DNA of 32,000 nucleotides, taken from positions 15,558 through 47,557 of the forward strand of contig CAZKBG010000002.1 of assembly GCA_964551375.1 (NCBI GenBank). Reading direction: 5' to 3'. Positions 1 to 32,000 of this stretch are shown piece after piece. Position numbers and translations under genes: made by a program. Below the pieces are notes generated by a model. It saw nothing but the letters and a program-made list of their open reading frames with translations. It had not been told where the DNA came from and did no database searches. Numbering within the stretch: position 1 is the first letter of the stretch; each line of letters opens with the position of its first letter. The DNA is from an uncultured archaeon (GTDB taxonomy: Archaea > Iainarchaeota > Iainarchaeia > Iainarchaeales > JAAZKV01).

Positions 1-2
1 CA

Positions 3-3000
3 GGAAATATAGGTTACGAAACAGTAGGACAGTTGAATACAGATAATACTGCACCTGTGTTTTCGAGTGTGGCTCTTGGGGCGGATGGTTATGTTAATTC
101 TGCTGAAGCAGCTGCGGGCGTGGACATTGTTGTTGCTATAACTGGTGTTGAAGATGGTAGGACTGTTGGTTGTGTTGTAACTGATGAAGGTTCTGCGCAT
201 AGTGTTGGTCCGGTAACTGGAACAACATCTGGCGGGGCGGTTACAATCGCTTCGACTGCTTTAACTAGTTTGACTGATGGTACAATAACTGTGACTTGTG
301 GTGTTTCTGATGTTGCTGGGAATTTGGCGGTTGATGGAACAGACACAGCGGTAAAAGATGTTTTAGCACCAACATTCACTGATACTGCTGATGTTGATGC
401 TGGTCCAGTTAAAACTGACACTATAACTGTTACAATCACTGGCGCTGCTGGTGGAGATTATGGTTTTAGTTTAGATGATACTTGTAATGGGTCTGATACA
501 ATAGATCAACCATTTGGATCTACAGTTCCTTTTGATATTGCTGGTGATCACACTGATTATTTGTGTGTGAAAGCTACTGATGCAGCAGGAAATATAGGTT
601 ACGAAACTGTTGGGCAGTTGAATACAGATAATACGCCGCCTACTGTTGAGTTAACTCAAGCTCATGCGGATTTAATTGTTAAAGATGCTGATGCTGATGT
701 TACAATAACTGCGACATTTAATGAGAATATGGCTGATACACCAACTATTTCAATTGATGGTCCTGGTGAATGCGATATTACTAGTCAAGCAATGAGTGGT
801 TCTAATAAAGTTTGGACTTATGCTTGGAATGTTCCTGCTTTGTGTGATGGGGATGCAACAGTAACAGTTTCAGGAACAGATGTTGCAACAAATGCATATG
901 CTGGGGCAACAAATTTAGTTTTCACAATTGATAATACGGCTCCGTCGTTCACTGATACTGATGATGTTGATGCTGGTCCGGTTCAGACTGATACTATAAA
1001 TGTTACAATTACTGGCGCTGCTAGTGGATTTTATGGTTTTAGTGAAAACGCTACTTGTGATGGCGACGATACAATAAATCAAGCGTTTACATCTGGAGTT
1101 TCTTTTGATATTGCTGGTAATCACACTGATTATTTGTGTGTGAAAGCTACTGATGCAGCAGGAAATATAGGTTACGAAACAGTAGGACAGTTGAATACAG
1201 ATAATACTGCACCGACAATTTCTATTCTGACGGATGATGAGGCTTTGAATAAAGGTGATACTGCAGTAATAACTTTTACATTGTCTGCAGCTTCAGTTAA
1301 TTTTAGTCAAGAAGATGTTGATGTAGTTGGCGGGTCGTTATCTGATTGGACTGCTGTTAGTGGAACTTCATACACAGTAGTTTTTACCCCAACTGATGAT
1401 AGTACAACTGGTGCCACAGTGGATGTGCAAGCAGGCAAGTTTACTGATGCTGCGGGAAATAGCAATACTGCTGCGACACAAGAAACTATGACTGTCGATA
1501 CAGTTGCTCCTTCAGTTGAGATTACTGATGATGAGACTGGTACTGCGAATATTGCTGGTGGGAGTGTTACTTTTACATTCACATTTAGTGAGCCAGTAAC
1601 TGGATTTGCAACTGGTGATGTTGTTGTTAGTGGTGGATCTAAAGGTACTTTTACAGCAGTATCTTCTACGGTTTACACTTTGGTAGTGACACCTAATGAG
1701 ATGGAAGGTAATTTGACTGTTGATGTTGCTGCTGGTGTAGCAGTTGATGCTGCGTCAAATGGTAATACAATTGCTGTTCAAAGGGTACAAGCGGTTGATA
1801 CAGTAAGACCAACAGTTGCGATTACTGATGATGAGGACGGTACTGCGAATATTGCTGGTGGGAGTGTTACTTTTACATTCACATTTAGTGAGCCAGTAAC
1901 TGGATTTGCAACTGGTGATGTTGTTGTTAGTGGTGGATCTAAAGGTACTTTTACAGCAGTATCTTCTACGGTTTACACTTTGGTAGTGACACCTAATGAG
2001 ATGGAAGGTAATTTGACTGTTGATGTTGCTGCTGGTGTAGCAGTTGATGCTGTGTCAAATAGTAATACGATTGCTGTGACTGATGTACAAGCGGTTGATA
2101 CAGTAAGACCAACAGTTGCATTAACTTATAGTGATAATCCGGCAAATGCAGGGCAAATGACTATAACTGCAACTTATTCAGAGGCAATGTCAGGAACTCC
2201 AAAAATTAGTGTTGATCAATGGGGTACTACTGATATAACAGAGGCTAGTATGACTGGCGGTCCAATTGTTTGGACATATATATACACAGTTAATGCTGCT
2301 TTGAGCCCAACATATATTGATGGCTCTGCAACTGTTAGTTTGTCTACAGTAACAGATGTTGTTGGAAATAATTCAAATTCTCCAACAAATACAACATTCA
2401 TAATTGACACTTCAGGTCCAGCAAATTATATAACTAATCCTAATGCAGGATCAACTGTAAGCTCTCCATTCCAGTTATCAATTGATACTGATGGAACAGC
2501 AAGCGGCTGCCAGTATAAGGATTCAACATTTACTTACGGCACAGGAACCGATATGAATGTTTCAGGAACAAGCTTCTATTCATTAATTACAACAACAAAT
2601 GGAAGCAAGACATATTATGTTATCTGCATAGATGCAGCAAGTAACACTATTGAAAGATCAAGGTCATTTATAGTGGCGGATGCTGATACAAATGCGCCAA
2701 GTTTATCTGGAGTTTCTGTTACCCCTGCACAAACAACTGCTAGTGTAGCATTCATTTCAAGTGAAGCGGGTAGTGCTAAAGTTGAATACGGATTGACTTT
2801 AACTCATGGAAATGCTACAAGCTATTCATCAATGATAGCAGGAGCTAATACAATTGTTCTTAGCGGGCTAAATTGTGGGACAACATACCATTACTCAGTT
2901 TATGGGAAAGATGCGACAAATAATGAACAAAGCACTGCTGATGCAAACTTCACAACAAGCGCATGCACCACATACGAATTTGAGTTCCCAAAAGCAGGAA

Positions 3001-3314
3001 CTGGATTTAGAGTATCAAGATTCGGAGACTTGATCTCAAGGTATGAGCTTTCAAACATGAGTATATGGAGTTCAAGCTTAGTTATGAGTGAATTCCTAAA
3101 TGCTAATGCCGGCCCAGCAGGCGAAAGAATAGCTGCTGCTGATGTAAACAATGTTTACATTTATGATTCAACAGATGGCTGGACAACAGTGGCTGACGAA
3201 AGCTTTGCTACGTACAACTTGTATAGTGAAGCACAGTTCTTGAATTACTTTGTATTCGAGATAAATGCTGATGCAATTGGAAAATCAATTAGACATATAG
3301 AACCTGCAGATTGA
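3..3314 (+). CDS. Large secreted/cell-surface protein, 5'-truncated by the window edge; tandem Ig-like beta-sandwich repeats plus a C-terminal FN3-like module
   Basis: The frame-3 ORF is open from the first bases of the window. Bases 1-55 are identical to 1159-1213, so the window starts inside a repeat. Composition is T/V/D/G/A-rich. It contains ~100-aa modules such as 'VDTVxPTVAITDDEDGTANIAGGSVTFTFTFSEPVTGFATGDVVVSGG', typical of Ig-like surface repeats. 'NAPSLSGVSVTP...GTTYHYSVYGKDATNNE' looks FN3-like. Stop TGA at 3312-3314. Confidence 0.8.
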   Translation, partial: GNIGYETVGQLNTDNTAPVFSSVALGADGYVNSAEAAAGVDIVVAITGVEDGRTVGCVVTDEGSAHSVGPVTGTTSGGAVTIASTALTSLTDGTITVTCGVSDVAGNLAVDGTDTAVKDVLAPTFTDTADVDAGPVKTDTITVTITGAAGGDYGFSLDDTCNGSDTIDQPFGSTVPFDIAGDHTDYLCVKATDAAGNIGYETVGQLNTDNTPPTVELTQAHADLIVKDADADVTITATFNENMADTPTISIDGPGECDITSQAMSGSNKVWTYAWNVPALCDGDATVTVSGTDVATNAYAGATNLVFTIDNTAPSFTDTDDVDAGPVQTDTINVTITGAASGFYGFSENATCDGDDTINQAFTSGVSFDIAGNHTDYLCVKATDAAGNIGYETVGQLNTDNTAPTISILTDDEALNKGDTAVITFTLSAASVNFSQEDVDVVGGSLSDWTAVSGTSYTVVFTPTDDSTTGATVDVQAGKFTDAAGNSNTAATQETMTVDTVAPSVEITDDETGTANIAGGSVTFTFTFSEPVTGFATGDVVVSGGSKGTFTAVSSTVYTLVVTPNEMEGNLTVDVAAGVAVDAASNGNTIAVQRVQAVDTVRPTVAITDDEDGTANIAGGSVTFTFTFSEPVTGFATGDVVVSGGSKGTFTAVSSTVYTLVVTPNEMEGNLTVDVAAGVAVDAVSNSNTIAVTDVQAVDTVRPTVALTYSDNPANAGQMTITATYSEAMSGTPKISVDQWGTTDITEASMTGGPIVWTYIYTVNAALSPTYIDGSATVSLSTVTDVVGNNSNSPTNTTFIIDTSGPANYITNPNAGSTVSSPFQLSIDTDGTASGCQYKDSTFTYGTGTDMNVSGTSFYSLITTTNGSKTYYVICIDAASNTIERSRSFIVADADTNAPSLSGVSVTPAQTTASVAFISSEAGSAKVEYGLTLTHGNATSYSSMIAGANTIVLSGLNCGTTYHYSVYGKDATNNEQSTADANFTTSACTTYEFEFPKAGTGFRVSRFGDLISRYELSNMSIWSSSLVMSEFLNANAGPAGERIAAADVNNVYIYDSTDGWTTVADESFATYNLYSEAQFLNYFVFEINADAIGKSIRHIEPAD
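366..640. repeat. Copy A of a 275-bp coding repeat module (period 573 bp) inside the Ig-like protein gene
   Basis: 'APTFTDTADVDAGPVKTDTITVTITGAAGGDYGF...DYLCVKATDAAGNIGYETVGQLNTDNTPP' aligns colinearly with copy B at 939-1213. Long identical nucleotide runs include 'cactgattatttgtgtgtgaaagctactgatgcagcaggaaatataggttacgaaac'. Confidence 0.85.
939..1213. repeat. Copy B of the 275-bp coding repeat module; its 3' end (1159-1213) is identical to window bases 1-55
   Basis: 'APSFTDTDDVDAGPVQTDTINVTITGAASGFYGF...DYLCVKATDAAGNIGYETVGQLNTDNTAP'. The 55-bp exact match to the window start implies at least one more copy upstream of the window. Confidence 0.85.
1494..2093. repeat. Two tandem 300-bp (100-aa) Ig-like domain repeats, near-identical at the DNA level
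   Basis: Copies 1494-1793 and 1794-2093 have a period of exactly 300 bp. 1539-1752 and 1839-2052 are identical by eye (214 bp). A third, diverged unit starts at 2094 with the same 'gttgatacagtaagaccaacagttgc' junction. Confidence 0.9.
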
Positions 3315-3384
3315 AGATTTTAAAAAATCTTCATTATTGCAAGCAGGGATTTAGTAAGCTTAGGTGAAATGGGGTTGATGAAGG

Positions 3385-4650
3385 ATGGTGAATAATATAT
3401 TTAAAATACTTTTTTCAACCATCTTCCTGTTAGTTCTAATTAGTTCAACTTTTGCTGTGGCAAATGAAAATTTTATTCCTTCAACAGCGCCTTGCTGGGT
3501 AAAAGGAAGCGTTCAAGGCTCAGGCTTTGATATTAACGGCGTTACTATTGGGGCTTATTCTGGAAATACTTTGCTAAAAAGCCAATTACTAAGCGCATCA
3601 GCGGACAATAATGCAGTTTTCAGCTTTAATTCTATTGGAGCAATTACTGGAGAAACTATTAGCATCAAAGTTTTAGGCGCAAATTTTAGAGATTTTAATT
3701 TTACTGGCTTTTGCAAAACAGATGGCAACCCATGGATTGTTCTTGAACAAATAACTGTTTCAAAACAAGCAAATGGAGTAGCTTGCACTGATAACGGCAT
3801 CTGCTCAAGCGGATATTGCAGCACAACCTGCCAGACAAGACCTATTGACACAGGCGGAAGCGGCTCTGGTGGCGGAGGCGGCGGTGGAGGCGGAGGTATG
3901 GGAGTTCCATCAGTAGAACCAGGAACCACAGTTGTATCAGAAACCACTGAAAATATTGATTCTAATCAAAGCGAATTAAGAAATGCTTTAGAAGAAATGA
4001 AAGATGAACAGGGAAATTCTTTATACACGTCAACTGAAGTAGCAGAAATGGTTGATAATTCAGCGGATTATGAATTTACTAGAACGGTTTTAGTTCAAAA
4101 AATAGTTTCAACTACAGGAGAAACAACATTCAAAATAACAGTTACTAATAAAGTTAGAAATAAATCAACTGACGAGCTAAAAGACGTTGTGGTTGTAGTA
4201 GAAGTGCCAAAAATAGTTGCTTCTAGTGCATCACAAATAACTTCACTGCTTCCTTTTACTGTTATAGTGAATGATCCTGTGCTTGAATTTAAAATAGCCG
4301 GTCTAAAAGCTGGTCAAAGCGAAAACATTGAATATTCAATAACAAAATCAGCAAATCTGGATTTAAGTAAAGTTAATTTTGCAGATCCTGTAATTAGAAC
4401 AGCAACAATAGTAACTGTTCCAACTATAAAGCCGGATAATAACGCAGACTTGAATAATAATAATCCAACTACTCCTATTGTTGTTATTACAGATGGGGAA
4501 AAGGAAGCAATTGAATCAAAGTGGGATCTTGGGTGGGTATCAGCTCCAATGATAATAATACCAATAATATTAATAATTGTGATAATACTTGTGGTATCAT
4601 TTATGAAAAAAGGCGGAAGAGATAGTGGTGGATTAACTTTTCATAATTAG
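3385..4650 (+). CDS. Secreted protein with N-terminal signal/anchor, Cys-rich segment, poly-Gly linker and C-terminal TM anchor (function unknown)
   Basis: The N-terminus has a hydrophobic 'ILFSTIFLLVLISSTFAVA'. A Cys-rich segment reads 'GVACTDNGICSSGYCSTTCQ'. The linker is 'GGSGSGGGGGGGGGG' (about 3853-3897). A beta-rich domain follows, then C-terminal 'MIIIPIILIIVIILVVSFMKKGGR' (hydrophobic helix plus basic tail). A purine-rich 'gatgaagg' lies immediately upstream of the ATG. Confidence 0.7.
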   Translation: MVNNIFKILFSTIFLLVLISSTFAVANENFIPSTAPCWVKGSVQGSGFDINGVTIGAYSGNTLLKSQLLSASADNNAVFSFNSIGAITGETISIKVLGANFRDFNFTGFCKTDGNPWIVLEQITVSKQANGVACTDNGICSSGYCSTTCQTRPIDTGGSGSGGGGGGGGGGMGVPSVEPGTTVVSETTENIDSNQSELRNALEEMKDEQGNSLYTSTEVAEMVDNSADYEFTRTVLVQKIVSTTGETTFKITVTNKVRNKSTDELKDVVVVVEVPKIVASSASQITSLLPFTVIVNDPVLEFKIAGLKAGQSENIEYSITKSANLDLSKVNFADPVIRTATIVTVPTIKPDNNADLNNNNPTTPIVVITDGEKEAIESKWDLGWVSAPMIIIPIILIIVIILVVSFMKKGGRDSGGLTFHN

Positions 4651-4756
4651 GAAAAATAACTTTTAATAAGCCAAATTTAATTCACTAATCAGAATATTAG
4701 TGAGATATGCCTTGATTTAAAATAGCTATTGTTCCTATTTAATCATAAGTGATTTA

Positions 4757-5461
4757 GTGAAAAAGAAAATAAAACTACGAAAAAGCGCAGCCTTTGAAGA
4801 GAAATCCATTCACAATAGCGCAAAAAACTTTTTTCTTAAGTACAAGGGCTTCACATTCGCGCTAATTGCGACAATTGTGATAATTATAGCATTTCTTTTT
4901 GTTAACTTTGATATTGACTTGGCGCAGGAAAAAGCCAATTATGCAAAAGAAATGCATGAAAATAATATGGATCTTTTTATCGGATATGAAAGCGCAATAG
5001 GGGAAATAAGCGCAATTGAAGAGACAAACACGCTTAATGATGATTATACCGCATCAATGAAAGATGATGTTTTGTGGCTTAAAGAAAAAGAAAACAACAT
5101 TTACAATTCAACTCCGCGATCAGAGGTTTTTTCAAAAGAAGTTGCAATAACAATGCTTACACAGGCAATAATGCAGGTAAATTCAGATTATGCAATGGAA
5201 ACTGGACAGATAGATTATGACGACAAAATAAAAGAGTCGCTCATGCTTGAAGTTAAAGAACTCAAGCTCCTAACTGCTGAAGAAATTACCGCAACTTTTC
5301 CAACAGTGCTTGATAAACAAATATACCTTGACAATTTGAATCTGCTTTGGAAAGAATACTTTGATTCCAAACAAAGCATCATAAAAATAACCGCTTCAAA
5401 AGAAAGAAAATATGTGGAAGCAAGAAAATTAATCTGGATGACGGAATATTATCTTGAATAA
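4757..5461 (+). CDS. Hypothetical membrane-anchored protein (single N-terminal TM, helical ectodomain)
   Basis: 234-aa ORF with a GTG start. It has a basic N-terminus 'MKKKIKLRK' and a TM helix 'FTFALIATIVIIIAFLFVNF'. No motif recognised. Confidence 0.55.
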   Translation: MKKKIKLRKSAAFEEKSIHNSAKNFFLKYKGFTFALIATIVIIIAFLFVNFDIDLAQEKANYAKEMHENNMDLFIGYESAIGEISAIEETNTLNDDYTASMKDDVLWLKEKENNIYNSTPRSEVFSKEVAITMLTQAIMQVNSDYAMETGQIDYDDKIKESLMLEVKELKLLTAEEITATFPTVLDKQIYLDNLNLLWKEYFDSKQSIIKITASKERKYVEARKLIWMTEYYLE

Positions 5462-5470
5462 TTAAAATAA

Positions 5471-5487
5471 ACTTGATTTTATCAAGT
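5471..5487. terminator. Hairpin between convergent genes, flanked by oligo-T tracts (candidate bidirectional terminator)
   Basis: 'acttgat-ttt-atcaagt' has 7-bp perfect arms. It is followed by a duplicated 'aaattagttttt' (5501-5512 and 5522-5533). It sits between the stop at 5461 (+) and the stop at 5546 (-). Confidence 0.4.
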
Positions 5488-5545
5488 ATTTGGGGTTATT
5501 AAATTAGTTTTTATTTTTGGCAAATTAGTTTTTGTTTTTAGTAAA

Positions 5546-6316
5546 CTATTTCTTGTTTTTTGACATCATTTCAAGCAGTTCATTAAGCGACAACTGCCCA
5601 AGTTCCCTGTCTCCAAGTGAAAAATTTCCGCGCTTAGGAGGACTCAACCAGATTCTGTTAAATCCTTTATCATCAACATCCTTAAAGTAGCCCTGAATTT
5701 TCTTAAAATAAATCCTTGATTCAATAGAAAGATCCTTGTAAGTCTTTGAAAAAAGCTTGCAAAACGGATAATTTTCCCTAAAGCCGGGCATTGCAATAAA
5801 AGGAAACTGCCTGCACGGCTCAGGTCTTGCTGAATATATCCCGCACGAGTTGTCGGCGTCAATGTAAACGCAGGCATTTCTTTTCTCAATTTTGGTCTTG
5901 TTATTAAAAAAAGAAAAAGTGTTTTTTTCTTCTCTTTTCAGCACAACCTGCGGAACAACAAAAAAACTTTCTGGAATTGGGTTTAATTCTTTTTTTAATA
6001 AATCAATAATTCTTTTTGGAAACATTGCGCTTTGGAAAGTCAGCACTCCTGGAGTGGATTTTGGGTAAATTTTAACATCAAGAACGCAATCTTCATCTAA
6101 AAATTTTGACTTGGTTTTTCCTAAAAGTTTTGAAATCTTAACTGCATCGCTTGGAAGCACTGTAATCCAATATTTCTTGCAGCACTCCCCGCACTCAAGG
6201 CACAATGCGGACTCCTCTTTTTTTGAAAGTTTTGACTCTTTTAGTTGCGCCATTTGATTTTGATTGTGAAAGGAAGGCTTTAAAAGTTTATTAACAGCAA
6301 GTTTTGTATAAGGCAC
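5546..6316 (-). CDS. YkgJ-family (UPF0153) cysteine-cluster / putative Fe-S or Zn-binding protein
   Basis: The family signature CxxCxxCC is present ('CLECGECCKKYW'). The second conserved block is 'CGIYSARPEPCRQFPF'. Confidence 0.75.
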   Translation of the reverse strand: MPYTKLAVNKLLKPSFHNQNQMAQLKESKLSKKEESALCLECGECCKKYWITVLPSDAVKISKLLGKTKSKFLDEDCVLDVKIYPKSTPGVLTFQSAMFPKRIIDLLKKELNPIPESFFVVPQVVLKREEKNTFSFFNNKTKIEKRNACVYIDADNSCGIYSARPEPCRQFPFIAMPGFRENYPFCKLFSKTYKDLSIESRIYFKKIQGYFKDVDDKGFNRIWLSPPKRGNFSLGDRELGQLSLNELLEMMSKNKK

Positions 6317-6349
6317 AGCAAAGCTATAAGTTGCTTTTTAGGGTTTAAT

Positions 6350-6422
6350 GCCTCTATGGCTCAGTTGGTAGAGCGCCAGTTTTGTAAACTGGATGTCGTG
6401 GGTTCGAATCCCACTAGAGGCT
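6350..6422 (+). tRNA. tRNA-Thr (anticodon UGU), no intron, CCA not encoded
   Basis: Manual cloverleaf fold. Acceptor GCCTCTA/TAGAGGC; D stem GCTC/GAGC; anticodon stem CCAGT/ACTGG with loop TT-TGT-AA; variable loop ATGTC; T arm GTGGG-TTCGAAT-CCCAC; discriminator T. Confidence 0.93.
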
Positions 6423-6602
6423 TAGTTCTTTTTTTGAATAAATTAATACACTCTTGAAGCTTAGTTGCTGCGTTTTTAATAACTGCGATGAGCGGGGCAA
6501 TATAAAAAGCCAAAATAAATTTTGCTTGAGATGAATGCGGACAGACAAATCAGTTAATATCTAACGATTAGGTATTTAAATAAAAAAGTCTTATTTATCC
6601 TG

Positions 6603-7277
6603 ATGGATTTACTAAAGCAAGCGCTGAATAAAATGCTTATATCAAAGCTGTTTGCTGTCATAGTTACGCTAATAGGGATAGTTGTCTGCGCAGGATGGAT
6701 GCTTAATATTCCTCTATTGACGAACATCTCGACTGACTTTGTTTCAATGAAGTTCATCACTTCAGTAATGTTTATTCTTTCAGGAATAATGATTTATTTA
6801 ATTATAAGGCGAGTTGAAGACAAGTACGGCGAAGTAGGAGATTTGATTATCCAGTTTTGTGTAATTCTTGCGATGTTTTTAGTTGTTGTTCCGCTTGTAT
6901 CAAGCATATTTGCAATTCCAACAGGCATTGAAAATATTTTTATAAGAGAAAGTGCTTCCGCAGTGAAAACAGTTGCTCCAGGGCTTCCTGCAATTCCAAC
7001 GCTTATATCATTTGCCTTGATTATTTCGGTTGTTCTGACGCTTGTGGCATTTAGGGAAAATATAAATCTAATAACTGGATTAAGCAGGCTTGCTGGAATA
7101 ATAATTTTATTTATCGGGGCTGTGGCGTGCGCTGGATATATTTTTGGAATTCAGATTCTTTATTATTATATCCCTGGAGTGACCACCGCAATTGCAGTTC
7201 ATACAAGCATTGCGTTTGTTTTATGCGGAGCTGCACTTGTAATTTGCGGGTTAAACAAGATTAAGGTGAGCGAATGA
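6603..7277 (+). CDS. Polytopic membrane protein (about 6-7 TM helices), probable membrane-embedded sensor module
   Basis: The sequence is almost entirely hydrophobic helices. There is an internal duplication: 'CAGWMLNIPLL...MKFITSVMFILSGIMI' versus 'CAGYIFGIQILYY...TAIAVHTSIAFVLCGAALV'. The stop overlaps the next gene's start (ATGA at 7274-7277). Confidence 0.65.
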   Translation: MDLLKQALNKMLISKLFAVIVTLIGIVVCAGWMLNIPLLTNISTDFVSMKFITSVMFILSGIMIYLIIRRVEDKYGEVGDLIIQFCVILAMFLVVVPLVSSIFAIPTGIENIFIRESASAVKTVAPGLPAIPTLISFALIISVVLTLVAFRENINLITGLSRLAGIIILFIGAVACAGYIFGIQILYYYIPGVTTAIAVHTSIAFVLCGAALVICGLNKIKVSE

Positions 7278-8833
7278 GGCTTCAGACAAAACTTGTAATT
7301 CTATTTTTGCTGATGGTTATTCTGCCAATGATGTTTTTATCCACTTTTTTAATTGAAAATGCGCACGATATTTCAAAGAAAAAAGTTTCACAGAATCTGA
7401 TAGGCATTTCGGAATTAAAGAAAGCAGAACTTGAGATGTTTTTTGATGATGTTTCAAAAGATGTGCTGTTTCAAAGCGAGTCAGACAAAATAATTGATTC
7501 AGTGGTAATTCTATCAAAACCTGCTGGCGCAGCTTCTTCAAATGAACTAAACAGCTCAAAAGAAACTCTGTTTGACACTTTTGTTTCGCATAATTCAAAA
7601 TTTGGAATAATATCAGTCGATATATTTGACCGATTTGGGAACATGATTTATCAGCAAGGGGCGGAGAATAACAACGGTCTTAATCTTAGCTATGATTCGG
7701 AAGCGGTATTTAGAAACACAAAAAGAGGAAATGTTTTGTTTGAAGACATTTATGACGACAATATTAATCCACAAAAAATGCTCGGAGTTCTTGCATCAGC
7801 TCCTGTTTATGATGATACTGACAGACTCATTGGGTTTGTCGTATATAAAATATCAATAAACCGCGTGAATTTGATTGCATCAAACTTTAACGGACTTGGA
7901 GAAACAGGCGAGATTATTTACTCAACAGCAAAGGCAAACAAGATAATTTTCCTTTTCCAGCCGAGAAATTATACCGGAGCTTCATTTGAAGGGGATTTTG
8001 TTCTCGGCTCGCAATATGGGATTGCAACACAGAATGCGCTAAAAAAAGAAGTTGGGTTTGGTGAAATTATTGATTACAGACGCGTTGAAAGCGTTGCTTC
8101 GTGGAATTATATCAGCCAGACAGGATGGGGGCTCGTGGTAAAAGTTGACAAAAAAGAAGTGTACGCTGAAGTTGACAATCTTGTTAATGCAACAATTATA
8201 ATAATTATTACATTCTGCATATTCATAGGGCTATTAATTTTTGTTCTTTCACGCTCTATTGCAATGCCGATAAATAATCTTTCAAAAAGCATTTCTTTAA
8301 TTACAAAAGGCCAGTTTGACGTTCAAATAAAAAGATCCGAGCTTACTGAAATTGCAGGGCTTGGGGATTCTATTGAAAGAATTCTTTCAAGTCTAAAACT
8401 TGCGATGCTGCATTATGACATATCAAAAGAGGAACTAATGCTTGACGATGCTGTTAAATTAAAAAAGAAAGCAGAAAAAGAATTTGAGATGGAGAAAATA
8501 TTTTTGGAGAATTTAATCAACACGCTCCCAGATCCGATATTTGTAAAGGACAGGCAGCACAAGTGGATTTTACTTAATAATGCCTTCTGCAAATTTATGG
8601 GGTACAGGCGCGAAATACTTCTTGGAAAAAGCGATTATGATTTCTTTCCAAAAAAAGAAGCGGATGTATTTTGGAAAAAAGACGAGCTTGTTTTTACAAC
8701 AGGCAAAGAAAATGTCAATACTGAAAATTTTACCGATGCTAAAGGACAAACTCATAAAATTACCACTACAAAAAGGCTTTGCTCTTATGGCGAAGGAGAA
8801 TATGTTATTGTGGGATTAATTAAAGAAGAATAA
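7274..8833 (+). CDS. Sensor protein: TM, extracellular double-Cache-like domain, TM, HAMP, coiled coil, PAS; no kinase or other output domain
   Basis: TM1 is 'LVILFLLMVILPMMFLSTFLI'. Cache-like blocks are 'LGVLASAPVYDDTDRLIGFVVYKISI' and 'SWNYISQTGWGLVVKVDKKE'. TM2 is 'ATIIIIITFCIFIGLLIFVL'. The HAMP-like segment is 'AMPINNLSKSISLITKGQFDVQI...IAGLGDSIERILSSLK'. The PAS-like segment is 'LENLINTLPDPIFVKDRQHKWILLNNAFCKFMGYRREILLGKSDYDFFP'. The ORF ends right after the PAS. Confidence 0.75.
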   Translation: MRLQTKLVILFLLMVILPMMFLSTFLIENAHDISKKKVSQNLIGISELKKAELEMFFDDVSKDVLFQSESDKIIDSVVILSKPAGAASSNELNSSKETLFDTFVSHNSKFGIISVDIFDRFGNMIYQQGAENNNGLNLSYDSEAVFRNTKRGNVLFEDIYDDNINPQKMLGVLASAPVYDDTDRLIGFVVYKISINRVNLIASNFNGLGETGEIIYSTAKANKIIFLFQPRNYTGASFEGDFVLGSQYGIATQNALKKEVGFGEIIDYRRVESVASWNYISQTGWGLVVKVDKKEVYAEVDNLVNATIIIIITFCIFIGLLIFVLSRSIAMPINNLSKSISLITKGQFDVQIKRSELTEIAGLGDSIERILSSLKLAMLHYDISKEELMLDDAVKLKKKAEKEFEMEKIFLENLINTLPDPIFVKDRQHKWILLNNAFCKFMGYRREILLGKSDYDFFPKKEADVFWKKDELVFTTGKENVNTENFTDAKGQTHKITTTKRLCSYGEGEYVIVGLIKEE

Positions 8834-9005
8834 TTTTATTGTTTCTTGTTAAAAAAAATTATTAGTCGTTATCATGCGGATTTCTATTTGTGCGCCCTAA
8901 AAACGCTTTGAAGTTAAACTAAAATATTAAAATTTAAAAAAAAAGATAGAAAAAGAAGCTTTTGGCTTCTTTCTCTGACAAACTTATTAACAAATATAAT
9001 AATTA

Positions 9006-9028
9006 ATGAGAAACCTTTTGGATTCCTC
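9006..9028 (-). terminator. Hairpin plus T-rich tract downstream of the zinc-ribbon gene
   Basis: The minus strand reads 'tgaggaatcc-aaaa-ggtttctca' (about 9 bp including G:U pairs). It is followed by 'ttaattattatatttg' and begins about 30 nt after the stop at 9057. Confidence 0.4.
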
Positions 9029-9056
9029 ATCAATGTTAAATATTCATCAACAAATT

Positions 9057-9299
9057 TTACTGCTCTTCAGAATCGCTAGAGTCTGAGTCAGATGGGCCTC
9101 TTCCGCCGCCTCTAAAATCAGGTCTTCTAGTTGGTCTATCGTTTTTGTGCTTCTGGTAGCAGTCTCTGCAGTAAACTGGTCTTCCTTCAATTGGCTTGAA
9201 AGGAACTTCAGTCTCTGTTCCGCAGTCAGAGCATGTTGCCTTGTGCATTTCTCTTGGGCCGCCGAAGCTAGGCCTACTTCCAAATCTTCTATTATCCAT
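9057..9299 (-). CDS. CxxC-x17-CxxC zinc-ribbon protein with RG-rich N-terminus and RGG/acidic C-terminal tail
   Basis: 'CSDC-GTETEVPFKPIEGRPVY-CRDC' has exactly 17 residues between the Cys pairs. Flanks are 'RRFGSRPSFGGPR' and 'RRPDFRGGGRGPSDSDSSDSEEQ'. A strong SD 'aaggtga' lies 6-7 nt upstream of the ATG. Confidence 0.8.
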   Translation of the reverse strand: MDNRRFGSRPSFGGPREMHKATCSDCGTETEVPFKPIEGRPVYCRDCYQKHKNDRPTRRPDFRGGGRGPSDSDSSDSEEQ

Positions 9300-9618
9300 T
9301 TATTTTTCACCTTATGTTCAAAAAAGCTAATACATCAGCAAGACGCTTTTGAGGGCATCTAATGCTTTATTATAGGGCTTTCTGTAAGAAAATTATTGGG
9401 CGAAGGGGGTTATAAAGGTTTGGAAAGGGGGTAGCCGGCAAAGCAAAATCGCTTATAAGTAACTCTTTACAGTGAAAGGAAGTTTTTTATAAGGTTTTTT
9501 ACAGAAATAATATAGAATAGCGTGGGATAATTTTTGAATCGGCGCTGTTAGCGCTGTTTTAAGTTAAGGGAAAAATTAGTGAAATTAGAGTGAAAGTTAG
9601 TGCAAGTTTACTGATGTG

Positions 9619-9792
9619 ATGAAAATGGCAGAAAAAGATGTTCAGCTTGGAATGATAATAATTGTTTTCGCGACATTTTTCTTTCTCTCGGGAGTGGACA
9701 TGCTTAGAATAAGAGTATTTGACGAAGGATTCAGCATGTTTTTAGCATTCATTTTAGTCGCAGTCGGCGTTTATATGGTGACAAAAAAGTAA
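9619..9792 (+). CDS. Small (57 aa) two-TM membrane protein; below the ORF-track length cut-off
   Basis: Hand translation gives 'MKMAEKDVQLGMIIIVFATFFFLSGVDMLRIRVFDEGFSMFLAFILVAVGVYMVTKK', stop TAA at 9790-9792. Two clean hydrophobic helices with a charged loop. It lies 137 nt upstream of the giant ORF on the same strand. Confidence 0.35.
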   Translation: MKMAEKDVQLGMIIIVFATFFFLSGVDMLRIRVFDEGFSMFLAFILVAVGVYMVTKK

Positions 9793-9929
9793 TCCTAAAA
9801 TTAATACTGTTTAAAATAAATAATTCTCTTTTTTTATGGAAAATAATCCTATTTTTTAGTTTAACTTTCAAAATTTTCCCCCTCGCAAGGTTTATTAACG
9901 AAAAAGCCCTTTTTTAGTGAAAAAACCAA

Positions 9930-12900
9930 GTGATAAAATTGGGGCTATATTCTGGGCTTGAAGGTAAGTGGTACGACTTTTTAGATGCTTTAGACAGGGT
10001 AATCCCTGTTTATGCAATCATTAATCCAATAGAGAAAGTAGTTCCAAGCTTTCCGCTATTTATTGTTGTACTTATACTTGTAATTTTAGGATTATTCTTT
10101 TTCTTAGGCGGAGGATTAAGCTTTGGAAGCTACTCGCTTGAACTTACAGTTCTTGACAAAAACGGGGACAGCGTCAGCGATGCGCTTGTGGAGCTGACTC
10201 AAACATGCGAAAATTCCGAATTGGATAATTTATCCGTGACTACAAATGATGAAGGGAAAGCTTTTTTTGAGCCGTGCGGACAGGCAGTTGAAATAAAAGT
10301 TACAAAAGCAAATTTTACAAAATTTGAAGGGACAGTATATCTTCCTGAAGACTCAAAGAAAAAAGTTACTCTTTCAGAACTTATTTTTATTGACAAAAAG
10401 CTAAAAGTCACCATTGTTGACGATGTGGGCGATTATATCTCAAAAGCAAAACTTTCCATGGCTTGCATCAGAGGAGGAAGCGCTTCAAAAACAGAAGTAA
10501 AATCCCCTCTTCCTGATAACTACCAGCCTTCAGGAGGATTTGAAATTGACGTGAACGGAAACTGTGAAGGAGTACGGCTTGAAGCAACTGCAAGCGGGTA
10601 TGAAACAAAAACAGTTTCAGTATTAAGCGATGAAACAACAAAAACAATCAAGCTTGAAAAAATAATTCAAAATGGAAACGCAAATTTTGCAACTGACAGC
10701 CCAATCGGACCGCAGGTTAGAACAGAAATATTAATAAGCGGAGAAAATAATTTTGAAAGGACATTAATCACACTAATTGACGGAAGCGTTGAAGCAACAC
10801 TTCCCCAAGGGCACTACACATACTCTGCCATAGTAAAAGGATTTGTTGAAACAGGAAATTTTGATGTGACTGCAAATGAAACAACCGATGTTTCAATTTA
10901 TTTTAGCGAATTAATTAATAATATAAATGACGACCCGACAAACCCTGAAGTAAAAAGCTTTTACCTAAAATTAGTTGACGGAAATACAGGTGTAAATCCT
11001 GCTGATTTGCAGGTATTTGTTCTCAAAGGAAATGATGTGAATAAATTAAGATTACTAAAAACAGACAGGGCTGGAATAATACAGCCTTCGCCTATAAACG
11101 ACACTAACGGAAAAACTTACAAAGGGCTTGCAAAAGCGGAAGGGTACAAGAAAAAACCAATTGATGTTGAGGTAAGAACATTTTCGCAGGGGCCTCAGAA
11201 TGTAACAATGCAACAGGGCGGAGCAACGTTAACTCTAAAAATTGTGGATGACTTAAATGCCCCTATAAAAGAAATAGTTCCAAAAATATACTTTGATGAC
11301 TTTGACGGGGTATTTGACCTGCTTGCCCAGACAAGCACTGCTGGAATTACAACTTATCGCGGACTTCCGAACGGGAATTACATAATTACTGCAAGCACAG
11401 CGATTGAAGAAGGCTCGCTATCCTTCAGTGTAAACGGAACCGATCTTGAACTAACACTTGTTTTATCAAACGCAAAAGGAAAACTGGATTTGGCGATAAA
11501 TGACGAATATGAAAAAGCAAAAGTTGAAATAAATTACGCTGTGGAGAAGAAGTTCGGCGATGAATTCAGCGAAGTGTTTAAGGGAATTTCATTTAACGGC
11601 GACGGAAACACTCCTTTAATCAATGCCGGAAGCTATGTGAGAATATTAATAGACGAGCCTGGTTTTTTGCCTTATGAAAGCTTTGTTTACCGAATCAACC
11701 GCACAACATCATCAAGCGGAAAAGACAAAACAATGTTTTTGAAGAAAAAATCCTCCCTTCCAAACCAAAAAGAACTGCAGATGATGCTAAGAGAAATTTA
11801 TTCAAGCAATCCAATAACAACCTCTGAAACAGTTTCTAATATTCTCCAAAAAGGGAAAAGATACTATCTTCTTTTTGACCTTGTTTTAAACAATAATCAA
11901 AGCCTGCCTGTTACAATCAGCGCATCAGTTGAACCGACTGAAACCGCTCTTTCAAAAGGAATGCGAATACAAAGCGGATACTCGGTTAACGGCTCAACTT
12001 ATGTGCTTTCTTCCCAGCCTACTTCATTTTTAGCGGACACAAATCTTGTTGATGCTGACGCTAAAAAAATAAATATAGTCATTCCTGATGCAAACGGGCC
12101 AAAAGTAATTCCGGTATTAATTGAATTTACTTTAGATGCCAACGCAACCGGAAAGCAGAAGCTGTTTTGGAAAGTAAAACAAGGCGCTAACGAAAGCCTG
12201 CAATACTCAAAAGAATTTGAAGTTGACAAAGCAATCTGCATGCCAAATAAAACAACCTGCCCCGATGTTATGTTCCTAAATTATTTGAACTGGAACAATA
12301 AAGGATGGGTGCTTATTGACGATTCGACAAAGAAAGTACAGCTTGGAGACACTTATGCTATAAAAACAATAGCGCAAAATATGGGTGATAAAGAAATAGG
12401 GACTGTTAACCTTACTGAAGAGCTGACTGCGTCTGATGCCCAGTACTTCAATTTAATTGACAACGGCGTTGACAAAAATTCAATGTTTAAAGTTGTGAAT
12501 GTAAAACCTCTTGAATTAACTGACGCGGTTGTAACAACATTAAATCTTAAAAAAGTTTCAGGAGGAGGAATCGGAGTAAAACAATCCCTGCGAAAGCCAG
12601 GGACTGACCAGAGCTTACTCGCGCTGAAAGGAAATCCAGACACAGGGGTAAGGCTTCAGGTTCAAAACAAGAAATTTGTCCAAATAAAAATATTTGCGAC
12701 AAATGTTCAAAATACAATATACGAAGGGGGAGTGTATCCTTACTTCTTTGTGAAAACAACTTTGAGCGAAACTGTGGCAGGATCAGGATATCCTGTTAGA
12801 GCAACATGGTCCGCAAAACTTGAAGGAAGCGACACTTATCTACCCTCAATGAGCGCAAGGCAGACTGATGAAAACGGAATTGAAGTTACAAGCTTTGACG

Positions 12901-15900
12901 CATCAAATCTAAAAATAGGGGACAGGGTTGTATTTGAAGCAATTGATGAAAATAATTCAATTCCAGTAAAACTTACTGTGACAGTAAAAACTGCAATAGA
13001 AACTCCTCCAGAAGAACAGCCTGAATGCCTAAAAGTAATGGTTGATGGAAGAGATGTTACTGGCATTGAATTTCCTACAAAAGAAATGGATGTGTCAATG
13101 CCTTCATCAATTTCCGTATTCTCCGCATGCGAAGAAAATAGGGATGTTGGAGTGTTAACAGACCTTCAGCAGTTAAGCCCCACAAGATTTATTATAAATC
13201 CAAACACAATGTACTCAATTTCGCTTGACGCAAACGATGTTGTAACCACACGCAAAGGAATGCTTGGAGTATACCCAGTTCAGGTAATTGCATTTGAAGC
13301 TGAAAAATACCACCAAGTTGACATGGTGGATATGATTGTAAGGGACAGAACCGCTCCGTTTGACATAAATTACCCTATTTTTGATTTTAGACAGGCGCAG
13401 ACTATCGCAAGCAAAATTATAAATAAAAAATACGCTGGCAGACAGGATGTTTATCTTCCAAGAGTTGAAATGGACGAGCCCGGAATTGAAATAACTTACA
13501 GAAAAAACGGGGTTCCAAGAAAAATTAATTTTAAAATACAAGTTGAGACAAAAGCGCTTGAAGCAATCACAATAGGATACTTAATATCTCAGGGGCTGAC
13601 TCAAACAAAAACAGGGAGTTCATGCGCTGGAGTTGCTGTTGGAACATTTTACGCGCCAGGCGCTAACGAAAGCGAATATTTTAAACTAAGAAGCGAATTG
13701 AGCTCGGTTTGGAGCGGAGTAGTAAGCAAATTCCAAAATAAAGGCACTGCTCCAAGAACTGACACAACCGCGCTAAATAGAAGCAGAACAGTTCCATTTT
13801 ATTCCCTTCCAAAAGAAGTGCAAAGCGAAATAATCTCAACGCTTTATAACGAAAGCGGATCATCTTCTTCCGTAACAGGAAGCGGACAGCTTGAAGAAAA
13901 TGAAAAAGTTGCAAAAGCATCATTTGCTTTGCAGGATTTGCCTCTTTCAAATAACACAAGTCCAGTTCATCCTGTAGTTGGGGCAATTTATGAAACTTAC
14001 CCTGATGTAATAGGACAGCCGAATGTGATGCCAAGAACATGCTATGAAGTAAGAAAAAATTGGACACTTACCCCTCTTCCAACGCTTGCTGATTATGATA
14101 TTGTAAATAACTGGAATACTGTTATTGAAGACAGCAACGGAAGATTATTTGTTGAATCAATAAATAAATGCACATACTGCGATATACTTTCATTTGGTTA
14201 CTTTGATAGCCAGTCGCTATCTTCACTTGTTACGACAAATGGAAGCACACTTGATAACTGGTATGGTGGGCATACTAATAACTCGGGGACAATAAAGCTA
14301 AGGCATGAGTTAATCAGAATAATGACGCCTGTGATTGAAAGAACTGTTACTTGGGATAAAAATGTTGAAATAATTCCACAGGAAGGGAAAATTTATGACC
14401 TTGGGGATTACAGCAGCAGCGTAACAAGCCTTATTCAAAAGTGGCCAAATAGCGTGACTTATAATGGAAGAAGCCCTGGCGATGTTTGGACTGAAGGGAC
14501 GACAAGAGTAACATATGCTGGCTCAATAAATGACGGATTCATACCATTTAGCTGGGCAAAGAAAAATGGAGTTGGCTATGCTGTTCCTGATGTGAATATT
14601 CCTTCTGTTGAATTTTATGGAGCAGACGCTTACGGAACAAATCAGTGGAAATACAGTAAAATAAAAAGCATACCAGCTGAAGCAAGCGGAGTAAGATTAT
14701 TTTTAAATAACAAACACCTTTACGGAGAATATATCGGGACATACAAGCAAACTCCTACTGGATATGTTATTGACAACAGAGGAGTAATTGATAGCAATGT
14801 AATTGATTTTAATATTACAAGAGCTGAATTTGCTGGCTCAAAATATGCAATAATTAAAGTAACCGACTGGGTTTCGGGAACGCAAAAAGTTACAAGAAGC
14901 TTCCAAGTAAGACTTGTCGGAAGCGAAGCCAACTGTTATAGTCCTGAAGGATATGAGGGAGTAAGCGGAGCAGAGTTCCAGACAAGACTAATGTACGATT
15001 GGGACTGGGCAAAAATTGCTCAAAACCAGTGCGACTTGGGGAATATGTCTTACACTTACTGCGACGGCGCGCAATTTAGCGTAAGCCTTATGAAAAAACT
15101 AATGCTGATTGATAATTTACTAAAAACAGGCGCACGAGAACAAATCCCGACTCACACAAGTTTTTACTCCTACTTAATCAAAGACAATTACTCGCAAGGA
15201 CTGCTTGATGATTTTGATGAATACTACTCAGGAGGAGCATTTACAACAATTGGATTCAATACTGTTGGGGATAATTTAGGATTTGACCAATTTATCAGCG
15301 AAAATAAAATAAGTTTTAGAGTCAGAGATGCTGAAGGAAATGTAACTGAAACTGGACAGCTTCCTTCAGGCGGAATATACCGAGTTGAAATAGATTTTAA
15401 TCTTGAAAATCAGAATATTAATTCACTGATGAAAAATGATGGGCCTAATGCGAGAATAATTGTTACTTTTTCAAAATATGCTTCTCCTCAGACAAACAAT
15501 CCGTTTTATGAAATTCCATTTGACGGAGAACTTGGAAAAGTGGGCAACACTTATGGAAGAAGAGAATATGGAATTGGAATAAGCGACTTGAGTCTAAAAT
15601 TAAACAGCGCAGGGACTATGGCTCTTCCTGCTGCAAATCCGATGAAATCAATTACTTATGTTACTTCAGAACAGCTTGATAAATTAAAAAACGGAGCTGT
15701 GCTTTACTATAATGAACTTGCGAACAGGCTTGAGTTTTATCCTCAGCAGCCGACTCCGGTAGTTATGAGCGTGACAGGAGCTCCTCCAACAGTTACTGCT
15801 GAATATGATTTGCTTGGATTTGACAGAACGACTCCTATGAAAAAAGAATGGATAATGAAATCATCCACAATCGGGGATAAGTGCACTGACTTTTCTGGAG

Positions 15901-16301
15901 AAAGAAAATTATTGTTTAATGAAACTGTTAACGGAACAAAAAGGACAATTTCTTGGACAAACACTGCGGAGAGTGGAAAAGTAAACCTTGCAACAATCTT
16001 CTTCACCGCGCCAAATAAAGACACAAGCGTTACAAGACAGGCTGGAAGCACAGTAGTTGAACTAAAAACAACAAAGAAAGCTCCTGGACTTGTTAACGGG
16101 CCTTCAATAAAACTAAGCTATTATGACACAAGCGGAATAATTGGATATGATTCGCTTCAGTGGGTATTTGACCAGGTAAAAGCAGGAAATATGTGCATGA
16201 CAAAAGACCCTAAAAATGAAATAAGAGTATGGTGGAGACCAACATACCTTGACTCATTAATTAAAGACGTTGATGTTGATGTTACTTCATGCGGCGAATA
16301 A
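9930..16301 (+). CDS. Giant (2123 aa) N-terminally membrane-anchored surface protein P1: about five CarboxypepD_reg-like beta-sandwich modules, a long beta-rich ectodomain, and a C-terminal module shared with the next ORF
   Basis: Uninterrupted 6.4-kb ORF with a non-ATG start (GTG 9930 or TTG 9939; in-frame stop at 9918-9920). N-terminal 'KWYDFLDALDRVIPVYAIINPIEKVVPSFPLFIVVLILVILGLFFFLGGG' contains one TM. Repeated ~85-aa modules such as 'LELTVLDKNGDSVSDALVEL...TNDEGKAFFE' and 'ATLTLKIVDDLNAPIKE...GLPNGNYIITAS'. No catalytic motif recognised. Confidence 0.8.
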   Translation: MIKLGLYSGLEGKWYDFLDALDRVIPVYAIINPIEKVVPSFPLFIVVLILVILGLFFFLGGGLSFGSYSLELTVLDKNGDSVSDALVELTQTCENSELDNLSVTTNDEGKAFFEPCGQAVEIKVTKANFTKFEGTVYLPEDSKKKVTLSELIFIDKKLKVTIVDDVGDYISKAKLSMACIRGGSASKTEVKSPLPDNYQPSGGFEIDVNGNCEGVRLEATASGYETKTVSVLSDETTKTIKLEKIIQNGNANFATDSPIGPQVRTEILISGENNFERTLITLIDGSVEATLPQGHYTYSAIVKGFVETGNFDVTANETTDVSIYFSELINNINDDPTNPEVKSFYLKLVDGNTGVNPADLQVFVLKGNDVNKLRLLKTDRAGIIQPSPINDTNGKTYKGLAKAEGYKKKPIDVEVRTFSQGPQNVTMQQGGATLTLKIVDDLNAPIKEIVPKIYFDDFDGVFDLLAQTSTAGITTYRGLPNGNYIITASTAIEEGSLSFSVNGTDLELTLVLSNAKGKLDLAINDEYEKAKVEINYAVEKKFGDEFSEVFKGISFNGDGNTPLINAGSYVRILIDEPGFLPYESFVYRINRTTSSSGKDKTMFLKKKSSLPNQKELQMMLREIYSSNPITTSETVSNILQKGKRYYLLFDLVLNNNQSLPVTISASVEPTETALSKGMRIQSGYSVNGSTYVLSSQPTSFLADTNLVDADAKKINIVIPDANGPKVIPVLIEFTLDANATGKQKLFWKVKQGANESLQYSKEFEVDKAICMPNKTTCPDVMFLNYLNWNNKGWVLIDDSTKKVQLGDTYAIKTIAQNMGDKEIGTVNLTEELTASDAQYFNLIDNGVDKNSMFKVVNVKPLELTDAVVTTLNLKKVSGGGIGVKQSLRKPGTDQSLLALKGNPDTGVRLQVQNKKFVQIKIFATNVQNTIYEGGVYPYFFVKTTLSETVAGSGYPVRATWSAKLEGSDTYLPSMSARQTDENGIEVTSFDASNLKIGDRVVFEAIDENNSIPVKLTVTVKTAIETPPEEQPECLKVMVDGRDVTGIEFPTKEMDVSMPSSISVFSACEENRDVGVLTDLQQLSPTRFIINPNTMYSISLDANDVVTTRKGMLGVYPVQVIAFEAEKYHQVDMVDMIVRDRTAPFDINYPIFDFRQAQTIASKIINKKYAGRQDVYLPRVEMDEPGIEITYRKNGVPRKINFKIQVETKALEAITIGYLISQGLTQTKTGSSCAGVAVGTFYAPGANESEYFKLRSELSSVWSGVVSKFQNKGTAPRTDTTALNRSRTVPFYSLPKEVQSEIISTLYNESGSSSSVTGSGQLEENEKVAKASFALQDLPLSNNTSPVHPVVGAIYETYPDVIGQPNVMPRTCYEVRKNWTLTPLPTLADYDIVNNWNTVIEDSNGRLFVESINKCTYCDILSFGYFDSQSLSSLVTTNGSTLDNWYGGHTNNSGTIKLRHELIRIMTPVIERTVTWDKNVEIIPQEGKIYDLGDYSSSVTSLIQKWPNSVTYNGRSPGDVWTEGTTRVTYAGSINDGFIPFSWAKKNGVGYAVPDVNIPSVEFYGADAYGTNQWKYSKIKSIPAEASGVRLFLNNKHLYGEYIGTYKQTPTGYVIDNRGVIDSNVIDFNITRAEFAGSKYAIIKVTDWVSGTQKVTRSFQVRLVGSEANCYSPEGYEGVSGAEFQTRLMYDWDWAKIAQNQCDLGNMSYTYCDGAQFSVSLMKKLMLIDNLLKTGAREQIPTHTSFYSYLIKDNYSQGLLDDFDEYYSGGAFTTIGFNTVGDNLGFDQFISENKISFRVRDAEGNVTETGQLPSGGIYRVEIDFNLENQNINSLMKNDGPNARIIVTFSKYASPQTNNPFYEIPFDGELGKVGNTYGRREYGIGISDLSLKLNSAGTMALPAANPMKSITYVTSEQLDKLKNGAVLYYNELANRLEFYPQQPTPVVMSVTGAPPTVTAEYDLLGFDRTTPMKKEWIMKSSTIGDKCTDFSGERKLLFNETVNGTKRTISWTNTAESGKVNLATIFFTAPNKDTSVTRQAGSTVVELKTTKKAPGLVNGPSIKLSYYDTSGIIGYDSLQWVFDQVKAGNMCMTKDPKNEIRVWWRPTYLDSLIKDVDVDVTSCGE

Positions 16302-19300
16302 AAAACAAAAAAACGGGTAAAAAAATGGCTAAAGAAAGAAATAATTCTGAAGAATATCCTGATTATAAAACAAGTTACGCTGCCGAAAACGCTGAAGGCG
16401 GGTTTCCTATAAAAAAACTGCTGGTAATTGCGGGGGCAGTTGTAGTAATAATAATTATAGCAATACTTGCAATAAACCTTCTTGGGCAGACAAATAACGC
16501 GCTCTTTTATGATGTGTTTGGAAATATTTTGGGCTCAAAAGTTAGCATCTCAAAAGACGGGAAATTAATCGACTCATTTAACACTGACGGGGATGTGCTT
16601 CATTTGTCGGGAAACCCAAACGGGGATATTGATGTGGCAGTAAGACCCGGGAGCATATTATTCTCAAACAAAAATATTTCAGTCAATCTAAAATCAGGAG
16701 GAAAAATTGTAGTCAAAACAAGCCAAAGCGGAGCGGTTTATGTTGATGAAAATGGAATAGTTCATGTAATAATTAACCCACTTGAAGACTTAAATATCCC
16801 GGGGCATTACGATGACGAAACAGGCGAATTTATTATTGACGACCCGAATGTGGAAATTATTATAGAATATGTAATAGACGATCCAGACAGCGGCGAAACA
16901 GTAATTGTTGAACTTGAAGCGGATTTATCACTTTTAGAATCCCAGCAGGACGGATGCCTTTCATTAAGCAAAACAATGGTGAGAGATGTTACTCACTACG
17001 GAACACTTGAAACACCGACTACAATAAAATTACTTTGCGAACCGCAGGGGGAAATAGTAGCATTGCTTGAATGGAAAAGCGAAAGAATGGGAAATGTTGA
17101 AGTGGTATTTGGAAATTATTCATCCTCAACCCTTCTTGAAAAATATGAAAAGCCGATATTAATGCCAAAAGATTATTCTTACAATGCAAAAATAATTTAC
17201 ACTCCATTTAAGGAATTTGCAGGGCAAAAAGCGCAGTTCAATGTGAATATTCGATACGAAGCAAGCAAAGGCTCAATACAATTTGACGTCGCAAATGACA
17301 ATCTTGAACAGTGCATTGGAATAACTCCTGAAAAACTTCTTATCCCAAAAGGACAGGATGAAACTTCTATTACAATTGACGCTTCCACATGCCATTCTGA
17401 AAAAATTGAAGTATATCTCTGCGACGGCGACAGCGGATGCACTGGAGGCGCGCCAGAAGGGCAGATTGGAGTAGAACAACAAATGTTTGTATTAAGCCCA
17501 AAATCAAATCCTAAAAAAACAATCACTCTCTCAAGAGTGGATTTGCCTGGAGCTTATGGAATTACAATTCACGCAAGAACACCAAAAGCTGACAAAATAT
17601 TAATCGGAGAAGAAACACTAATTGTTGAGCCAAACGGAACAGAAGAACTTACTCCTGATAAATTTGTAATATCTTTAATGGGCGGAGCAAAAGACTCAAT
17701 GAGAATAACAAATACTTCCTTAGCTGAAGACATTGATGTTGACGCGTCAATTTGCTCGGTGTACAAAAATTCGCTTGGAACAATAGCCGAAAGCGAAGCA
17801 GGAAGCAATTACGGAATGGGCTTTCATAATGTGAGCGTATACTCGCAATCCTGGTGGAAAGACTTAAGGACAAGCTCGTCTAAATTTTCAGGAGACGGAA
17901 AATACCAAGCCGCTTTTACTAACACACTTGTTGAAATTGATTACCTTAGATACATAGCGCAGGCATACTCCGCAGAGAAAAATTACAAAATCAAAAAATC
18001 TTACATGGACCTAAAAGGAATGCCTGTAAAAGCGCAGATTTTGGTTGACGAAGCTGCGGTTGGAGTAACTAAAGCGCAGGATTTGAAAGATAAAATGGAC
18101 GCGGCGAATGAATTTGCTGAAGCAAATTTTGCGAGCCAGATTGTTTCTACCATAAGTTCTATTACAGGGCTTGCGACAACATATGCAATTCTTCAAATAG
18201 ACCTTACAACCTTGCAGGGGTATATTGAGACAATTAATGCCTGTCCGCCAGCAGTAGCTCCTTTGAAAGTTGCTACTCAAGCGCTTGCAAGAGCAAACAG
18301 TTCTACTGCAGTAAATGTAGCCACAGTTGCTGAGGGGATAAGCGCGGTAAATAGTATTTATTCAATATATCAAAATGTTGACAGCGTGACAAAAGAGACT
18401 GATGAAATAAATGCTACTGGCGCGCTTGAAGAAGCTAAAAACGTGCAGTCAAAAATAAAGGATGCAAAAAGCAAAATTGACAGTGCAAATAAAAATGTCT
18501 CGCTTGCGCTTGGCGAAGCCTCAATTGATGAATTCAAAAAATCTTCCGAACAAGACTATAAAGCAGAGGAATATTTGCGAAAAGCAAGAGAGGATATGCT
18601 TGATGCAAATGCGCTTTTAAAAGAAGCATTAACTTCGCAATTAAAAGCGAATGATTTTATCACAACAGTGCTTCCTGAATTGCCAAGCACCTCAGACACT
18701 GTTGTTCAAGGAGTTCAGCTTTTAGTTCAGCTTGTTACAATGCTTGGGATTGTTCATACACAAAGCGCCTTGATACAGGAAGCAATAACTGAAACATCCG
18801 CCGCAATGAAAGCCACTACAAGCGCTGTTGCCAGCGGGTGCAGCGCAGTAGCAACTTCAGAAGCATGTTGCCCTGTAATAGGCACTGACACAATGGCTGA
18901 AATAGAAGTGTCAAAATTACAGGCAAATTCTGCACTCTCTGTTGCAAGTGCATTATCAGTGCTTAACGCAGTTCAAACGGTATACTCAGCTTTTAGCACT
19001 TACAACACAATGACAAACGATTACACTGAACAGTTCAATAAAGTAAACGAGCAGTTCTCAACAAATGTTCAGGATATTTATGATATGCAGGATGAAGTAA
19101 AGCAGAGCCTAAAGAGCCTGCCTGAAGGAATTGACGCCGCAGAGTGGCTTGGGGATAAGGAAACGCAGGCAAGCAAAGCCGCAGGATACAGTTCAATAGT
19201 TGATTTGCCTGAAAGCTATAATAAAGAAAGACTCACAGGGCTTATTGGAACTGCTTTGATAAACGGATTTGTAAACGGGGCATACATCGGAGGAGTGTAT

Positions 19301-21520
19301 AATACAAAAGACACTACTTTTACAACAAGCGCTTCAGCGCTTAATACTGCTGCAAAAGAAAAAGATGCTAATACAAAAAAAATAAGCTTTGAAGAGAATA
19401 ATTTTGGATTAAAAGAAAACTGCGACAACATGGTGAGAATCACAGTTCCTGATTATAAAACAAATTTAATGCAGGACGCAAAACCGATAACAATCTCTCT
19501 TGACACAGTAAATGCAGTGTGGAGCTTTGATGAAGCAAAAGTATTTGATGTATTTGAAAGCCAGGAAGTGGGCGTAATTTTTGCAAATGCAGGGCTTAGA
19601 AAAAATTCTTTTGGAACAGTTGAATTTAAGGCAACTAAACATGAAAACGCAAATCCCTCAACTGTGACAAGCGGAACGTTCGGACCGTTTAATGTTCCTG
19701 ATATTTCACAAAATGAAATTTCGCAAAAATATCACATTAAATTCAATGTTGAGCCGAGAAAGGGGAATACATTCGTTCCTCTTCAGAATAATTTGTGCAC
19801 TAATGAGCTGTTAAGGGGAAAAAGCGGAAGCGCCGCGCTCCCTAATATATTATTTTCTTGGGACTGGAACAGCGTTGCGGGGCTTGGCGCTTTAAAAAAT
19901 CCTATAAAACAAAATACTTTTAGAACTGCAAGAATCGGAACAGGCGAGGGCGAGCCTTTTATTGACGCAGTGCAATTAAGCATACTAATGAGCAAAAAAC
20001 TCGGCGCGTTAAATTCTTTTTTAAGCCAAAACACGCTTGAGTGTCCAACCAATCCTTCAAGATTAATACTTGGCGCGATAAAACCTGTTATTGTTGATAA
20101 GGACGGACAATTTGCCGACAAGGAACTGGAAGATATTGAATTTGACTGCTTTATGCCCTTGACGACAAAAACTTATGACGGCAAGCCGGCTCTTTATTAT
20201 TATTTAACATCCTCTCCGTTAAATGAAGCTCCTGAAGGAATAAGCGACGCCGAGGTTGTGAGCACTGCTGATGAATTTTTAGGACTTGTTGATTTTAATG
20301 CAAACCTTATGAGAGACGGATACGGATTTGACATGCAATATGATTATGCTGACAGCTATTCAAGAAAAATACTTGTTGCTGCGCCGTCATTTTTGGACTC
20401 TTCAACGGGAGCAAAAAAGTTCTTCCTTGACAAAGACAGATTGTTTTACACTTCTGAAGCAAATTTCTTCCTTGCTCAAAGAGCGTGGAATCTTCCTGAT
20501 GCTGGAAAATACAGGGTTAGAATGCTAATTGATTTTGACGGATATCCTGCCATATTTAGAGGCTCTTCGCCTGCTGCAAAAATAAAAGTTGAATTATATT
20601 CTCTTGAGCCTGTAAGCTCAAATTTCAGCCCGTTTTATTACGTGCCAATAGACGGAGCAGTAGGAGCTGAAGTAAACAATAACCGCTACGGATACGGAAC
20701 ATCACTTACTGGGCCTAATCCCGAGCCAATAATGGTTTCAAATACTGATTCAATCGCGCTTGTTTCAAGACAAAAAGATTCGCTTGTAAAGATACTTGAA
20801 ACAAAATTAAGCAGATTTGGAATAGAAAACTACTCGCCTTCTCTTAGAGGAAAAGTAATCACGCTTCAGTATAATTATAATACAAAAACACTTGATGATG
20901 GAAATTCATACTTCCTTTACTCTCCTGTGGTTGGAACTCCTGTTATTGTAAAAGCAAACGGGACTGCTGGAGAGAGCACAGCATATGTTTATTCTTTACT
21001 ATTTAATGGAAGAGAATTTGACCCAGGAACGCAAAATCTTCTTCTTTGGACAGGAGTAAACAGCTGCACAAATCTTGCAGGACAGCCTATAACAAAAAAT
21101 TATAACAGGACAGGGGATTCAGTTCTTGGAGGCGCGTATTCAATAAATCTGCCAAAAAGCGAGGTGGGCGGCTCGACTTTACTAAAAACAGTTGTATATT
21201 CTCCGATTGATGATATGTATGCAATATCAAAGCAAGAAAACGGAGCAATGTACACAACAGGCGAGCCAAATGGTGCTGCAAATCCAGTTGCGCTTGCAGG
21301 AATTACGGGAATGTATGGAAACGACAAAGCAAACGCTTCAGTTCCAAATTATCTTGAAAGAATGTTTGCAAGCGTTGAAAAAGGAGATTTGTGCATTTCA
21401 AGAACAAGCTCAAGAGAATCAATGTGGTGGAGCGAGGAAAGTTTGTTTAAGAAAAGTCTGGCTGGAAAAGAATCTCTTTACCAAAGAGAAGAAGCGCTAA
21501 AATCACAATGCGCAAGATAA
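16289..21520 (+). CDS. Giant (1743 aa) N-terminally membrane-anchored surface protein P2: beta-rich N-terminal part, ~400-aa alpha-helical A/S/T/Q-rich insert, and a C-terminal module homologous to P1
   Basis: Uninterrupted 5.2-kb ORF. The start is either ATG 16289 (13-nt overlap with P1) or ATG 16325 ('MAKERNN'). Single TM 'LLVIAGAVVVIIIIAILAINLL'. C-terminal blocks align with P1 (see findings). Confidence 0.8.
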   Translation: MRRIKNKKTGKKMAKERNNSEEYPDYKTSYAAENAEGGFPIKKLLVIAGAVVVIIIIAILAINLLGQTNNALFYDVFGNILGSKVSISKDGKLIDSFNTDGDVLHLSGNPNGDIDVAVRPGSILFSNKNISVNLKSGGKIVVKTSQSGAVYVDENGIVHVIINPLEDLNIPGHYDDETGEFIIDDPNVEIIIEYVIDDPDSGETVIVELEADLSLLESQQDGCLSLSKTMVRDVTHYGTLETPTTIKLLCEPQGEIVALLEWKSERMGNVEVVFGNYSSSTLLEKYEKPILMPKDYSYNAKIIYTPFKEFAGQKAQFNVNIRYEASKGSIQFDVANDNLEQCIGITPEKLLIPKGQDETSITIDASTCHSEKIEVYLCDGDSGCTGGAPEGQIGVEQQMFVLSPKSNPKKTITLSRVDLPGAYGITIHARTPKADKILIGEETLIVEPNGTEELTPDKFVISLMGGAKDSMRITNTSLAEDIDVDASICSVYKNSLGTIAESEAGSNYGMGFHNVSVYSQSWWKDLRTSSSKFSGDGKYQAAFTNTLVEIDYLRYIAQAYSAEKNYKIKKSYMDLKGMPVKAQILVDEAAVGVTKAQDLKDKMDAANEFAEANFASQIVSTISSITGLATTYAILQIDLTTLQGYIETINACPPAVAPLKVATQALARANSSTAVNVATVAEGISAVNSIYSIYQNVDSVTKETDEINATGALEEAKNVQSKIKDAKSKIDSANKNVSLALGEASIDEFKKSSEQDYKAEEYLRKAREDMLDANALLKEALTSQLKANDFITTVLPELPSTSDTVVQGVQLLVQLVTMLGIVHTQSALIQEAITETSAAMKATTSAVASGCSAVATSEACCPVIGTDTMAEIEVSKLQANSALSVASALSVLNAVQTVYSAFSTYNTMTNDYTEQFNKVNEQFSTNVQDIYDMQDEVKQSLKSLPEGIDAAEWLGDKETQASKAAGYSSIVDLPESYNKERLTGLIGTALINGFVNGAYIGGVYNTKDTTFTTSASALNTAAKEKDANTKKISFEENNFGLKENCDNMVRITVPDYKTNLMQDAKPITISLDTVNAVWSFDEAKVFDVFESQEVGVIFANAGLRKNSFGTVEFKATKHENANPSTVTSGTFGPFNVPDISQNEISQKYHIKFNVEPRKGNTFVPLQNNLCTNELLRGKSGSAALPNILFSWDWNSVAGLGALKNPIKQNTFRTARIGTGEGEPFIDAVQLSILMSKKLGALNSFLSQNTLECPTNPSRLILGAIKPVIVDKDGQFADKELEDIEFDCFMPLTTKTYDGKPALYYYLTSSPLNEAPEGISDAEVVSTADEFLGLVDFNANLMRDGYGFDMQYDYADSYSRKILVAAPSFLDSSTGAKKFFLDKDRLFYTSEANFFLAQRAWNLPDAGKYRVRMLIDFDGYPAIFRGSSPAAKIKVELYSLEPVSSNFSPFYYVPIDGAVGAEVNNNRYGYGTSLTGPNPEPIMVSNTDSIALVSRQKDSLVKILETKLSRFGIENYSPSLRGKVITLQYNYNTKTLDDGNSYFLYSPVVGTPVIVKANGTAGESTAYVYSLLFNGREFDPGTQNLLLWTGVNSCTNLAGQPITKNYNRTGDSVLGGAYSINLPKSEVGGSTLLKTVVYSPIDDMYAISKQENGAMYTTGEPNGAANPVALAGITGMYGNDKANASVPNYLERMFASVEKGDLCISRTSSRESMWWSEESLFKKSLAGKESLYQREEALKSQCAR

Positions 21521-21565
21521 AATCCAAACTTACTTAACAGAAAAGTATTTTTAAGTTCTTGTAAA

Positions 21566-22531
21566 TTAGTCTCTGTCAATTATTTTTGTCTTGTACTTTG
21601 AAGACTTGTTTTTTAGAAGAATAATTCGTGAGTTCTCTTTTTCAGATTCATACTTATATGAAGGCATCTTAGACAAAAGTCGCTTAGCAAAGTCTTTTGT
21701 GTATTCATGGCTCGGCGTGTTTTCTTCTTTTAATCTCTGCCTTGAAAAACCAAGCCACATATATGATTTAACTTCAATAAAATCGCTCCCTGTTGCTTCC
21801 AGCATTTCAGCAAATTCATTAATAGTTTCATCTGAATCATTTAATCCCTTGATTACAGTCAGGCGGATTACTGTTCTTGTATTTAGAAGCGAAAGCGACG
21901 CAAGGGACTTTAGATAATTCATCCAGCCGTTTTTTTCAGCGTTCTTTGTAATCTTCTTCCAAGTCTCCTCATTTGGACCCACCATTGAAACATAAAGCTG
22001 GGTTGGAAGAGAATTCTTCTTTTCAAGAGCCAAAAGCATTTTTGGATTCTGTCCGTTAGTGACTAAAAAAACAGTTTCAGTTCCAGGCCTTTCTTTAATC
22101 AATTTAATCAATTCGGGAAGTTTTTTATAAAGCGTAGGCTCCCCGCTTAGAGAAATTGCCCAGTGCCTCTGTTCATTAGCCTTGGCAAAAACTTCTTTTG
22201 AAACATTATTGTGCCCTCCAAATCCTGAAATCAATTTTTTTCTTCTTTCAATTAATCCTTTAATTAATTCTTTTGGGTCGCTTGGCTCATTTGGCTGTCC
22301 TTTCATGTATTCCATGGGGCGCCAGCAGAATACACAGGAGTTATTGCACCAAAAAGTTGTTGGAGCTATCTGGTGGCATGAAATAGTATCAGCGCCGTAA
22401 AAATCCTGCTTGTAGCAATTTCCCTGCCCTCTTAAGGATTTTTTGTTCCACTCGCAAATTTGAATGCCGGCATCTTCGTAAAAGCCGTACTTTTTGTGCT
22501 CAAATGCCTTGATTAAATCCTGTTTTTTCAT
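21566..22531 (-). CDS. taw1: tRNA 4-demethylwyosine synthase (Taw1/TYW1-type radical SAM enzyme)
   Basis: The radical-SAM motif CxxxCxxC ('WCNNSCVFCWRP') is preceded by three Cys ('ICEW', 'NCYKQDFYG', 'SCHQIAP'). These match the auxiliary-cluster region of archaeal Taw1. The ~320-aa length is typical. Confidence 0.8.
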   Translation of the reverse strand: MKKQDLIKAFEHKKYGFYEDAGIQICEWNKKSLRGQGNCYKQDFYGADTISCHQIAPTTFWCNNSCVFCWRPMEYMKGQPNEPSDPKELIKGLIERRKKLISGFGGHNNVSKEVFAKANEQRHWAISLSGEPTLYKKLPELIKLIKERPGTETVFLVTNGQNPKMLLALEKKNSLPTQLYVSMVGPNEETWKKITKNAEKNGWMNYLKSLASLSLLNTRTVIRLTVIKGLNDSDETINEFAEMLEATGSDFIEVKSYMWLGFSRQRLKEENTPSHEYTKDFAKRLLSKMPSYKYESEKENSRIILLKNKSSKYKTKIIDRD

Positions 22532-22642
22532 AACGAACAGCTCAATTTTATTATTTTATCGTAACAAATGAACGCGAAGGAATGCTTATAAACAAAATGA
22601 ATAAACTATTCCTTACAATCTTTTTGGGATAATTAGGGGTGT

Positions 22643-23083
22643 ATGGAAATGGAAGGATCAATTCAATTTATAGCAAACTACGACGACTGGAAGGCGATAA
22701 GAAAACAAACTATTACTGAAAAGACTTCTCCGCTTGTGGTTGCTGAGTTTTTAGCGAGCCTTACAAACAGCGTTGACGGGAAAGTTGAAGCAAATTTAAG
22801 AAAGATTGTTGCGCTTGAAAAACTTGACAAAGCAATTGATGAACTCGGGCTTGCAAAAGGCGATGCTGTGAGAGCGATGGAAGAAATTAACACACGAAAA
22901 GTATCTTCTGTAATTAATGAAATAAGCGCTGTTCCAACACTTCAAAAGAACCAGCAGAAAGAAGTTGCTGACTTCTGCAAAACTTATGCTACAAGAAAAT
23001 GCCTTAAAGCGTGCGGGTTGATAATTGATTATTCACAGATACAAATACCTGGGATGGGGAGACTAAAGAAAGCAAAAGTATAA
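22643..23083 (+). CDS. Hypothetical cytoplasmic protein (146 aa)
   Basis: Clean ORF with SD 'aggggtg' just upstream. Predicted helical, no TM, no recognisable motif. Confidence 0.5.
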   Translation: MEMEGSIQFIANYDDWKAIRKQTITEKTSPLVVAEFLASLTNSVDGKVEANLRKIVALEKLDKAIDELGLAKGDAVRAMEEINTRKVSSVINEISAVPTLQKNQQKEVADFCKTYATRKCLKACGLIIDYSQIQIPGMGRLKKAKV

Positions 23084-23182
23084 TTTTGCTTTTTAGTTTT
23101 ATTTTTATTTTGATTATTTGGGTTAAAATTAACTAATAACTCAAATTATTGGACATATTTTTGGCTAATGCGGGTGTTGTGA

Positions 23183-24061
23183 TTGATTTTCAATGAAATT
23201 ATAATAAATCAATTCTTCCAAAGCTACTCAACCCCTCTTCTTGATTTGATTGTGAAAGCAAGCACTTACATGGGGCATCCGGGGCCGTGGATTCTTCTTG
23301 CAGCATGGCTTTTCTGGCTGGGATATGAAAGAAAAAGCTTTGTTATAATGTCAATAATTCTTTTCGCAGGCGCAATAGCAGGAGCCATGAAAATATTTAT
23401 CGCAAGGCCCCGCCCAGAAGGAATACTTCTATTGGACCATGAAGTCACTTATTCCATGCCTTCGGGACACACAACTCTAATAACTTCATTTGCAACATTT
23501 GGATGGTTCAAAAAAACCTTAAAAAAACCGCTAAAAATATTGCTGGTGATTGCAGTAATCATAGTTGCAATTTCAAGAATATATCTTGGAGTTCACTACT
23601 TCACAGATGTAATTGTTGGACTGCTGCTTGGGCTTTTAATCGGCTGGGCAGTAATTAAAATCGAAGCAAAAATCCACAAAATGCACTTTCATATTACAAA
23701 AATACAAGATGAATACCTTGCGGTCGGATTTTTTGTTCTCGCAGTAATGTTTTACATGTTCATTCAAAGCGCATACCCTGAAGCATTTGCATTATTCGGA
23801 TACTTTGCGGGATACGCGCTTTACAGACATTCAGGCGTTGACTTAAAGCCCGTTCAGACAACAAAACAAGCAGTTGTGATTGTGGTGTTTGGAACACTAA
23901 TAACAGGCGCGATATATTATCTTGCAACAAAAGCAACAGGACTTGATTCAGTCGGATTATACTTCTTAACAGGACTATTTGTCACAGTATTCTGGCCGGT
24001 TATAATACATAAATACGTAATCAAAAGAGAAGAACACAAAGCAAAAAAGAAAAAGAAATGA
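23183..24061 (+). CDS. PAP2-family (type 2 phosphatidic acid / polyprenyl-diphosphate) phosphatase, integral membrane
   Basis: All three PAP2 motifs are present: 'KIFIARPRP' (KxxxxxxRP), 'MPSGHT' (PSGH) and 'SRIYLGVHYFTDV' (SRxxxxxHxxxD). Multiple TM helices. The start is uncertain (TTG 23183 or a later in-frame Met). Confidence 0.8.
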   Translation: MIFNEIIINQFFQSYSTPLLDLIVKASTYMGHPGPWILLAAWLFWLGYERKSFVIMSIILFAGAIAGAMKIFIARPRPEGILLLDHEVTYSMPSGHTTLITSFATFGWFKKTLKKPLKILLVIAVIIVAISRIYLGVHYFTDVIVGLLLGLLIGWAVIKIEAKIHKMHFHITKIQDEYLAVGFFVLAVMFYMFIQSAYPEAFALFGYFAGYALYRHSGVDLKPVQTTKQAVVIVVFGTLITGAIYYLATKATGLDSVGLYFLTGLFVTVFWPVIIHKYVIKREEHKAKKKKK

Positions 24062-24150
24062 TTTTTTTCCTCCCAAGCGCCTACTCAAAAGCTTTAAAAA
24101 CATCCCTTGCTAAATTCTACTTAAGGGAGAGCTGCGAAGCAAACTCTAAT

Positions 24151-24328
24151 CCCCCCTTAGTTTAGTAGCTAGAACGCTCGGCTGTAGCACGGGCTTTTCT
24201 TTTTAAAAAGAAAAGCCACGGTTCCAAAAGAAAAATTGGTGCCGCTGGAACACCAGCACTAAAAAATAGTTCTGGAGAAGTCACGTAAAGTGACCGAGAT
24301 ATCCCCGGTGCAATTCTGGGAGGGGGGA
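24151..24328 (+). tRNA. tRNA-Tyr (anticodon GUA) interrupted by a 105-nt intron at the canonical 37/38 position
   Basis: Manual fold. Acceptor CCCCCCT/AGGGGGG gives C1:G72, the archaeal/eukaryal tyrosine identity pair. Discriminator A73; D stem GTTT/GAAC. The anticodon stem CTCGG (24177-24181) pairs with CCGAG (24294-24298). The loop is CT-GTA-G | intron | A. Variable loop ATATC; T arm CCCGG-TGCAATT-CTGGG. D and T loops are atypical (no GG in the D loop; TGC instead of TTC). Confidence 0.75.
24188..24292 (+). other. tRNA-Tyr intron (105 nt) with internal hairpins and a relaxed bulge-helix-bulge at the splice sites
   Basis: A BHB can be drawn. The anticodon stem is followed by a 3-nt bulge (T24291 G24292 A24293). 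The central helix pairs C32-T33-G34-T35 with 24287-24290 (3 of 4 pairs). A second 3-nt bulge is A36 G37 C24188. An outer helix pairs 24189-24191 with 24284-24286. The intron holds a perfect 26-nt palindrome 'ggcttttctttttaaaaagaaaagcc' (24192-24217) and the hairpin 'gctgg-aaca-ccagc' (24244-24257). Confidence 0.65.
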
Positions 24329-26515
24329 TTACTTTTTTTCAACTGGAACCAAAAGTATTTTTGTTCTTACAATCAAATCTCTTTTTGATGGATTATATAC
24401 AATGCTTTTAGTCAGAGCCTGTGATTTTTGATGAGTTCTTCTTTCAAGCTGGCTTAATTGTTCTTTTGTTTCTTCTCTGATCTTTGAGAGTTTGTTTTTT
24501 ATTTTCAGGCTCTTAAATTTTAATGCCTTAATTTTCTTTTCCAAAACATTGATTCTTGCGGTTTTTTCGGCAAGCCTTTTATTTCCAAACAGCTTTCTGA
24601 CAAATCTTTTTGAATTAATGCCCAAAAGAGCGGTTCTTAAAGAATCAATTTTTTTGTTGTTTAATTTTAGAACGCTTAATATTTTTGTTTGCTTAATCTC
24701 CGACTTTTCAAGCAAAAGGCGTTTTGAATATTCTAAATCTTCTTTCATAAATGAATAATTTAATTTAACAACAGCTCCTCTTTTTTCTTCAATCCCTTTA
24801 GTCACCTTGCTTGAATAAACCTTTTTCTTAAGAGAGCGCTGGCTTTGGGATATTGACTCAAAAATCAGCTTTTTTACGCTTCTTTTTGGATTTAAAACAT
24901 CATAATTATACTTTACAATTTTTTTCCAGTCTGCATTTTGAGGCAATCTGGATTTGGAATTTTTTGCGGACAAATCATAAATAAACGGTTGAGTTGCCGG
25001 AAATATTTTGCCCTTGAAAGGCTTAGGCTCGATGGTAATGCTTAGAAAAGTTTTATACTTTAAAGCGTCTTTTGTTGAAGTGAAAATTTCAGTGGTGTTT
25101 GAATATTTCTGCGATTGTGCTTTTAATCTTTTCAGGACTTTTGATGAATAATCTTTTGGAAGAACAGGAGCTGGCTTTATTTTATCCATTTTTGGTAGTT
25201 TTAACTCTGAAGTTATTTGCGGACGGCTTTTTGCATCATTGACCCACCCGATTTCTTTCTCATTTAAAGGCCCAAAATGATAGCTGTAAACCCACCTTGA
25301 ATGAATTTTGGCATTAATATTTTCAACTGAATTATTATAATAAAAATCCCCTGTGTTAAAACCAAGCAGAGATTGCTTTAGTCCTGTTGTGGAAATTCCA
25401 ATAGCGGTTGAAACTTTTTCAATATCATTATCTGTTCTTAATTTTCCGATAAATCTTGTCCCGATGTTTCCCAATACTTTGTAATCAATATCCCCGGGGT
25501 TCTGCGTGGCTAAAATTATTCCTAATCCAAATGCGCGCGACTGCCGTATCAGCGTTTCAAGAATCTTTTTGCACGGAGGATTTGCGGGAGGCGCAGGAAA
25601 TAAGCCTGCAATCTCATCAATGTAAAGAATATACTTTAATTTTTCAGAGCCTCCTTTGTGCAATAAGAATCTGTAAATTTTGTCAAGAATCTGCTCAACC
25701 GCATACTGTTTGTCTTCAGTAATGCCTGTGAATCTCAAATCAAATACTGAAAGAGTTTTTGGGGCGCACATTTCTTCAATTTGTATGTTGTTTTTTGAAC
25801 GCCACGCCTGCTTTGACGGAGAAGAAAGTATGAGATTTACCGATGAAGCTATTTTTTTCCGTTCAGCTTCTTTTAAAAAATCATCAAGCGAAAGAGTCCC
25901 AAGGTTTTGAAAAGGAGGGTGGATTATCTGTGGTATTAGTGTTTCTAAAGTCAGGTTTTTGCTTTCAAGCCAGCTCTTTAGGATAATTGATGATAAAAGG
26001 GATTTAGACTTTTCTTTGTTGTTTTTAATTTCTGCCAGATTGCAGATTGATTCAGCCAACGGCTCAATAATCATTGTGGCAAGTGTGGGGTCTTTTTCAT
26101 AAGCTTCAATAAAATTTTTTGGGCAGGAAAGATCTGGAATTAAGTTGACTGAAATTCCAATTGAAGATTTTGGAGTGTATATTTTGGTTTTTGTTTCAGA
26201 AAGCTTTTCAAGCCCGCCCAGTTTTGATGAATCAAAATTAGACAAGTAAGTTTTTTGGATTTTTTCAGCGTTTTGCGCAAAAGGACGGAAATCAAAAGTT
26301 TTGCTTACAATTCCAAGCCCCCCTATATCGCCTTTAGGGTCAATTGCAATTATTGGAATTCCGTTTGACAATGCTTCTTCAATAAGCACTTTGCACATAA
26401 CTGTTTTTCCAGAACCCGTAGTTCCAAGAACCGCGGCATGCTGGGTTAAATTATTCAAGTCATAAACTGCTTCTTTTCGGTTTTCAATATTTTTTCCAAT
26501 AAAAGCAGATTTCAT
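24329..26515 (-). CDS. HerA/FtsK-superfamily P-loop ATPase (YjgR/DUF853-like N-terminal ~440 aa) with ~290-aa Lys/Ser-rich, partly coiled-coil C-terminal extension
   Basis: Walker A is 'VLGTTGSGKTV' (about 26402-26425 on +), followed by 'IPIIAIDPKGDIGG'. Walker B is 'YILYIDEIAG'. The block 'ILATQNPGDIDYKVLGNIGTRFIGKL' resembles, from memory, HerA-like YjgR proteins. The C-terminal tail 'KKIKALKFKSLKIKNKLSKIREETKEQLSQLERR' looks like coiled coil. Confidence 0.75.
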   Translation of the reverse strand: MKSAFIGKNIENRKEAVYDLNNLTQHAAVLGTTGSGKTVMCKVLIEEALSNGIPIIAIDPKGDIGGLGIVSKTFDFRPFAQNAEKIQKTYLSNFDSSKLGGLEKLSETKTKIYTPKSSIGISVNLIPDLSCPKNFIEAYEKDPTLATMIIEPLAESICNLAEIKNNKEKSKSLLSSIILKSWLESKNLTLETLIPQIIHPPFQNLGTLSLDDFLKEAERKKIASSVNLILSSPSKQAWRSKNNIQIEEMCAPKTLSVFDLRFTGITEDKQYAVEQILDKIYRFLLHKGGSEKLKYILYIDEIAGLFPAPPANPPCKKILETLIRQSRAFGLGIILATQNPGDIDYKVLGNIGTRFIGKLRTDNDIEKVSTAIGISTTGLKQSLLGFNTGDFYYNNSVENINAKIHSRWVYSYHFGPLNEKEIGWVNDAKSRPQITSELKLPKMDKIKPAPVLPKDYSSKVLKRLKAQSQKYSNTTEIFTSTKDALKYKTFLSITIEPKPFKGKIFPATQPFIYDLSAKNSKSRLPQNADWKKIVKYNYDVLNPKRSVKKLIFESISQSQRSLKKKVYSSKVTKGIEEKRGAVVKLNYSFMKEDLEYSKRLLLEKSEIKQTKILSVLKLNNKKIDSLRTALLGINSKRFVRKLFGNKRLAEKTARINVLEKKIKALKFKSLKIKNKLSKIREETKEQLSQLERRTHQKSQALTKSIVYNPSKRDLIVRTKILLVPVEKK

Positions 26516-26610
26516 ATAAAGGTTTAATTAAAGGAACTTTTAAACATTTGGTTTTGAATTTGCCGGTAATAAAAAGGCGGGAAAAATACTTAAAATAACT
26601 CAATTCTCAA

Positions 26611-27324
26611 TCAGCTTTTGTTTTGGGAAGCGGACCAGATTCTAAAAGCATCTTTATTGCCTTCATTAAACTCGTACTGCATAAAAGTCTGGGTGGAAGT
26701 CAGTACCCTCTGTAAATCAGCTTCATTTGCTCCGGCTGATTTCATGAAATTGTACTGCGTGTACGCGCAGTCAGCTTCGGAAAACGAAGTGTTTGTATTA
26801 TTTGCAAAAGCATGGCAGGCTTCATGAATTACAATTCCCGCAACATATTCATTAGAGCCTGAAAAAACCGCAATCAAAGTCTTGTCTCCCGTCTGTTTTC
26901 CTGAATAAAGCATTCCGGGATCTGTGGCATAAACTGTTGAAAGATTATCAAGCACAAAGCGGGTGTAATTACAGTCTTTGGCTTCAATAAATGTTAAAAC
27001 TTCAACAAGCTTATTTCGATACATTGAGTCGCCTGTGAGAGCGATTGAATTTGTGCCGCATTTTGACGAAGCAAATGTGTTGTTTTGAAAATATGAAGCG
27101 TATAAAATTACTGAAACTATTATCACTAAGAAAAGAACAATCCCTGCTGTGATTAGCATCAAGCTCATTGAACTTGACTTTTTGTCGCCGTAAACTTTAT
27201 TCACAATAGGCTCCACTTTGGCTTTTGCTTCAGGGCCGAACTCCGCCTCAATCTTAAGAAGAATATTTTTCTTAGTCATTCCTGCCTTGATGTACAAATC
27301 AAGCTTTTCTTCAATTGAAGTCAT
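26611..27324 (-). CDS. Membrane-anchored protein with extracytoplasmic HExxH motif (putative zinc metallopeptidase-like domain)
   Basis: A cytoplasmic helical N-terminus is followed by the TM 'LMLITAGIVLFLVIIVSVILYASYF'. The ectodomain has 5 Cys and 'AGIVIHEACHAF' (HExxH at about 26812-26826 on +). A single short motif is the only functional evidence. Confidence 0.5.
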   Translation of the reverse strand: MTSIEEKLDLYIKAGMTKKNILLKIEAEFGPEAKAKVEPIVNKVYGDKKSSSMSLMLITAGIVLFLVIIVSVILYASYFQNNTFASSKCGTNSIALTGDSMYRNKLVEVLTFIEAKDCNYTRFVLDNLSTVYATDPGMLYSGKQTGDKTLIAVFSGSNEYVAGIVIHEACHAFANNTNTSFSEADCAYTQYNFMKSAGANEADLQRVLTSTQTFMQYEFNEGNKDAFRIWSASQNKS

Positions 27325-27401
27325 GTTAGGTTAGTAAGGAATTGGCGAATAAATGCTTTTTGATGGGGCAAAAACGGAAAGCTTTCAAAATTCAATAAAT
27401 A

Positions 27402-27413
27402 CCTTTATAAAGG
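27402..27413. promoter_or_regulatory. Palindromic TATA-like element 'CCTTTATAAAGG' in a divergent intergenic region
   Basis: Perfect 12-bp palindrome between the divergent starts at 27324 (-) and 27481 (+). It resembles an archaeal TATA box readable on both strands. A similar 'ttataaagg' occurs at 9410-9418 in another divergent spacer. Confidence 0.35.
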
Positions 27414-27480
27414 TTTATAGACGCAAGTATTGTATAAACTGCTTTTAGAAAGTGCCTTTGAAGTTAAGTGTTGGGGTTTT

Positions 27481-28224
27481 ATGAATCATTATAAAGAAAT
27501 TGAAGGATTGCCAATAAGCATGATAAGCGAAAGAACAAGATTTAATGTACCAAATGGGCCTGTTAACAACAATCTTCCTATTGAAGACAAGAAAACAGGA
27601 ACAACAACTGTTGGAATTATAGGAACTGATTTTGTTTTGCTTGCAGCAGACCAGCAGGCAACAATGGGTTATATGGCTGCAGATGACGACGCTGTTAAAA
27701 TTTACAAAATAACAAACAATGTTGCTTTGACTATATCAGGCGCTGTGGGCGATTCGCTTGCAGTTATAAGATTTTTAAAAGCGCAGGCAAATTTATACGA
27801 AGTTGAAAGAGAAACAAAAATCACTCCTAAAGCTTTGACTTCATTAATGTCAAATGTCTTGAACGGAAACAGATATTATCCTTTCATATTCATGCCAATA
27901 GTGGGCGGAGTAAATTCAAGACCAGAACTATACGAAGTGACTCCATTTGGATGCATTTCTGAAAAGAAAAAATACGCTGTGACAGGATCAGGAACAGAAT
28001 ATGCAATTTCAACCCTTGACGTTGATTACAAAGAAGGAATGACTGAAGATGAAGCCCTTGCACTTGCAATAAAAGCAATAAGCATTTCAAGAAACAGAGA
28101 TATTAACACAGGCGGACGAAGCATAACAGTTGCAATAATAGACAAAGACGGATACCGACAGGTTGACGAGAAAGAAGTCGACAAAGTAATGTCAAAGATA
28201 AAGCTGAACTTTTCAAAGAAGTAA
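27481..28224 (+). CDS. psmB: Proteasome subunit beta (with ~40-aa propeptide)
   Basis: The autoprocessing/active-site signature 'KKTG|TTTVGIIGTDFVLLAAD' is present, with the family-typical 'GSGTEYA'. I prefer ATG 27481 over the ORF-track TTG at 27430. Confidence 0.88.
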   Translation: MNHYKEIEGLPISMISERTRFNVPNGPVNNNLPIEDKKTGTTTVGIIGTDFVLLAADQQATMGYMAADDDAVKIYKITNNVALTISGAVGDSLAVIRFLKAQANLYEVERETKITPKALTSLMSNVLNGNRYYPFIFMPIVGGVNSRPELYEVTPFGCISEKKKYAVTGSGTEYAISTLDVDYKEGMTEDEALALAIKAISISRNRDINTGGRSITVAIIDKDGYRQVDEKEVDKVMSKIKLNFSKK

Positions 28225-28301
28225 CTTTCTTAATGAACCACAGATGGCCCGAATGACATTAATGCTAAAATAGAAATTGAATTGTTTAATTGTTTTTTCG
28301 A

Positions 28302-28325
28302 AAAAGGCAGTAATGCCTTTTTTAT
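28302..28325 (+). terminator. Hairpin plus T-tract downstream of psmB
   Basis: 'aaaaggca-gtaa-tgcctttt' is followed by 'ttatt', about 78 nt after the psmB stop. Confidence 0.45.
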
Positions 28326-28384
28326 TAAAATAAAACAGCACTTTGCTCACTTAAAACAAGAATTGTTTTTAGAAAACCTTTTTT

Positions 28385-28536
28385 CTAAAAGGTAACTGAC
28401 AAAAATAAGTAAAATAACAAAAACAACAATGATAAAAAATTAACAAGGATAAAGAAAACAAAATAATAAAATAGAAAATATGAAACACAAAAACAATAAA
28501 ATGAAAAAATACAAAAAATCAAGAGGGTTTGATTAA
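28385..28536 (+). other. About 150-nt A-rich, T-poor low-complexity tract directly upstream of the aCPSF1 gene
   Basis: 'aaaataagtaaaataacaaaaacaacaatgataaaaaattaacaaggataaagaaaacaaaataataaaatagaaaatatgaaacacaaaaacaataaaatgaaaaaatacaaaaaatcaagaggg'. The strand asymmetry is obvious by eye. The tract contains the SD-like 'agaggg'. Confidence 0.6.
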
Positions 28537-30441
28537 ATGGTACAAAAAATAAAAATATTAGATGATATAAACGAAACAGTAAAAAGACTAGTTCCCGGAA
28601 GCGCAGGAATAACAAAAATTGAAATGGAAGGGCCTGAAGTAGTTATTTACACAAAAAGCCCGGAAGCATTTTTCGGCGTTGAAAATTATGTTTCAAAAAT
28701 TGCATTTGAACTTAAAAAAAGAGTTAACATAAGAACAGACAAATCCCTGCTTTCAAACCCAGAACAGGCAAAGAAAAAAATACTTGAGCTTGTTCCAAAA
28801 GAAGCAGAGGTAAGAGATGTTTATTTTGAAGAGCCTTTCAGCGAAGTTGTAATTGAAGCGGTGAAAAAAGGGCTTGTAATCGGAAAAGGCGGAGAATTAT
28901 CCAAAAGAATAATAATGGAAACCGGATGGACTCCAAGAATATTAAGAGCTCCGACAACAAAATCAGAAATACTTAACGGAATAAGAAAACATTTATTCAA
29001 GCACGCTGATGAAAGAAAAAAATTCTTATTAAAAACAGCTGAAAAGATTTACGGCGATAAAAGAGAATCAAACCACAAGTGGATACGCTTAATCGCTCTT
29101 GGCGGGTATAGAGAAGTTGGAAGAAGCTGCATGCTTTTAGAAACAGAAAACACAAAAGTTCTTCTTGATGCGGGATTAAACCACAGCTCTGATGATCCAT
29201 ATCCTTACATTGACGCTTTAGGATATCCGTTAAGCGAACTTGACGCAATTGTAATATCGCACGCGCACTCAGACCACACAGGAACTCTTCCTTTCTTATT
29301 CAAAATGGGGTATGACGGGCCTGTGTACTGCACTGAACCTACAAGAGACTTAATGACACTGCTTCAGTTTGACTTTTTGGACGTGAGCGTATCGCAGGAA
29401 AAAACTGCGCCTTATTCAGAAGCTGATGTAAAAAACACATTAATGCACACAATAACAAGAGACTATCGTGAAGTGACTGACATTGCTCCGGATATGAGAC
29501 TAACTCTTCACAACGCATCGCACATTTTAGGCTCTGCTTCGGTTCACTTAAATATAGGCGAAGGAGCGCACAACTTGGTTTACGGCGCGGACATAAAATT
29601 CGGCGCGACAAGATTATTTGACAATATTGACATTAAGTATCCAAGAATGGAAACACTTATTGTTGAAAGCACATACGGCTCAAAAGACGCAATACAAATG
29701 CCTAGACAAGCCGCTGAAAATAAATTAATTGAAATAATTCAGGAGACAACTCAATTCGGCGGAAATGTATTAATTCCTGTATTTGGAGTTGGAAGAGGAC
29801 AGGAAATATGCATGGTAATTGAAGATGCTTATAAGAAAGGACTTCTTTCTGAAAAGAACAGCATTTACGTTGAAGGAATGGTAAAAGAAGCAAGCGCAAT
29901 ACACACAGCGTACCCTGAATATTTAAGACAGAGCCTTGAAAAGAGAATTTTGACAAATGATTCTCCGTTTGATTCTCCAATATTTAAGGAAGTTAAAAAA
30001 GAAGACAGGGAAAAAATCTGCAACGGAAGCGGGAACGTAATATTATCCACTTCAGGAATGATGAACGGCGGTCCTGTGATAGAATACTTCTACAAAATGG
30101 CTGAAAACCCCGCAAATACTTTGGTGTTTGTTGGTTACCTTGCTGAAGGAACATTCGGAAGAAAAATACAACAGGGACTAAAGAGCATGCCAATAAGCGA
30201 TAATGGCAAAACAAAAAAACTTGATGTTAAAATGAGAATTGAAACAATAGACGGATTCAGCGGACACGCTGATTTCAACGAGCTTGTATCATACGTTGCA
30301 TCGCTAAAGCCAAAGCCAAAAAAAATACTGGTAAACCACGGCGACCCGACAAGAAGCGTTGAGTTTTCAAAATACTGCGCGGCAAAATTCGGAATAAGCA
30401 GCTCAGCTATTAGAAACCTTGAAGCAGTAAGATTCAAGTAA
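28537..30441 (+). CDS. fttA: Archaeal CPSF1-type beta-CASP ribonuclease (KH domains, metallo-beta-lactamase, beta-CASP); transcription termination factor aCPSF1/FttA
   Basis: The 634-aa length fits. The N-terminal KH region includes 'ITKIEMEGPEVVIYTKSPEAFFG' and 'GLVIGKGGE'. The MBL motif is 'ISHAHSDHTG', followed by a C-terminal beta-CASP region ending '...GFSGHADFNELVSYV...LVNHGD'. Confidence 0.9.
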   Translation: MVQKIKILDDINETVKRLVPGSAGITKIEMEGPEVVIYTKSPEAFFGVENYVSKIAFELKKRVNIRTDKSLLSNPEQAKKKILELVPKEAEVRDVYFEEPFSEVVIEAVKKGLVIGKGGELSKRIIMETGWTPRILRAPTTKSEILNGIRKHLFKHADERKKFLLKTAEKIYGDKRESNHKWIRLIALGGYREVGRSCMLLETENTKVLLDAGLNHSSDDPYPYIDALGYPLSELDAIVISHAHSDHTGTLPFLFKMGYDGPVYCTEPTRDLMTLLQFDFLDVSVSQEKTAPYSEADVKNTLMHTITRDYREVTDIAPDMRLTLHNASHILGSASVHLNIGEGAHNLVYGADIKFGATRLFDNIDIKYPRMETLIVESTYGSKDAIQMPRQAAENKLIEIIQETTQFGGNVLIPVFGVGRGQEICMVIEDAYKKGLLSEKNSIYVEGMVKEASAIHTAYPEYLRQSLEKRILTNDSPFDSPIFKEVKKEDREKICNGSGNVILSTSGMMNGGPVIEYFYKMAENPANTLVFVGYLAEGTFGRKIQQGLKSMPISDNGKTKKLDVKMRIETIDGFSGHADFNELVSYVASLKPKPKKILVNHGDPTRSVEFSKYCAAKFGISSSAIRNLEAVRFK

Positions 30442-30476
30442 GAGCTTTGAGAAAAAGCAATCCTGATTAATTTGTT

Positions 30477-30510
30477 TTGCAGCAAAAAATGCTGCAAAAA
30501 TATTTTTTTG
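30477..30510 (+). terminator. Hairpin plus oligo-T downstream of aCPSF1
   Basis: 'ttgcagca-aaaaa-tgctgcaa' has 8-bp perfect arms (30477-30497). It is followed by 'aaatattttttt'. Confidence 0.5.
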
Positions 30511-30579
30511 CCAAAGTCTTGCTTTTAGCATCAACAAAGCTGGTTTTAAATATCAGTTTGATGCTATGATTCAATTAGC

Positions 30580-31257
30580 ATGGTTTTTTTAGATAAGTTT
30601 GACAAGTTGCTTTTATTATTTCTAGTTTTTGTGGTAGGAATATTTTTTGCCACGGCGGTAGATATCGACCCAAACATTCCAAGCCATCAATTCTCGCAGA
30701 TTGCGGTTGGAGTGGAGAGAGTGGTGAATGACAATAATATTTTGTTAGCAAAATTCGGGGGAACAGGCGTAGCAACATGCCCTGACGGAACTGTTTTGAT
30801 TTGGAATAATGTTTCTGGAACTTGGATTTGCGGAAGCGGAGTTCCAGGACCGCAAGGTCCTGCAGGCGTTCAAGGTCCGCAAGGACCAGTTGGTGCGACA
30901 GGCGCAACAGGCCCTACAGGATATGCTGGAGCTACTGGTCCTCCTGGTCCGCAAGGAGCTCAAGGCCCTACTGGACCAATTGGTCCAAACGGCGCTACTG
31001 GCCCTGCCGGTCCAACAGGCGCGACAGGAGCACGGGGACCAACAGGAGCTACTGGCCCTGCCGGTCCAATGGGTTCGCCAACTTTTTGCTATTATGAAGG
31101 AGTAGCGTGGGGAATTGGGATGTCTTGCTTTGCGGGAAATCAATCTCCGGCTGCAACAACATCTTATGGAAATCTTATCCAATGTACAACAGGCGGATGG
31201 ACAAGCGGCTCAAGGGTATACGGTCCCGGAGGATACACAGCATATCCAATATGCTGA
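30580..31257 (+). CDS. Collagen-like (GXY repeat) secreted/anchored protein, paralog 1
   Basis: The N-terminal hydrophobic segment is '[18 protein letters not shown]'. A conserved head domain contains '...[27 protein letters not shown]'. 26 uninterrupted G-X-Y triplets span 30838-31074 ('[28 protein letters not shown]...'). The C-terminal domain has 4 Cys and ends 'YPIC'. Confidence 0.85.
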
Positions 31258-31305
31258 TATTAAAATTAAAAATTAAAAGTATTATTTATAGTGTTGGTTA
31301 TTTTT

Positions 31306-31995
31306 ATGGCAATGTTTGGAAATTTTAGCAAAATCGTTCTGATTTTTTTTGTGCTTGTGCTAAGCGTAGTATTTGTCGTTTCGACTGATGTGGTTATATC
31401 AAAACCTTATCATCAGTTTTCTGCAATAGCTGTCGGGATTGAAAAAGTTGCAGACAACAGCAATATACTTTTGGCAAAGTTTGGAGGAACAGGGCTGGTT
31501 AATTGCCCTGACAAAAATGTTTTGGTTTGGAATAATGTTTCAGGCACTTGGATTTGCGGAAATCCTCCTGCAGGAGTGCAGGGGCCTATGGGTCCGCAGG
31601 GGCCAGCGGGCATAGCAGGTCCGCAAGGACCAGTTGGCGCGACAGGCGCTACTGGAGCTAACGGCGCAACAGGTCCTCCAGGCGCCACAGGAGCAAGAGG
31701 ACCAACAGGTCCTGCAAATACCACTACTGGTCCACAAGGGCCAAAGGGATCTACTGGTGCAACAGGCGCTGCAGGTCCTGCTGGTGCAACAGGTCCGCAA
31801 GGCCCGGCGTTAGTAAGAGTAACATGCACTTACAATGGAAGACTTTACAGTCCAGGAGCAAAATGTTTTACAGGAAGCTGTCCTATTGCTACTACAAGCT
31901 CGGGACAATTAATTACCTGCAACTCCAACGGGACTTGGAGTTCGCCGACAACAGTATACGGCTGGGGAAATTCATGCCAGTATTCAATATGTTAA
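31306..31995 (+). CDS. Collagen-like (GXY repeat) secreted/anchored protein, paralog 2
   Basis: Architecture and head/tail motifs match paralog 1 ('[13 protein letters not shown]...[32 protein letters not shown]', tail ending 'YSIC'). The G-X-Y tract spans 31573-31809 with one interruption ('[10 protein letters not shown]'). The ORF is open from GTG 31291. I prefer ATG 31306 by alignment with paralog 1. The stop is 5 nt before the window end. Confidence 0.85.
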
Positions 31996-32000
31996 TATTT

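Follow-up and report, generated by a model that had tools for sequence, protein, structure and literature searches.

The domains found in the giant SPEARE proteins of the Nanohaloarchaeota, most of which are anchored near the C-terminus, include serine protease, laminin-G, and toxin-like domains and cytoplasmic restriction endonucleases (Hamm et al. 2019, PMC6642349). Like the two giant proteins analysed here, P1 and P2, they are very long, mostly extracytoplasmic, single-anchor DPANN proteins with adhesion-type beta domains, for which a role in contact with other cells is proposed and whose genes account for about one percent or more of a genome of ~1 Mb. P1 and P2, however, lack the SPEARE-type domains, are anchored at the N-terminus, and are defined by another C-terminal module, which has no annotation; no relationship to SPEARE was detected at the sequence level. 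Staphylothermus tetrabrachion has its anchor at the C-terminus. The same is true of SlaB of the Sulfolobales S-layer, and its partner SlaA has no anchor; the two are large, beta-rich surface proteins encoded by adjacent genes (bioRxiv 10.1101/2023.10.27.564410), as are P1 and P2. In SlaA/SlaB and in tetrabrachion, as in the pair described here, the membrane anchor and a long helical stalk belong to one and the same partner. In contrast, P1 and P2 are both N-terminally anchored, are paralogs of each other, and occur as arrays of 2-4 genes in relatives, and neither PDB profiles nor Foldseek gave a sequence or fold match to SlaA/SlaB or tetrabrachion.

The surface proteins SLP_Mh Micr_00292 and NEQ300 (PF05123/MSTP-like) come from the same or neighbouring DPANN phyla, and share with P1 and P2 an N-terminal hydrophobic segment and beta-sandwiches. 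They are proteins of ~100 kDa with an S_layer_N/MSTP-like domain, whereas P1 and P2 are 2-2.5 times larger and show no match to PF05123. Bacterial Ig-repeat adhesins (Big_1, SpaA, CarboxypepD_reg, and alpha-2-macroglobulin-like MG arrays) are similar in size and also have N-terminal prealbumin/Ig-like arrays, which weakly match the same Pfam families, but P1 and P2 lack thioester, isopeptide, RTX, LPXTG, and autotransporter elements, the shared beta-sandwich folds are generic only, and the C-terminal module of the P1/P2 family is absent from these adhesins. A GxxxG-rich stretch of 40-50 aa links distant relatives of P2 (type 2, see below) to Gly-zipper_YMGG, Gly-zipper_Omp, and 'Glycine zipper 2TM' (E 8e-5 to 2e-4); these families are, however, small bacterial outer-membrane or bacteriocin peptides, unlike the giant archaeal proteins.

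The gene pair and its locus

P1 is encoded at 9930..16301 on the + strand (2123 aa, GTG start), and is followed by P2 at 16325..21520 (+; 1731 aa from ATG 16325). As had been claimed in the preliminary description, these are co-directional giant ORFs, which jointly fill 36% of the window (the whole 32,000-nucleotide stretch that was analysed). The geometry of their junction was also borne out: the P1 stop codon (TAA) lies at 16299-16301, with ATG 16289 giving a 13-nt overlap and ATG 16325 a 23-nt gap. Use of ATG 16289 would yield a longer P2 of 1743 aa (16289..21520, +). ATG 16325 is the better-supported start because of the N-termini of orthologs, the 74% ortholog beginning with MAKAKK, aligned to M13. 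The non-ATG start of P1 is real, with the N-terminal 40 aa kept in distant homologs, and orthologs share both the GTG and a TATA-like motif in front of it.

The two ORFs are not an assembly chimera, an alternative that had been raised at the outset, because the same pair recurs on two independent assemblies and in orthologous loci. Full-length orthologs of P1 share 73% and 34% identity with it, and 25 full-length homologs of P2 (1635-1887 aa) share 32-74%. Against the 73-74% orthologs, dN/dS is ~0.12 for both genes (P1 ~0.13, P2 ~0.11), with dS near saturation. Sequence comparison thus indicates that P1 and P2 are real genes under purifying selection over their full length.

The called gene directly upstream of P1 encodes a 57-aa two-TM protein (small57; 9619..9792, +). 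In 18 related loci, a small57 homolog (HMM E 1e-11 to 3e-29) adjoins P1/P2, and it is co-directional with P1 in every locus that has P1. An equivalence between small57 and a ~107-aa four-TM protein of distant clusters was considered and dropped (phmmer E 0.005, rejected by HMM search, hhalign probability 1.5%). Between small57 and P1 lies a BRE/TATA-like motif, AAGGTTTATTAA (9887..9898, +), a putative P1 promoter. At least 10 P1 orthologs have the motif 31-40 nt upstream of the GTG, and 5 others have close variants of it. Motifs of this kind are not statistically enriched in the window as such, where this one has 3 matches with no more than 1 mismatch against 1.5 expected; the weight of the motif rests on its positional conservation. 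From this position, AAGGTTTATTAA may act as the promoter of P1.

The P1-P2 junction (16302..16324, +) is A-rich and 23 nt long, and the P2-type promoter motif is absent from it; co-transcription of P1 and P2 is therefore likely in this genome, as judged from the sequence. In most P2 orthologs, the gap is 75-165 nt and holds a promoter-like motif of its own, and the single transcription unit first proposed is likely here, but probably does not extend to most of the relatives. The synteny of the pair was likewise upheld in part. All related genomes examined have a single P2, at a syntenic position, but P1 is adjacent to it in only ~60%; among ~20 interpretable genomes, the order is P1→P2 in 8, the genes are convergent in 4, and P2 has no adjacent P1 in 8-9. 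An obligate 1:1 P1-P2 complex is thus not required in the clade, because P1 is non-adjacent in ~40% and convergent in some. A HerA-like ATPase (24329-26515) was also considered as a partner, and was rejected, being non-syntenic in relatives and matching defence-type HerA/mad8 models.

Domain organization of P1 and P2

The statements that P1 and P2 have no recognisable enzyme domain and belong to no named family stood up to profile searches. Pfam yielded one generic domain (CarboxypepD_reg, in P1 only; none in P2), and Pfam, NCBIfam, and PDB profile searches placed neither protein in a family. Searches of P1 and P2 against NCBIfam, PHROGs, and PADLOC gave no match, and those against PDB, in which a P2-family profile and a module profile were used, returned only chance-level helical or short matches. 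Sequence features support the description of both as N-terminally anchored giants, the bulk of which is predicted to be extracellular, with beta domains, conserved cysteines, and acidic ectodomains (pI 4.8-5.1 in P1 and P2). Hydropathy placed the strong N-terminal helix at aa 41-59 in P1 and at aa 44-62 in P2. The N-terminal hydrophobic cores are 20-22 aa long, and visual inspection revealed no A-x-A-like site in either putative anchor.

P1 begins with a probably cytoplasmic segment (aa 1-40; 9930..10049, +) of the type 'EDKYY..L..PVY..IDPIDKVVPSF', which is kept in Micrarchaeota/Diapherotrites-labelled homologs of just 18-20% overall identity; P39 and F41 are invariant in this region (homolog consensus). 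The putative signal-anchor helix follows (aa 41-62; 10050..10115, +), with a Kyte-Doolittle (KD) maximum of 3.21, and is the sole segment of P1 at KD ≥ 1.2. A CarboxypepD_reg domain (PF13620, E 2.1e-8, above gathering score) spans aa 70-147 (10137..10370, +), and is a prealbumin-like beta-sandwich, the first in an N-terminal array of beta domains. Other family members match CarboxypepD_reg, Big_1, SpaA, and MG-type domains. Beyond CarboxypepD_reg, P1 and P2 show no MG3, MG4, or SpaA match, and homologs show faint or sub-threshold ones only. The names 'alpha-2-macroglobulin-like' and isopeptide pilin-like, which annotation pipelines have assigned to some homologs, were not adopted, as no CxEQ thioester or SpaA domain was found above threshold. 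The P1 copy of the C-terminal module occupies aa 1584-2113 (14679..16268, +), as delimited by hhalign and BLASTP.

The putative signal-anchor helix of P2 (aa 44-65, counted from ATG 16289; 16418..16483, +) reaches a KD maximum of 3.5. Lysine or arginine lies just N-terminal to it in all homologs, and an N-in/C-out topology is probable. It is followed by a region of ~four Ig-like beta-sandwich domains (aa ~72-487; 16502..17749, +), which AlphaFold models as all-beta with pLDDT mostly 70-87. Foldseek matched this region to tandem Ig arrays (titin, KIT, PTP-delta, antigen I/II) with E values of 1e-7 to 1e-4, which are generic similarities. The part at aa 207-490 is Cys-rich and homologous to residues ~1140-1450 of distant type-2 proteins of 2400-2700 aa (E down to 5e-36); invariant cysteines are present both in the P2 family and in P1-type homologs.

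Long helices dominate the next region of P2 (aa 538-964; 17900..19180, +), where AlphaFold predicts segments of 38+72, 50+36, 44+54, and 108 residues. We interpret these as a ~16 nm antiparallel four-helix bundle, a putative arrangement the topology of which is read from one-dimensional data. Turns 1 and 3 each hold an invariant cysteine (C652 and C860, respectively). The spacings between helical landmarks are constant in 25 P2 homologs (132±2, 207±7, and 127±2.5 aa) and the sequence is poorly conserved; dN is higher here than anywhere else in P2. Constant arm lengths despite divergent sequence, along with the universal presence of P2 at its syntenic position in the clade, would suit a spacer or scaffold of the envelope that has nothing to do with other cells, and which sets the width of a pseudo-periplasm or anchors an outer layer, with the bundle serving as a molecular ruler. 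Such a role would leave unexplained the multiple paralogs, the fast-evolving helical surface, and the large conserved globular module, and it is considered very unlikely.

The preliminary description saw no further TM segment in either protein. This holds for P1 but needs a caveat for P2, which has two moderately hydrophobic stretches within its helical region, at aa 804-829 (KD 1.8) and aa 982-1003 (KD 1.3). The second belongs to a glycine-rich hydrophobic segment, LTGLIGTALINGFVNGAYIGGVYNT (aa 979-1003; 19223..19297, +), which is highly conserved in the P2 family (G984, G997, A998, G1002, and Y1004 near-invariant) and is TM-like in distant relatives. At the equivalent position, distant type-2 proteins have glycine-zipper stretches of 20-50 aa with KD up to 2.9. 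Their matches to Pfam Gly-zipper models are sub-threshold (best E 8e-5, 22.7 bits against a cutoff of 28.9), and the P2 segment itself has no Pfam match.

This segment raises the question of a membrane-active device, in which it would be presented by the long helical bundle and insert into the membrane of a host or of the cell itself, as part of a pore, bridge, or fusion element in the cell-cell connections of DPANN archaea. Its position between the helices and the module is conserved in type-2 proteins, the segment is near-invariant across the P2 clade, and the long helical arms have cysteine-containing turns, a layout which may resemble that of fusion proteins. In several distant members, the glycine-zipper reaches 45-50 aa at KD 2.1-2.9, as hydrophobic as a TM hairpin, and weaker similarities extend to bacteriocin and P22 gp7 families. 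The P2 segment, however, is only mildly hydrophobic, contains Asn residues, and forms, in the AlphaFold model, a helix that runs on from the bundle region. The Gly-zipper matches, besides lying below gathering scores, involve low-complexity sequence, and no pore-forming or fusion protein was among the top Foldseek matches. A membrane-active function is accordingly given little credence.

The shared C-terminal module and its family

The copy of the C-terminal module in P2 occupies aa 1061-1722 (19469..21454, +), as mapped by hhalign. The preliminary description missed the paralogy of the pair: both proteins end in a common module of ~550-700 aa. Alignment of the P2-family and P1-family profiles with hhalign gave a probability of 100% (E 8.9e-59, 520 aligned columns), and BLASTP of P1 against P2 gave an E value of 2e-7. 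By these sequence comparisons, P1 and P2 are ancient paralogs, representing 'type 1' and 'type 2' of one uncharacterised family of giant surface proteins.

An exhaustive HMMER search with the module retrieved at least 760 cluster representatives (50% identity), where a word-indexed homolog search with the module profile had given 4 matches only. The module is always at the C-terminus, in proteins of 1400-3100 aa, and the N-terminal anchor is family-wide, with a median N-terminal KD maximum of 3.0-3.3 in all classes. P1 and P2 both belong to this group (hmmsearch E 3e-158 and 6e-298, respectively), each with a single N-terminal anchor, a length within this range, and the module at its extreme C-terminus. 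NCBI labels for the family are Micrarchaeota or Diapherotrites, and related GTDB loci are titled Candidatus Iainarchaeum. The module is marked by the motifs WxW, D..Q(L/F)S, LMRDGYG, PDAGxYR, P.DG..G....R.GYG, and a terminal C...W...C. It has no Pfam model and no match in a PDB sequence-profile search. The structural check that had been proposed was carried out on P2 aa 1000-1743; the AlphaFold model (mean pLDDT 81, pTM 0.80) had no Foldseek match in PDB or BFVD at E ≤ 1e-3. The C-terminal module is previously undescribed and merits definition as a family.

The module has the lowest dN in both proteins, and its invariant residues (P2 numbering) include D1226, Q1229, K1236, D1343, D1352, D1455, R1466, W1191, W1193, Y1408, and Y1469. 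The module might accordingly be a lectin or an enzyme of a new kind that works outside the cell, with polysaccharide, protein, or the envelope of a host as examples of its target, and with the N-terminal parts serving as tether and spacer; Foldseek's best matches, although weak, were to beta-sandwiches of the jelly-roll, CBM35, and TNF-like kinds. The invariant polar and aromatic residues (D, R, K, Q, W, and Y) could equally make up an active site or a site for a metal or a sugar and, together with the lack of a fold match, leave room for an enzymatic role. However, neither sequence profiles (Pfam, NCBIfam, PDB) nor Foldseek relate the module to an enzyme family, and the conserved set consists mainly of invariant Gly, Pro, Trp, and Cys, like that of a structural core. 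An enzyme or lectin is therefore an unlikely, though not negligible, explanation of the module.

Most of 72 metagenome loci contain co-directional arrays of 2-3 module-bearing giants. Type 1 precedes type 2 wherever both were identified in one co-directional array, an order which the window fits, and P1-P2 adjacency is variable within the Iainarchaeum-type clade. The conserved, stoichiometric gene order of the arrays suggests that their products are subunits of one structure. In distant relatives, the arrays are followed, in many lineages, by conserved small polytopic membrane proteins and other proteins of unknown type, and this post-array set fits a dedicated envelope apparatus. No such accessory cluster (C0-C6, C10) was found within 10 kb of P2, either in the window or in Iainarchaeum-type loci.

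A two-component S-layer or anchoring system like SlaA/SlaB or tetrabrachion, with P2 as the anchored stalk and P1 as a beta-rich canopy, would by analogy account for the neighbouring positions of two large genes whose products have acidic ectodomains, and for the build of P2, in which a membrane anchor is followed by beta-sandwiches and a long helical stalk that is constant in length. The single-copy, syntenic presence of P2 would also be expected of a core envelope component. In such a system, however, the separate anchors of P1 and P2, the absence of P1 from the locus in ~40% of relatives, and the paralog arrays, which misfit a lattice monomer, are difficult to accommodate. N-glycosylation sequons show no enrichment, with counts of 27 (22.5 expected) and 14 (17.7 expected), and no known S-layer domain was found in P1 or P2 by Pfam, NCBIfam, or PDB sequence searches, with Foldseek returning only generic Ig arrays. 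Moreover, Micrarchaeota, which also carry the family, have a different, experimentally supported S-layer protein, of the PF05123 type and 101 kDa (bioRxiv 10.1101/2021.04.28.441871), which co-exists there with P1/P2-type proteins, and DPANN S-layers are reported to be MSTP-like beta-sandwich proteins (bioRxiv 10.1101/2024.05.28.596244). An S-layer role is thus improbable, if still worth bearing in mind.

A candidate contact structure and its significance

The reading that we favour, tentatively and at somewhat less than an even chance, is that P1- and P2-type proteins form a heteromeric surface structure which mediates contact and is joined through their homologous C-terminal modules. An uncleaved N-terminal signal-anchor would hold each protein in the cytoplasmic membrane, with more than 1650 aa projecting outward. 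P1 would present a prealbumin/Ig-like beta array and a long, beta-rich, uncharacterised middle before the family module. P2 would begin with ~four Ig-like domains and a rigid bundle of ~16 nm, which is constant in length, evolves rapidly on its surface, and has cysteines in its distal turns; a flexible linker would then join the glycine-rich hydrophobic segment to the module. The modules would act as a conserved assembly or recognition unit that joins type-1 and type-2 chains, and the resulting heteromer may pass through the cell envelope and mediate contact with other cells, or with surfaces or polymers. The data establish the genes and their paralogy, the size of the family, synteny, selection, and a predicted domain anatomy; topology, assembly into a heteromer, and a role in contact are inferred from these. 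Attachment to a host, as first suggested, is a candidate function only. For Candidatus Iainarchaeum, the nearest named relatives and a DPANN lineage, a free-living lifestyle has been proposed (PMC10936187).

A bolder version, which we regard as a long shot, combines the family with the proteins encoded behind the arrays in relatives, small polytopic membrane proteins and cytoplasmic ones of unknown type, into an unrecognised envelope machine specific to the Iainarchaeota and Micrarchaeota branch of DPANN, in which the type-2 bundle and glycine-zipper would engage the membrane of a host or of the cell itself. If this were true, the machine would be a candidate for the still undefined apparatus behind the intercellular bridges of DPANN archaea. 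If the proteins are only generic adhesins, their annotation would still be corrected, as some homologs are labelled 'carboxypeptidase regulatory-like' or 'SpaA pilin-related'.

No molecular apparatus by which DPANN archaea make contact with other cells has been defined for Iainarchaeota or Micrarchaeota. The P1/P2 locus provides an entry to a family of giant surface proteins, labelled Iainarchaeota/Diapherotrites and Micrarchaeota, with at least 760 clusters at 50% identity, and the family offers targets for proteomics, cryo-ET, and AlphaFold-Multimer in cultivated Micrarchaeota co-cultures.

The giant genes and their shared C-terminal module

The two neighbouring giant proteins with N-terminal anchors, P1 (window 9930-16301, + strand; GTG start, 2123 aa) and P2 (16289-21520, + strand; ATG start, 1743 aa), are encoded by co-directional ORFs that together occupy 36% of the window, with the coordinates and lengths given in the preliminary description. 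P1 and P2 are real genes: a chance or chimeric origin was ruled out by the presence of the pair in two independent assemblies, and by a dN/dS of ~0.12 over the full length of both proteins, relative to the 73-74% orthologs of locus L034 (dS near saturation). The proposed non-ATG start of P1 was confirmed, as the GTG is kept in orthologs behind a shared upstream motif. Both starts proposed for P2 exist, ATG 16289 giving a 13-nt overlap with P1, and ATG 16325 following the P1 stop (TAA 16299-16301) after an A-rich 23-nt spacer. Ortholog N-termini favour ATG 16325: a 74% ortholog begins with MAKAKK, aligned to M13, and the P2 ORF of L034 opens just one codon ahead of the Met aligned to M13.

Hydropathy analysis revealed one strong N-terminal hydrophobic helix per protein (KD 3.2 in P1 and 3.5 in P2). 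The earlier claim that no further transmembrane segment follows holds for P1, which has no other segment above KD 1.2, but moderately hydrophobic stretches within the helical part of P2 had been overlooked. The absence of a recognisable enzymatic domain was borne out, with CarboxypepD_reg (P1 aa 70-147) the only Pfam match in P1 and none found in P2; neither protein has a match in NCBIfam, PHROGs or PADLOC.

Sequence comparison identifies P1 and P2 as paralogs, a relationship missed in the preliminary description. BLASTP aligned P1 aa 1668-2102 to P2 aa 1168-1714 (E 2e-7), and a profile-profile comparison of 25 P2-family with 7 P1-like sequences gave a probability of 100% (E 8.9e-59, 520 columns), spanning P2 aa 1061-1722 and P1 aa 1584-2113. 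The invariants of this C-terminal module include WxW, D..Q, K, several Asp, PxDGxxG, RxxYG, and three cysteines close to the C-terminus. With a module profile, an exhaustive HMMER search across 1.84 billion cluster representatives recovered 760 proteins at E <= 1e-3 (492 at E <= 1e-30). Among the best 150 of the 760 matches, the module forms the very C-terminal end of ~1400-3100-aa proteins, truncated fragments excepted. Source names, where given, are 'Candidatus Micrarchaeota' or 'Candidatus Diapherotrites', and pipeline labels include 'carboxypeptidase regulatory-like domain-containing' and 'SpaA ... pilin-related'. Scanning GTDB for the P2 family yielded 24 loci from ~22 species-level genomes; those with a name are Candidatus Iainarchaeum, which makes an Iainarchaeota (Diapherotrites) DPANN archaeon the most likely source of the window. 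A literature search found no published description of the module family.

Pieces of P2 were modelled with AlphaFold using family alignments. The model of aa 1000-1743 (mean pLDDT 81, pTM 0.80) comprises a disordered linker, a small beta-sandwich, a mixed alpha/beta part and beta-rich domains. Foldseek searches of PDB and BFVD with this model gave no match at E <= 1e-3, the best being weak jelly-roll/CBM-like sandwiches (TM < 0.1). One rival reading takes the module to be a tethered novel enzyme or lectin.

Gene arrays, synteny and transcription

A survey of 72 metagenome loci (found with a P1-like profile) and three contigs of P1-like homologs revealed that module-bearing giants (2200-2900 aa) mostly lie two or three in a row in co-directional arrays. 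Upstream members resemble the N-terminal part of P1 (type 1), and residues ~1140-1450 of downstream members (type 2) are homologous to the Cys-rich beta region of P2 (aa 207-490; E down to 5e-36). Type 1 precedes type 2 in every co-directional array with both types recognisable. These comparisons indicate that the two types are old paralogs and that arrays are the rule; on the latter homology, the P2 of the Iainarchaeum clade is a shortened type-2 protein, missing the N-terminal Ig array of ~1000 aa that its distant counterparts have.

A recurrent set of uncharacterised genes forms a conserved cluster 3′ of the distant arrays, with no Pfam match for any member. First come 4-5 small membrane proteins with several TM segments each (~125, ~106, ~86-92, ~107 and ~130-190 aa), then a ~500-aa protein and a pair of coiled-coil proteins. 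Two ~125-aa four-TM proteins recur in 23 loci, a ~92-aa three-TM protein in 21, a ~107-aa four-TM protein in 17, a ~155-aa protein in 10, the ~500-aa protein in 14, and the coiled-coil proteins of ~194 and ~160 aa in 15 and 9, respectively. The membrane-protein series (for example, L031 24334-26201 and L033 18070-20281) occurs in 17-23 of loci L031-L105. Within 10 kb of P2, the set was found neither in Iainarchaeum-type loci nor in the window.

The locus backbone in the P2 clade is zf_Tbcl_2(-), small57(+), P1(+) where present, P2(+/-), Tyw1(-), DUF2666(+) and PAP2(+), small57 being a 57-aa two-TM protein (window 9619-9792, +). Among about 20 interpretable genomes, P1 precedes P2 as in the window in 8, the two are convergent in 4, and P2 adjoins small57, with P1 absent there, in 8-9; P1-type genes are also solitary at other loci (L051 and L054 among them). 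Two tandem P1-type genes precede P2 in some Iainarchaeum-type genomes (L035 1944-14878, L045 1-11054, L048 9941-22916), so that P1 copy number at the P2 locus ranges from 0 to 2. Several lineages encode the P1 ortholog as two successive ORFs, the break falling at a similar place in each (~aa 1100 of P1) and the ORFs overlapping wherever this was checked: 779+ and 1330 aa (L002/L003/L039), 1027 + 1339 (L040), 1097 + 1612 (L038), 618+ and 509 (L010), and 1528 + 843 (L026). Possible causes are a split gene kept across lineages, programmed frameshifting, or an effect of assembly or pseudogene formation that recurs.

In P1 orthologs, AAGGTTTATTAA or a closely similar motif lies 31-40 nt ahead of the conserved GTG (window 9887-9898), and P2 orthologs mostly have their own motif, AAAGTATTTAAA, 35-45 nt upstream of the ATG, which is kept even with P1 directly upstream (gaps of 75-165 nt). 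The window is atypical, as its gap has shrunk to only 23 nt and lacks the P2 motif; the single transcription unit suggested earlier is thus likely here, but probably does not extend to most relatives, which mostly have a separate P2 motif, with P1 convergent or absent in others. The comparison points to two transcription units, P1 and P2, as the ancestral state. Just past the P2 stop, in the spacer ahead of the convergent Tyw1 gene, lies AAAGTATTTTTA (21542-21553, +), which differs from the P2-type promoter motif at one position; it may be left over from the inverted arrangement or be due to chance (2 matches versus 2.0 expected). The zf_Tbcl_2 gene (9057-9299, -) encodes a small zinc-ribbon protein with CxxC...CxxC and an acidic Ser/Asp tail, and forms a divergent pair with small57 in almost every related locus; the ~320 nt separating the two genes (9300-9618) gave no Rfam or tRNA match.

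Other genes in the window

Besides P1 and P2, the window is rich in surface proteins, with a 1093-aa protein carrying four Big_12 Ig-like domains (33-3314, +; Pfam E 1e-45), a 421-aa protein with a signal-like N-terminal and a C-terminal TM segment (3385-4650, +), and a 234-aa single-TM protein (4757-5461, +). The Big_12 ORF opens only 32 nt into the window, and its 5′ end may therefore be cut off by the left edge. In two adjacent paralogs (30580-31257 and 31291-31995, both +), a hydrophobic helix at the N-terminus and a Cys-containing C-terminus accompany collagen-like G-x-y repeats (Pfam Collagen, E 2e-15 and 1e-10); local GC is 0.43-0.48 here versus ~0.37 elsewhere. A 728-aa HerA/FtsK-like ATPase (24329-26515, -), for which the PADLOC defence models 'mad8' and HerA are the best matches (E 7e-22), lies downstream of a 237-aa single-TM protein on the same strand (26611-27324). 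This pair is absent at the syntenic position in L004 and may therefore be an insertion that varies between genomes, perhaps one with a role in defence. A tRNA-Thr (TGT; 6350-6422, +) is the sole RNA gene detected in the window.

Predicted anatomy and function

In the AlphaFold model of P2 aa 61-1100 (pLDDT 73, pTM 0.46), residues ~72-487 are all-beta, with generic tandem Ig arrays as Foldseek matches, and very long helices follow in four arms of 112, 92, 104 and 108 residues. C652 and C860, both invariant cysteines of the helical region, sit in turns 1 and 3, which would share one end of an up-down-up-down bundle. Across 25 homologs, the spacings W523-C652 (132 +- 2 aa), C652-C860 (207 +- 7 aa) and C860-G984 (127 +- 2.5 aa) are near-constant, though the sequence between these landmarks is poorly conserved and dN is highest there. 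The region is predicted to form a rigid four-helix bundle of ~16 nm with an exposed, fast-evolving surface, its topology being read from one-dimensional model output. The last arm leads into a glycine-rich hydrophobic segment of near-invariant sequence, LTGLIGTALINGFVNGAYIGGV (aa 979-1003), followed by a linker of 28-216 aa across the family and then the module. Distant type-2 proteins have glycine-zipper stretches of 20-50 residues where P2 has this glycine-rich segment, several matching TM helices in hydrophobicity (KD 2.1-2.9), with a conserved DPC motif thereafter; two gave sub-threshold Pfam Gly-zipper matches (E 8e-5 and 2e-4), and the P2 segment gave none. A membrane-active device acting through the glycine-rich segment is a rival explanation of P1 and P2, as is an envelope spacer.

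An N-in/C-out topology is predicted for both proteins from Lys/Arg residues on the N-side of the helix, domains of extracellular type, the conservation of cysteines, and the acidity of the ectodomains (pI 4.8-5.1). The best explanation, at slightly less than even odds, is that P1 and P2 form a heteromeric membrane-anchored surface structure making contact with cells, surfaces or polymers. Their homologous C-terminal modules would bring type-1 and type-2 chains together, the structure would reach through the envelope, and the P2 helical bundle would be its exposed, variable element. The pair resembles SlaA/SlaB and tetrabrachion in architecture, but every testable criterion of membership gave a negative result. 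A two-component S-layer is weakened as an alternative, since both proteins carry an anchor, P1 is dispensable at the locus, N-glycosylation sequons are not enriched, and Micrarchaeota possess a different, proven S-layer protein (bioRxiv 10.1101/2021.04.28.441871); DPANN S-layers are reported to consist of MSTP-like beta-sandwich proteins (bioRxiv 10.1101/2024.05.28.596244). The closest published analogue in kind is the SPEARE family of Nanohaloarchaeota (PMC6642349), likewise giant, mostly extracellular and single-anchored, but with other domains and opposite anchoring, and no homology to P1 or P2 was detected. Generic beta-sandwich domains are the sole feature that P1 and P2 have in common with bacterial Ig-repeat adhesins.

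P1 and P2 may serve episymbiotic host attachment; a free-living lifestyle has been proposed for Iainarchaeota (PMC10936187). There is a small chance that the family and the accessory membrane proteins found in relatives jointly make up a genuinely new envelope machine. The family is one of giant archaeal surface proteins, and what is new is its conserved module and characteristic array organisation.

Follow-up and report, generated by a model that had tools for sequence, protein, structure and literature searches.

Giant surface proteins are already known in reduced-genome symbionts, so the biology of the family described here is not new in kind. In Nanohaloarchaeota, the SPEARE proteins (SVXNc_0300 and BNXNv_0298) are encoded by single genes, have 5,000-9,400 aa and carry an embedded VirB4/TraG-like ATPase domain, and a VirB4/HerA-type ATPase gene is located immediately downstream of them (PMC10266531). 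In DPANN archaea generally, giant surface proteins are proposed to mediate host contact (PMC10266531). In the bacterium Apilactobacillus kunkeei, the giant extracellular proteins Giant1-5 are encoded by consecutive genes and have a common N-terminal beta-solenoid related to serine-rich-repeat adhesins (PMC12863079).

Herein we analysed a window of 32,000 nucleotides from an archaeon of the phylum Iainarchaeota, in which 11.6 kb is taken up by two giant genes, P1 and P2. The Iainarchaeota are uncultivated, small-genome DPANN archaea, and our literature search found nothing on giant proteins in this phylum. The two genes and their parts are as follows.

9930..16301, forward strand: P1, 2123 aa, GTG start, predicted giant type-II-anchored envelope protein (open reading frame and translation)
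10041..10115, forward strand: N-terminal hydrophobic anchor of P1, aa ~38-62, Kyte-Doolittle peak 3.2 at aa 41
10137..10370, forward strand: first Ig-like domain of the P1 stalk (CarboxypepD_reg, prealbumin-like), aa 70-147, Pfam PF13620
13227..13529, forward strand: mid-domain core of P1, aa ~1100-1200, second region common to P1 and P2 (transitive homology)
14790..16298, forward strand: C-terminal module ("head") of P1, aa 1621-2123, 503 aa (hhalign, AF2 model, Cys conservation)
16289..21520, forward strand: P2, 1743 aa, predicted paralogous giant envelope protein, P2-type (open reading frame and translation)
16415..16486, forward strand: N-terminal anchor of P2, aa ~43-66, Kyte-Doolittle peak 3.5 at aa 44
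16832..18088, forward strand: mid-domain of P2, aa 182-600, homologous to third-clade aa 1109-1526
18089..19237, forward strand: variable A/S/T/Q-rich region of P2, aa ~600-983, the fastest-evolving part of P2
19238..19300, forward strand: Gly-rich amphipathic motif GLIGTALINGFVNGAYIGGVY, P2 aa 984-1004, directly ahead of the head region
19556..21517, forward strand: C-terminal module ("head") of P2, aa 1090-1743, 654 aa (hhalign and HMM cross-matches)
20021-20293, forward strand: insert in the P2 head, aa ~1245-1335, about 90 aa, missing in P1 (alignment)

The two genes overlap by 13 nt, from the ATG start of P2 to the stop of P1, with a second candidate ATG for P2 at 16325. Like the SPEARE proteins, P1 and P2 are very large and predicted to be cell-bound, occur in small-genome DPANN archaea and have a presumed surface role, and P1 is, as they are, rich in Ig-like domains. 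A VirB4/HerA-type ATPase gene is likewise present nearby, but 2.8 kb from the pair and on the opposite strand; a BLAST search of the other family loci at E<=1e-3 gave no match to this gene, and phmmer gave weak matches in two of them only (L056 and L029). Unlike the SPEARE proteins, which exceed 5,000 aa and contain an ATPase domain, P1 and P2 are of 2123 and 1743 aa with no ATPase domain (Pfam, E<=1), and instead of a single gene the family comprises two or three paralogues defined by a C-terminal module without library match, a separation drawn from the descriptions of both. With Giant1-5 of A. kunkeei, the pair has in common that giant genes follow one another and occupy a considerable part of a small genome, that the paralogues have a conserved terminal domain, and that genes in equivalent positions are homologous between genomes (PMC12863079). 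However, those proteins belong to a bacterium and have a restricted distribution, whereas the domain of P1 and P2 is C-terminal, cysteine-braced, without a detected fold relative, archaeal and phylum-wide. Conserved secretion or assembly partners were not found near the pair, the neighbours in the clades of P1 and P2 being housekeeping or unrelated genes (Taw1, DUF2666, PAP2, CxxCxxCC). In deeper clades, small membrane proteins adjoin the arrays of giant genes, and these are not detectable in the window.

The original prediction held that the tails of P1 and P2 are homologous and colinear, and BLASTP, a shuffle test and profile-profile alignment all confirm this far above chance. The six short blocks on which it was built are all present verbatim and in identical order, at aa 1687, 1711, 1813, 1841, 1936 and 2084 of P1 (nt 14988-16235) and aa 1187, 1225, 1404, 1430, 1543 and 1697 of P2 (nt 19847-21430). 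BLASTP of full-length P1 against P2 gave E 2e-7 with 22% identity over 398 columns (P1 1745-2102 = P2 1336-1714), accompanied by a second, colinear HSP upstream (E 0.017, P1 1668-1744 = P2 1168-1257). In Smith-Waterman alignment the tails score 144 as against 42.4 +/- 6.0 for 300 shuffles of them (maximum 77), corresponding to z = 16.9, whereas the N-terminal regions of the same proteins, taken as control, gave z = -0.36; the match is thus not due to composition. Matches across the two types recur in orthologues (P1 with P0005, 1e-10; P2 with P0001, 7e-10). A pairwise profile alignment of the tails, proposed with the prediction, gave in hhalign a probability of 99.4% and E 4.2e-21 over 430 columns when 3+5 sequences were used, and 99.9% and E 9.5e-36 over 477 columns with 20+20 sequences (P1 1621-2108 = P2 1090-1720). 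HMMs proposed likewise were built from both tails and served to define the family: the P1-type HMM recovers every P2-type protein with E 1e-17 to 3e-25, the reverse search does likewise, and the reciprocal matches together span 1e-17 to 1e-30. P1 and P2 themselves match the HMM of the other type at E 1e-17 to 1e-25 and that of their own type at E<1e-250. The predicted tail regions proved real but too short, since the module begins about 65 aa further upstream in P1 (nt 14790) and about 97 aa further upstream in P2 (nt 19556); owing to these shifted starts and the insert of about 90 aa in P2, it measures 503 aa in the first protein and 654 aa in the second. The low GC content of the window (~38%), the length of its open reading frames, and an in-frame stop or frameshift in some relatives could suggest a compositional artefact, or frames that are not real genes, to which we assign practically no probability: the shuffle contrast, profile E values down to 1e-35, a family of 746 clusters and a structure model of pLDDT 91.5 refute it.

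What did not stand is the view that the N-terminal two thirds of the proteins are unrelated and form two different stalks, because a third clade links P1 and P2 well beyond their tails. One of its members, P0081 (2555 aa), is colinear with the entire P1 (P1 5-2109 = P0081 9-2531, E 5e-110), and its match to P2 begins at residue 182 and runs to the C-terminus (P2 182-1743 = P0081 1109-2555, E 8e-158). Since both align colinearly with the third clade, P1 and P2 are whole-gene paralogues of one ancestral architecture; they are ancient duplicates and not one module grafted on two stalks, the Ig-like stalk of about 1,000 aa being kept in P1 and lost from P2. Each protein shows two conserved cores and a variable linker. 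The core common to both besides the head lies at P1 ~1100-1200 and P2 ~400-500, as seen from P1 1100-1199 = P0081 1368-1454 (mean confidence 6.5) and P2 400-494 = P0081 1354-1447 (confidence 8.6), and the direct comparison of P1 934-1171 with P2 296-481 is weakly detectable (probability 45-66%, E 5.5e-5). In P1 this core is a local conservation peak among orthologues (0.43). The P2 mid-domain is the best conserved part of P2 outside the head, with an orthologue identity of 0.46-0.47 at aa 301-500 and an hhalign confidence of 6.5-8.6 per window to the third clade; by contrast, the following variable region has orthologue identities of 0.18-0.30 and a low confidence of 0.7-1.7. This region appears helical, judged by eye alone, and Pfam gave for it a sub-threshold Tektin match only.

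The original prediction also spoke of paralogy within the operon, of which the paralogy stands and the local setting does not: the duplication is ancient and phylum-wide, and at 7 of 15 loci with adjacent genes the pair is convergent, not tandem. P1 and P2 are adjacent on the same strand with their 13-nt overlap and their direct BLAST similarity is limited to the tails, as would be expected if a recent local event (tandem duplication, domain shuffling or gene conversion) had set a mobile module on two unrelated proteins. The heads, however, are 21-22% identical as against 40-44% for orthologues in other genomes (head core identity 0.21 between P1-type and P2-type, 0.40 and 0.44 among orthologues of either type), at least 15 loci of different MAGs have both types side by side, full-length profile alignments tie P1 and P2 to one ancestral architecture, and the module is confined to the giant-protein family context in 156 inspected proteins. 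We therefore regard a recent local event as extremely improbable, and effectively refuted by the low identity of the heads, the number of loci and the full-length profile links. 

As for its distribution, the family comprises 746 clusters of 50% identity at E<=1e-3, and 499 at E<=1e-30, the carriers being proteins of 1,400-3,100 aa with a module of 500-750 aa. In nearly all of the 156 inspected proteins only 0-27 aa follow the module (in P1 it stops 1 aa short of the stop codon, and in P2 it reaches the stop). Among 185,579 species genomes we found 116 loci, nearly all titled Iainarchaeum, Diapherotrites or archaeon and including the complete genome AR10 (CP010424.1); nearly every carrier of the module belongs to the DPANN phylum Iainarchaeota (Diapherotrites). 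P1 and P2 share with it the whole-length profile match, the C-terminal position of the module with an N-terminal anchor, and the four cysteines and motifs described below. Full-length orthologues of P1 are 35-38% identical to it (for example L010 g1) and those of P2 41-42%, and tails with 77% identity occur for both (P0013 and P0029, respectively). A genome has two members (P1-type and P2-type) or three, usually adjacent, and in deeper clades three positional paralogues, A, B and C, can be distinguished. P1-type and P2-type genes are adjacent at 15 distinct loci (8 tandem, 7 convergent); in the assemblies CABMEU01 (L039 and L003) and JAPLVQ01 (L040/L032 and L004) both types are present without being adjacent, and at least six P1-type loci have no P2-type gene in the 5.8-10 kb downstream. 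The same-strand operon layout is thus not general.

Two candidates were set aside in this survey. P0001, which begins exactly at the module, might have been the module as a separate gene, but L001 has one in-frame stop and L002 a frameshift in a frame that is otherwise continuous and P1-like. A 1994-aa gene after the P2 homologue of L004, considered as a cryptic P1, resembles no family member by BLAST or HMM.

The head itself was modelled from P1 aa 1658-2123 by AF2, which gave a mediocre result with 11 sequences (pLDDT 67.5) and, when rebuilt with 38 sequences, a model with pLDDT 91.5 and pTM 0.88. It comprises a WxW hairpin, one helical and two beta-rich subdomains, and an alpha/beta piece at the C-terminus. 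That the module corresponds to no named domain, as first supposed, agrees with the absence of any match in Pfam (E<=1), NCBIfam, PHROGs or PDB sequences, where phmmer and profile searches returned noise only, for example an HP1 chromodomain at E 0.047. Foldseek found no significant neighbour of the model in PDB (best E 0.016, TM 0.10) or in BFVD (best E 0.0037, TM 0.13), and going by this model the fold is probably new. The three-domain fold of class II fusion proteins and fusexins was not found in the Foldseek search, in which flavivirus E stays at noise level (E 0.04-0.3, probability 0.01-0.05, TM 0.05-0.07).

Along the head family, four columns are 96-100% Cys and are occupied by both proteins. 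The conserved cysteines are 1669, 1985, 2089 and 2121 in P1, plus the pair 1701/1711, and 1170, 1593, 1702 and 1741 in P2, whose insert carries a co-varying pair 1252/1287. Two Cys pairs of the head co-vary with r = 1.0 and 0.99, and lineage-specific pairs appear and vanish together. The motifs WxW, YxDxxQ, LxxD, YxxPxDGxxG, RxxYG, TP and WW are present in both proteins with residues conserved at 85-100%, apart from conservative exceptions such as Y1710 of P1 against F1224 of P2. Aromatic and acidic residues are prominent among the conserved ones (W1691/W1693, Y1710, D1712, Q1715, D1752, Y1860, R1877, Y1880), and a polar set (D1712, Q1715, K1722, D1752, D1761, R1877, D1987) is near-invariant in 148 sequences of 20-25% overall identity. 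Such a set, kept at this divergence, would suit an enzyme, and the head could be imagined as one that the giant proteins display at their ends, for example a hydrolase or lyase modifying polysaccharides or the envelope. In other lineages with small cells, giant genes have been associated with the breakdown of cell walls, which points the same way, as does one of 38 family members with an Apiosidase-like catalytic domain elsewhere in its chain (E 1.5e-5). We nevertheless hold an enzyme to be improbable: searches of Pfam, NCBIfam and PDB gave no similarity to any catalytic family, no His, Ser or Cys nucleophile is conserved besides the structural cysteines, and three paralogous copies of one enzyme per cell are hard to explain. 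The invariant D1712, Q1715, D1752, D1761 and R1877 could equally mark a ligand-binding or a catalytic site.

With regard to the layout of the chains, the placement of the module at the end furthest from the anchor was rightly predicted, each protein having one N-terminal hydrophobic anchor. In P1 this is the sole segment with a Kyte-Doolittle value above 1.8, preceded by a juxtamembrane motif NPIEKVVPSF that recurs as [DN]PI[DE][KR]VVPSF in third-clade proteins; in P2 it follows a strongly basic N-terminus (12 K/R in aa 1-43), which is predicted to be N-in. After the P1 anchor comes the PF13620 domain (E 2.1e-8, 34.8 bits over a gathering cut-off of 32.3 bits), which belongs to the stalk and not to the module common to P1 and P2, and which the Pfam search did not find in P2. 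The stalk extends to about nt 12929 (aa ~1000) with internal-repeat matches over aa 64-620 (hhalign), and a CarboxypepD_reg domain follows the anchor in third-clade proteins as well. Outward from the anchor, the ancestral layout is a mid-domain that is conserved, a variable region that evolves fast, and the conserved C-terminal module. If the chains are exported N-in/C-out, as we suppose, the head would be extracellular and furthest from the anchor. An extracellular head is consistent with the single N-terminal anchors, the basic N-terminus of P2, the Ig-like CarboxypepD_reg domains and the conserved and co-varying cysteines. Against it, N-glycosylation sequons, counted as a sign of surface glycosylation, are not enriched, P1 having 28 against 21.5 expected and P2 14 against 17 expected. 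Directly ahead of the P2 head region, the Gly-rich motif has a core NGF[VI]NGAY..GGVY that is strictly or nearly conserved in 20/20 aligned P2-type sequences, and at its position some third-clade proteins have TM-like segments (Kyte-Doolittle 2.6-2.8). Since these segments precede the heads, the simple N-in/C-out picture may fail for some members, whose heads could lie on the other side of the membrane or in another membrane.

The layout of P1, with a cell-proximal anchor, a long Ig-like run and a distal globular region, resembles that of RTX-type giant adhesins, although the anchor of P1 and P2 is an N-terminal TM helix, the Ig-like domains are divergent instead of near-identical repeats, and the C-terminus contains cysteines. 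Pfam gave no match in either protein to RTX repeats, a T1SS signal, a retention module, HemolysinCabind or Big-repeat arrays. The same order of anchor, Ig-like CarboxypepD_reg repeats and distal globular region, as in bacterial giant adhesins, would suit a head that binds a ligand, such as a glycan or another molecule of a host-cell or substrate surface, each paralogue acting independently at a different distance from the cell. The beta-rich module with its conserved aromatic and acidic residues is compatible with such a role, as are the weak Foldseek matches, none significant, which are mostly beta-sandwiches of adhesin, CBM or lectin type (Flo1/Flo5, ClfA/SdrE, CBMs), and the host contact proposed for DPANN giant surface proteins (PMC10266531). 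It should be considered, however, that no Foldseek match is significant and that P2 has no extender. Moreover, in giant adhesins the tip that binds the ligand is usually the part that diverges fastest. In P1 and P2 the distal region is the conserved part and not the variable one: head and mid-domain are the slowest-evolving parts of the chains by orthologue identity, and the motifs of the head are kept across the phylum, so that a conserved partner is favoured over a ligand-binding tip. An independent ligand-binding head is possible but, in our estimate, rather unlikely.

Since head and mid-domain evolve more slowly than the rest of the chains, and since the set of paralogues is inherited together throughout the phylum, its members most likely act together in one surface structure, in which the heads would take part in a conserved interaction common to them all. 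In the reading we prefer, the paralogous chains would associate through their heads, as a heteromeric tip or a lattice node, and the differing stalk lengths would set the geometry of the surface structure; a heteromeric tip is plausible from the conserved co-occurrence of the paralogues. Beside the demonstrated homology, architecture and distribution, we infer for the heads a localisation outside the cell and a role in assembly. On balance we find it reasonably probable that P1 and P2, as ancient paralogues, belong to an envelope family whose extracellular heads take part in a joint surface assembly. The module would probably act outside the cell as a head stabilised by disulfides, serving for assembly or for binding in an envelope structure specific to the phylum. 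Against an association of head with head speaks the adjacency of P1-type and P2-type genes, which is not universal. Also against it, P2 has no long stalk, and the heads would stand at very different heights if both chains were anchored in the same membrane, a mismatch avoided only if P1 bends or the variable region of P2 is extended.

For such an assembly the S-layer of Sulfolobales (PMC10903991) offers a comparison, since SlaA and SlaB are likewise encoded by two adjacent large envelope-protein genes found lineage-wide. P1, like SlaA, is beta-rich, and P2 might be likened to SlaB should its variable region indeed be helical. For P1 and P2, S-layer families gave no Pfam, NCBIfam or PDB sequence match and no significant Foldseek match. 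There is no relationship between SlaA and SlaB, of which SlaB alone has an anchor, a C-terminal one, whereas P1 and P2 are paralogous and both N-terminally anchored; a lattice of P1 and P2 is hypothetical. A more far-reaching picture, which we consider unlikely, is a hitherto unrecognised envelope machine throughout the Iainarchaeota, in which two to three paralogous giant chains would build a heteromeric structure at the surface by means of their novel-fold heads. In this picture the genes of the chains are accompanied, in deeper clades, by those of a degenerate HerA/VirB4-like protein and of five membrane proteins, small and polytopic. The structure might form an S-layer-like canopy, a cell-cell contact or a membrane-insertion device, the Gly-rich or TM-like segment beside the head being the membrane-interacting element.

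Neither the domain with its probably new fold nor the conserved set of paralogues is described in the literature and databases searched. The most conserved part of the family is a cysteine-braced domain of about 500 aa that is missing from Pfam and NCBIfam, and for structural and binding work the constructs are now defined as P1 aa 1621-2123 and P2 aa 1090-1743. The module is a marker domain for Iainarchaeota, and the family provides a concrete candidate for the main surface structure of these archaea.

The stretch from 9930 to 21520 of the window is occupied by two long open reading frames on the same strand, which overlap by 13 nt and encode the neighbouring giant proteins P1 and P2. These and the other features discussed here are as follows:

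33-3314, + strand: 1093-aa protein with four Big_12 Ig-like domains (E 1e-45), TTG start, possibly longer
7274-8833, + strand: membrane sensor, extracellular region dCache-like, cytoplasmic PAS domain
9057-9299, - strand: 80-aa ORF, zinc-ribbon pattern CxxC...CxxC (CSDCGTETEVPFKPIEGRPVYCRDC), tail rich in R/G/D
9616-9792, + strand: 58-aa two-TM ORF, just ahead of P1
9930-16301, + strand: P1, ORF of 2123 aa
16289-21520, + strand: P2, ORF of 1743 aa
19238-19300, + strand: Gly-rich amphipathic motif GL[IV]G[ST]A[IL]xNGF[VI]NGAYxGGVY, from the alignment of P2 orthologues (P2 aa 984-1004)
24329-26515, - strand: HerA/DUF87/AAA_10 (VirB4-like) ATPase, Walker A intact (GTTGSGKT)

Each giant protein has one strongly hydrophobic segment on its N-terminal side (P1 aa ~38-62, P2 aa ~43-66), and as the N-terminus of P2 is strongly basic, an N-in, C-out type II anchor is predicted for it. 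Pfam recognises a single CarboxypepD_reg (prealbumin/Ig-like) domain in P1 (aa 70-147) and none in P2. The neighbours are ordinary archaeal genes, namely Taw1 radical-SAM, DUF2666, PAP2, the HerA/DUF87-type ATPase, the Cache-PAS sensor, in which no output domain is recognisable, and the Big_12 protein, which is without the C-terminal module described below and is probably another surface protein of the window. The zinc-ribbon ORF sits in the ~1.1-kb gap 5' of P1. A juxtamembrane motif, [DN]PI[DE][KR]VVPSF (P1 aa ~31-39, window 10020-10046), directly precedes the anchor of P1; it is kept in P1 orthologues (P1-type) and in a further clade of the family (third clade), is absent from P2, and could serve as a signal for sorting or for recognition of a partner.

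The original prediction held that the two proteins share colinear C-terminal tails, and all six sequence blocks quoted for it are found verbatim in P1 and P2 at the places claimed and in identical order. In fact, several independent tests put the similarity far above chance. BLASTP of full P1 against P2 gives E 2e-7 (22% identity, 398 columns) with a second, colinear HSP upstream (E 0.017), and the Smith-Waterman score of the tails lies at 16.9 SD over 300 shuffles versus -0.36 SD for N-terminal control regions. Comparison of each protein with the other's orthologues repeats the similarity (1e-10 and 7e-10), and an HMM built on either type picks up every member of the other (1e-17 to 1e-30). 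In profile-profile alignment the probability is 99.4% (E 4.2e-21, 430 columns) with 3+5 sequences and 99.9% (E 9.5e-36, 477 columns) with 20+20, so that a mere artefact of composition is effectively refuted, with next to no probability left to it. Because the latter alignment pairs P1 1621-2108 with P2 1090-1720, the module, or head, begins somewhat earlier than predicted (P1, nt 14790; P2, nt 19556); behind its first long helix the P2 module has an insert of ~90 aa.

Only nine relatives came from word-indexed searches, and an exhaustive HMM search retrieved 746 cluster representatives (50% identity) at E<=1e-3, 499 of them at <=1e-30. The 156 sequences inspected are 1,400-3,100 aa long, and in all but a handful the module stops 0-27 residues short of the C-terminus. 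When one genome per species was scanned, the encoding stretches numbered 116, nearly all of them from MAGs under the titles Candidatus Iainarchaeum, Diapherotrites or 'archaeon', with the complete genome GW2011_AR10 among the carriers; a few short contigs labelled Micrarchaeota, Falkowbacteria or Thaumarchaeota are probably mis-binned. The closest relatives, P0013 for P1 and P0029 for P2, have 77% identity in the tail.

The paralogy had been placed within the local operon, and on this point the prediction does not hold. Head-core identity is 0.40 within P1-type and 0.44 within P2-type but 0.21 between them, and 0.24-0.26 between either type and the B/C positional paralogues of deeper clades; the duplication is therefore old, and recent local duplication or shuffling as the source of the likeness is effectively refuted as well, very little probability being left to it. 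Nor is this one module on two unrelated stalks. With twenty-sequence profiles, the third-clade reference P0081 (2555 aa) is colinear with the whole of P1 (5-2109 = 9-2531, E 5e-110) and with all of P2 except its first 181 residues (182-1743 = 1109-2555, E 8e-158). By per-window confidences the Ig-like stalk (P1 1-1000) is common to P1 and the third clade, whose N-termini have the anchor and CarboxypepD_reg as in P1, and is absent in P2. A second conserved core, the mid-domain, is shared (P0081 ~1109-1526 = P2 182-600), P1 retaining at least 1100-1199; a direct comparison of this core in P1 and P2 gives only a weak match (probability 45-66%, E 5.5e-5), and between mid-domain and head both proteins align poorly to the third clade. 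Moreover, orthologue conservation peaks twice in both proteins, in the mid-domain (0.43 P1, 0.47 P2) and in the N-terminal half of the head (0.45-0.48 P1, 0.44-0.45 P2), with a fast-evolving stretch between (0.18-0.30). These alignments and the shared conservation pattern indicate that a whole gene was duplicated and that P1 and P2 then diverged, with differential loss.

Four cysteines are 96-100% conserved among 148 heads (P1 C1669, C1985, C2089, C2121; respectively P2 C1170, C1593, C1702, C1741), the last being 1-6 residues from the C-terminus. Two further pairs co-vary, P1 C1701/C1711 (r = 1.0, 80% of heads, not in P2) and P2 C1252/C1287 (r = 0.99, 63% of heads, within the insert that P1 lacks); such strictly joint gain and loss is a disulfide signature and points to an extracytoplasmic domain. 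The third clade carries both pairs, which again fits the ancestral state. Further near-invariant positions, in P1 numbering, are W1691, W1693, Y1710, D1712, Q1715, K1722, L1749, D1752, D1761, G1815, Y1817, Y1860, P1863, G1866, R1877, Y1880, G1881, T1942-P1943, Y1959 and W2102. The module represents a genuine and hitherto undescribed domain family, carried by a conserved set of giant paralogues, and its fold is possibly new.

The Gly-rich motif lies between the variable region and the head of P2-type proteins, and its core, NGF[VI]NGAY..GGVY, is unchanged or almost so in 20/20 aligned sequences. Its composition is reminiscent of viral fusion peptides, though homology is not claimed. In several third-clade proteins this position is taken by one or sometimes two hydrophobic, TM-like segments (Kyte-Doolittle 2.6-2.8).

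P1-type and P2-type genes adjoin at 15 distinct loci, in tandem at 8 (the window, L016, L017, L019, L020, L022, L023, L044) and tail to tail, 15-550 nt apart, at 7 (L001, L006, L008, L021, L027, L033, L037); Taw1 often comes next, as in the window. At least six loci have P1-type without a following P2-type gene, and in 2 assemblies with such a locus the P2-type gene is on a separate contig. In one lineage a full P1-like gene and a P2-like gene are accompanied by a second P1-like copy, genuinely split into 1097-aa and 1333-aa genes (L008 7552-7557; L006 2339-2342, there 779 aa, partial, and 1314 aa), the second with its own hydrophobic N-terminus. Other P1 homologues are interrupted by a single in-frame stop (L001, 1856-1858) or a frameshift (L002, ~800-950), either assembly errors or pseudogenisation. 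In a Diapherotrites MAG (L004 2417-8401) a 1994-aa gene follows the P2 homologue; its product, in which nothing similar to P1, P2 or the module is detectable, is thus another, unrelated giant protein at this locus.

In deeper clades three consecutive giant genes lie on the same strand, and every one of them has the module at its end (L047, L051, L061, L069, L073, L076, L087, L088). Small polytopic membrane-protein genes (about 90-170 aa, no Pfam match) follow on that strand, mostly 4-190 nt away, in five families, of which the first occurs at 21 loci and the rest at 15-21; beyond them come an oppositely oriented gene of ~200 aa and a protein of ~510 aa. In AR10 (L058) these are:

11664-15894: array-following small-gene block (complete genome CP010424.1)
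14407-15894: ~510-aa array neighbour, also at 11 other loci

The block recurs at L047, L051, L056, L057, L060, L061, L066, L067, L069, L072, L073, L075, L076, L081, L082, L084, L086, L087 and L088, and no such small genes are detectable in the window or the P1/P2-clade loci. The window ATPase is encoded 2.8 kb from P2. Distantly related (hmmsearch E 1.2e-10), the conserved ~510-aa protein has a degenerate Walker A (FGGREHDRRH). Nanohaloarchaeal giant proteins are likewise linked to VirB4-like ATPases (PMC10266531).

Beyond homology, architecture, distribution, conserved paralogue sets and cysteine pattern, which are established here, we infer the following. Export of the chains probably leaves the N-terminus in the membrane, and the head would be an oxidised extracellular domain at the chain end most distant from the anchor. 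Since head and mid-domain evolve slowly and the paralogue set is co-inherited despite inversion and dispersal, we favour paralogues acting together in one surface structure, whose heads would carry a conserved interaction, most simply head with head. The model has weak points: P2 is without the long stalk, so that the two heads would stand at different heights, and some members have TM-like segments beside the head. As its main rivals we consider a ligand-binding adhesin head, which seems unlikely, and a displayed enzyme, which is more improbable still. On the whole, the predicted observation is confirmed and extended, but its interpretation was right only in part.

The systems nearest to P1 and P2 are analogues by function rather than homologues. 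In nanohaloarchaea each giant 'SPEARE' protein comes from a single gene and has a VirB4-like ATPase embedded in it (PMC10266531), and the Apilactobacillus Giant1-5 array has giant genes in succession with an N-terminal beta-solenoid in common (PMC12863079). RTX-type adhesins have the part order of P1, that is anchor, extender and distal region; two-component S-layers use two large envelope proteins from adjacent genes. Of the features that define the four, none was seen in P1 and P2, which for S-layers means no sequence match to a known family in Pfam, NCBIfam or PDB and no significant Foldseek hit. A literature search on giant proteins of Iainarchaeota, a DPANN phylum, found no paper. The P1/P2 family extends a known theme, the giant surface proteins of reduced-genome microbes.

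Follow-up and report, generated by a model that had tools for sequence, protein, structure and literature searches.

Three neighbouring, co-oriented collagen-like paralogs on contig 2 of an archaeal genome, together with a fourth collagen-bearing paralog on contig 1, probably encode small exported proteins that assemble into cell-surface fibres in which a collagen stalk bears an adhesive tip; we put the probability of this sequence-based reading at about 60%. The host is an Iainarchaeota/Diapherotrites archaeon of the DPANN group (genome 1.09 Mb, 93% complete, 38% GC). Cell-cell contacts of the Iainarchaeota are, to our knowledge, not understood; the family described below, and the trio specific to this genome, are candidate means of attaching to or recognising a partner. 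Much work has been done on collagen-like proteins of bacteria, phages and giant viruses; we know of no archaeal one that has been characterised so far, the group being known from database surveys only. Pfam collagen entries in 2015 numbered 14 archaeal versus 2,554 bacterial (PMC4565658), and archaeal collagen-like proteins have also been covered by a bulk composition analysis (PMC11923368).

In the fibre that we propose, each chain would be exported through the Sec pathway by its N-terminal leader, and either the leader would be retained as an anchor or the head of ~60 aa would hold the fibre at the envelope. The 25–27 Gly-X-Y triplets of three chains would form an unhydroxylated, Thr/Gln/Pro-rich triple helix, predicted from sequence rules to be about 23 nm long if triple-helical. 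The fast-evolving, disulfide-stapled tail of ~58 aa may then be the distal contact or binding tip.

Layout and setting of the array

Paralog 1 (30580..31257, forward strand, 225 aa; protein collection entry P0001, with PF01391) and paralog 2 (31306..31995, forward strand, 229 aa; database entry P0003) lie at the right end of the window, the whole stretch of 32,000 nt that was analysed. The start of paralog 2 at ATG 31306 is backed by the family alignment and by the database gene call (229 aa), and GTG 31291 is an unlikely alternative. Both proteins have a hydrophobic leader, a head of ~60 aa, 25–27 Gly-X-Y triplets and a Cys-rich tail of ~58 aa. Aligned end to end, the two share 52% identity (E 6e-59), which bears out the initial annotation of two adjacent genes of the same architecture. 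It had also guessed that the array might run on: the last letters of the window (31996..32000, forward strand) open a 94-nt spacer, and extending the contig revealed paralog 3 (230 aa, 26 triplets; G000:C2:47647-48339, window-equivalent 32090-32782), ~95 nt after paralog 2. Paralog 3 is followed by a convergent gene for a 767-aa T2SSE-type ATPase (C2:48377-50680, reverse strand).

The left boundary is a housekeeping gene for an aCPSF1-type KH/β-CASP RNase (28537..30441, forward strand), whose orthologs in five relatives are 79–97% identical. Homology to the closest relative (G004) ends exactly at the aCPSF1 stop codon, 30441. The AT-rich spacer that follows (30442..30579, forward strand, GC 0.31) cannot be aligned with the G004 intergenic region; it carries the TATA-like motif TTTAAATA at 30545-52, about 31 nt before the ATG, and is likely the promoter of paralog 1. 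Likewise, the spacer between paralogs 1 and 2 (31258..31305, forward strand) has 10% GC with TATA-like A/T runs and is the likely, predicted promoter of paralog 2.

In four relatives aCPSF1 and the long secretion ATPase are directly adjacent, and only in the host genome does the 2.4-kb array stand between them, with its junctions at 30441 and ~32812 in window-equivalent numbering. The proximity of the collagen genes to the ATPase is thus incidental, and on these comparisons the trio, found in one genome only, is an insertion (or a remnant). No target-site duplication could be defined at the ends of the insert, the intergenic DNA being unalignable.

The genes themselves are old, as judged from their divergence. 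Between the paralogs dS has reached saturation (> 1) and nucleotide identity is 47–69%, which rules out recent tandem duplication or gene conversion. Divergence is lowest in the head (dN 0.26–0.42) and highest in the tail (dN 0.59–0.92), where the Cys, Gly and Trp residues are retained.

Collagen tracts and end domains

The tract of paralog 1 (30838..31080, forward strand, residues 87–167) has 27 unbroken triplets: the 26 first noted at 30838-31074 and a terminal GSP. That of paralog 2 (31573..31809, forward strand) was correctly described as 16 + 9 triplets around an ‘NTTT’ break of the register (31717..31728, forward strand). All three proteins of the array score above the PF01391 (Collagen) gathering cut-off of 27.2 bits (56.7, 41.5 and 48.1 bits for paralogs 1, 2 and 3). 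Every third residue is still Gly over 25–27 triplets despite saturated dS, and the G004 ortholog also retains the register (14 versus 16 triplets); the collagen-like character, for which loss of the register in orthologs had been named as counter-evidence, is favoured by both observations. The stalk is constrained in length as well, at 85–89 residues.

As the initial annotation had pointed out, the tracts stand out as GC-rich islands (63–66%, the genome as a whole having 38%). With a GC3 of just 0.24–0.32, which is host-like, they owe this richness to Gly, Pro, Ala and Thr codons. The long open reading frames in other frames over the tracts are spurious by-products of the repeat, as had been supposed. 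Slippage-prone perfect repeats were considered and rejected, since exact in-frame repeats are limited to 22 nt and 31 nt.

In paralog 1, Pro (15) and Ala (8) predominate at the X position, and Thr (10), Gln (5) and Ala (4) at Y. This tract contains one charged residue (1–2 per tract across the paralogs), and the Pro content of the tracts is 26–34%. QGP, TGP and TGA make up 46% of the Y-Gly-X triplets, while KGE and KGD are absent; the former three are reported to be over-represented in archaeal collagen-like proteins (PMC11923368). No prolyl hydroxylase was found in the genome (93% complete). With few charges, this Pro content and no such enzyme, a helix would depend for its stability on the end domains and on Thr, which may be glycosylated. 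The ‘NTTT’ break holds an N-T-T glycosylation sequon, and the genome encodes an AglB/STT3 homolog.

The leader of paralog 1 (30580..30657, forward strand; alignments A1 and A5) consists of a conserved F-D-K motif and an 18-residue hydrophobic helix ending A-T-A|V, with small residues at −3 and −1. Its 19-residue Kyte–Doolittle hydropathy mean is 2.7, and AlphaFold predicts a helix at residues 6–25. It is putatively a Sec signal peptide, which would be cleaved after A-x-A at about residue 26, or else a signal-anchor that stays uncleaved. The head (aa 27–86, 30658..30837, forward strand) keeps the invariant P34, H36, F38, G44, E46, L55, K58 and GGT60-62 and closes with a disulfide-type hairpin, C67..L73.W75..W82.C84. 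Searches of Pfam, NCBIfam, PHROG and the PDB with the head, including a profile search of PDB sequences, gave no match.

The tail of paralog 1 (aa 168–225, 31081..31254, forward strand; alignments A2 and A4) has 4 Cys and ends in YPIC, and that of paralog 2 (aa 169–229, 31810..31992, forward strand) has 6 Cys (174, 187, 192, 205, 224, 229); the first of the two counts had been given correctly, whereas the second had been put at 5. The C-termini read IC or FC and are Cys-rich and polar, with no C-terminal helix. In a set of 151 genomes of the order, the tail was found only in the host, in four copies, and in G002, in one copy, and word-index searches with two different tails returned self matches only. 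No Pfam, NCBIfam, PHROG or PDB match was found for the tail and no lectin or binding fold was recognised. By these comparisons, head and tail are previously undescribed, Cys-stapled end domains. Their disulfides may be hard to maintain in an anoxic habitat. The suggestion that the Cys-rich tail nucleates trimers found no support: the tail in G002 sits on a 349-aa protein without collagen, and most of the head family is collagen-less. No trimerisation domain was recognised in the proteins.

Structure prediction gave no usable model or fold match. The full-length AlphaFold2 model of paralog 2 (12 sequences) is a poor monomer model with a pLDDT of 53.7; its collagen tract lies at 34–50 and the tail is the best-modelled part (77–82 in blocks). 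A run with the tail alone (5 sequences) was also poor (57.6), and a Foldseek search of the PDB with a low-confidence model found no match (best E 2.8). A compact protein of 225–230 aa with a collagen stalk between two domains that have no known relatives would be an easy expression target, well suited to studying the folding of a triple helix that is rich in Thr/Gln, poor in charge and free of hydroxyproline, and the end at which it is nucleated.

The leader and head family and similar fibre designs

We defined a leader and head family from alignments A1 and A5. Its signature is the F-D-K leader, the hydrophobic helix, P-x-H-x-F..Q-I, L-L-A-K-[FY]-G-G-T-G and the hairpin C..L.W..W.C. Paralogs 1–3 carry all 18 invariant columns and match the family profile at E 1e-43 to 1e-46. 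The combination was found solely in one archaeal family (12 of the 215 genomes sampled from the phylum) and in ~25 of 1.84 billion cluster representatives. A word-index search with the head returned a single outside relative, and its profile found none in metagenome contigs.

In most of the family the head occurs without collagen; relatives have the same leader joined to Cys-hairpin repeats, to other Cys-rich tips or to a phage tail-collar/Gp10_C tip. A second relative (P0015) has 14 triplets after the same head. On contig 1 of the host, the collagen paralog is single-copy with 16 triplets. Beyond the trio, the host has four more head paralogs, in a chromosomal cluster beside the thermosome gene that is syntenic across species. 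On this evidence, the paralogs belong to a lineage-restricted family with interchangeable stalks and tips. The head Cys-hairpin also recurs on its own as a repeat, up to 21 times, in many giant bacterial fibre proteins.

With one base on varied stalks and tips, the family would work like Bdellovibrio MAT fibres, the Bacillus BclA nap and phage tail fibres. In the MAT (mosaic adhesive trimer) fibres of Bdellovibrio bacteriovorus (Caulton et al. 2024, PMC10769870), the signal peptide is likewise followed by an invariant base domain, and the tips can be swapped. Both are multi-copy families with an invariant base and variable stalk or tip modules, a likeness in design and not in membership, and one of the giant hairpin-repeat bacterial proteins also matches the MAT structures 8on4 and 8ond. 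However, the MAT base is ~130 aa long and the fibres are β-rich trimers of 500–1,100+ aa, many with an S74 chaperone, whereas the archaeal paralogs have 225–230 aa, a head of ~60 aa, a collagen stalk and no S74. The head profile matched no PDB chain, although the MAT base is a predicted domain (PMC10769870) and may be absent from the solved chains.

BclA of the Bacillus anthracis/cereus exosporium nap is alike in its short N-terminal targeting part, its Thr-rich, hydroxyproline-free Gly-X-Y stalk and its C-terminal globular tip; triplet number also varies among BclA-like proteins, as it does here (14 versus 16). It differs in that its tip is a C1q/TNF-like trimer of ~130 aa, whereas the archaeal tail is ~58 aa, Cys-rich and without a C1q or other Pfam match; indeed, no Pfam domain other than Collagen was found in the paralogs at E ≤ 1. 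There is no sequence relation to BclA beyond Gly-X-Y, and in the archaeal host the base is a hydrophobic leader with a novel head.

Streptococcal Scl1/Scl2 and Legionella Lcl are likewise prokaryotic surface proteins with a trimeric collagen stalk that lacks hydroxyproline. The paralogs reach 43–57 bits against NF038330, NF038329 and NF046116 (NCBIfam cut-offs 325–500), on Gly-X-Y only. Scl has the opposite polarity, being anchored at the C-terminus by LPXTG with its variable tip at the N-terminus, and its stalks are rich in charged residues; the archaeal paralogs lack LPXTG and have the charge-poor tracts described above. The eukaryotic, hydroxyproline-containing MARCO and SR-A combine a membrane helix at the N-terminus with a collagen stalk and, C-terminally, a small Cys-rich domain. 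C1q resembles the trio in its three tandem genes and collagen regions of ~80 residues. With MARCO, SR-A and C1q the likeness is one of analogy only, with no sequence or detectable fold relation to the archaeal paralogs.

Alternative readings

The proteins could be structural parts of the envelope or matrix (a nap, a sheath or an S-layer-linked spacer that sets a fixed distance) and not adhesins that bind a partner, which we consider rather unlikely. BclA-type Thr-rich collagens do form a structural nap, stalk length is conserved (85, 89 and 88 residues in paralogs 1, 2 and 3, counted between the head and tail Cys that flank the stalk) and the tail has no recognisable lectin or binding fold. 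However, absence of the trio from the same locus in the closest relatives fits a core envelope part poorly, and a distal tail that evolves fastest, in a family whose tips are swapped between relatives, is a pattern characteristic of recognition modules.

It is unlikely that the three chains co-assemble into one C1q-like A-B-C heterotrimer in place of three homotrimeric fibres. C1q chains, encoded by tandem genes, have collagen regions of ~81 residues, and the trio is adjacent, co-oriented and old yet has matched stalks, the contig-1 paralog having only 16 triplets; the tail of paralog 1 also lacks exactly one inferred Cys pair, Cys192–Cys224 of paralog 2. Against this, each gene seemingly has its own AT-rich, promoter-like spacer, and the tracts offer almost no charged residues to set a chain register. 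A mixed helix would be strained by the one-residue register break, which only paralog 2 has, and it is clear from P0015 and from the contig-1 collagen paralog, which is single-copy, that a chain can do without partner chains. More doubtful again is the elaborated form of this model, in which an obligate C1q-style A-B-C heterotrimer, displayed on the cell by a previously unknown leader and head sorting/anchoring cassette, would serve as a strain-specific host-recognition fibre. If true, heterotrimeric collagen would for the first time be known outside eukaryotes, and there would be a handle on partner choice by DPANN archaea.

A viral origin of the surface-fibre genes, as tail-fibre or virion genes in a provirus or its remnant, is very improbable. 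In its favour, matches to PHROG tail-fibre families reach 5e-23, comparison with four related genomes shows the array to be inserted, and the tail-collar/Gp10_C tip occurs on family members elsewhere. Phage collagen-like tail fibres (PHROG 819, 6320, 5073, 366, 1806) indeed have a Gly-X-Y tract of similar composition, but most matches are confined essentially to that tract; a few weaker ones reach a short way into head or tail, where homology is not established. The insert comprises three genes only, between two housekeeping-type genes, with no phage genes around it. Its host-like GC3, the syntenic chromosomal cluster of four head paralogs beside the thermosome gene and the lack of any match of the head profile in 2.9 million viral contigs argue for native cellular genes. 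We therefore rejected a provirus on context, synteny and codon bias. The archaeal context given by the initial annotation is confirmed: aCPSF1 lies upstream, the thermosome gene adjoins the sister cluster, and the relatives are named Candidatus Iainarchaeum/Diapherotrites. Its test for phage homology came out in favour of cellular genes, as there is no prophage context and tail-fibre homology outside the collagen tract was not established.

Pilin-like subunits assembled by the adjacent FlaI/VirB11-type ATPase can be dismissed: the ATPase abuts paralog 3, a type IV pilus operon lies some 5 kb away from the contig-1 cluster, and the genome encodes 7 such ATPases and 2 prepilin peptidases, but the leaders (M..F..FDK plus helix) lack the class III signal ‘[KR]GQ(G/T)T(I/V)E’ seen in the genome's own pilins (KKGQGTIEY...), PF07790 (Pilin_N) does not match, and the ATPase is convergent, not co-transcribed, and part of an ancestral junction with aCPSF1 that is free of collagen genes in G004, G002 and G019. 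The identity of the paralogs as archaeal type IV pilins, archaellins or ATPase substrates was rejected on the same grounds of signal type, PF07790 and ancestral adjacency. Archaeosortase/exosortase substrates of the PGF-CTERM type were likewise rejected, the Cys-rich, polar C-termini bearing no sorting signal. A neighbouring 213-aa protein is weakly exosortase-like (PF09721, E 0.0066).

Layout and composition of the tandem genes

The window (contig 2, 15558-47557) of this 1.09 Mb genome (G000; 10 contigs, 93% complete, 38% GC) contains two co-oriented collagen-like genes in the ORF listing, paralog 1 (30580-31257, + strand, 225 aa) and paralog 2 (31291/31306-31995, + strand). For paralog 2 we favour the ATG at 31306, in agreement with the alignment of the family and with the gene call in the database (229 aa). 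Over their whole length the proteins share 52% identity (E 6e-59), and both pass Pfam Collagen (PF01391), their sole Pfam match at E <= 1, confirming the adjacent pair of common layout proposed in the initial annotation. Each consists of a leader (a conserved F-D-K motif, then a 16-18-residue hydrophobic helix), a head of ~60 aa, a Gly-X-Y stalk (27 triplets in paralog 1, 16+9 in paralog 2) and a tail of ~58 aa with Cys as last residue. The tracts had been placed correctly at 30838-31074 and 31573-31809; the tail of paralog 2 holds six Cys, not the five claimed. As had been suspected, the array extends beyond the window: paralog 3 (contig 2, 47647-48339; 230 aa, 26 triplets) begins 95 nt past paralog 2 and is followed by a convergent gene for a 767-aa T2SSE/FlaI-type ATPase. 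The aCPSF1 gene lies upstream of the array.

The GC-rich islands noticed over the tracts are real (63-66% GC) and are due to the codons for Gly, Pro, Ala and Thr; within them GC3 is only 0.24-0.32, an AT bias like that of the remaining genes. The X position is occupied by Pro (~55%) or Ala and the Y position by Thr (~40%), Gln or Ala, with one or two charged residues per tract. Read as Y-Gly-X, the triplets QGP, TGP and TGA account for 46%; KGE and KGD are absent. Enrichment of TGA, TGP and QGP has been reported for the collagen-like proteins of archaea, and of TGA and TGP for those of bacteria and viruses (PMC11923368). The genome, at 93% completeness, encodes no P4H-type dioxygenase. It does encode an AglB/STT3 homolog, and the sole register break, NTTT in paralog 2, holds an N-glycosylation sequon. 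Exact in-frame direct repeats occur in paralog 1 (window 30994-31069; 22 nt, spacing 54 nt) and paralog 3 (window-equivalent 32379-32526; 31 nt, spacing 117 nt); through them the stalk could gain or lose 18 or 39 codons, respectively, with the frame preserved.

A lineage-restricted leader and head family

Searched exhaustively with HMMER, 1.84 billion cluster representatives yielded 102 matches to the head profile, about 25 of which span the whole head. The others are confined to its last ~22 residues, a Cys-stapled hairpin. Giant proteins with a signal peptide, mostly from bacteria, contain up to 21 copies of this hairpin, and one of these proteins also matches the Bdellovibrio MAT fibre structures 8on4 and 8ond. 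No Pfam model matched the hairpin in our scans. It occupies head residues 60-86 (window 30757-30837 and 31483-31563; C.DG.VL.W.....W.C) and recurs in proteins P0016-P0104; phage-like proteins (PHROG 9627, 38058) have variants of it that lack the Cys. The head is present in 9/21 genomes of the genus and 0/19 other genera of the order, and the leader alone in 12 of 215 sampled genomes of the phylum, in one family only bar one weak match. The tail is nearly an orphan domain by these searches, with four copies in this genome and one in a relative (G002), there in a 349-aa protein after non-collagen repeats.

PF01391 itself is sporadic in the phylum (11/215 genomes, 8/79 genera), mostly in unrelated, small, secreted proteins. 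One exception, a 2,579-aa open frame in another Iainarchaeota genus (G169:C9:39353-45415, locus L031), has more than 25 separate PF01391 matches and is, by its sequence, a giant archaeal collagen-like protein. Small proteins (148-211 aa) with a signal peptide or a lipobox are encoded at loci L034, L039 and L040 (genomes G098, G182 and G128, other Iainarchaeota); they carry 10-13 Gly-X-Y triplets, and their C-terminal globular domains are unrelated. Two share a coiled-coil-like LQNQINNI(Q/E)L segment directly before the collagen tract.

In family members from other genomes the same leader, mostly together with the same head, is combined with varied modules: between one and four Cys-hairpins and then assorted Cys-rich domains; 14 Gly-X-Y triplets plus a Cys-rich tail of another kind (P0015); a loop region of the DxDxDG type; or a phage tail-collar and Gp10_C tip (P0098; PHROG E 1e-29). 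In P0036, P0062, P0086 and P0092 the same FSKFDK leader with a P-x-H..QQ(I/V) start is joined to a calcium-loop-like DxDxDG segment, and in P0098 to the phage-type tip. The leader is therefore a portable cassette, independent of the remaining head. Four further leader and head genes lie on contig 1 of the same genome. Their products have 450, 276, 285 and 259 aa; the 285-aa protein has three additional hairpin copies (C..GQVLKW..G..W.C) and a Cys-rich end of another kind, the 259-aa protein two such hairpins, 16 triplets and the tail type of the trio. The trio belongs to a modular family, most likely of fibres, that is restricted to a lineage of Iainarchaeota.

Constraint and the putative fibre

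Paralog pairs share 39-69% nucleotide identity by region and pair, and dS is >1 or incalculable for all; the duplications are therefore old and without homogenisation. dN is 0.26-0.42 for the head, 0.34-0.39 for the collagen tract (within the tandem trio) and 0.59-0.92 for the tail, the least constrained region, which nevertheless keeps its Cys, Gly and Trp scaffold. The initial annotation had named conservation of the Gly-X-Y register in orthologs as a check on the fibre reading. Gly still stands at every third residue despite the age of the duplications, and the register persists in the ortholog that G004 has of the collagen paralog on contig 1 (14 triplets versus 16). In paralogs 1-3, respectively, 85, 89 and 88 residues separate the final Cys of the head from the first one of the tail. 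Exactly two Cys are missing from the tail of paralog 1, those that correspond to 192 and 224 of paralog 2; their joint absence suggests that these two form a pair.

AlphaFold monomer models of a collagen paralog and of the tail were poor; they suggest a leader helix as well as β-hairpins, in the head hairpin and where the tail begins, that Cys pairs close. No match came from searches by fold or against the PDB. The textbook rise of collagen is 0.286 nm per residue, so that 81 residues would span about 23 nm. The most likely function, judged from sequence, is a surface fibre with a ~23-nm collagen stalk, a conserved base at one end and a fast-evolving, Cys-stapled tip at the other. The modular layout of the family follows the design described for Bdellovibrio MAT fibres, in which an invariant base straight after the signal peptide is combined with variable tips (PMC10769870). 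Collagen-like surface fibres are already known from prokaryotes; the trio is of interest chiefly as an archaeal collagen that is compact and open to testing, and as a candidate means of contact for a DPANN archaeon. The overall interpretation in the initial annotation was largely right but incomplete.

Cellular setting and history of the locus

Viral neighbours had been named as a point to check, and PHROG tail-fibre profiles do match; these matches lie chiefly over the Gly-X-Y tract, and the head profile found nothing in the viral-contig collection. The organism and setting are archaeal, as had been assumed, and cellular: aCPSF1 lies upstream, thermosome and guanylate kinase genes adjoin the contig-1 cluster, which is syntenic in two other species (G004, G017), and head relatives carry the MAG labels Candidatus Diapherotrites and Candidatus Iainarchaeum.

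In three relatives (G004, G002, G019) aCPSF1 and the long ATPase gene are direct convergent neighbours, roughly 60-170 nt apart, and in a fourth (G016) two other ORFs separate them; none of the four has collagen genes in between. Among the genomes compared, the trio is peculiar to this one at this locus. Homology to G004, with aCPSF1 90-97% identical, ends at the aCPSF1 stop codon (30441) and restarts at about window-equivalent 32812, the 3' end of the ATPase gene. Either this lineage therefore gained a 2.4-kb insert with three genes that had already diverged, or the others lost it cleanly. An origin inside the lineage is favoured over a distant donor by the native GC3 and by the presence of paralogs on contig 1.

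ATPase adjacency is incidental, given the relatives without collagen genes. A pilin reading was rejected on this ground, on the convergent orientation and on the missing class III signal, which the organism's own pilins carry (KKGQGTIEY...). About 5 kb away from the contig-1 cluster, at G000:C1:420637-431133, there is a type IV pilus-like operon. It encodes an 802-aa ATPase and two TadB/C-like membrane proteins and includes several pilin-like genes whose class III signal reads KGQ(G/T)T(I/V)E; in total, the 1.09 Mb genome has 7 T2SSE ATPases and 2 A24 prepilin peptidases. Also adjoining this cluster, here (G000:C1:416080-417273) and in G004 (L030:1458-2642), is a gene for a Cys-rich protein of 395-397 aa that begins with a signal and has a membrane helix at its C-terminus. 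Just past the window (G000:C2:48377-60440), and at loci L061, L062 and L063, three genes form a set. They encode a T2SSE-type ATPase of 767-802 aa, an exosortase-like membrane protein of ~213-239 aa (PF09721, E 0.0066) and a giant surface protein of ~2,900 aa. This set is kept beside aCPSF1 in G000, G002, G016 and G019 and may serve to export or anchor the giant protein.
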